The notes under the pieces were generated by a model. The model ran no database searches and had not been told where the DNA came from. It worked only from the letters and a program-made list of their open reading frames with translations. Source: a virus. Taken from it: a stretch of DNA of 15,449 nt. The stretch lies in the UHGV virus genome UHGV-1643955. The stretch is one strand, 5' to 3'. Shown in pieces: positions 1 to 15,449 of this stretch. How positions within the stretch are numbered: position 1 is the stretch's first letter; each line of letters begins with the position of its first letter. A program made the translations under genes and the position numbers.

Positions 1-72
1 CCATAATGTCTGTTCTGGCGCGGATTCAGCTAATGCGGGCAACTGCATTAAAATCGCCCCATTAAGCGGGCG

Positions 73-91
73 GGCGAGGCGGGGAAAGCAC
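73..91 (+). other. cos: P2-type cohesive-end site (cos): the 19-nt sequence GGCGAGGCGGGGAAAGCAC
   Basis: Exact string ggcgaggcggggaaagcac read at 73-91, matching the 19-nt P2 cohesive end as I recall it. It lies about 170 bp beyond the end of Q, where cos sits in P2. Not verified by search. Confidence 0.7.
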
Positions 92-233
92 TGCGCGCTG
101 GCGGTGGTGCTGATTTTATTTTTTCAGCGTCTCAGCGCGTCGTGACGGCGCTTAGTCTGCCCGTTGAGGCGTTGGTGTGTCTGCGGGGTGTTTTTTGCGG
201 TGGTGAGCGTGTGAGGGCGTGATGACGGGGTGT

Positions 234-255
234 AAAAAAGCCGCCAGCAGGCGGC
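234..255 (-). terminator. Rho-independent terminator candidate downstream of Q
   Basis: Plus strand reads aaaaaa(234-239) g ccgcc agca ggcgg c. On the minus strand this is a 6-bp GC stem (GCCGCC/GGCGGC, 240-245 and 250-255) with a 4-nt loop, followed by TTTTTT, starting 5 nt after the Q stop codon (261-263). Confidence 0.6.
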
Positions 256-260
256 GATGT

Positions 261-1295
261 TCAACCGTTGTCAGTGTCCAGTGAGTAGTTTTTAAAGCGG
301 ATGACCTCCTGACCGAGCCAGCCGTTTATTTCCCGAATTCTGTCCTGTAACGGGATAAGCTCATTGCGGACAAAGACCTTTGCCACTTTCTCAATATCTC
401 CCAGTGACCCGACGTTCTCCGGCTTGCCGCCCATCAACTGAAAGGGGATACGGTGCGCGTCCAGCAGGTCAGCGGCGCTGGCTTTTTTGATATTAAAAAA
501 ATCGTCTTTCGTTGCCACTTCACTGAGCGGGATAATTTTTATGCCGTCGGCTTTCCCCTGCGGCGCATAGAGAAACAGATTTTTAAAGTTGTTGCGGCCT
601 TTCGACTTAACCATGTTTTCGCGAAGCATTTCGATATCGTTGCGATCCTGCACGGCATCAGTGACGTACATGATATATCCGGCATGAGCACCGTTTTCGT
701 AATACTTGCGGCGAAACAGCGTGGCCGACTCATTCAGCCAGGCAGAATTAAGGGCGCTGAGATATTCCGGCAGGCCGTACAGCTCCTGATTAATATCCGG
801 CTCCAGCAGGTGAAACACGGAGCCGGGCGTGAAGGCTGTCGGCTCGTTGAAGGACGGCACCCACCAGTAAACATCCTCTTCCACACCACGGCGGGTATAT
901 TTTGCCGGTGAGGTTTCCAGTCTGATGACCTTACCGGTGGTGCTGTAACGCTTTTCCAGAAACGCATTACCGAACACCAGAAAATCCAGCACAAAGCGGC
1001 TGAAATCCTGTTGTGAAAGCCACGGATGCGGGATAAATGTCGAGGCCAGAATATTGCGTTTGACGTAAATCGGGGAGCTGTGATGCACGGCGGCACGCAG
1101 GCTTTTTGCCAGACCGGTAAAGCTGACCGGTGGCTCATACCATCTGCCGTTACTGATGCATTCGACGTAATCAAGAATGTCACGGCGGTCGAGTACCGGT
1201 ACCGGCTCGCCAAAGGTGAATGCCTCCATTTTCGGGGCGCTGGCGATCATTATTTTTGCCGCAGGTTGCGGTGTTTTCCCTTTTTTCTTGCTCAT
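261..1295 (-). CDS. Q: Portal (capsid portal vertex) protein, P2 gpQ homolog
   Basis: 344-aa ORF, the length I recall for P2 gpQ; sits next to the terminase large subunit at the left end beside cos. Its ATG (1293-1295) overlaps the P stop by 1 nt. Confidence 0.9.
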   Translation of the reverse strand: MSKKKGKTPQPAAKIMIASAPKMEAFTFGEPVPVLDRRDILDYVECISNGRWYEPPVSFTGLAKSLRAAVHHSSPIYVKRNILASTFIPHPWLSQQDFSRFVLDFLVFGNAFLEKRYSTTGKVIRLETSPAKYTRRGVEEDVYWWVPSFNEPTAFTPGSVFHLLEPDINQELYGLPEYLSALNSAWLNESATLFRRKYYENGAHAGYIMYVTDAVQDRNDIEMLRENMVKSKGRNNFKNLFLYAPQGKADGIKIIPLSEVATKDDFFNIKKASAADLLDAHRIPFQLMGGKPENVGSLGDIEKVAKVFVRNELIPLQDRIREINGWLGQEVIRFKNYSLDTDNG

Positions 1296-3067
1296 CAGTA
1301 AAACTCCAGAATGGTGGATGTCAGCGGGGTGCTGATACCGGCGGTGAGTGGCTCATTTAACAGGGCGTGCATGGTCGCCCAGGCGAGGTCGGCGTGGCTG
1401 GCTTCCTCGCTGCGGCTGGCCTCATAGGTGGCGCTGCGTCCGCTGCTGGTCATGGTCTTACGGATAGCCATAAACGAGCTGGTGATGTCGGTGGCGCTGA
1501 CGTCGTATTCCAGACAGCCACGGCGGATAACGTCTTTTGCCTTGAGCACCATTGCGGTTTTCATTTCCGGCGTGTAGCGGATGTCGCGCGCGGCAGGATA
1601 GAACGAGCGCACGAGCTGGAACACGCCGACACCGAGGCCGGTGGCATCAATACCGATGTATTCGACGTTGTATTTTTCGGTGAGTTTGCGGATGGATTCC
1701 GCCTGGGTGGCAAAGTCCATGCCTTTCCACTGGTGACGCTCAAGTATTCTGAATTTGCCACCGGCCACCACCGGCGGTGCCAGCACCACGCATCCGGCGC
1801 TGTCGCCACGGTGTGACGGGTCGTAACCAATCCATACCGGGCGGGAGCCGAACGGATTGGCGGCAAAGGGTGCATAGTCTTCCCATTCTTCCAGCGTGTC
1901 GACCATGCAGCGTTGCAGCTCCTCGAACGGGAACACCGATGCCTTGTCGTCAACAAATTCACACATGAACAGGTTTTTAAAATCGTCGGCGCTGTTTTCG
2001 CGTTTGAGCTGCTCAATGTCGAACAGCGTGCAGCCGCCTTTCAGCGCGTCCTCAATGGTGACAATCTGTCGCCACTGGCCGTCCGCACAGAGAAGCCCAC
2101 CGGCAAGGGCGTTATGACTGACGTCGATTTCCACGCGTTCGGCGGCGCTGGCGCGTCCCCGGTTAAACAGTTCACCCGACCAGAACGGGTAGGCGTCGTG
2201 CGCCAGCGTGGACGGGGTGGAGAAATAGGTCGAGCGCAGGTGACTCTGTGAGGCCATACCTGATGCCACCTTACGCAGTACCTGAAAATTCGGGATCCAG
2301 AAAATCTCGTCGACGTACAGGTCGCCGTTATGGCTCTGCGCGGTGTTGGAGTTGGTGCCGAGAAAAATCAGTTTTGCGCCGTTATTGCCCAGGACAATCG
2401 GGTCACCGGTCAGGTCAACGTCAACCTGCCGGGCAAAGGCGATGATGTATTCGCGGAACACATACGCCTGCGTTTTACTGGCCGACAGAAAAATCTGGTT
2501 ATGACCGGTTTTCAGGGCGCGCAGCAGCGCCTCGCGGGAAAAATAAAACGTCGCGCCAATCTGGCGGGATTTCAGGATATCGCGGATGCGGTGCTCAAGC
2601 CCGGCGCGATACCAGTGCAACTGATAGTCGAAAGACTGCTCAAAGAAAATCTGCTCCAGCTTTTCGATAGCCTCGTCACTGAAAAAATTCTTTTTCGGTT
2701 TGCGACGCCCGCCTTTGTTGCGGTTAGCGACGTTCGGATTAAGGTCTGCCTCGTTGCCGGTCTGGCTGTAGCGGTTTACCCGTGCCAGTCGTTCAATCTG
2801 GCGTCCGAGCAGGTCAATTTCCTTGAAGTCACCGCCGGTTTTCTGCGGTTTGATGATGAGCTGGGTCAGCCGCGCTTCCAGGCTCATTTCGACACGGCTG
2901 ATGGGGGCAACGCTGTCCCAGCCGTCGCGCTGTTTCCAGCTCTGCACCGTCGGGCGTTTCATCTGCAACATGGCGGCAATCTGCGGCACGGAAAACCCCT
3001 GCCAGTACAGCAGCGCCGCCTGACGACGCGGGTCGTGTGAAAGAGTGGTGTCTGTGGTGATGGTCAT
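1295..3067 (-). CDS. P: Terminase large (ATPase) subunit, P2 gpP homolog
   Basis: The ORF track gives 600 aa from 3097, but that first codon is TTG (complement of caa at 3095-3097). The first ATG is at 3067 (MTITTDTTLSHD...), giving 590 aa, which matches the P2 gpP length as I recall it. A GAGG lies a few nt upstream on the coding strand. Confidence 0.9.
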   Translation of the reverse strand: MTITTDTTLSHDPRRQAALLYWQGFSVPQIAAMLQMKRPTVQSWKQRDGWDSVAPISRVEMSLEARLTQLIIKPQKTGGDFKEIDLLGRQIERLARVNRYSQTGNEADLNPNVANRNKGGRRKPKKNFFSDEAIEKLEQIFFEQSFDYQLHWYRAGLEHRIRDILKSRQIGATFYFSREALLRALKTGHNQIFLSASKTQAYVFREYIIAFARQVDVDLTGDPIVLGNNGAKLIFLGTNSNTAQSHNGDLYVDEIFWIPNFQVLRKVASGMASQSHLRSTYFSTPSTLAHDAYPFWSGELFNRGRASAAERVEIDVSHNALAGGLLCADGQWRQIVTIEDALKGGCTLFDIEQLKRENSADDFKNLFMCEFVDDKASVFPFEELQRCMVDTLEEWEDYAPFAANPFGSRPVWIGYDPSHRGDSAGCVVLAPPVVAGGKFRILERHQWKGMDFATQAESIRKLTEKYNVEYIGIDATGLGVGVFQLVRSFYPAARDIRYTPEMKTAMVLKAKDVIRRGCLEYDVSATDITSSFMAIRKTMTSSGRSATYEASRSEEASHADLAWATMHALLNEPLTAGISTPLTSTILEFY

Positions 3068-3240
3068 GAATACCTCGCCGTGATGAATACACGGCAAGGC
3101 TACTGAGTCGCGCCACGCGATTCGCTAAGGTGCTGTTGTGTCAGTGATAAGCCATCCGGGACTGATGGCGGAGGATGCGCATCGTCGAGAAACTGATGCC
3201 GACATGTGACTCCTCTACTCACTATTCAGGACTCCTGACA
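3068..3240. promoter_or_regulatory. Divergent intergenic region between P and O; expected site of the P2 late promoters PP (leftward) and PO (rightward)
   Basis: 173-bp gap between divergently transcribed late operons, as in P2. I could not confidently place an Ogr-type TGT-N12-ACA dyad or -10/-35 elements by eye, so this is positional inference only. Confidence 0.4.
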
Positions 3241-4095
3241 ATGGCAAAAAAAGTCTCAAAATTCTTTCGTATCGGCGTTGAGGGTGACACCTGTGACGGG
3301 CGTGTCATCAGTGCGCAGGATATTCAGGAAATGGCCGAAACCTTTGACCCGCGTGTCTATGGTTGCCGCATTAATCTGGAACATCTGCGCGGCATCCTGC
3401 CTGACGGTATTTTTAAGCGTTATGGCGATGTGGCCGAACTGAAGGCCGAAAAGATTGACGATGATTCGGCGCTGAAAGGCAAATGGGCGTTGTTTGCGAA
3501 AATCACCCCGACCGATGACCTTATCGCGATGAACAAGGCCGCGCAGAAGGTCTACACCTCAATGGAAATTCAGCCGAACTTTGCCAACACCGGCAAATGT
3601 TATCTGGTGGGGCTGGCCGTCACCGATGACCCGGCAAGCCTCGGCACGGAATACCTGGAATTCTGCCGCACGGCAAAACACAACCCCCTGAACCGCTTCA
3701 AATTAAGCCCTGAAAACCTGATTTCAGTGGCAACGCCTGTTGAGCTGGAATTTGAAGACCTGCCTGAAACCGTGTTCACCGCCCTGACTGAAAAGGTGAA
3801 GTCCATTTTTGGCCGCAAACAGGCCAGCGATGATGCCCGCTTGAATGATGTGCATGAAGCGGTGACCGCTGTTGCTGAACATGTGCAGGAAAAACTGAGC
3901 GCCACTGAGCAGCGCCTCGCTGAGATGGAAACCGCCTTTTCCGCACTTAAGCAGGAGGTGACTGACAGGGCGGATGAAACCAGCCAGGCATTCACCCGCC
4001 TGAAAAACAGTCTCGACCACACCGAAAGTCTGACCCAGCAGCGCCGCAGCAAGGCCACCGGTGGTGGCGGTGACGCCCTGATGACGAACTGCTGA
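3241..4095 (+). CDS. O: Capsid scaffolding protein, P2 gpO homolog
   Basis: Start taken at ATG 3241 (MAKKVSKFFRIGVEGD...) with AGGA about 10 nt upstream; this gives 284 aa, matching recalled P2 gpO. The upstream ATG at 3175 directly abuts a GGAGG with no spacer, so it is less plausible. Confidence 0.85.
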   Translation: MAKKVSKFFRIGVEGDTCDGRVISAQDIQEMAETFDPRVYGCRINLEHLRGILPDGIFKRYGDVAELKAEKIDDDSALKGKWALFAKITPTDDLIAMNKAAQKVYTSMEIQPNFANTGKCYLVGLAVTDDPASLGTEYLEFCRTAKHNPLNRFKLSPENLISVATPVELEFEDLPETVFTALTEKVKSIFGRKQASDDARLNDVHEAVTAVAEHVQEKLSATEQRLAEMETAFSALKQEVTDRADETSQAFTRLKNSLDHTESLTQQRRSKATGGGGDALMTNC

Positions 4096-4153
4096 CCGGC
4101 GTCAGTCAGTCCGGGAAAACCTTCACGATTAACCCTTAATTTCAGGAAAAACT

Positions 4154-5227
4154 ATGCGCCAGGAAACCCGCTTTAAATTTAATGCTTACCTGTCCCGTGT
4201 TGCCGAACTGAACGGCATCGACGCCGGTGATGTGTCGAAAAAATTCACCGTTGAACCGTCGGTCACCCAGACCCTGATGAACACCATGCAGGAGTCCTCT
4301 GACTTTCTGACCCGCATCAACATTGTGCCGGTCAGCGAAATGAAAGGGGAAAAAATTGGTATTGGTGTCACCGGCTCCATCGCCAGCACCACCGACACCG
4401 CCGGTGGCACCGAGCGTCAGCCGAAGGACTTCTCGAAGCTGGCGTCAAACAAGTACGAATGCGACCAGATTAACTTCGATTTTTATATCCGCTACAAAAC
4501 GCTTGACCTGTGGGCGCGTTATCAGGATTTCCAGCTCCGTGTCCGTAACGCTATTATCAAACGCCAGTCCCTTGATTTCATCATGGCCGGTTTTAACGGC
4601 GTGAAGCGTGCTGAAACCTCTGACCGCAGCAGCAATCCGATGTTGCAGGATGTGGCGGTCGGCTGGCTGCAGAAATACCGCAATGAAGCCCCGGCGCGCG
4701 TGATGAGCAAGGTCACTGACGAGGAAGGCCGCACCACCTCTGAGGTTATCCGCGTGGGTAAGGGCGGTGATTATGCCAGCCTTGATGCACTGGTGATGGA
4801 TGCGACCAACAACCTGATTGAGCCGTGGTATCAGGAAGACCCTGACCTTGTGGTGATTGTGGGACGTCAGCTACTGGCGGACAAGTATTTTCCCATCGTC
4901 AACAGGGAGCAGGACAACAGCGAAATGCTGGCCGCTGACGTCATCATCAGCCAGAAACGCATCGGTAACCTGCCGGCAGTGCGCGTCCCGTACTTCCCGG
5001 CAGATGCGATGCTCATCACGAAGCTGGAAAACCTGTCCATCTACTACATGGATGACAGCCATCGCCGCGTGATTGAGGAAAATCCGAAACTCGACCGCGT
5101 GGAGAACTACGAGTCAATGAATATTGATTACGTGGTGGAAGACTACGCCGCCGGTTGCCTGGTGGAAAAAATTAAGGTCGGTGATTTCTCCACACCGGCC
5201 AGGGCGACCGCAGAGCCGGGAGCGTAA
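4154..5227 (+). CDS. N: Major capsid protein, P2 gpN homolog
   Basis: 357-aa ORF (MRQETRFKFNAYLSRVAELNG...), same length and position as P2 gpN; AGGA upstream of the ATG. Confidence 0.9.
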   Translation: MRQETRFKFNAYLSRVAELNGIDAGDVSKKFTVEPSVTQTLMNTMQESSDFLTRINIVPVSEMKGEKIGIGVTGSIASTTDTAGGTERQPKDFSKLASNKYECDQINFDFYIRYKTLDLWARYQDFQLRVRNAIIKRQSLDFIMAGFNGVKRAETSDRSSNPMLQDVAVGWLQKYRNEAPARVMSKVTDEEGRTTSEVIRVGKGGDYASLDALVMDATNNLIEPWYQEDPDLVVIVGRQLLADKYFPIVNREQDNSEMLAADVIISQKRIGNLPAVRVPYFPADAMLITKLENLSIYYMDDSHRRVIEENPKLDRVENYESMNIDYVVEDYAAGCLVEKIKVGDFSTPARATAEPGA

Positions 5228-5230
5228 CCG

Positions 5231-5974
5231 ATGACGAGTCCCGCACAGCGCCACATGATGCGGGTCTCGGCAGCGATGACCGCGCAGCGGGAAGCCGCCC
5301 CGCTGCGACATGCAACTGTCTATGAGCAGATGCTGGTCAAGCTGGCCGCAGACCAGCGCACACTGAAAGCGATTTATTCAAAAGAGCTTAAGGCCGCGAA
5401 AAAGCGCGAACTGCTGCCGTTCTGGTTGCCGTGGGTGAACGGTGTGCTGGAGCAGGGCAAAGGTGCACAGGATGACATTCTGATGACGGTCATGCTGTGG
5501 CGTCTGGATACCGGCGATATTGCAGGTGCGCTGGAGATTGCCCGTTATGCCCTGAAATACGGTCTGACCATGCCGGGTAAACACCGCCGCACCCCGCCGT
5601 ACATGTTCACCGAGGAGGTGGCGCTCGCGGCCATGCGTGCTCACGCTGCCGGTGAGTCTGTGGATACCCGCCTGCTGACGGAGACCCTTGAACTGACCGC
5701 CACGGCTGACATGCCTGATGAAGTGCGCGCAAAGCTGCACAAAATCACAGGTCTGTTTCTGCGTGATGGTGGTGATGCCGCCGGTGCGCTGGCTCACCTG
5801 CAACGTGCGACACAGCTCGACTGTCAGGCAGGTGTCAAAAAAGAGATTGAACGACTGGAGCGGGAGCTGAAACCGAAGCCGGAGCCGCAGCCCAAAGCGG
5901 CCACCCGTACCCCGCGTAAGACCCGGAGCGTGACACCGGCAAAACGTGGACGCCCGAAAAAGAAAGCCAGTTAA
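5231..5974 (+). CDS. M: Terminase small (endonuclease) subunit, P2 gpM homolog
   Basis: 247-aa ORF starting 3 nt after the N stop, GGAG upstream; basic lysine/proline-rich C-terminus (KPKPEPQPKAATRTPRKTRSVTPAKRGRPKKKAS). Confidence 0.85.
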   Translation: MTSPAQRHMMRVSAAMTAQREAAPLRHATVYEQMLVKLAADQRTLKAIYSKELKAAKKRELLPFWLPWVNGVLEQGKGAQDDILMTVMLWRLDTGDIAGALEIARYALKYGLTMPGKHRRTPPYMFTEEVALAAMRAHAAGESVDTRLLTETLELTATADMPDEVRAKLHKITGLFLRDGGDAAGALAHLQRATQLDCQAGVKKEIERLERELKPKPEPQPKAATRTPRKTRSVTPAKRGRPKKKAS

Positions 5975-6073
5975 CAACCGAATGCGCCCCGCGCCAGGGC
6001 GGCACGCCGGTCAGTGAGGGTGAATCACCTGACACTGCACCGGCGTCCACCGCCCGACTTTTCAGAGGTAGTC

Positions 6074-6583
6074 ATGATGACGCTGATTATTCCGCGAAAG
6101 GAGGCTCCCGTGTCCGGTGAGGGTACGGTGGTCATCCCGCAACCGGCAGGCGACGAGCCGGTGATTAAAAACACGTTCTTTTTTCCCGATATCGACCCGA
6201 AGCGCGTCCGGGAACGTATGCGCCTTGAGCAGACCGTCGCCCCCGCCCGTCTGCGTGAGGCCATCAAGTCAGGCATGGCTGAAACGAATGCGGAGCTGTA
6301 CGAGTACCGCGAACAGAAAATTGCCGCCGGTTTTACGCGTCTGGCTGACGTCCCGGCGGACGACATCGACGGTGAAAGCATCAAAGTTTTTTACTACGAG
6401 CGCGCCGTGTGTGCGATGGCGACCGCATCGCTTTATGAGCGTTACCGCGGCGTGGATGCCAGTGCGAAAGGCGACAAGAAGGCCGACAGCATTGACAGCA
6501 CCATTGATGAACTGTGGCGGGATATGCGCTGGGCGGTGGCGCGTATCCAGGACAAGCCGCGCTGCATCGTGAGTCAAATCTGA
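6074..6583 (+). CDS. L: Head completion/stabilisation protein, P2 gpL homolog
   Basis: Start taken at ATG 6074 (MMTLIIPRKEAP...) with GAGG upstream, giving 169 aa as recalled for P2 gpL. The longer form in the ORF track has no RBS. Confidence 0.85.
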   Translation: MMTLIIPRKEAPVSGEGTVVIPQPAGDEPVIKNTFFFPDIDPKRVRERMRLEQTVAPARLREAIKSGMAETNAELYEYREQKIAAGFTRLADVPADDIDGESIKVFYYERAVCAMATASLYERYRGVDASAKGDKKADSIDSTIDELWRDMRWAVARIQDKPRCIVSQI

Positions 6584-6786
6584 TGAAGACCTTTGCGCTA
6601 CAGGGCGACACGCTCGACGCCATTTGTGTCCGGTATTACGGGCGCACTGAGGGCGTGGTCGAAGCCGTGCTCGCCGCAAATCCGGGACTGGCTGAACTGG
6701 GTGCGGTGCTGCCACACGGCACCGCCGTCGAACTGCCCGACGTTCAGACCGCGCCCGTGGCTGAAACTGTCAATCTGTGGGAGTAA
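6583..6786 (+). CDS. X: Tail protein X, P2 gpX homolog (small LysM-like protein)
   Basis: 67-aa ORF MKTFALQGDTLDAICVRYYGRTEGV...; its ATG overlaps the L stop (tgATGa at 6581-6585). Confidence 0.8.
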   Translation: MKTFALQGDTLDAICVRYYGRTEGVVEAVLAANPGLAELGAVLPHGTAVELPDVQTAPVAETVNLWE

Positions 6787-6789
6787 CGC

Positions 6790-7071
6790 ATGACAGCAGA
6801 AGAAAAAAGCGTCCTGTCGCTTTTCATGATTGGGGTGCTGATTGTTGTCGGCAAGGTGCTTGCCGGTGGTGAACCCATCACCCCGCGTCTGTTTATCGGG
6901 CGCATGTTGCTCGGTGGTTTTGTCTCGATGGTTGCCGGTGTTGTTCTGGTGCAGTTTCCTGACCTGTCACTGCCTGCGGTGTGCGGCATCGGCTCCATGC
7001 TGGGTATCGCCGGTTATCAGGTGATTGAGATTGCCATTCAGCGCCGCTTTAAGGGCAGGGGGAAACCGTAA
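6790..7071 (+). CDS. Y: Holin, P2 gpY homolog
   Basis: 93-aa ORF with hydrophobic transmembrane stretches (LSLFMIGVLIVVGKVLAGG, LLGGFVSMVAGVVLVQF) and a charged C-terminus; first gene of the lysis cassette; GGAG upstream. Confidence 0.85.
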   Translation: MTAEEKSVLSLFMIGVLIVVGKVLAGGEPITPRLFIGRMLLGGFVSMVAGVVLVQFPDLSLPAVCGIGSMLGIAGYQVIEIAIQRRFKGRGKP

Positions 7072-7568
7072 TGCCGGTAATTAACACGCATCAGAATATC
7101 GCCGCCTTTCTCGACATGCTGGCCGCGTCCGAAGGGACGGCGAATCATCCGCTGACGAAAAACCGGGGCTATGACGTGATAGTCACCGGACTGGACGGAA
7201 AGCCGGAAATTTTCACCGACTACAGTGACCACCCGTTCGCGCATGGCCGACCGGCGAAGGTGTTTAACCGTCGCGGTGAAAAATCCACGGCCTCCGGTCG
7301 CTATCAGCAGCTTTACCTGTTCTGGCCGCATTACCGCAAACAGCTTGCCCTGCCGGATTTCAGTCCGTTGTCACAGGACAGACTCGCCATTCAGTTGATC
7401 CGCGAACGCGGTGCACTGGATGACATCCGGGCGGGACGCATTGAGCGCGCCATTTCACGCTGTCGCAATATCTGGGCGTCCCTGCCGGGTGCCGGTTACG
7501 GTCAGCGTGAGCATTCACTGGAAAAACTGGTCACCGTCTGGCGTACCGCCGGCGGCGTACCGGCTTAA
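7071..7568 (+). CDS. K: Endolysin (lysozyme / lytic transglycosylase family), P2 gpK homolog
   Basis: 165-aa ORF; its ATG shares one nt with the Y stop (taATG at 7069-7073); AGGGGG upstream. Confidence 0.9.
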   Translation: MPVINTHQNIAAFLDMLAASEGTANHPLTKNRGYDVIVTGLDGKPEIFTDYSDHPFAHGRPAKVFNRRGEKSTASGRYQQLYLFWPHYRKQLALPDFSPLSQDRLAIQLIRERGALDDIRAGRIERAISRCRNIWASLPGAGYGQREHSLEKLVTVWRTAGGVPA

Positions 7569-7582
7569 ACGGAGTAAACACC

Positions 7583-8008
7583 ATGAAGAAATTATCCCTT
7601 TCACTGATGCTGAACGTGTCGCTGGCGCTGATGCTGGCACTGTCCCTGATTTACCCGCAGAGCGTGGCCGTCAGTTTTGTCGCTGCCTGGGCGATTCTGG
7701 CGACGGTTATCTGTGTGGTTGCCGGTGGTGTCGGCGTGTATGCCACTGAGTATGTACTGGAACGCTACGGGCGGGAGCTGCCGCCGGAATCGATGGCCGT
7801 GAAGATTGTCACGTCGCTGTTTTTGCAGCCGGTGCCGTGGTGCAGACGGGCGGCGGCTCTGGTAGTGATGGTGGCGACGTTTATCTCGCTGGTTGCCGCC
7901 GGGTGGATTTTTACCGCGCTGATTTATCTTGTGGCGTCGCTGTTTTTCCGGCTGATACGTAAAGCCTGTCGTCAGCGTCTTGAGGGGCGGGAACCATGTC
8001 AAAGCTGA
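7583..8008 (+). CDS. lysA: Lysis-timing membrane protein LysA homolog
   Basis: 141-aa ORF, very hydrophobic with several predicted transmembrane segments; GGAG upstream; position after K as in P2. Confidence 0.8.
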   Translation: MKKLSLSLMLNVSLALMLALSLIYPQSVAVSFVAAWAILATVICVVAGGVGVYATEYVLERYGRELPPESMAVKIVTSLFLQPVPWCRRAAALVVMVATFISLVAAGWIFTALIYLVASLFFRLIRKACRQRLEGREPCQS

Positions 8009-8421
8009 TGATTGTGCTGGTTGTGTTGTTATCACTGGCGGTGGCCGGTCTGTTTCTGGCGAAGCATGAAAACGCCAGCCTGCGCACCTCACTGGACAGG
8101 GCGAGCAACGTCGCCAGCGGGCAGCAGACGACCATCACCATGCTGAAAAATCAGCTTCATGTTGCGCTCACCAGGGCAGACAAAAACGAGCTGGCGCAGG
8201 TGGCACTGCGTCAGGAACTGGAGAACGCCGCGAAGCGTGAAGCTCAGCGCGAGAAAACCATCACGAGATTACTCAATGAAAACGAAGATTTTCGCCGCTG
8301 GTATGGCGCTGACCTGCCTGATGCTGTGCGCCGGTTGCACCAGCGTCCGGCCTGCACTGACGCCAGTGATTGTCCCCAACGCCTGCCCGAAAGTGAGCCT
8401 TTGCCCGATGCCGGGCAGTGA
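7996..8421 (+). CDS. lysB: LysB homolog (Rz-like inner-membrane spanin)
   Basis: 141-aa ORF with an N-terminal transmembrane segment (LMIVLVVLLSLAVAGLFLA) and a charged, likely coiled-coil periplasmic part; overlaps the lysA end by 13 nt. Confidence 0.8.
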   Translation: MSKLMIVLVVLLSLAVAGLFLAKHENASLRTSLDRASNVASGQQTTITMLKNQLHVALTRADKNELAQVALRQELENAAKREAQREKTITRLLNENEDFRRWYGADLPDAVRRLHQRPACTDASDCPQRLPESEPLPDAGQ

Positions 8422-8566
8422 CCCGCAGACGAACGGCGATTTAAGTGCCGATATCCGGCAGCTTGAGAACGCGCTGGCACGCTGTGCCAGCCAGGTAAAA
8501 ATGATTAAACACTGTCAGGACGAAAACGATGCTCAAACCCGACAGCCTGCGCAGGGCGCTGACTGA
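8276..8566 (+). CDS. lysC: LysC homolog (Rz1-like outer-membrane lipoprotein spanin), nested in the +1 frame of lysB
   Basis: ATG at 8276 begins MKTKIFAAGMALTCLMLCAGC, a lipoprotein signal peptide with lipobox L-C-A-G-C; 96 aa; starts inside lysB and ends inside R, as in P2. Confidence 0.7.
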   Translation: MKTKIFAAGMALTCLMLCAGCTSVRPALTPVIVPNACPKVSLCPMPGSDPQTNGDLSADIRQLENALARCASQVKMIKHCQDENDAQTRQPAQGAD

Positions 8567-8996
8567 TGCCGTCACGGTGCTGAAAACTAACCCCGATATG
8601 CTGCGGATATTCGTGGATAACGGGAGTATTGCCTCCACACTGGCGACGTCGCTGTCATTCGAAAAGCGTTACACGCTCAATGTCATTGTGACCGACTTTA
8701 CCGGTGATTTTGACCTGCTCATCGTGCCGGTGCTGGCGTGGCTGCGGGAAAATCAGCCCGACATCATGACCACCGACGCAGGCCAGAAAAAGGGCTTCAC
8801 GTTTTATGCAGACATCAACAATGACAGCAGCTTTGATATCAGCATCAGCCTGATGCTGACCGAGCGCACGCTGGTCAGTGAGGTTGACGGTGCGCTGCAT
8901 GTGAAGAATATCCCGGAACCTCCGCCGCCGGAGCCGGTCACCCGCCCGATGGAGCTTTATATCAATGGCGAACTGGTGAGTAAGTGGGATGAATGA
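8529..8996 (+). CDS. R: Tail completion protein, P2 gpR homolog
   Basis: 155-aa ORF (MLKPDSLRRALTDAVTVLKTNPDMLRIFVDNG...), AGGA upstream, same length and position as P2 gpR. Confidence 0.85.
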   Translation: MLKPDSLRRALTDAVTVLKTNPDMLRIFVDNGSIASTLATSLSFEKRYTLNVIVTDFTGDFDLLIVPVLAWLRENQPDIMTTDAGQKKGFTFYADINNDSSFDISISLMLTERTLVSEVDGALHVKNIPEPPPPEPVTRPMELYINGELVSKWDE

Positions 8997-9441
8997 GTTT
9001 AAGCGTTTTGAAGACCGGCTGACCGGACTGATTGAATCGCTGTCACCGTCAGGGCGTCGGCGACTGAGTGCCGAACTGGCGAAACGTCTGCGGCAGAGTC
9101 AGCAGCGTCGGGTGATGGCACAGAAAGCCCCGGACGGCACACCCTACGCGCCACGCCAGCAGCAGAGCGCCAGAAAAAAGACTGGTCGTGTTAAGCGAAA
9201 AATGTTTGCGAAACTTATCACCAGTCGTTTTTTGCATATCCGCGCCAGCCCGGAGCAGGCATCAATGGAGTTTTACGGCGGGAAGTCACCGAAAATCGCC
9301 AGTGTGCATCAGTTCGGTCTGTCGGAAGAAACCCGGAAAGACGGTAAGAAAATTGATTATCCGGCGCGTCCTCTGCTCGGCTTTACCGGTGAGGATGTGC
9401 AGATGATTGAAGAGATTATCCTGGCTCACCTCGACCGTTAG
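8989..9441 (+). CDS. S: Tail completion protein, P2 gpS homolog
   Basis: 150-aa ORF (MNEFKRFEDRLTGLIESLSP...), overlaps the R end by 8 nt. Confidence 0.85.
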   Translation: MNEFKRFEDRLTGLIESLSPSGRRRLSAELAKRLRQSQQRRVMAQKAPDGTPYAPRQQQSARKKTGRVKRKMFAKLITSRFLHIRASPEQASMEFYGGKSPKIASVHQFGLSEETRKDGKKIDYPARPLLGFTGEDVQMIEEIILAHLDR

Positions 9442-9507
9442 TTGTGCCATTCCTGACACCTCATCGTCACATTGCCGCCGGTATGACCCGGCGGCATCCT
9501 TCCCGTT
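9442..9507 (+). promoter_or_regulatory. S-V intergenic region: expected late promoter PV, plus a GC-rich hairpin 12 nt upstream of the V start
   Basis: A TGT...ACA dyad at 9443-9458 (TGTgccattcctgACA) has a 10-nt spacer, not the 12-nt spacing I recall for Ogr sites. A perfect 8-bp GC stem gccgccgg/ccggcggc (9474-9481 and 9488-9495) with loop tatgac follows. No clear Shine-Dalgarno for V. Confidence 0.4.
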
Positions 9508-10143
9508 ATGAACACTCTCGCAAATATTCAGGAACTCGCGCGCGCACTGCGCAACATGATACGCACCGGCCTTGTCGTCGAAACCGACCTTAACGCCGGT
9601 CGCTGCCGTGTGCAGACCGGCGGCATGTGCACTGACTGGCTTCAGTGGCTGACCCATCGTGCCGGACGTTCGCGCACATGGTGGGCACCTTCCGTGGGGG
9701 AACAGGTGCTGATTCTGGCTGTGGGCGGTGAACTCGACACGGCGTTCGTTCTGCCGGGGATTTATTCCGGCGATAACCCCGCGCCGTCTGCGTCGGCGGA
9801 TGCCCTGTATATCCGTTTCCCTGACGGGGCGGTGATTGAGTATGAACCCGAAACCAGTGCACTCACGGTAAGCGGAATTAAAACGGTCAGCGTGACGGCT
9901 TCTGATTCTGTTACTGCCACGGTGCCGGTGGTCATGGTGAAAGCATCAACCCGTGTCACCCTGGACACACCGGAGGTGGTCTGCACCAACAGGCTGATTA
10001 CCGGCACGCTGGAAGTGCAGAAGGGCGGGACGATGCGCGGCAACATTGAACACACCGGCGGTGAACTCTCATCAAACGGTAAGGTACTGCATACCCACAA
10101 ACACCCAGGAGACAGCGGCGGCACAACCGGGAGTCCTCTATGA
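9508..10143 (+). CDS. V: Baseplate spike / assembly protein, P2 gpV homolog
   Basis: 211-aa ORF (MNTLANIQELARALRNMIRTGLVVETDLNAGRCRV...), same length and position as P2 gpV. Confidence 0.9.
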   Translation: MNTLANIQELARALRNMIRTGLVVETDLNAGRCRVQTGGMCTDWLQWLTHRAGRSRTWWAPSVGEQVLILAVGGELDTAFVLPGIYSGDNPAPSASADALYIRFPDGAVIEYEPETSALTVSGIKTVSVTASDSVTATVPVVMVKASTRVTLDTPEVVCTNRLITGTLEVQKGGTMRGNIEHTGGELSSNGKVLHTHKHPGDSGGTTGSPL

Positions 10144-10487
10144 CAGCACGTTATCTCGGAATGAATCGCAGTGATGGCCTGACTGTCACTGACCTTGAGC
10201 ATATCAGCCAGAGTATCGGCGATATCCTGCGCACACCGGTCGGCTCACGGGTGATGCGTCGTGATTACGGCTCGTTGCTGGCATCAATGATTGACCAGCC
10301 GCAGACCCCGGCGCTTGAGTTGCAGATTAAGGTCGCCTGTTACATGGCGGTGCTGAAATGGGAACCCCGCGTCATCCTGTCATCCGTCACCACTGAGCGC
10401 AGTTTTGACGGGCGAATGACGGTCACGTTAACCGGCCAGCACAACGACACCGGCCAGCCACTTTCGTTAACCATCCCTGTGAGTTGA
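10140..10487 (+). CDS. W: Baseplate wedge protein, P2 gpW homolog (gp25-like)
   Basis: 115-aa ORF; ATGA start/stop overlap with V; GGAG upstream. Confidence 0.9.
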   Translation: MTARYLGMNRSDGLTVTDLEHISQSIGDILRTPVGSRVMRRDYGSLLASMIDQPQTPALELQIKVACYMAVLKWEPRVILSSVTTERSFDGRMTVTLTGQHNDTGQPLSLTIPVS

Positions 10488-10491
10488 AACC

Positions 10492-11400
10492 ATGCCGATT
10501 ATCGACCTGAACCAGCTACCCGCACCGGATGTGGTCGAGGAGCTGGACTTTGAAACCATTCTTGCCGAACGCAAGGCGACACTGATTTCCCTTTACCCGG
10601 AAGACCAGCAGGAGGCGGTCGCCCGTACCCTGACGCTGGAATCCGAACCTCTCGTCAAACTGCTGGAGGAAAATGCTTATCGTGAGCTTATCTGGCGTCA
10701 GCGTGTGAATGAGGCCGCACGGGCGGTGATGCTGGCCTGTGCTGCCGGTAATGACCTTGATGTGATTGGTGCCAATTACAACACCACGCGCCTGATTATC
10801 ACCCCGGCAGATGATTCGACTATCCCGCCGACACCGGCAGTGATGGAATCTGACACTGATTATCGTCTGCGTATTCAGCAGGCGTTTGAAGGTTTAAGCG
10901 TCGCCGGGTCGGTGGGTGCCTATCAGTATCATGGTCGCAGTGCCGACGGGCGTGTCGCGGATATCTCTGTCACCAGCCCGTCTCCTGCCTGTGTCACCAT
11001 CTCTGTGCTGTCACGTGAAAATAACGGCGTCGCATCCGAAGACCTGCTGGCTGTGGTGCGTAACGCCCTTAATGGCGAGGACGTCAGGCCGGTGGCCGAC
11101 CGCGTGACCGTGCAGTCTGCCGCCATCGTTGAATACCAGATAAACGCCACGCTTTACCTTTACCCTGGTCCCGAAAGCGAACCCATCCGCGCTGCCGCTG
11201 TGAAAAAGCTGGAAGCGTATATCACGGCACAGCACCGGCTGGGGCGCGACATCCGTCTGTCTGCCATTTATGCCGCTTTGCATGTGGAAGGTGTGCAGCG
11301 TGTCGAACTGGCTGCACCACTGGCCGACATCGTGCTCAACAGTACGCAGGCGTCTTTCTGTACTGAATACCGCGTCGTGACCGGAGGCTCGGATGAGTGA
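10492..11400 (+). CDS. J: Baseplate assembly protein, P2 gpJ homolog
   Basis: 302-aa ORF, same length and position as P2 gpJ. Confidence 0.9.
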   Translation: MPIIDLNQLPAPDVVEELDFETILAERKATLISLYPEDQQEAVARTLTLESEPLVKLLEENAYRELIWRQRVNEAARAVMLACAAGNDLDVIGANYNTTRLIITPADDSTIPPTPAVMESDTDYRLRIQQAFEGLSVAGSVGAYQYHGRSADGRVADISVTSPSPACVTISVLSRENNGVASEDLLAVVRNALNGEDVRPVADRVTVQSAAIVEYQINATLYLYPGPESEPIRAAAVKKLEAYITAQHRLGRDIRLSAIYAALHVEGVQRVELAAPLADIVLNSTQASFCTEYRVVTGGSDE

Positions 11401-11923
11401 TTCGCGACTGCTGCCGACCGGCTCATCACCGCTTGAGGTCGCCGCCGCAAAAGCCTGTGCGGAAATTGAAAAAACGCCGGTCAGTATTCGTGAGCTGTGG
11501 AACCCGGATACCTGTCCGGCAAATTTGCTGCCGTGGCTGGCGTGGGCGTTTTCGGTCGACAGGTGGGATGAGAAGTGGCCGGAAGCGACAAAACGCGCCG
11601 TTATCCGCGATGCGTATTTCATCCACTGTCATAAAGGCACTATAGGTGCAATCCGGCGTGTGGTGGAGCCGCTCGGCTATCTCATCAACGTGACGGAGTG
11701 GTGGGAAAACAGTGACCCGCCCGGCACCTTCCGGCTTGATATTGGTGTACTGGAAAGTGGCATCACAGAGGCAATGTATCAGGAAATGGAACGGCTGATT
11801 GCTGATGCCAAACCTGCAAGCCGCCACCTTATTGGCCTGAACATTACCCGGGACATTCCCGGCTACCTGTTCGCCGGTGGTGTGGCTTACGACGGCGATG
11901 TAATTACGGTTTACCCCGGATAA
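11393..11923 (+). CDS. I: Baseplate protein, P2 gpI homolog
   Basis: 176-aa ORF, overlaps the J end by 8 nt, GGAGG upstream. Confidence 0.85.
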   Translation: MSDSRLLPTGSSPLEVAAAKACAEIEKTPVSIRELWNPDTCPANLLPWLAWAFSVDRWDEKWPEATKRAVIRDAYFIHCHKGTIGAIRRVVEPLGYLINVTEWWENSDPPGTFRLDIGVLESGITEAMYQEMERLIADAKPASRHLIGLNITRDIPGYLFAGGVAYDGDVITVYPG

Positions 11924-11933
11924 GTGAGGAATA

Positions 11934-14228
11934 ATGAGCACAAAATTCAGAACCGTTATCACCACTGCCGGTGCAGCAAAGCTGGCAGCGGCAACCGCAC
12001 CGGGAGGGCGGAAGGTCAACATTACCACGATGGCCGTCGGGGATGGCGGTGGTAAATTGCCTGTCCCGGATGCCGGACAGACCGGGCTTATCCACGAAGT
12101 CTGGCGACATGCGCTGAACAAAATCAGCCAGGACAAACGAAACAGTAATTATATTATCGCAGAGCTGGTTATTCCGCCGGAGGTGGGCGGTTTCTGGATG
12201 CGTGAGCTTGGCCTGTACGATGATGCGGGAACGTTAATTGCTGTGGCGAACATGGCCGAAAGTTATAAGCCAGCTCTTGCCGAAGGCTCAGGGCGTTCGC
12301 AGACCTGCCGCATGGTCATCATCGTCAGCAGTGTGGCCTCAGTGGAGCTGACCATTGACACCACAACGGTGATGGCGACGCAGGATTACGTTGATGACAA
12401 AATTGCAGAGCATGAACAGTCACGACGTCACCCGGACGCCTCGCTGACCGCAAAAGGTTTTACTCAGTTAAGCAGTGCGACCAACAGCACGTCTGAAACA
12501 CTGGCCGCAACGCCGAAAGCGGTAAAGGCCGCCTATGACCTTGCTAACGGGAAATATACTGCGCAGGATGCCACCACGGCGCGAAAAGGCCTTGTTCAGC
12601 TCAGTAGTGCGACCAACAGCACGTCTGAAACGCTCGCCGCAACGCCGAAAGCGGTAAAGGCCGCCTATGACCTTGCTAACGGGAAATACACTGCACAGGA
12701 CGCCACCACCGCGCGAAAAGGTCTTGTCCAGCTCAGTAGCGCCACCAACAGCGATTCTGAAACGCTTGCGGCAACACCAAAGGCGGTTAAGACAGCGTAT
12801 GACCTTGCTAACGGGAAATACACTGCACAGGATGCCACCACGGCGCGAAAAGGTCTTGTCCAGCTCAGTAGCGCCACCAACAGTGATTCTGAAACCCTCG
12901 CGGCAACGCCAAAAGCGGTGAAGTCTGCCTATGACAATGCTGAAAAACGTCTTCAGAAAGATCAGAACGGTGCGGATATTCCGGGAAAGGATACCTTCAC
13001 GAAAAATATCGGTGCCTGTCGTGCTTATAGCGGCGCTTTGAGCACTGAAGCCGGAAACTGGACAACCGCTCAGTTTATTGAATGGCTGGATTCCCGTGGT
13101 GCATTTAATCATCCGTACTGGATGTGCAAAGGCTCCTGGTCATATGCAAATAACAAAATCATTACGGATACCGGATGTGGTGATATCCACCTGGCTGGTT
13201 GTGTCGTCGAAGTCATGGGAACAAAATCTGCAATCACTATTCGAGTGACCACGCCGACAACATCAAGCGGTGGCGGTACAACCAGCGCGCAATTCACTTA
13301 CATTAATCATGGGGACGGCTACTCCCCCGGCTGGCGTCGTGACTGGAATCGTCAGGGCGACGCAATGACCGGAACGATTAATCAGGATGGCGGAAGCCAG
13401 AATGCCTATATGTCTACGGCCTTATGTTCAGGCACCAGAGGCGGCAAAAAATATCTCAGAAAGTTTCGTGGTGGAGAAGGAGACACTATCTGGCATGAAA
13501 CAGTGCAGGGCGGGGTAATTCGCTGGGCGACAGGAAACTATGACGATCAGGAAGAATTATCACTCAGCTCCGCTTATGGTCTCCGTTCTAGAGGTGGAAT
13601 TACATCACTCAGTACTAATGGTCTGCGCATTGCTTATGGCAATTATGGATTCTTTATCAGGAATGATGGCGGCAGCACATATTTAATGCTGACGGCCTCT
13701 GGCGATAAATTTGGGACATGGAACGGTTTAAGACCGCTGACTATCAATAACGCTAATGGCGGAGTGTCAATGGGGCATGGCCTGCGTGTTACTGGTGATA
13801 TTGCCTCAAGTACCAAAGTACGCGCCGGTAGCGGGAAAAAGTTCACGGTCAGCAGCAGTAATACATCCACGAAGGAAGCCGCATTCAATTTGTGGGGAAA
13901 CTCAAGTCGTCCGGTGGTGGCTGAATTAGGTGATGATGCAGGCTGGCATTTTTACAGTCAGAGAAATACAGATAACAGCATCACTTTTGCTGTTAACGGT
14001 CAGGTATCACCATCTAACTATAGTAATTTTGATTCCCGTTATGTACGCGATATCCGGCTTGGGACTCGAGTTGTCCAGACCATGCAGAAAGGGGTGATGT
14101 ATGAGAAAGCAGGGCACGTAATTACCGGGCTTGGTATTATCGGTGAAGTCGATGGTGATGACCCCGCAGTATTCAGACCAATACAAAAATACATCAATGG
14201 CACATGGTATAACGTCGCACAGGTGTAA
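11934..14228 (+). CDS. H: Tail fibre protein, P2 gpH homolog, with expanded internal repeats and a divergent C-terminal receptor-binding region
   Basis: 764-aa ORF with a conserved P2 H-type N-terminus (MSTKFRTVITTAGAAKLAAATAPGG...), GAGGA upstream. It is longer than the 669 aa I recall for P2 gpH, and about 3.7 tandem 44-aa 'tail fibre repeat' units (...QLSSATNSTSETLAATPKAVKAAYDLANGKYTAQDATTARKG...) account for much of the difference. Confidence 0.9.
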   Translation: MSTKFRTVITTAGAAKLAAATAPGGRKVNITTMAVGDGGGKLPVPDAGQTGLIHEVWRHALNKISQDKRNSNYIIAELVIPPEVGGFWMRELGLYDDAGTLIAVANMAESYKPALAEGSGRSQTCRMVIIVSSVASVELTIDTTTVMATQDYVDDKIAEHEQSRRHPDASLTAKGFTQLSSATNSTSETLAATPKAVKAAYDLANGKYTAQDATTARKGLVQLSSATNSTSETLAATPKAVKAAYDLANGKYTAQDATTARKGLVQLSSATNSDSETLAATPKAVKTAYDLANGKYTAQDATTARKGLVQLSSATNSDSETLAATPKAVKSAYDNAEKRLQKDQNGADIPGKDTFTKNIGACRAYSGALSTEAGNWTTAQFIEWLDSRGAFNHPYWMCKGSWSYANNKIITDTGCGDIHLAGCVVEVMGTKSAITIRVTTPTTSSGGGTTSAQFTYINHGDGYSPGWRRDWNRQGDAMTGTINQDGGSQNAYMSTALCSGTRGGKKYLRKFRGGEGDTIWHETVQGGVIRWATGNYDDQEELSLSSAYGLRSRGGITSLSTNGLRIAYGNYGFFIRNDGGSTYLMLTASGDKFGTWNGLRPLTINNANGGVSMGHGLRVTGDIASSTKVRAGSGKKFTVSSSNTSTKEAAFNLWGNSSRPVVAELGDDAGWHFYSQRNTDNSITFAVNGQVSPSNYSNFDSRYVRDIRLGTRVVQTMQKGVMYEKAGHVITGLGIIGEVDGDDPAVFRPIQKYINGTWYNVAQV
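12452..12936 (+). repeat. Tandem 132-bp (44-codon) direct repeats, about 3.7 copies, inside H
   Basis: The motif aaaagg[tc]...cagct[ct]agtag[tc]gc...acggcgcga recurs at 12452, 12584, 12716 and 12848, an exact 132-bp period; the fourth copy diverges after about 12936. Copies differ at only a few positions. Confidence 0.85.
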
Positions 14229-14231
14229 TTT

Positions 14232-14756
14232 ATGCAACATTTAAAAAATATTACTGCGGGTAATCCAAAAACTGTTGCCCAATATCAACTGACAAAAAAT
14301 TTTGATGTTATCTGGTTATGGTCCGAAGAGGGAAAAAACTGGTATGAGGAAGTAAGTAATTTTCAGGAGGACACGATAAAGATTGTTTACGACGAGAATA
14401 ATATAATTGTCGGCATCACCCGAGATGCTTCAACGCTTAACCCTGAAGGTTTTAGCGTTGTTGAGGTTCCTGATATTACTGCCAACCGACGTGCTGATGA
14501 CTCAGGTAAATGGATGTTTAAGGATGGTGCCGTGATTAAGCGGATTTATACGGCAGACGAACAGCAACAACAGGCAGAATCACAAAAGGCCGCGTTACTT
14601 TCCGAAGCGGAAAGCGTTATTCAGCCACTGGAGCGCGCTGTCAGGCTGAACATGGCAACAGATGAGGAGCGTAGCCGACTGGAAGCATGGGAACGCTACA
14701 GTGTTCTGGTCAGCCGTGTGGATCCTGCAAATCCTGAATGGCCGGAAATGCCGTAA
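14232..14756 (+). CDS. G: Tail fibre assembly chaperone, P2 gpG homolog
   Basis: 174-aa ORF immediately after H (4-nt gap). The C-terminus (...[25 protein letters not shown]) resembles the conserved Tfa C-terminal region. The N-terminal half is AT-rich: I counted 19 G+C in the 60 nt of 14281-14340. Confidence 0.85.
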
Positions 14757-14781
14757 TAAGTGATATGATCTCTTGTGTTAG

Positions 14782-14868
14782 TTAACATAGCTATAGTACA
14801 GAGTAAGGCCTAATCTGACAGTCCGCTCTGTGCTAGGAGCGGACATTATCAACATCATGCTATGTTAA
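14782..14868. repeat. Nested inverted repeats at the boundary between G and the AT-rich cargo region
   Basis: Outer 10-bp perfect inverted repeat ttaacatagc (14782-14791) and gctatgttaa (14859-14868). Inside it, a perfect 8-bp stem gtccgctc (14821-14828) and gagcggac (14837-14844) with an 8-nt loop. No T-run follows on either strand, so it is not a canonical intrinsic terminator. Confidence 0.5.
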
Positions 14869-15148
14869 TGTATAAAGTGAAGATAAATTGATATAATAAG
14901 GCCACCATGAATATTTCAGAACCTTGTCAAAAGGTTTGCACATACTCTAGTCTTGCAATGTGTAGTTGATAGTTCCACTGAGGAGGTTCTTCGACATTCT
15001 TTATAAAAATGTACATTTTCATCAATAATAAGAGGTAAAAGGGCTTTAATAGTTTTTTGTGGATGTTATTTCTACTCATAAATTTTGAGATAAGTATTGA
15101 GTTGAGATAAAGTTAAACTCGTTAAATTCACCTTTAAAAGGATAAAGC

Positions 15149-15402
15149 ATGGACTGGAAAGATCTTGCATCAACTGCTGTGTATACAGGTATGACTGATG
15201 AAAATGAAAGCATATGGGAACGTGTTGATGGGGTTGACGTTGCCTTCATAGGTGCCTTTCTTACTGCGCACTTGAGCCTTGAAAAGTATATTACTGATTA
15301 TCTTGGATTAAGATATCCTTCGTTAGCTTGGGGTGATGCAAAACTCACATTTTCACAAAAAATAGCTTTAATACAACATGAGCCTGCAAAACCCCCTTAT
15401 GA
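15149..15402 (+). CDS. Partial ORF of unknown function (5' end only), first cargo gene of the G-FI hotspot; truncated by the contig end and adapter
   Basis: ATG at 15149 preceded by AAGGA (about 15138-15142). Open frame MDWKDLASTAVYTGMTDENESIWERVDGVDVAFIGAFLTAHLSLEKYITDYLGLRYPSLAWGDAKLTFSQKIALIQHEPAKPPYD runs straight into the adapter at 15403. AT-rich, unlike the phage backbone. I do not recognise the protein. Confidence 0.45.
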
Positions 15403-15449
15403 CTGTCTCTTATACACATCTGACGCTGCCGACGATATGCAGTGTGTAG
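15403..15449 (+). other. Illumina Nextera adapter read-through (technical artefact, not biological sequence)
   Basis: CTGTCTCTTATACACATCT (reverse complement of the Tn5 mosaic end) + GACGCTGCCGACGA + TATGCAGT (reverse complement of ACTGCATA, which I recall as i5 index N506/S506) + GTGTAG (start of the reverse-complemented P5 sequence GTGTAGATCTCGGTGG...). Confidence 0.9.

What the first reader, a model, noticed from the sequence alone, without database searches (positions are those of the whole stretch)
12452..12936. Near-identical 132-bp tandem repeats (about 3.7 copies) in the tail-fibre gene H
The repeats are in frame (44 aa each) and differ at only a few nucleotides, which suggests recent expansion or ongoing copy-number change by unequal recombination. 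They make H about 95 aa longer than the P2 protein as I recall it. Copy number may modulate fibre length, and the array is a likely site of assembly collapse with short reads. The overlapping antisense ORFs in the ORF track are by-products of this repeat.
Basis: seen in the sequence. Interest (0 to 1): 0.5.

Follow-up and report, generated by a model that had tools for sequence, protein, structure and literature searches.

The report
Known tail-fibre repeat array in P2 gene H
The 132-bp tandem array is real, but it is four copies of the long-known "phage tail fibre repeat" in the tail-fibre gene of a P2-like E. coli prophage, and it is an old, diverged array found in hundreds of genomes, so it is ordinary.

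Summary
The array exists: period 132 nt, in frame, three full 44-aa units plus a fourth that keeps the first 31 codons (12453-12941), inside gene H (11934-14228, 764 aa) of a P2-like prophage. Each unit is a copy of Pfam PF03406 (Phage_fiber_2; four hits, E 4e-78).

The units are not near-identical at the DNA level. Full units differ at 13-24 of 132 nt (82-90% identity), mostly at synonymous sites (dS 0.34-1.0, dN/dS 0.06-0.15). Units cluster by position across phages rather than by genome, so the array predates the split of these phages and is not a recent expansion here.

Copy number does vary among relatives. P2 has 2, P37 and fiAA91-ss have 3, this window and several published phages have 4, and other E. 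coli prophages have 5 or 6. Some lineages carry 100%-identical internal units, which are recent amplifications.

The four-copy gene recurs at the same length in a complete E. coli chromosome, so mis-assembly here is unlikely. A related GenBank phage record is broken inside its array.

The antisense ORFs are periodic by-products. The likely role, inferred only, is a modular shaft segment between the baseplate-attachment and receptor-binding parts. Low interest; already known.

The parts
11934..14228 (+). Gene H, tail fibre protein, 764 aa
   Evidence: ORF. Pfam PF12571, four copies of PF03406 and PF21446. 98% nt identity over its full length to Yersinia phage vB_YpM_46 H. Annotated 'tail fiber protein', same length, in E. 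coli ETEC1721.
11934..12452 (+). N-terminal baseplate-attachment part of H (aa 1-173)
   Evidence: PF12571 Phage_tail_fib covers aa 1-151, E 1.7e-58. aa 1-242 are 96% identical to P2 H.
12453..12584 (+). Repeat unit 1 (aa 174-217), KGFTQLSSATNSTSETLAATPKAVKAAYDLANGKYTAQDATTAR
   Evidence: Orthologous to unit 1 of P2, fiAA91-ss and YpM_115 (98.8% over the 81-nt core).
12585..12716 (+). Repeat unit 2 (aa 218-261). Carries a probable conversion tract from unit 1 at offsets 11-80
   Evidence: 7 of its 8 departures from the orthologous consensus equal unit 1 of the window. 53-nt exact repeat at 12504/12636.
12717..12848 (+). Repeat unit 3 (aa 262-305)
   Evidence: 98.8% identical to YpM_115 unit 3. 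This is the unit absent from P37, where there is an exact 132-nt gap.
12849..12941 (+). Repeat unit 4, partial (first 31 codons, aa 306-336). The linker half is replaced by the start of the distal module
   Evidence: The unit 3/unit 4 alignment stays matched to offset about 93.
12942..14228 (+). Distal mosaic part of H. aa 334-487 resemble Mu S', aa 542-604 match the Gp34_trimer domain, and the last 136 aa resemble P2 H and Mu S
   Evidence: PDB sequence hits 8ju3 (E 7e-93), 5yvq and 4uxe. Pfam PF21446. 79% identity to the P2 H C-terminus.
14232..14756 (+). Gene G, tail fibre assembly protein
   Evidence: PF02413 Caudo_TAP, E 3e-36. Annotation in relatives.
11393..11923 (+). Gene I, baseplate/tail protein immediately upstream of H
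   Evidence: PF09684 Tail_P2_I, E 6e-56.
12468..13112 (-). Antisense ORF of 214 aa; a by-product, not a gene
   Evidence: Its translation repeats with 44-aa period (FPVSKVIGGLYRFRRCG...). This frame has no stop between 12470 and 13142.
12665..12880 (-). Antisense ORF of 71 aa; a by-product
   Evidence: Periodic translation.
12667..12921 (+). Out-of-frame sense ORF of 84 aa; a by-product
   Evidence: Periodic translation.

Best explanation
The array is four tandem copies of the 'phage tail fibre repeat' (Pfam PF03406, Phage_fiber_2) in gene H of a P2-like (Peduovirus) prophage of E. coli. It sits between the conserved N-terminal baseplate-attachment domain and a mosaic distal receptor-binding part. 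Shown: the units are strongly conserved as protein but diverged as DNA. They are positional orthologues of the units in other P2-like phages, so this four-unit array is old. Shown: whole units are gained and lost between lineages (2-6 copies), and short tracts are exchanged between neighbouring units. Both fit unequal homologous recombination and gene conversion. Inferred: each 44-aa unit adds one module to the proximal shaft of the trimeric fibre, so copy number sets the reach of the fibre without changing attachment or receptor specificity. Inferred: the conserved repeat DNA also provides homology at which different distal modules are joined.
For: PF03406 hits four times (E 4.4e-78, 257 bits against a cut-off of 22). 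The flanking domains PF12571 and PF21446 and the neighbours I, J and G are as in P2. H is 98% identical over its full length to the H gene of Yersinia phage vB_YpM_46. The whole window is 98% colinear with a prophage in a complete E. coli chromosome whose H is also 2295 nt. Between units, dS is 0.34-1.0 and dN/dS 0.06-0.15, whereas the N-terminal domain differs from P2-type phages by dS 0.02-0.08. Units cluster by position across 15 phages. Copy numbers are 2 (P2, Wphi, HQ103, P2_AC1, pro147), 3 (P37, fiAA91-ss, STYP1, PsP3), 4 (window, YpM_46, YpM_115, 12474III, P2DC1, P2_2H4), and 5-6 in E. coli prophage proteins. P37 lacks exactly 132 nt, corresponding to unit 3, and fiAA91-ss lacks unit 2. 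The same distal module occurs with 3, 4, 5 and 6 units (P0009, window, P0102, P0005-8). Other lineages have internal units that are 100% identical in DNA (L017, L019). Differences from the nearest relatives concentrate in the array: 21 of 37 against ETEC1721 and 33 of 47 against YpM_46, in 21% of the gene. 7 of 8 unit-2 deviations match unit 1. Homology to P2 H stops right after TPKAVK of unit 2. Nucleotide matches to other phages end at query positions 726, 854-857 and 1049, inside or just after the array.
Against: No experimental or confident predicted structure of the repeat was obtained. The AlphaFold2 monomer model has pLDDT 50 and cannot be trusted. [quoted passage not shown] The shaft-module and length role therefore rests on position in the protein and on analogy. 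The conversion-tract inference rests on 8 sites and could instead reflect recombination with an unsampled allele. Clustering of mosaic breakpoints at the array was read from BLAST end points, not tested statistically.
Confidence: 0.8

Rival explanations
1. Recent in situ expansion: the array arose by recent tandem duplication in this prophage and behaves like a hypervariable, contingency-type locus.
For: Copy number varies from 2 to 6 among relatives. Some lineages really do have identical internal units (L017 u2=u3=u4; L019 u2=u3). A likely u1-to-u2 conversion tract shows that exchange continues.
Against: The window's units are only 82-90% identical, with dS 0.34-1.0. Each is 97.5-98.8% identical to the same-position unit in other phages, except u2 at about 92%. 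The same four-unit order is present in published phages, and 443 complete E. coli genomes hold at least 80% of the 901-nt array region.
Confidence: 0.07
2. Assembly artefact: the true copy number differs and short-read assembly collapsed or expanded the array.
For: The window comes from a short-read Nextera library, since adapter sequence lies at 15403-15435. A related record (ON146439, VB-YPM-4) has 53-nt and 38-nt out-of-frame gaps in units 1-2 that split H in two. Most of the best-matching H proteins in public assemblies are labelled 'partial', and a few end inside the array.
Against: The reading frame is intact. The units are diverged enough (longest exact repeat 53 nt) to be resolved by ordinary reads. 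H in the complete ETEC1721 chromosome has the same 2295 nt and the same unit order, and the 901-nt array region matches E. coli UTAK-3 at 99.8% in one colinear piece.
Confidence: 0.04
3. The selected role lies in the DNA: the conserved repeats persist mainly as homology 'adaptors' that let phages swap distal receptor-binding modules, and the peptide is a tolerated spacer.
For: Homology with P2, STYP1/PsP3 and P2_2H4 ends at equivalent points in or just after a unit. The repeat DNA is shared with lambdoid stf genes and occurs in 2368 of 5426 complete E. coli genomes. Horizontal exchange of tail-fibre segments between unrelated phages is the classical reading of P2 H (Haggard-Ljungquist 1992 and Sandmeier 1994, as cited in PMC8986868).
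Against: The divergence pattern is the opposite of DNA-level selection. Synonymous sites drift freely (dS up to 1.0) while the amino-acid sequence is held (dN/dS about 0.1). No invertase crossover-like core is present.
Confidence: 0.09

Closest known systems
Pfam PF03406 Phage_fiber_2 ('phage tail fibre repeat', Pf2) as in lambda Stf/StfR, Mu S, P2 H and EHEC prophage collagen-like proteins
   Same: The sequence motif is the same (KG.VQLSSATNS.SETLAATPKAVK...), with four hits far above the gathering score. It lies between an N-terminal attachment domain and the distal fibre. One copy aligns to Mu S residues 99-173.
   Different: Nothing essential differs. Here the motif is in a regular 44-aa head-to-tail array with a conserved 13-aa linker, whereas Mu S matched a single copy in the alignment.
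Bacteriophage P2 gpH (NC_001895, 669 aa)
   Same: aa 1-242 are 96% identical, including units 1 and 2. The last 136 aa are 79% identical. The gene order J-I-H-G is the same.
   Different: P2 has 2 units and this H has 4. The middle sections are unrelated (window aa 243-628 against P2 aa 243-533). Here the middle is Mu S'-like and carries a T4 gp34-type trimerisation domain.
H of Yersinia phage vB_YpM_46 (NC_055845) and of the P2-like prophage in E. coli ETEC1721 (NZ_CP122868)
   Same: Same length (2295 nt), same four units and same distal module; 98.0% and 98.4% nt identity.
   Different: There are 33 and 21 substitutions inside the array, mostly synonymous-type third-position changes. Unit 2 of the window is more like unit 1.
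Adenovirus fibre shaft repeats (from general knowledge, not tested here)
   Same: It works alike in principle: a trimeric fibre whose shaft is built of a variable number of short sequence repeats, so that repeat number sets fibre length.
   Different: The sequence and the virus are unrelated and the repeat is 15 aa. This is an analogy only, and no length effect has been shown for PF03406.

Membership tests
PF03406 Phage_fiber_2 (phage tail fibre repeat) | Match to the Pfam profile above the curated gathering score | tested here: met
   257.1 bits against a cut-off of 22, E 4.4e-78, four stretches; the best covers aa 170-210 on profile positions 1-41 of 42.
PF03406 Phage_fiber_2 (phage tail fibre repeat) | Occurs in a phage tail-fibre protein, usually in more than one copy | tested here: met
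   The host protein also carries PF12571 and PF21446 and is followed by a Caudo_TAP assembly gene. Relatives are annotated as tail fibre protein.
P2 gpH-type tail fibre (Peduovirus H) | N-terminal tail-collar fibre domain homologous to P2 H | tested here: met
   PF12571, E 1.7e-58. 96% aa identity to P2 H over aa 1-242.
P2 gpH-type tail fibre (Peduovirus H) | Gene order baseplate J - I - H - assembly protein G within a P2-type late operon | tested here: met
   Pfam for J, I and G. The whole window is colinear with an annotated P2-like prophage.
P2 gpH-type tail fibre (Peduovirus H) | Trimeric virion fibre that binds the host surface | not testable with these tools
   No multimer prediction or experiment was available. 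The monomer model is unreliable (pLDDT 50).
Recently expanded or hypervariable tandem repeat (VNTR/contingency type) | Units near-identical at the DNA level | tested here: not met
   Identity is 82-90% between full units, dS is 0.34-1.0 and the longest exact repeat is 53 nt. By contrast L017 and L019 have 100%-identical internal units.
Recently expanded or hypervariable tandem repeat (VNTR/contingency type) | Copy number differs among close relatives | tested here: met
   2 to 6 units are seen among P2-like H genes, and the same distal module occurs with 3-6 units.
Recently expanded or hypervariable tandem repeat (VNTR/contingency type) | Length heterogeneity within one population | not testable with these tools
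   This needs the reads, or PCR on the source culture.
Invertase-switched tail fibre (Mu Gin / P1 Cin type) | Crossover site with an AAACCNNGGTTT-type core at the constant/variable junction (core recalled from memory) | tested here: not met
   No match in the window with up to 1 mismatch. No inverted alternative fibre segment follows G.

The most novel reading that the evidence does not exclude
The number of PF03406 units is an adaptive length dial. The same receptor-binding module is combined with 2-6 units, and unit gain or loss by unequal recombination happens often enough to tune fibre reach to the depth of the host's O-antigen or capsule layer. This would be a host-range variable separate from receptor specificity. 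The evidence shows the copy-number variation and both recent and old arrays, but nothing on phenotype.
Probability: 0.12. Interest if true: 0.45.

Novelty: already known. Interest (0 to 1): 0.12.

Why it matters
There is little new biology here. The repeat is a curated Pfam family. The four-unit H gene is present in published phages, and 443 complete E. coli genomes hold at least 80% of the array region.

The practical value is threefold. First, annotators should expect periodic spurious ORFs over this array. Second, H genes of P2-like phages differ by whole 132-nt units, and at least one public record is broken there, so the copy number in a short-read assembly deserves a check before fibre engineering or host-range inference. 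Third, the family offers natural 2-6-unit series on one receptor-binding module. Such a series would be a clean system for testing whether fibre length matters for adsorption.

Tried and rejected
1. Structure: an AlphaFold2 monomer prediction of aa 155-351 with a 15-sequence alignment gave mean pLDDT 50.3 and pTM 0.31, all helix. That is too poor to interpret, so no fold search was run. The fibre is a trimer and the tool folds single chains.

2. Solved structures by sequence: Mu S, Mu S' and T4 gp34 match the distal part and one repeat copy. The Mu cryo-EM paper modelled only the N-terminus of gp49, and I could not establish whether the repeat is resolved.

3. Invertase crossover site at the end of the array, a lead recalled from work on Mu, P1 and p15B: no AAACCNNGGTTT-like core was found. 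Rejected.

4. The original P2 H paper (PMC206541) and the P2 review (PMC4836473) are not held. Their content is cited only through other papers' reference lists and from memory.

5. Two literature searches failed on term-format rules.

6. The inverted repeat at 12417-12452 / 13310-13345 (72% complementary) was judged a chance match and not pursued.

7. The hypothetical protein downstream of G has no significant Pfam hit (best DUF6548, E 0.026, below cut-off) and no PADLOC hit.

Full report
**Observation**

Tandem Repeats Finder finds one strong array in the window: 12480-12935, period 132, 3.5 copies, 89% matches, no indels, score 688. An independent repeat search gives three copies of a 226-nt block spaced by 132 nt from 12452.

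The array lies inside the 764-codon ORF 11934-14228. In that frame the units begin at 12453, 12585, 12717 and 12849, which are aa 174, 218, 262 and 306. Three units are complete at 44 aa. The fourth matches for its first 31 codons, to about 12941, and then runs into unrelated sequence. The coordinates, period, copy number of about 3.7 and the in-frame claim are therefore all correct.

The phrase "near-identical, differing at only a few nucleotides" is not correct. The full units differ at 13, 18 and 24 of 132 positions (90.2, 86.4 and 81.8% identity). Most differing codons are synonymous, 9-14 against 2-4 non-synonymous. The longest exact repeat in the region is 53 nt. Only the peptides are near-identical.

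**What it is**

Pfam places four copies of PF03406 (Phage_fiber_2, "phage tail fibre repeat") on these units, with E 4.4e-78 and 257 bits against a cut-off of 22. PF12571 covers aa 1-151 (tail-collar fibre N-terminal domain) and PF21446 covers aa 542-604 (the T4 gp34-type trimerisation domain). The neighbouring ORFs are Baseplate_J, Tail_P2_I and a Caudo_TAP assembly protein, which is the P2 order J-I-H-G.

The gene is 98.0% identical over its whole length to H of Yersinia phage vB_YpM_46 and matches many Peduovirus genomes. The whole window is 98% colinear with a P2-like prophage in the complete chromosome of E. coli ETEC1721, whose H gene has the same 2295 nt.

Compared with P2 H (669 aa), aa 1-242 are 96% identical. 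Homology stops directly after TPKAVK of unit 2 and resumes for the last 136 aa at 79%. It is made of two extra units (88 aa) plus a net difference between non-homologous middle sections.

The distal part is a mosaic. aa 334-487 resemble Mu S' (PDB 8ju3), aa 551-763 resemble Mu S (5yvq), and aa 550-624 resemble T4 gp34 (4uxe).

**Age of the array**

I extracted the units from 15 H genes and compared their 81-nt cores. They cluster by position, not by genome. All first units group together, and so do the second, third and last units of the four-unit genes. Window unit 1 is 98.8% identical to unit 1 of P2, unit 3 is 98.8% identical to unit 3 of YpM_115, and unit 4 is 97.5% identical to unit 4 of YpM_115 and P2DC1. 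Units within the window share only 73-89%.

Nei-Gojobori estimates give dS 0.34-1.0 and dN/dS 0.06-0.15 between units. The N-terminal domain of H differs from P2, Wphi, fiAA91-ss, P2DC1 and the other P2-type phages by dS 0.02-0.08. P37 and PsP3 have far more diverged N-terminal domains (dS 1.4-1.6).

The duplications that made this array are therefore much older than the split of these P2-type phages, and the peptide is under strong purifying selection. "Recent expansion" is not supported for this window.

**Copy-number change in the family**

The number of units among characterised phages is as follows:

| Units | Phages |
|---|---|
| 2 | P2, Wphi, HQ103, P2_AC1, pro147 |
| 3 | P37, fiAA91-ss, STYP1, PsP3 |
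| 4 | this window, YpM_46, YpM_115, 12474III, P2DC1, P2_2H4 |

- **Three-unit genes:** they are not all the same. P37 lacks exactly 132 nt corresponding to unit 3, while fiAA91-ss lacks unit 2.
- **Wider sample:** a search of the large protein collection returned 6832 relatives. Among the best 120, arrays of 3, 4, 5 and 6 units occur, roughly 41, 51, 22 and 4.
- **Independence from the distal module:** the same distal module as in the window is found with 3 (P0009), 4, 5 (P0102) and 6 (P0005-P0008) units.
- **Recent amplification elsewhere:** two other lineages have internal units that are identical in DNA. In L017, a 5.15-Mb E. coli contig, u2 = u3 = u4. In L019, u2 = u3 and u4 is 99.2% identical. 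Recent amplification does occur in this family, but not in this window.

**Continuing exchange within the window's array**

Differences from the nearest relatives concentrate in the array, which makes up 21% of the gene. They number 21 of 37 against ETEC1721 and 33 of 47 against YpM_46.

In unit 2, seven of the eight departures from the consensus of orthologous units equal the base at the same offset in the window's own unit 1. This coincides with the 53-nt exact repeat at 12504/12636. A short gene-conversion tract from unit 1 to unit 2 is the simplest reading. It rests on few sites, and recombination with an unsampled allele would look the same.

**Assembly**

The last 47 nt of the window are Illumina Nextera adapter. 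Positions 15403-15435 match the reverse complement of the Read-1 transposase adapter exactly, followed by an index-length 8-mer and the start of P5.

Several results argue against collapse here:
- The reading frame is intact.
- The units are diverged enough to be resolved by ordinary reads.
- A complete chromosome carries the same-length gene.
- The 901-nt array region matches E. coli UTAK-3 at 99.8% in one piece, and 443 complete genomes hold at least 80% of it.

The caution is justified for the family. GenBank ON146439 (Yersinia phage VB-YPM-4) is otherwise almost identical to YpM_46, but it has 53-nt and 38-nt gaps inside units 1 and 2 that split H into two annotated CDS. For a plaque-forming phage this is most likely a consensus error.

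**Antisense ORFs**

The three ORFs overlapping the array are 12468-13112 (-), 12665-12880 (-) and 12667-12921 (+). All translate into 44-aa periodic sequences, and they exist because the unit has no stop in those frames.

**Mechanism**

Shown:
- The units are PF03406 repeats.
- They sit between the attachment domain and the distal receptor-binding mosaic.
- The peptide is conserved while synonymous sites drift.
- Whole units come and go.

Inferred:
- Each unit contributes one module to the proximal shaft of the trimeric fibre, so unit number sets reach without touching attachment or specificity.
- The shared repeat DNA is a convenient homology patch for joining different distal modules. Nucleotide matches to other phages end at H positions 726, 854-857 and 1049, inside or just after the array.

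I could not support the structural part. A monomer AlphaFold2 model was unreliable (pLDDT 50). [quoted passage not shown] The Mu virion structure modelled only the N-terminus of its fibre (PMC11915804). An invertase-type crossover site was looked for and not found.

**Comparison and verdict**

This is a member of a known repeat family in a known gene. The repeat has been recognised in lambda stf (PMC3368898) and, from memory, in the 1992 P2 H paper, which I could not read. The four-unit H gene is already in public phage and bacterial genomes.

Interest is low. The only open point with some appeal is whether unit number tunes fibre length and adsorption, which the natural 2-6-unit series would make easy to test.

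Noticed in passing
window 15403-15449: An exact 33-nt match to the reverse complement of the Illumina Nextera Read-1 transposase adapter (CTGTCTCTTATACACATCTGACGCTGCCGACGA), followed by an 8-nt index-like TATGCAGT and GTGTAG, the start of the P5 reverse complement. The 3' end of the window is untrimmed adapter, so the contig comes from a short-read library. The ORF starting at 15149 runs into it.
   Followed up: partly
window 14757-15402: A low-GC stretch (42-45% against about 57% elsewhere) lies after gene G, with a + strand ORF from ATG 15149. This is the variable cargo position of P2-like phages between G and the sheath gene. In E. coli ETEC1721 the full ORF is a 175-aa hypothetical protein with no significant Pfam hit and no PADLOC hit.
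   Followed up: partly
L003 (GenBank ON146439, Yersinia phage VB-YPM-4), locus 820-1100: H is annotated as two CDS because of 53-nt and 38-nt gaps inside repeat units 1 and 2, relative to the near-identical YpM_46. This is probably an assembly or consensus error in the public record.
   Followed up: yes
L016 1302-3444 (E. coli ETEC1721 prophage, just beyond the left end of the window): The closest complete-genome relative of this prophage carries cytolethal distending toxin genes cdtABC (type V) next to the portal gene. The window's alignment to it starts only at base 39, so whether the source prophage carries cdt cannot be seen.
   Followed up: no
L017 3356-4815 versus L018 3326-4420: Two contigs encode the identical five-unit H protein (P0097) but have the downstream tail-fibre assembly gene in opposite orientations, flanked by Collar-domain ORFs. 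This looks like an invertible fibre-tip segment of the Mu/P1 type in that P2-like lineage.
   Followed up: no
window 12933-14228 (H aa 334-764): The distal half of H is a mosaic. aa 334-487 closely match the Mu G(-) fibre S' (PDB 8ju3). aa 551-763 match Mu S (5yvq) and, at their start, T4 gp34 (4uxe; aa 550-624). The last 136 aa match P2 H at 79%.
   Followed up: partly
window 12453-12941 versus L016 and L001: Substitutions relative to the nearest relatives are several-fold denser in the array than in the rest of H: 4.3% in the array against 0.2% in the N-terminal part and 1.2% in the distal part, versus ETEC1721.
   Followed up: yes
window 12417-12452 and 13310-13345: A 36-nt inverted repeat, 72% complementary, with arms 857 nt apart and bracketing the array. 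It was judged a chance match.
   Followed up: no

Follow-up and report, generated by a model that had tools for sequence, protein, structure and literature searches.

The tail-fiber region of a P2-type prophage

The window (the whole 15,449-nt stretch of viral DNA analyzed here, from UHGV-1643955) is 96–97% identical to P2 and its relatives over 85–95% of its length, and its open reading frames follow the P2 order, including that of the late operon V-W-J-I-H-G, with DNA identity of 97% up to H. On these similarities, we identify the window as a P2-type (Peduovirus) prophage. Genes H and G, which had been correctly called at 11934–14228 and 14232–14756, carry the Pfam domains Phage_tail_fib, four copies of Phage_fiber_2, Gp34_trimer and Caudo_TAP, and the start codon of G (14232) lies 3 nt past the stop codon of H (14226–14228). 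Searches of NCBIfam with H, G and the cargo protein returned zero matches. The region comprises the following features:

11934–14228, + strand: gene H, tail fiber, 764 aa; open reading frame between I and G, with PF12571, four PF03406 and PF21446
11934–12686, + strand: H aa 1–251, baseplate-anchor domain and first two 44-aa repeats, P2 backbone; 96.0% amino acid identity to P2 H 1–251
12687–12950, + strand: H aa 252–339, two extra 44-aa Phage_fiber_2 repeats; PF03406 ×4, 81% to P2 H 168–251
12951–13394, + strand: H aa 340–487, Mu S'/P1 Sv'-like cassette, not in P2 H; 8JU3_A, P1 Sv'
13395–13817, + strand: H aa 488–628, shaft segment of Mu S/T4 gp34-gp37 type, not in P2 H; 5YVQ_A, 4UXE/5NXF, Gp34_trimer
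13818–13982, + strand: H aa 629–683, P2-type pre-tip segment; 76% to P2, 82% to vB_YpM_41 S
13983–14225, + strand: H aa 684–764, conserved distal tip (...NFDSRYVRDIRLGTRVVQ...RPIQKYINGTWYNVAQV); identity across phages, 5YVQ_A
14232–14756, + strand: gene G, tail-fiber assembly chaperone (Tfa/Caudo_TAP), 174 aa; PF02413, 5YVQ_B
14232–14492, + strand: G 5' half, the most AT-rich coding stretch, vB_YpM_46 type, fiber-binding N-domain by homology; G+C and mismatch counts
14493–14756, + strand: G 3' half, 569R9/L-413C type, helical C-domain by homology; mismatch counts
14757–14854, + strand: conserved post-G stretch ending in a hairpin (14821–14844); P2 homology ends at 14854

The N-terminal baseplate-attachment domain of H is present, with PF12571 (Phage_tail_fib) scoring 197 bits against a cutoff of 23 at aa 1–151. 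In G, PF02413 (Caudo_TAP) scores 125 bits against a cutoff of 22.1 at aa 40–174; the protein also matches phrog_136 and, over residues 1–174, the Mu U chain of the solved Mu fiber complex (5YVQ_B; E 1e-103).

Mosaic structure of gene H

We mapped the mosaic from blastn and blastp segment identities and from a 100-nt identity track against five phages. DNA identity to P2 is 97–98% up to position 12659; there is no match over 12660–13835, and identity is 82.5% over 13836–14854. Breakpoints fall at approximately 12687, 12951, 13818 and 13983, with a further one at approximately 14481–14553 within G. Outside the Peduoviruses, parts of distal H are best matched by P1/Mu (S') and by T4-like gp34/gp37.

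There are four copies of the Phage_fiber_2 repeat in this H and two in P2 H, and Tandem Repeats Finder reports a period of 132 with 3.5 copies and 89% matches at 12480–12935. The cassette that follows (H 340–487) matches residues 183–332 of PDB 8JU3_A (Mu S/S'; E 1e-77 for the chain) and is 82% identical to P1 Sv'. Over H 340–626, identity to the Sv cassette of vB_YpM_41 is 84.7%; that cassette lies beside a hin invertase and has another tip and a U'-type chaperone. The shaft segment (H 488–628) is 54–64% identical to T4-like distal fiber proteins, and within it H 550–627 matches residues 268–343 of 5YVQ_A together with the T4 gp34 structures 4UXE/5NXF (E 1e-24), while Gp34_trimer (PF21446), the C-terminal trimerization domain of T4 gp34, scores 86 bits against a cutoff of 27 at aa 542–604.

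Beyond the shaft, H 629–764 is 78.7% identical to P2 H 534–669, the P2-homologous C-terminal tip thus being present. The C-terminal peptide for which the original prediction had found no match in P2 H is half foreign, as supposed, but its segment GSGKKFTVSSSNTSTKEAAFNLWG aligns with GDSKKFSLSSSNTSTKNITFNLWG of P2 H, and the P2-type C-terminus starts within the peptide. The pre-tip segment (H 629–683), unrelated (11–19%) to L-413C, 569R9, P1 S, P1 Sv' and the vB_YpM_41 Sv cassette, is kept or missing as one unit across IMG/VR loci. The fold of this segment is predicted from one source, its similarity to P2 H; an AlphaFold2 monomer of H 552–764 computed without an alignment was unusable (mean pLDDT 34, pTM 0.20). 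The distal tip itself (H 684–764) is 72–99% identical in P2, Wphi, L-413C, 569R9, P1 S and vB_YpM_41 S, and matches Mu S 413–503 in 5YVQ_A.

Among uncultivated phages, we used a sample of 80 viral contigs from IMG/VR whose G is at least 91% identical to that of the window. This G is carried by roughly 537 IMG/VR loci and roughly 1,500 E. coli loci. Every sampled locus whose H open reading frame reaches 300 aa keeps at least 74% identity over the last 81 aa of H. The H reading frames range from 644 to 1105 aa in at least 10 architectures, each adjoining a G at least 91% identical and bearing a tip at least 74% identical. Judged by these identities, the constant partners are G and the final 81 aa of H, and the part swapped relative to P2 is the middle of H (aa 252–628). 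The chaperone had been proposed as the partner exchanged along with the receptor-binding domain, an idea that the conservation of both does not support: G is 92.5% identical to that of P2, and the tip stays at or above 74% over at least 10 architectures. A constant tip and G with an exchangeable middle should be useful to those who engineer P2 fibers.

A crossover within gene G

Comparison of G with P2 G gives 92.5% identity, with P1 U 92% and with Mu U (PDB 5YVQ) 89.7%; by its identities and mismatch pattern, G is of the common P2/P1/Mu type and itself recombinant. The H tip and the 5' half of G together differ from YpM_46 at 7 positions (510 nt) and from 569R9 at 51 (470 nt); over 14493–14844 (352 nt), there are 2 mismatches to 569R9 versus 32 to YpM_46. 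These counts place a crossover inside G at approximately 14481–14553 (Fisher p 5e-11 and 1e-7). By analogy with the Mu protein, whose Tfa domain roles are summarized in PMC9608196, G would be required for folding and trimerization of the fiber and for binding of its distal end.

Among 79 loci, identity of the H tip to that of the window correlates with identity of the G 5' half (Spearman 0.68) and not with that of the 3' half (-0.01), in a set of related, non-independent IMG/VR sequences for which physical adjacency would by itself be enough to tie the tip to the 5' half. Tip and chaperone are only loosely coupled: G shares 89.7% identity with Mu U, whereas the H tip shares just 49.5% with the Mu S tip. 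Midway through G, G+C rises sharply from 0.38 to 0.52, at the same place as the Tfa domain boundary and the crossover in the window. A tentative generalization, which we consider doubtful, is that the linker between the Tfa domains serves generally as a selected joint for recombination, with the fiber-binding N-domain moving with fiber tips and the helical C-domain staying with the resident phage. If true, this joint would amount to a rule for the co-evolution of chaperones and fibers, and we found no such rule stated for P2/P1/Mu in the accessible literature.

Sequences downstream of G

Six phages align as far as the hairpin at 14821–14844 and then diverge at once. The hairpin has a folding energy of -18.3 kcal/mol (z -1.2), not significantly more stable than shuffled sequence, and a terminator scan 3' of G found none. 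In P2-type relatives, G is followed by cargo and then directly by FI; a full-length homologue of the post-G reading frame had no match in Pfam or PADLOC.

An invertible tail-fiber segment (Mu G, P1 C or a hin-type shufflon) was also considered and was rejected, there being no invertase, crossover site or opposed cassette in the window. The H 339/340 boundary might have been left over from a former inversion site, but a search for gix/cix/hix-type sites (AAACCNNGGTTT-type, at most 1 mismatch) gave 0 matches in the window, and no opposed fiber or Tfa reading frame follows G within it. Inversion of the homologous cassette is confined to vB_YpM_41 and P1, and the crossover site of vB_YpM_41 lies about 11 codons upstream of the point homologous to H 339/340.

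Base composition along H and G

The original prediction rested on G+C counts of 28/60 at 13561–13620 and 19/60 at 14281–14340, both exact on recount, and its observation that the C-terminal region of H and G are AT-rich is borne out: G+C is 0.49–0.46 in distal H (0.490 in aa 340–628, 0.467 in aa 629–764) and 0.383 in the 5' half of G (14232–14492), versus 0.568 in the backbone (73–11933). Values for H aa 1–251 (0.558), the extra repeats (0.545) and the 3' half of G (14493–14756; 0.519) complete the profile. Set against 232 backbone windows of 300 nt (mean 0.568, sd 0.030, minimum 0.48), the 300 nt at 14100–14399 have a G+C of 0.387 (z -6.1) and those at 13900–14199 a G+C of 0.45 (z -4.0). The span of 13000–14756 originally assigned to a low-G+C module does not hold, as the shift begins at approximately 12900–12950, where the repeats end, and goes on past G, deepening to 0.30–0.36 at 14757–15400.

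The same profile is found in P2 (0.489 in H 252–533, 0.453 in H 534–669, 0.368 in the 5' half of G and 0.506 in the 3' half), in P1 U, P1 U' and vB_YpM_41 tfa2, and in all of the 80 IMG/VR loci (80/80), whose G+C is 0.356–0.398 in the 5' half of G and 0.496–0.542 in the 3' half. Low G+C over distal H and G is therefore the normal composition of these genes among P2 relatives: it is a family trait and not evidence of recent import into this prophage. Because the whole P2-type family has the dip, it is unusable as evidence of recent transfer in such phages.

Distribution of the fiber allele

In addition to vB_YpM_46, the H allele occurs in VB-YPM-4, P37, YpM_115/117 and GMS190, and a search of 5,426 complete E. 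coli genomes found it in 193. The full arrangement at 12951–15398 recurs at 98–99% in many genomes (dozens of complete E. coli), with the genes annotated as tail fiber protein and tail fiber assembly protein. Yersinia pestis EV76 was the isolation host of phages bearing this same H, and prophages that encode it are common in E. coli. The drop in G+C over H and G is real, yet the finding is ordinary, because P2 and its relatives all show the drop and this version of the fiber had been seen before in isolated phages and in many E. coli genomes. The allele hints at a possible adsorption target of the prophage and otherwise matters little beyond annotation.

Origin of the AT-rich region

Homology with P2 H/G and with the solved structure of Mu S/U suggests that the fiber is built from three H chains, with the N-terminus of H (aa 1–151) docking on the baseplate and the repeats and middle modules forming the shaft. 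The C-terminal tip would touch the cell surface, most likely at the LPS core if P2, L-413C and Mu are a guide, while the N-terminal domain of G would bind distal H and its helical C-terminal domain would aid trimerization. On the same analogies, the distal H/G region plausibly sets host range. Relative to P2, the allele probably arose by recombination in which two 44-aa repeats were added and a Mu S'/P1 Sv'-like cassette and a Mu S/T4 gp34-like shaft module took the place of P2 H 252–533, the P2-type tip being kept; the 5' half of G appears to travel with the H tip and the 3' half with the downstream cargo. As for the low G+C, the cassettes have probably long circulated among phages of lower G+C than the P2 backbone.

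The original prediction envisaged a single low-G+C block (~13000–14756), consisting of a receptor-binding domain and its cognate chaperone, that was imported jointly from a foreign phage lineage of low G+C and left the drop as its footprint. The fall in P2 identity from 97–98% to no match or 82.5% across 12660–14854, the best matches of distal H to P1/Mu and T4-like fibers outside the Peduoviruses, and the co-variation of tip and G 5' half identity across loci would all fit such an event, and the host-recognition end and chaperone do have a history unlike that of the backbone. However, P2 and every relative examined share the G+C profile, so the composition is no sign of recent import here; the region is not one module, being divided by at least five internal breakpoints with the nearest relative differing each time; G is 90–97% identical to the common P2/P1/Mu type under any H architecture; and its two halves have different nearest relatives. 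We therefore regard a joint import as very improbable. Two findings had been named as refuting it, equal identity to P2 in distal H and G and in the rest of the operon, and a drop in G+C that is normal among P2 relatives; the latter is the case and the former is not. The observation behind the proposal is confirmed, and the interpretation is partly supported.

It is also unlikely, though slightly less so, that low G+C is unrelated to ancestry and is forced by the amino acid composition of fibers and chaperones (Asn, Lys, Ile, Ser, Thr). K, N, I, D, E and Y residues are indeed abundant in the N-terminal half of G, and where these proteins are conserved, so is the composition; yet AT-richness extends to third codon positions, on which the protein sequence imposes little constraint (GC3 of 0.345 in the 5' half of G and 0.39–0.51 in distal H segments versus 0.58–0.72 in backbone genes), and the drop is therefore not caused by amino acid composition alone. 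That the locus is a decaying remnant, whether a non-functional chimera from illegitimate recombination or an assembly artifact in the 132-bp repeats, strikes us as extremely improbable: the contig derives from short-read data, has adapter sequence at its end and contains repeats of a period prone to mis-assembly, but the H and G reading frames are intact, the plaque-forming phage vB_YpM_46 has a fiber of equal length and 99.2% identity, and this H gene, 2295 nt long, is also annotated in complete E. coli genomes. Very probably, then, the AT-rich stretch is made up of the distal half of tail-fiber gene H and the assembly-chaperone gene G of a P2-type prophage, its low G+C inherited from a pool of modules, and its H a known allele that differs from that of P2.

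Comparison with known systems

Segments of H match fibers of Mu and P1: H 552–627 and 676–763 match Mu S (5YVQ, 8JU3, with Tfa U), and H 340–487 matches Mu S' and P1 Sv' (82%). Unlike Mu and P1, the window has no invertase, gix/cix-type site or opposed second cassette; its N-terminal anchor is of the P2 type, and its tip is 49.5% identical to the Mu S tip. P2 gpH and gpG occupy the same operon position and have an identical G+C profile along H and G, whereas P2 H has 669 aa rather than 764 and two repeats rather than four, P2 H 252–533 is unrelated to H 340–628 of the window, and the DNA of tip and G is 82.5% identical versus 97–98% in the backbone.

Yersinia phage L-413C differs in the length of its gpH (913 aa), in a middle without a match to aa 340–683 of the window and in an H N-terminus just 85% identical, but its G is 96.6% identical and its gpH likewise combines a P2-like N-terminus and extreme C-terminus with a foreign, mosaic middle, the same mosaic logic that was described for it by Garcia 2008, as summarized in PMC7460101. 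Horizontal transfer of P2 tail-fiber genes among unrelated phages is the subject of a 1992 paper by Haggard-Ljungquist et al., to judge from its title as given in PMC13100340. The closest system is vB_YpM_46 (NC_055845; also VB-YPM-4, P37, vB_YpM_115/117 and GMS190), which differs in the cargo 3' of G and in the 3' half of G and the post-G stretch (32 mismatches in 352 nt), where the window matches Escherichia phage vB_EcoM-569R9 and L-413C instead, but which has an H of 764 aa with 99.2% amino acid identity, a G with 97.7%, and DNA 97–100% identical across 12900–14400.

Mosaic structure of the tail-fibre region

P2 and its relatives, among them Wphi, L-413C, many P2-like phages plated on Yersinia pestis, and Escherichia phage vB_EcoM-569R9 (569R9), match the whole window at 96–97% identity over 85–95% of the query (megablast against phage records). 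Position 1 of P2 cosL corresponds to window position 73, and the ORFs run in the sequence annotated for P2 (Q, P, O, N, M, L, X, Y, K, lysA, lysB, R, S, V, W, J, I, H, G). P2 orf30 (P2 9439-10224; nonessential, minus strand) is missing at 9444-9507, leaving an S-V gap of only ~64 nt; Wphi and L-413C have this short gap too, but vB_YpM_46, unlike the window, retains a homologue. The distal features are:

11934-14228, H, tail-fibre ORF, 764 aa
H aa 1-151, Phage_tail_fib (Pfam)
H, four repeats, Phage_fiber_2 (Pfam)
H aa 542-604, Gp34_trimer (Pfam)
14232-14756, G, tail-fibre assembly chaperone (Tfa) ORF, 174 aa, Caudo_TAP (Pfam)
From ATG 15149, + strand, cargo ORF interrupted by the contig end, matching only phrog_5483 (unknown function)

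In DNA, the window matches P2 at 97.7% over 73-9443 and at 97.0% over 9508-12659; the match disappears over 12660-13835 except for repeat cross-hits and returns at 82.5% over 13836-14854. The mosaic history of this region is real. At the protein level, H 1-251 shares 96% identity with P2 H; H 252-339 consists of two additional copies of a 44-aa repeat (Tandem Repeats Finder: period 132, 3.5 copies, 12480-12935); H 340-628 has no P2 H counterpart; H 629-764 aligns with P2 H 534-669 at 78.7% identity; and G is 92.5% identical to P2 G. A C-terminal peptide of H described earlier as unmatched to P2 straddles the 628/629 junction, and the description fails for its second half, GSGKKFTVSSSNTSTKEAAFNLWG, which is P2-like. 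Over 11700-12500 (the end of I and the H anchor), the window is 96–100% identical in DNA to P2, Wphi and vB_YpM_46 but only 68–85% identical to 569R9 and L-413C; the anchor end, too, therefore falls into two or more diverged classes of allele in close relatives.

Base composition does not mark the exchange

The original prediction read a low-G+C block at 13000-14756 as a receptor-binding domain and its chaperone exchanged together. Its two 60-nt G+C counts were exact on recount, and the AT-richness of distal H and G is well beyond chance: all 232 of the 300-nt windows taken along the backbone reach at least 0.48, whereas 14100-14399 stands at 0.387 (z -6.1 vs backbone windows). GC3 is 0.345–0.51 across distal H and the G 5' half vs 0.58–0.72 in backbone genes, so the drop is more than amino-acid composition alone.

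G+C content along the window
Backbone, 73-11933: 0.568
H aa 1-251: 0.558
Extra repeats of H: 0.545
H aa 340-628: 0.490
H aa 629-764: 0.467
G 5' half: 0.383
G 3' half: 0.519
After G: 0.355

The profile is not specific to this prophage. At homologous cuts, P2 has 0.489 (H 252-533), 0.453 (H 534-669), 0.368 (G 5' half) and 0.506 (G 3' half), and the step inside the chaperone gene recurs in P1 U (0.406/0.498 for 5'/3' halves), P1 U' (0.375/0.469) and tfa2 of Yersinia phage vB_YpM_41 (0.368/0.513). In 80 IMG/VR loci with G at least 91% identical to that of the window, the halves of G range over 0.356–0.398 (5') and 0.496–0.542 (3'), and the last 411 nt of H, wherever the ORF was recovered, have about 0.43–0.47. 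Composition is thus normal for P2 relatives and cannot serve as a marker of exchange. Of the two outcomes that the original prediction named as refuting it, this one is observed, but the other is not, since identity to P2 differs from that of the rest of the operon.

The middle of H is exchanged, whereas the tip and G are constant

H 340-487 matches residues 183-332 of 8JU3_A, a Mu G(-) fibre construct of solved structure (E 1e-77 for the chain), and shares 82% identity with P1 Sv'; H 550-627 matches both Mu S (5YVQ_A 268-343) and the T4 gp34 structures 4UXE and 5NXF, with 54–64% identity to T4-like distal fibre proteins; and H 676-763 matches Mu S 413-503. The entire 340-626 segment is 84.7% identical in amino acids to a vB_YpM_41 cassette (OR545054, 5998-7095) adjoining a hin-type invertase, where it is followed by another tip and then a U'-type chaperone.

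The vB_YpM_41 record is circular, 49 kb long and has no taxonomy assigned; in it the invertase lies beside two opposed fibre-tip and chaperone cassettes (5329-10425), all cassette genes being annotated as hypothetical only. The segment shared with H is preceded, ~11 codons upstream, by a gix-like site, TTCGCAAAAACCTCGGTTTGCAGGAA. Neither a gix/cix-like site nor a second cassette was found in the window, so its H allele is fixed rather than invertible.

G is 96–98% identical to G of other Peduoviruses, 92% to P1 U, 89.7% to Mu U (5YVQ_B, E 1e-103) and 88.5% to vB_YpM_41 tfa2, and only 54–57% to the U' type. Essentially the same G follows IMG/VR H ORFs of 644, 671, 683, 698, 742, 766, 911-915, 930 and 1105 aa, in every one of which the last 81 aa of H (the tip) match the window at 74% identity or more. 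Residues 629-683 are either P2-type (73–100%) or unrelated (9–18%), and a full 340-628 block occurs only in the 766-aa and 698-aa classes, plus two ORFs of 617 and 678 aa. It is therefore the extreme tip and G that stay constant together, and the middle of H that is exchanged. Coupling between tip and chaperone is coarse. Tips of the P2, P1 S and Mu S type pair with G/U-type chaperones and Sv'-type tips with the U' type; the Mu tip is only 49.5% identical to that of the window though within the same pairing class.

Comparison with two relatives indicates that G is itself recombinant:

Mismatches in 13983-14492 (tip and G 5' half) and 14493-14844 (G 3' half and post-G)
vB_YpM_46: 7/510 nt and 32/352 nt (Fisher p 1e-7)
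569R9: 51/470 nt and 2/352 nt (Fisher p 5e-11)

The crossover, between about 14481 and 14553, coincides with the G+C step and with the boundary between the two Tfa domains: an N-domain that attaches to the distal fibre and a helical, conserved C-domain that brings about trimerisation (Mu work as summarised in PMC9608196). Across 79 loci, tip identity to the window correlates with that of the G 5' half (Spearman 0.68) and not with that of the 3' half (-0.01), a pattern that fits functional linkage but could equally reflect adjacency and shared ancestry, because the loci are not independent. The original prediction is partly supported: the history is mosaic, but there is no single exchanged module, and its emphasis on tip and chaperone as the exchanged pair is reversed.

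Sequence downstream of G

The ~98 nt after G (14757-14854), conserved in P2, Wphi, L-413C, vB_YpM_46 and 569R9, end at a 9-bp GC-rich hairpin (14821-14844), beyond which all six sequences diverge completely; judged from the alignment, this stretch looks like the fixed left edge of a variable cargo locus. No terminator was called after G, the hairpin lacking a T-run and its stability not being significant (z -1.2). The very AT-rich 14857-15402 (G+C 0.30–0.36) lies where P2 has its Z/fun cargo locus, which has been named as a site of antiviral genes (PMC13586616). Among 5,426 complete E. coli genomes, 49 carry this stretch at 99% identity or more. A full-length 183-aa 569R9 homologue of its ORF had no Pfam, PADLOC or NCBIfam match, and the ORF is a candidate moron or defence gene of unknown function. 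Homology to 569R9 ends exactly at 15402, and 15403-15449 consists of what we take to be Illumina Nextera adapter read-through (CTGTCTCTTATACACATCT, GACGCTGCCGACGA, the 8-nt index TATGCAGT and GTGTAG), so these 47 terminal bases are of non-biological origin.

Proposed function and comparison with known systems

By homology, H trimers most likely would dock on the baseplate via aa 1-151, the repeats and S'/gp34-like modules would lengthen the fibre shaft, the tip would contact the cell surface, and G would aid folding of the distal end. The P2 receptor is LPS (PMC9594776), and the two fibres of Mu recognise the outer and inner LPS core (PMC11821841). Phages carrying the window-type H were isolated on Y. 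pestis EV76, but the same host also yielded phages whose H is of the P2 or L-413C type; isolation host therefore does not reveal the specificity of this allele.

The arrangement of H and G is already known and presents nothing new in kind. A 1992 paper reportedly states, in its title, horizontal transfer of P2 tail-fibre genes among unrelated phages. The H allele shares 99.2% identity with the vB_YpM_46 fibre and occurs in 193 of 5,426 complete E. coli genomes, and the whole of 12951-15398, including the post-G cargo, is found at 98–99% in many genomes, whose annotations read "tail fiber protein" and "tail fiber assembly protein". The same design, P2-like ends around a foreign mosaic middle, is described for L-413C gpH (Garcia 2008, as summarised in PMC7460101).

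Follow-up and report, generated by a model that had tools for sequence, protein, structure and literature searches.

A mobile single-gene cassette in the G-FI slot of P2-like prophages encodes a predicted HEPN-fold protein distantly related to HepS

Introduction

The DNA that follows gene G in a P2-like prophage poses a simple question: what does the AT-rich stretch that separates this backbone gene from FI, the gene for the tail sheath, carry, and what might its product do? The window analysed here is the whole 15,449-nucleotide stretch UHGV-1643955, the late region of a P2-like (Peduovirus) prophage. A sequence-only reading of this window had described positions 14757 to 15402 as AT-rich foreign cargo in the variable slot that holds fun(Z) in P2, a type of setting associated with anti-phage genes. 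It had divided the region into a non-coding leader of ~390 bp and the first gene of a larger island, a gene cut off by the contig end whose first 84 residues could not be assigned to any family. A 2026 survey of P2/P4 hotspots mentions defence hotspots within P2 tail genes, and describes the recombination processes behind hotspot swapping as still to be elucidated (PMC13586616).

Two bodies of earlier work bear on the protein encoded in this slot. The HEPN superfamily (Anantharaman et al. 2013, PMC3710099) is characterised by metal-independent endoribonuclease activity and by a four-helix up-down bundle in which helices 2 and 3 are separated by an insert. The HEPN signature is an Rx4-6H motif in which a polar residue (N, D or H) follows the arginine, together with an acidic residue in helix 1, typically as Ex3[KR]; many of the MtlR members of the superfamily have lost the Rx4-6H motif (PMC3710099). 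One member, HepS (STM14_3211 of the Salmonella prophage Gifsy-1; PDB 9oij and 9oik), is a solo HEPN protein that is non-toxic at rest, when it forms an inactive tetramer; it is activated by a phage structural protein, the tail-tip protein, and is a tRNA anticodon nuclease that cuts anticodon loops (Sargen et al., Nature 2026, PMC13043305). The close homologues of HepS were defined at 35-50% identity, and 393 PSI-BLAST homologues are given in a supplementary table (PMC13043305).

Results

The G-FI slot carries one intact cargo gene

P2 gene G (tail fibre assembly, 174 aa; 14232-14756, + strand, in the list of open reading frames) is the last backbone gene of the window and forms the left border of the variable slot; it is annotated "tail fiber assembly protein" in the identical DNA of NZ_CP070170 and of phage vB_EcoM-569R9. 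Directly after G the composition drops as sharply as had been claimed, from a G+C fraction of 0.556 in the backbone (1-14756) to 0.327 over 14757-15148 and 0.398 over 15149-15402, and a recount of the 60 nt of 15061-15120 gave exactly 16 G+C. The end of G (14756) and the ATG of the next ORF (15149) are separated by 392 bp. This ORF runs for 84 complete codons and is then cut at 15402/15403 by the mosaic end CTGTCTCTTATACACATCT and an adapter/index tail. The terminal segment (15403-15449) is an assembly artefact composed of CTGTCTCTTATACACATCT, GACGCTGCCGACGA, an index and flow-cell sequence, which we take to be read-through into the Illumina Nextera transposase adapter. The contig end does cut the ORF, as the sequence-only reading had it, and the cause is untrimmed adapter and no biological boundary; identity of the window to our reference locus L001 (NZ_CP070170; window coordinate = L001 + 5756) ends exactly at 15402.

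Of 5426 complete E. coli genomes, 50 contain the 646 bases of the region over their full length and at ≥99% identity. Every one of these copies is chromosomal, and the same DNA occurs in one Peduovirus record, phage vB_EcoM-569R9. By way of this identical E. coli DNA the downstream sequence could be recovered as far as FI, with one intact cargo gene in between. In L001 the complete ORF encodes 175 aa and is annotated "hypothetical protein" (WP_001461859.1); it is followed by ~300 bp and then by FI (tail sheath), and a strong intrinsic terminator lies at L001 10095-10115, after the cargo and just before PF, with a conserved stretch between it and FI. Because the identical DNA shows one 175-aa ORF and then FI, the cargo is a single gene and no multi-gene island, and the expectation that the ORF is the first of a larger set falls away. 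The possibility that it is a short conserved phage gene lying directly before FI holds as to number, there being one gene, but not as to kind, for the gene is mobile (50 of the 5426 genomes) and is no conserved part of the backbone.

Other P2-like phages carry unrelated cargo at the same position, and the G-FI position is therefore truly variable. P2 itself has fun(Z), YpM_22 and 720R8 have a 373-aa ORF, and P2_4A7b has ORFs of 69 and 163 aa, so that with the present cargo four unrelated occupants of the slot are found among otherwise collinear P2-like phages. No kinship to the 175-aa protein was detected for the 373-aa protein, the 163-aa protein or Fun(Z), and no Pfam domain was found in any of them. 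Fun(Z) offers the nearest comparison in position. It is the product of a non-essential lysogenic-conversion or exclusion gene that blocks T5, and its gene, like the 175-aa gene, lies between G and FI and is bracketed by the same inverted pair of palindromic elements. In sequence, however, the two proteins are unrelated (hhalign prob 0.13); Fun(Z) is longer (528 vs 175 aa), lacks any Pfam domain, and its gene runs in the opposite direction. Composition, differing occupants and complete genomes all bear out the view of this DNA as AT-rich foreign cargo in the variable Z/fun slot, and we conclude that the region is a small mobile cargo cassette with one intact gene in the G-FI slot of a P2-like prophage.

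The leader contains a gene remnant and putative expression signals of the cargo gene

The leader has the length that had been estimated (392 bp against ~390 bp), but the description of it as non-coding does not stand, since a pseudogene stump and a boundary element lie within it. As judged by comparison with related loci, the leader is a composite: a boundary element with a palindrome comes first, then what a frameshift and a deletion have left of a HEPN-like gene, and last the putative promoter and ribosome-binding site of the cargo gene. The stump (14907-15056, + strand) was recognised by DNA homology and by tblastn of intact proteins as the remains of an upstream HEPN-like gene, here called gene A. 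Its codons 1-18 read in frame from an ATG at 14907 (MNISEPCQKVCTYSSLAM, 14907-14960). A frame shift separates these from codons 28-42 (14969-15013), and the remainder is deleted. Window positions 14809-15056 (L001 9053-9300) are homologous to the 5' UTR and the first ~45 codons of gene A, with matches to L013 5102-5367 (E=2e-29) and to L014 5087-5239 (E=2e-41). Gene A is intact in Superficieibacter and Dryocola, where it lies just upstream of the HEPN cargo gene and encodes a 170-aa protein with the motif KKRNWLAH and a weak RiboL-PSP-HEPN match; no intact gene A was found in the 5426 complete E. coli genomes or in phage records. The upstream gene of the Pectobacterium locus L009 is not of the gene A family, being a true paralogue of the 175-aa family (hhalign 97.6%).

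Upstream homology to orthologous loci resumes at window ~15068/15097, which indicates that the promoter-like region travels with the gene. This candidate promoter region (15085-15128, + strand), recognised by its conserved hexamers, contains TTGAGA at 15085-15090 and again at 15102-15107, with A/T-rich -10-like hexamers at ~15108-15128. Six genomic contexts share the second, -35-like TTGAGA (15102-15107) as well as a -10-like xAAtxT; a consensus promoter scan returned TTGAGA-17-TAAAGT, with no more matches than in shuffles. The ribosome-binding site AAGGA (15138-15142, + strand) had been rated a good site; it lies 6 nt before the ATG at 15149, and AAGGAT is invariant in all six orthologous loci.

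On the other side of the gene, ~110 nt after the stop codon are conserved together with it. Tandem repeats are absent from the cargo locus, no Rfam family reaches threshold in the flanks, and the analysis of conserved RNA structure gave 0 conserved pairs upstream and -1.2 kcal/mol downstream. An RNA partner of the type III/AbiF-like kind was rejected because the locus has no repeats, no Rfam family at threshold and no conserved structure.

A palindromic element brackets the cargo

A palindromic boundary element of ~40 nt, identified by its conservation and with nhmmer, lies on either side of the cargo. The left copy, CCTAATCTGACAGTCCGCTCTGTGCTAGGAGCGGACATTATCA (14809-14851, + strand; L001 9053-9095), contains an internal hairpin formed by GTCCGCTC (14821-14828) and GAGCGGAC (14837-14844). 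The inverted partner is located beyond the window end at L001 9997-10039, and the inverted repeat that brackets the cargo is 35 nt long and 80% complementary. The element is conserved after G in P2, YpM_22 and P2_4A7b and is also present upstream of the cargo in non-phage islands. With nhmmer, (+) and (-) copies were mapped around the cargo in six contexts, and in several of these a (+) copy is upstream of the cargo and a (-) copy 90-120 bp past the stop codon. Bracketing pairs are found in the P2 G-FI slot, where the pair that flanks fun(Z) in P2 is the same, in the P2 GpA-portal slot (L023) and in Serratia, with weaker pairs in Pectobacterium and Superficieibacter. In Superficieibacter a block of 5.5 kb, in which a SIR2-STAND gene is included as well, ends in a strong (-) copy.

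Among the 5426 E. coli genomes, 1670 contain the boundary element, with a median of one copy per positive genome. This copy number fits P2-like prophages and not a genome-wide REP, an identity that was rejected for E. coli on this ground. The RNA fold of the element is marginally better than that of shuffles (z=-1.9). We know of no resemblance of the element to attC or gix/hix sites, and no target-site duplication was seen. The element may insulate as a hairpin, may serve recombination when cassettes are exchanged, or may do both. As a separate observation, double-hairpin units of ~72 nt recur between neighbouring genes in Serratia.

The cargo protein belongs to a conserved family

The part of the 175-codon solo gene that lies within the window (the first 84 codons, 15149-15402, + strand; WP_001461859.1 family), established from its translation and from identical DNA, encodes an N-terminal beta-hairpin region and helix 1 with the invariant residues H41 and E45; the residues of the catalytic motif, R98-N99-x3-H103, are encoded beyond the window end. 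Scans of the full 175-aa protein against Pfam, NCBIfam and PADLOC gave nothing significant. The only PHROGs match was phrog_5483 (function not known), and DUF6548 was below threshold.

Close orthologues form 24 clusters in a word-indexed search, and all those with a named source are from Enterobacterales. Twenty of these clusters, each at least 59% identical, were aligned, and the segments DFNxIRNKxSHxLNY and FIGxFLTAHLSxE are invariant across 21 close orthologues. An exhaustive HMMER search widened the family to 368 clusters (50% identity) at E<=1e-3; among the best 150 family matches listed, 128 are 140-230 aa long. The exhaustive search also returned giant proteins with many "stretches"; these are without the motif and were discarded as spurious. 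In an alignment of 70 sequences that reaches down to ~20% identity, H41, E45 and R98 do not vary and conservation of N95, N99 and H103 is ≥90%, and the pattern N-x-h-R-N-x3-H is carried by 160 of the 174 family proteins that were fetched. The motif of the 175-aa protein reads R98-N99-K-I-S-H103, with a polar asparagine directly after the arginine. Helix 1 has the invariant E45 together with H41, and its +4 position is not K or R, so the exact Ex3[KR] is absent. Values of dN/dS were 0.06-0.22 in all pairs with an estimable dS, and these substitution patterns mark the 175-aa ORF as a real gene under purifying selection.

The protein has a predicted HEPN fold and HepS as its closest characterised relative

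An AlphaFold2 model from the 70-sequence alignment (pLDDT 92.6, pTM 0.83), which superseded an earlier model from 21 close orthologues (pLDDT 72.6), predicts a single domain that forms a four-helix up-down bundle with a helix 2-3 insert. Four HepS chains took the top ranks in a Foldseek search with this model (prob up to 1.0, TM 0.43-0.49), and behind them came a long series of HEPN domains: AF0298, HI0074, HEPN-MNT toxins, sacsin, AbiA, Cas13b, AbiF, Las1 and Csm6. The 70-sequence profile matched HepS at E=7.7e-7, over only ~42 residues around the motif, with Csm6 HEPN next at 0.005; R98 and H103 align with R100 and H105 of HepS, the residue mutated in 9oik. Single family members gave weak matches to several HEPN models of Pfam and to the CARF-HEPN, Csm6 and Cas13b models of PADLOC, and the use of P0086 as a bridge to HepS likewise gave weak matches, with Csm6 at 0.04 and HepS at 0.23.

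Motif conservation, predicted structure, the Foldseek ranking and the profile match to HepS are the grounds for the HEPN assignment, which is well supported as a structure prediction, and it is very probable that the protein is catalytically competent. Searches with the complete ORF thus divide: the curated libraries were negative, and the deep profile and the model led to HEPN. The statement that the first 84 residues are unassignable accordingly holds for Pfam, NCBIfam and PADLOC and gives way with deep profiles and structure prediction.

The closest characterised relative that the profile comparisons point to is HepS, and it is a distant one. Both are single-domain HEPN proteins of about 175-205 aa (<250 aa) with no added domain, both carry R-N-K-x-x-H, the position of which is almost identical (R98/H103 in the 175-aa protein, R100/H105 in HepS), and both have short N-terminal beta-strands before the helical core. 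Both, too, are encoded by stand-alone accessory genes of temperate prophages, without a conserved partner. They differ in that identity in structural alignments is 16-18% (TM 0.43-0.49), that the 175-aa gene lies in a tail-gene slot of a P2-like myovirus whereas HepS is carried by a lambdoid siphovirus, and that the C-terminus is predicted to be helical here whereas HepS binds its trigger by a C-terminal strand. Membership of the HepS clade was rejected, given an identity of 16-18% against the 35-50% that defines close homologues.

The protein also stands apart from other HEPN-based systems. No Pfam or PADLOC model of AbiV, AbiF/AbiD, AbiU2, AbiJ or HEPN-MNT matches it, and the gene has no NTase-domain (MNT antitoxin) neighbour in any context examined. 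AbiF-type HEPN proteins have a cognate ncRNA, whereas the 175-aa gene has no conserved structured or repeated RNA beside it.

Relatives of the gene recur in defence hotspots and islands

Carriers of the gene include P2-like prophages, in which it occupies two different hotspots, and another myovirus. In a P2-like viral contig (L023) it is flanked by GpA on one side and the portal/terminase genes on the other, and it adjoins an FRG-domain gene; this GpA-portal slot is the main P2 defence hotspot (PMC9122126, PMC13586616). In L007 a tail fibre gene of a myovirus precedes it, and an AbiGi-domain gene is its immediate neighbour. In Enterobacter pasteurii (L015) it is followed by an AbiV-family HEPN gene and a DUF2971 gene, and in Pectobacterium (L009) it is near DUF2971 and near HTH and reverse-transcriptase genes. 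The island that carries the Superficieibacter copy (L026) also contains a SIR2-STAND gene, HicB/SymE pairs and RhuM, and the Serratia copy (L005) is beside conjugative-element genes. The proposal of a defence-type cargo setting gains from these contexts elsewhere (L007, L015, L023 and L026), and we conclude that the gene is mobile and resides repeatedly in defence hotspots and islands.

No neighbour is conserved across the eight contexts examined, which suggests that the gene works alone or with host factors. Gene A, in particular, is absent beside it in at least five independent contexts (the E. coli P2 slot, Serratia, L007, L015 and L023).

Discussion

Fold, motif, solo status, purifying selection, defence context and own expression signals together lead us to a model for the role of the cargo gene. 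We consider it reasonably probable, by analogy with HepS, that the 175-aa protein is a stand-alone, HepS-like abortive-infection RNase that is triggered by phage and carried in the cargo slot. In this model the lysogen would express the protein constitutively, using the promoter of the cargo gene itself. Its resting state would be an inactive oligomer, as in HepS, and no antitoxin would then be needed. A protein of a superinfecting phage would switch the HEPN protein on, and the activated protein would cleave cellular RNA, with tRNA as the best guess. The infection would thereby be aborted, and the lysogenic population and its prophage would be protected. We infer the RNase activity, the oligomer, the trigger, the substrate and the abortive-infection outcome from HepS (PMC13043305) and from general HEPN biology (PMC3710099).

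Other roles can be proposed for a small HEPN-like protein in this slot. It might be the toxin half of a two-part system. Its partner would then be gene A, a product encoded elsewhere or, as in type III/AbiF-like systems, a small RNA or peptide from the conserved flanks. Another HEPN-like gene lies directly upstream in three contexts, and a two-gene ancestral system is therefore possible; these tandem arrangements are those of L009, in which the upstream gene is the true paralogue (hhalign 97.6%), L013 and L014. The gene A stump in the E. coli leader and the ~110 nt past the stop that are conserved with the gene also speak for a partner, and what E. coli retains of a two-gene system could be a survivor with impaired function. 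Purifying selection and spread argue otherwise: in at least five independent contexts the gene stands alone, with no gene A beside it, and it is still under strong purifying selection. Moreover, the upstream partner of L009 is of a different family from that of L013 and L014, no tandem repeats, Rfam family at threshold or conserved RNA structure was found in the flanks, and no MNT or other antitoxin-type gene is a neighbour. On this evidence we judge a two-part toxin to be quite unlikely. A non-catalytic regulator or RNA-binding protein of the MtlR/YggD type, encoded by a lysogenic-conversion gene that modulates host or phage expression and does not kill, is to our mind very unlikely. The MtlR/YggD family (PDB 3brj, 3c8g and 6kcr), of which MtlR regulates the mannitol operon, has no sequence-profile link to the 175-aa protein; the sequence profiles select the HEPN nucleases HepS and Csm6 and not MtlR. 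Non-catalytic MtlR members are without Rx4-6H, whereas R98, N99, H103 and E45 are invariant or nearly so in the 70 sequences of the present family. No mannitol or PTS operon neighbours the gene, whose contexts are phage hotspots and defence or toxin-antitoxin islands; the PTS genes of L026 are >5 kb away, on the other strand and outside the island.

The least probable of these alternatives, and in our estimate a highly improbable one, is a prophage accessory function other than defence, for example a nuclease that helps the P2-like phage in its lytic cycle or an anti-defence factor, expressed by read-through from the late V-G operon. In favour of this role, the cargo gene shares its strand with the late genes, a T-tract is lacking in the hairpin that follows G, and no strong terminator is found until the one downstream of the cargo, immediately ahead of PF. 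Against it, only ~1% of E. coli genomes contain the gene, and most P2-like prophages have different cargo in the slot. The gene also occurs, together with its promoter region, in non-phage chromosomal islands of Serratia, Pectobacterium, Superficieibacter and Enterobacter, and its neighbours there are defence or toxin-antitoxin genes.

The preferred reading, a stand-alone phage-triggered RNase, can be extended. The 175-aa family might represent a second independent lineage of solo-HEPN abortive-infection sensors and, at the same time, the palindromes might be the recombination substrates by which defence cassettes hop from one phage hotspot or island to another, a joint proposal that we regard as rather doubtful. 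The host phage differs from that of HepS (a myovirus rather than a siphovirus), and the trigger is therefore presumably unlike that of HepS. Such a lineage may have a trigger specificity of its own, by which, for example, a structural protein of a non-P2 phage would be sensed and that of P2 itself ignored.

Solo HEPN genes of the defence type are already known from prophages, and the 175-aa protein is an unannotated addition to them with a function predicted by analogy. If the prediction is true, the gene is an anti-phage system in its own right, so far unannotated, that P2-like prophages bring to ~1% of sequenced E. coli, and it is part of a wider unannotated HEPN family missed by current defence finders. 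The protein would be a natural comparison for HepS, with the same scaffold on a different host phage (a myovirus vs a siphovirus), and would help to explain by what means a solo HEPN protein, lacking an antitoxin, links the sensing of a phage to activation of its RNase. The cassette itself, with its inverted palindromic flanks, a dead neighbour, and its presence in two P2 hotspots and several chromosomal islands, presents defence-gene turnover in progress, for which the boundary element is a concrete candidate recombination substrate.

Boundaries and neighbours of the cargo

Cargo in the G-FI slot is bracketed by a palindrome-containing element of approximately 40 nt (ATCnAATCTGACAGTCCGCTCTGTGCCAGGAGCGGACAT), two copies of which enclose it in inverted orientation. 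In the prophage slot, these copies occupy 14809-14851 of the window and 9997-10039 of the corresponding E. coli locus L001 (NZ_CP070170), with the cargo between them. Such pairs flank cargo at two distinct P2 hotspots and also on chromosomal islands in a number of genera. They were found in P2 itself (L004, 1324-1365 and 3434-3469), in a viral contig at the GpA-portal hotspot (L023, 5802-5843 and 6610-6645), and in a Superficieibacter island (L026, 9101-9143 and 14577-14609). Copies in a Serratia locus lie at 4219-4291, 5864-5934, 6612-6648 and 8687-8755 (L005), and REPIN-like doublets of the element occur in Serratia. The element is present in 1670 of 5426 E. coli genomes, at about one copy per positive genome. 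It may serve as an insulator, as a terminator, or as a recombination substrate for the swapping of cassettes.

The solo HEPN gene, the 175-aa cargo gene of this slot, is often directly adjoined by another, different HEPN-type gene. The adjoining gene is a paralogue of the solo gene in Pectobacterium (L009, 5284-5784), carries a KKRNWLAH motif in Superficieibacter and Dryocola (L013, 5194-5706; L014, 5181-5693), and belongs to the AbiV family in Enterobacter (L015, 6564-7190).

Flanking sequence and the contig end

Beyond the window end and upstream of FI, a conserved segment that begins in the 3' flank of the cargo and runs up to the terminator ahead of PF (L001, 9876-10125) yielded sub-threshold Rfam matches to two Salmonella Hfq-binding sRNAs, STnc150 (21 bits versus a gathering threshold of 60) and isrF (17 bits versus 40). 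These matches probably reflect homology to a P2-like prophage region of Salmonella rather than a genuine sRNA.

The window terminates at 15403-15449 in untrimmed Nextera adapter, comprising the mosaic end, GACGCTGCCGACGA, an 8-nt index and the start of the flow-cell sequence. The source reads were assembled without adapter trimming, and other contig ends of this assembly may therefore bear the identical artefact.

Additional variable cargo

The NZ_CP070170 prophage, otherwise near-identical to the window, carries between S and V (L001, 2446-3752) an extra minus-strand gene of 359 aa that is annotated as a GTP pyrophosphokinase, contains a RelA/SpoT domain (PF04607, E=2e-21) and is likely of the toxSAS type. 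The S-V junction of the window (9441-9508) spans only 66 bp; thus, the tail-gene region has, at S-V, another slot of variable content besides G-FI.

Other phages fill the G-FI slot with Fun(Z) (P2; L004, 1676-3262), a 373-aa ORF (YpM_22/720R8; L011, 3722-4843), or ORFs of 69 and 163 aa (P2_4A7b; L012, 3939-4649). The three of these that were scanned, Fun(Z), the 373-aa ORF and the 163-aa ORF, contained no Pfam domain and showed no relation to one another's neighbours here. These occupants represent more uncharacterised cargo and merit screening.

Follow-up and report, generated by a model that had tools for sequence, protein, structure and literature searches.

The last 47 bases of the window, by which we mean the whole 15,449-nucleotide (nt) stretch of viral DNA analyzed here, are leftover Illumina Nextera adapter, a laboratory artifact without biology, and we regard this as practically certain. 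The first-pass annotation had already called the tail adapter, and that claim is borne out both by natural homologs, all of which stop matching the window at position 15402, and by unrelated public contigs that end in the same 47-mer. Nothing about the adapter itself is new. The gene that it interrupts is a plausible HepS-like candidate defense gene in a known P2 defense locus and merits recovery from intact genomes.

Composition of the adapter tail

Read directly, positions 15403 to 15449 consist of CTGTCTCTTATACACATCT, GACGCTGCCGACGA, TATGCAGT, and GTGTAG, in that order, and across the junction the 3' end of the window runs from ...CCCCCTTATGA on the prophage side into CTGTCTCTTATACACATCTGACGCTGCCGACGATATGCAGTGTGTAG on the adapter side. 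As a reference for the tail, we used the reverse complement of P5 plus an 8-nt i5 index, TCGTCGGCAGCGTC, and the mosaic end AGATGTGTATAAGAGACAG. On the plus strand, each part of the tail matches this reference exactly: the reverse complement of the 19-nt Tn5 mosaic end (15403 to 15421) is followed by that of the 14-nt Nextera read-1 adapter stub (15422 to 15435), that of the 8-nt i5 index 506 (ACTGCATA; 15436 to 15443), and the first 6 nt of the reverse-complemented P5 flow-cell sequence (15444 to 15449), at which point the window ends. With index 506, 47 of 47 positions agree with the Nextera i5-side oligonucleotide, versus 39 to 43 of 47 with the 17 other i5 indexes, so that 506 is the sole perfect match among the 18. 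The description of the tail in the first-pass annotation, an exact Nextera structure at 15403 to 15449, was therefore correct in both coordinates and length, and the comparison with Nextera adapter and index sequences that it proposed as a check is the one that returned this full match.

The same succession of parts is known from Nextera and Nextera XT read-through. There, CTGTCTCTTATACACATCTGACGCTGCCGACGA is the 33-mer to be trimmed from read 2, with the 19 nt of the mosaic end as its start; next come the index, in reverse complement, and the PCR primer (P5), and a run of As appears in reads passing the end of the library molecule (Turner 2014, PMC3906532). The window shows the same order of 33-mer, index, and P5, without any difference in kind; the adapter has here been carried over into an assembled contig, whereas it was described there in raw reads (Turner 2014, PMC3906532). 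The index list of a protocol paper likewise gives ACTGCATA as i5 index 506 (PMC12067302).

At up to three mismatches, the mosaic-end 19-mer has a single site in the window, and it gave 0 matches in 200 shuffles. No adapter fragments were found elsewhere in the window. A TruSeq 10-mer, CACGTCTGAA, does occur at positions 12488 and 12620 in gpH, and we rejected it as a chance match rather than adapter; the two copies lie 132 nt apart in this tail fiber gene and may reflect an internal fiber-gene repeat. The left end of the window is natural, with 1,478 Escherichia coli genomes aligning from base 1.

The junction and the natural sequence around it

The window comprises the late region of a P2-type (Peduovirus) prophage, with cos, portal, terminase, capsid, lysis, baseplate, tail fiber, and gpG. 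The exact 19-nt P2 cohesive end (cosL, GGCGAGGCGGGGAAAGCAC) is located at positions 73 to 91, 72 nt inside the left end, so that cos lies within the sequence. This is what a prophage or a circular or concatemeric template would give, as opposed to linear virion ends. Toward the right end, the tail fiber assembly gene gpG (14232 to 14756, plus strand), assigned on the basis of homologous annotations and of Pfam Caudo_TAP on an identical gene in an independent assembly, forms the left border of a cargo slot. Between gpG and the cargo open reading frame (ORF) lies the AT-rich noncoding leader of the cargo island (14757 to 15148, no strand assigned), with a GC content of 27 to 43%, versus 55 to 62% in the tail sheath gene. 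The genuine 5' part of the 175-codon cargo gene, i.e., codons 1 to 84 plus 2 nt of codon 85, occupies positions 15149 to 15402 on the plus strand. This cargo ORF is the sole ORF between gpG and gpFI, which is the slot of fun(Z) in P2, and the Z/fun locus has been cited as a defense locus (PMC13586616). An Rfam scan of the window returned nothing, small ORFs in the region from 14700 to 15449 were unremarkable, and a promoter and terminator scan of the cargo island stayed at background level apart from one terminator-like hairpin, which lies 3' of the natural cargo ORF, outside the window.

When positions 14700 to 15449 were used as the query and matches of ≥99% identity were considered, 50 complete E. 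coli chromosomes and the phage record ON470601 aligned to positions 14700 to 15402, and every one of these alignments ended at 15402. NZ_CP070170 is identical to the window at 703 of 703 positions up to 15402 and at 13 of 47, i.e., at the level of random similarity, from 15403 on. An exact-protein lookup with the tail fiber protein gpH brought up at least two independently assembled metagenome contigs of this prophage. In the ENA contig k119_51306 (165 kb), 13,469 nt ending at 15402 agree with the window without a mismatch, and the contig continues beyond that position with the natural 175-amino-acid (aa) ORF, the tail sheath, and the tube, on to ogr and host genes; the JGI contig Ga0238551_100047 is identical up to 15402 and then goes on in natural sequence. 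None of 5,426 complete E. coli genomes contained the 47-mer, a junction-spanning 40-mer had no match in JGI metagenome contigs or IMG/VR, and the chimeric 100-aa protein was absent from a collection of 15 billion proteins.

As a separate observation, collinearity of NZ_CP070170 (minus strand) with the window ends just upstream of gpV, at around window positions 9400 to 9500, and a gene annotated as encoding a GTP pyrophosphokinase (RelA/SpoT-like) takes the place of the window's gpS and the preceding late genes. That gene may be prophage cargo or flanking chromosome.

Since natural homologs diverge at 15403 and the tail is adapter encoded, the 3' end of the ORF starting at 15149 is artificial. 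The first-pass annotation had said as much of everything translated past 15402, and the natural 175-aa protein indeed continues otherwise, with the nuance that the artificial residues begin at 86: codons 1 to 84 are natural, and codon 85, which straddles the junction (GA from the prophage and C from the adapter, versus natural GAT), encodes Asp both ways. Past the junction, the natural protein reads ...PPYDEIYLRIKDFNSIRNKISH..., whereas the window has ...PPYD followed by residues 86 to 100, CLLYTSDAADDMQCV, all of them adapter encoded.

In practice, the window should be clipped after 15402, which removes the last 47 nt; the ORF from 15149 should be handled as a 5' fragment, with the predicted catalytic Rx4H motif just past the cut; and protein predictions ending in this adapter-encoded peptide are chimeric. 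The peptides CLLYTSDAADD and VSYTHLTLPT, or the 33-mer, offer a cheap contamination filter, and CTGTCTCTTATACACATCTGACGCTGCCGACGA and CTGTCTCTTATACACATCTCCGAGCCCACGAGAC are the 33-mers for the screening of contig ends.

Public copies and the probable origin of the remnant

The Nextera adapter and its peptides occur widely among public contigs and have even entered RefSeq proteins. The 47-mer or its 33-nt core was found in 28 GenBank/RefSeq phage records (hosts, Escherichia, Vibrio, Listeria, Acinetobacter, Bacillus, and Paenibacillus), and the 47-mer was found in 23 IMG/VR stretches, none of them related to the window, as well as in at least 120 GTDB genome contigs ranging from Thermococci to Streptomyces, with archaea, Firmicutes, and Actinobacteria included. 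Outward-facing copies that reach the end of their stretch account for 151 of 160 copies in IMG/VR and, among the matches listed, for 106 of 124 in GTDB (257 of 284 together). In longer copies from IMG/VR and GTDB, the 47-mer runs on as ATCTCGGTGGTCGCCGTATCATT, completing the full 70-nt adapter, and then into poly(A) or poly(G). The 8-nt index slot varies among contigs, and each of the 16 variants observed corresponds to a catalogued i5 index in reverse complement. Compared with these public remnants (IMG/VR, GTDB, and GenBank/RefSeq phages), the window carries the same sequence in the same outward orientation, and the modal remnant of 46 to 48 nt includes its own; its junction is absent from the collections searched, and some public records carry the adapter internally, translated in frame.

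Two RefSeq records are described here in their own right. In NC_049386.1 (Peduovirus P22H1), at around positions 1294 to 1329 of the record, the 33-mer lies in frame within the annotated terminase large subunit, which reads ...NEPLT-CLLYTSDAADDP-AGISTPL..., with an adapter-encoded insert of 12 residues, versus ...NEPLTAGISTPL... in the window's otherwise collinear terminase. NC_049949.1 (lambdoid Escherichia phage ev207) opens with the identical 47-mer, index 506 included, on the opposite strand (positions 1 to 47 of the record); the adapter supplies both the C-terminal end of gp01 (YP_009909638.1), VSYTHLTLPTICSV, and the stop codon of this ORF, a TAG that belongs to P5.

Adapter-tailed contigs also cluster, with 80 matches listed falling in 24 assemblies and up to 13 contigs in a single one. 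This clustering lends indirect support to the warning in the earlier annotation that the reads had been untrimmed or poorly trimmed and that other contig ends of the same assembly are suspect, and the 47-nt remnant, in fitting a k value of 55 (see below), points in the same direction.

Chance resemblance of phage sequence to the adapter can be dismissed outright, given that some 3 × 10^-23 occurrences of the full 47-mer are expected anywhere in the window with all 18 indexes considered and that natural homologs differ at the site. A genuine transposon insertion into the prophage gene, either of natural Tn5/IS50 or of a mosaic-end mini-Tn5 (Tn-seq type), would be in keeping with the wide use of mosaic-end mini-Tn5 in E. 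coli and with the derivation of the mosaic end from the IS50 ends, positions 5 to 16 (CTCTTATACACA) being common to it and the outside end. The natural outside end of Tn5 is CTGACTCTTATACACAAGT and its inside end is CTGTCTCTTGATCAGATCT; the mosaic end, engineered from these terminal repeats, has 12 to 16 of 19 end positions in common with them. However, the 19-mer in the window is the synthetic mosaic end, unlike the outside or the inside end, and the next 28 nt consist of read-1 stub, catalogued i5 index, and P5, an Illumina oligonucleotide flank instead of IS50 or a marker cassette. The absence of copies from the 5,426 complete E. coli genomes speaks against an insertion as well, as do the identical copies at archaeal, Firmicutes, and Actinobacteria contig ends that are followed by poly(A) or poly(G), and we consider this explanation so improbable as to be negligible.

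The adapter might also be real but internal to a longer chimeric contig, produced by an adapter-mediated misjoin or by an unclipped circular-overlap join, that was then cut by the window boundary. Internal copies do exist in public records, the terminase of the P2-like NC_049386.1 being an example, and 2 of 160 IMG/VR copies and, among the matches listed, 7 of 124 GTDB copies are situated more than 30 nt from the end of their stretch. On the other hand, over 90% of the public copies among the matches listed reach the stretch end, and the unrounded length of the window, 15,449 nt, suggests that its end is natural. The window furthermore includes no more than 6 nt of P5, which brings its remnant to the modal length for end-of-contig copies, and we therefore judge an internal adapter to be quite unlikely.

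In an unbiased IMG/VR sample, adapter remnants at contig ends had a median length of 46 nt, with 57% falling in the range of 42 to 49 nt, a sharp drop at 50 nt, and a second group at 61 to 70 nt. In SPAdes-named NODE_ contigs, 35 of 35 copies were 47 to 50 nt long; an assembly from another pipeline had copies of 57 to 70 nt. We modeled assembly at k = 55, with junction paths merging at the k-mer that has the longest shared genomic suffix (of length g), such that the unitig carries 55 − g adapter bases. For 10^4 to 10^6 junctions, this model predicts 44 to 50 nt, with a mode of 47 nt at about 10^5; the 8-nt genomic suffix preceding the window's junction is CCTTATGA. We infer that the 47-nt remnant fits a k = 55, SPAdes-type assembly of essentially untrimmed reads with around 10^4 to 10^5 adapter junctions. 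We prefer this interpretation to one in which the remnant may result from partial trimming, by a tool that recognizes at least about 10 nt of P5 but not the mosaic end; the graph-merging model predicts the whole hump from 42 to 50 nt and fits the SPAdes-named contigs.

For read-through into the adapter at the contig end, the following course of events seems most plausible. Tn5 (Nextera-type) tagmentation would have cleaved the prophage just 3' of window base 15402, joining the i5-side adapter to the new end. Because the library fragment would have been shorter than the read length, read 2, moving rightward on the plus strand, would have passed the end of the insert and gone on to the mosaic end, the read-1 stub, index 506, and P5, all in reverse complement. 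With the reads untrimmed or incompletely trimmed, the assembler would then have extended the contig end with an adapter read, while the genuine continuation would have failed to assemble, most likely as a result of very AT-rich downstream sequence and a collapse of Nextera XT coverage. Extension would have stopped 47 nt into the adapter, where the k = 55 de Bruijn paths of thousands of junctions presumably merge, some 7 to 9 genomic bases before the pure-adapter k-mer. The identity of the adapter, the position of the junction, the natural sequence beyond it, the AT-rich surroundings, and the repeated occurrence of the artifact among public contigs were observed directly. A read-through event, a coverage dropout in the source library, and the assembler's k are what we infer to have shaped the contig end, the coverage dropout and the k = 55 steps being drawn from other assemblies and from the model rather than from the window's own library.

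At the junction, GC content falls from approximately 0.40 to 0.45 to values of 0.23 to 0.31 for about 400 nt, starting at around nt 240 of the gene, and strong under-coverage of low-GC regions has been reported for Nextera XT (PMC6796507). Other assemblies break in the same gene: Ga0238551_100047 ends, in natural sequence, 23 nt past the junction (window-equivalent position 15425), and ON470601 contains a 35-nt run of Ns that starts 50 nt past it (6753 to 6787 of the stretch compared). Within the 90% cluster of the cargo protein, many entries are marked "partial" by NCBI, with breaks at residues 67, 82, 101, 113, 116, and 140; a further one is a C-terminal fragment that begins at residue 72. 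Taken together, these breaks look like systematic low-GC coverage dropout. Two shorter variants of the cargo protein were also observed. One, of 84 aa, in a 4.7-Mb record, ends in ...HEPATPPL at an A4C5 homopolymer just before the junction and looks like a frameshift or truncation; the other, of 156 aa, on a 1.1-kb ENA contig, is without 19 internal residues (...ITDKE being joined directly to NIDIDN...). Either may represent true variation or a fault of assembly within this AT-rich region.

The interrupted cargo gene and its possible relation to HepS

In NZ_CP070170, the natural cargo ORF is 528 nt long and encodes a 175-aa protein annotated as hypothetical (WP_001461859.1). For the full-length protein, Pfam gave no named function (DUF6548, at an E value of 0.026, was below the cutoff) and PADLOC gave no family; the protein belongs to PHROG 5483, a PHROG without known function, and has 24 close clusters in Enterobacterales. 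In 21 family members, residues R98, N99, K100, S102, and H103 never vary and make up an R98-x4-H103 (Rx4H) motif, which is missing from the window's copy because the adapter cuts the gene at residue 85. An exhaustive profile search yielded 368 representative clusters, and among the best 150 of these 368, 137 keep [IVL]RNxxxH. The AlphaFold model of the protein is all helical (pLDDT, 75.7; pTM, 0.71), and tests for HEPN membership on the full-length protein found an Rx4-6H motif and, in the predicted structure, an all-alpha HEPN fold.

A profile built from 78 relatives matched HepS (9oij_A) with an E value of 3.6 × 10^-7, a match confined to a 40-residue stretch at the catalytic helix, which carries the motif; Csm6 HEPN domains ranked next. 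The narrow family profile matched HepS with an E value of 0.015, Foldseek gave an E value of 0.36, a probability of 0.91 to 0.93, and a TM score of 0.45 against it, and scattered members of the cargo family match HEPN Pfam families. Judging from these comparisons, the closest characterized relative of the family is the prophage Abi nuclease HepS, and we read the truncated gene as encoding a putative HEPN-superfamily, HepS-like candidate defense nuclease.

The cargo gene stands alone, without a partner or antitoxin gene between gpG and gpFI. A relative with 62% identity follows a tail fiber gene in another P2-type prophage (Logan ERR5464317_12, positions 4708 to 6177), and a Serratia copy is located in a chromosomal islet. 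In ERR5464317_12, the relative adjoins an AbiGi-domain gene and a 228-aa gene of no named function, an arrangement that suggests a multigene defense slot. Tentatively, and with somewhat more doubt than confidence, we propose that the truncated gene is an uncharacterized HepS-like solo HEPN Abi nuclease in the fun(Z) slot, and that it is repeatedly lost from, or broken in, Nextera-based short-read assemblies because the body of the gene has a GC content of only 23 to 30%. If this reading is true, catalogues of metagenomes and draft genomes would systematically contain too few copies of a defense family, or truncated ones.

HepS itself, from the Salmonella prophage Gifsy-1, is an anticodon nuclease of the solo HEPN type that acts in abortive infection, and this mechanism has been described for HepS alone (Sargen et al. 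2026, PMC13043305). It is a tetramer that is activated by siphovirus tail-tip proteins, cleaves tRNA anticodon loops, with R100 and H105 as catalytic residues, and confers protection by abortive infection, and 393 homologs have been counted (PMC13043305). The cargo protein differs from HepS in length (175 versus 212 aa) and in sequence, with roughly 16 to 18% identity and a significant match over about 40 residues only. The locations differ as well: the cargo gene occupies the tail-fiber/sheath slot of a P2-type myovirus, whereas HepS is encoded in a lambdoid replication/antirepressor region. Like HepS, the cargo protein is a small, stand-alone prophage cargo protein without a partner gene; the Rx4H motif is found at a nearly equal position in both (R98-H103 in the cargo protein and R100-H105 in HepS), and the two proteins have in common the signature LN-x-IRNK-x-x-H-x-x-x-Y/F-x-I/L-T-x-x-D.
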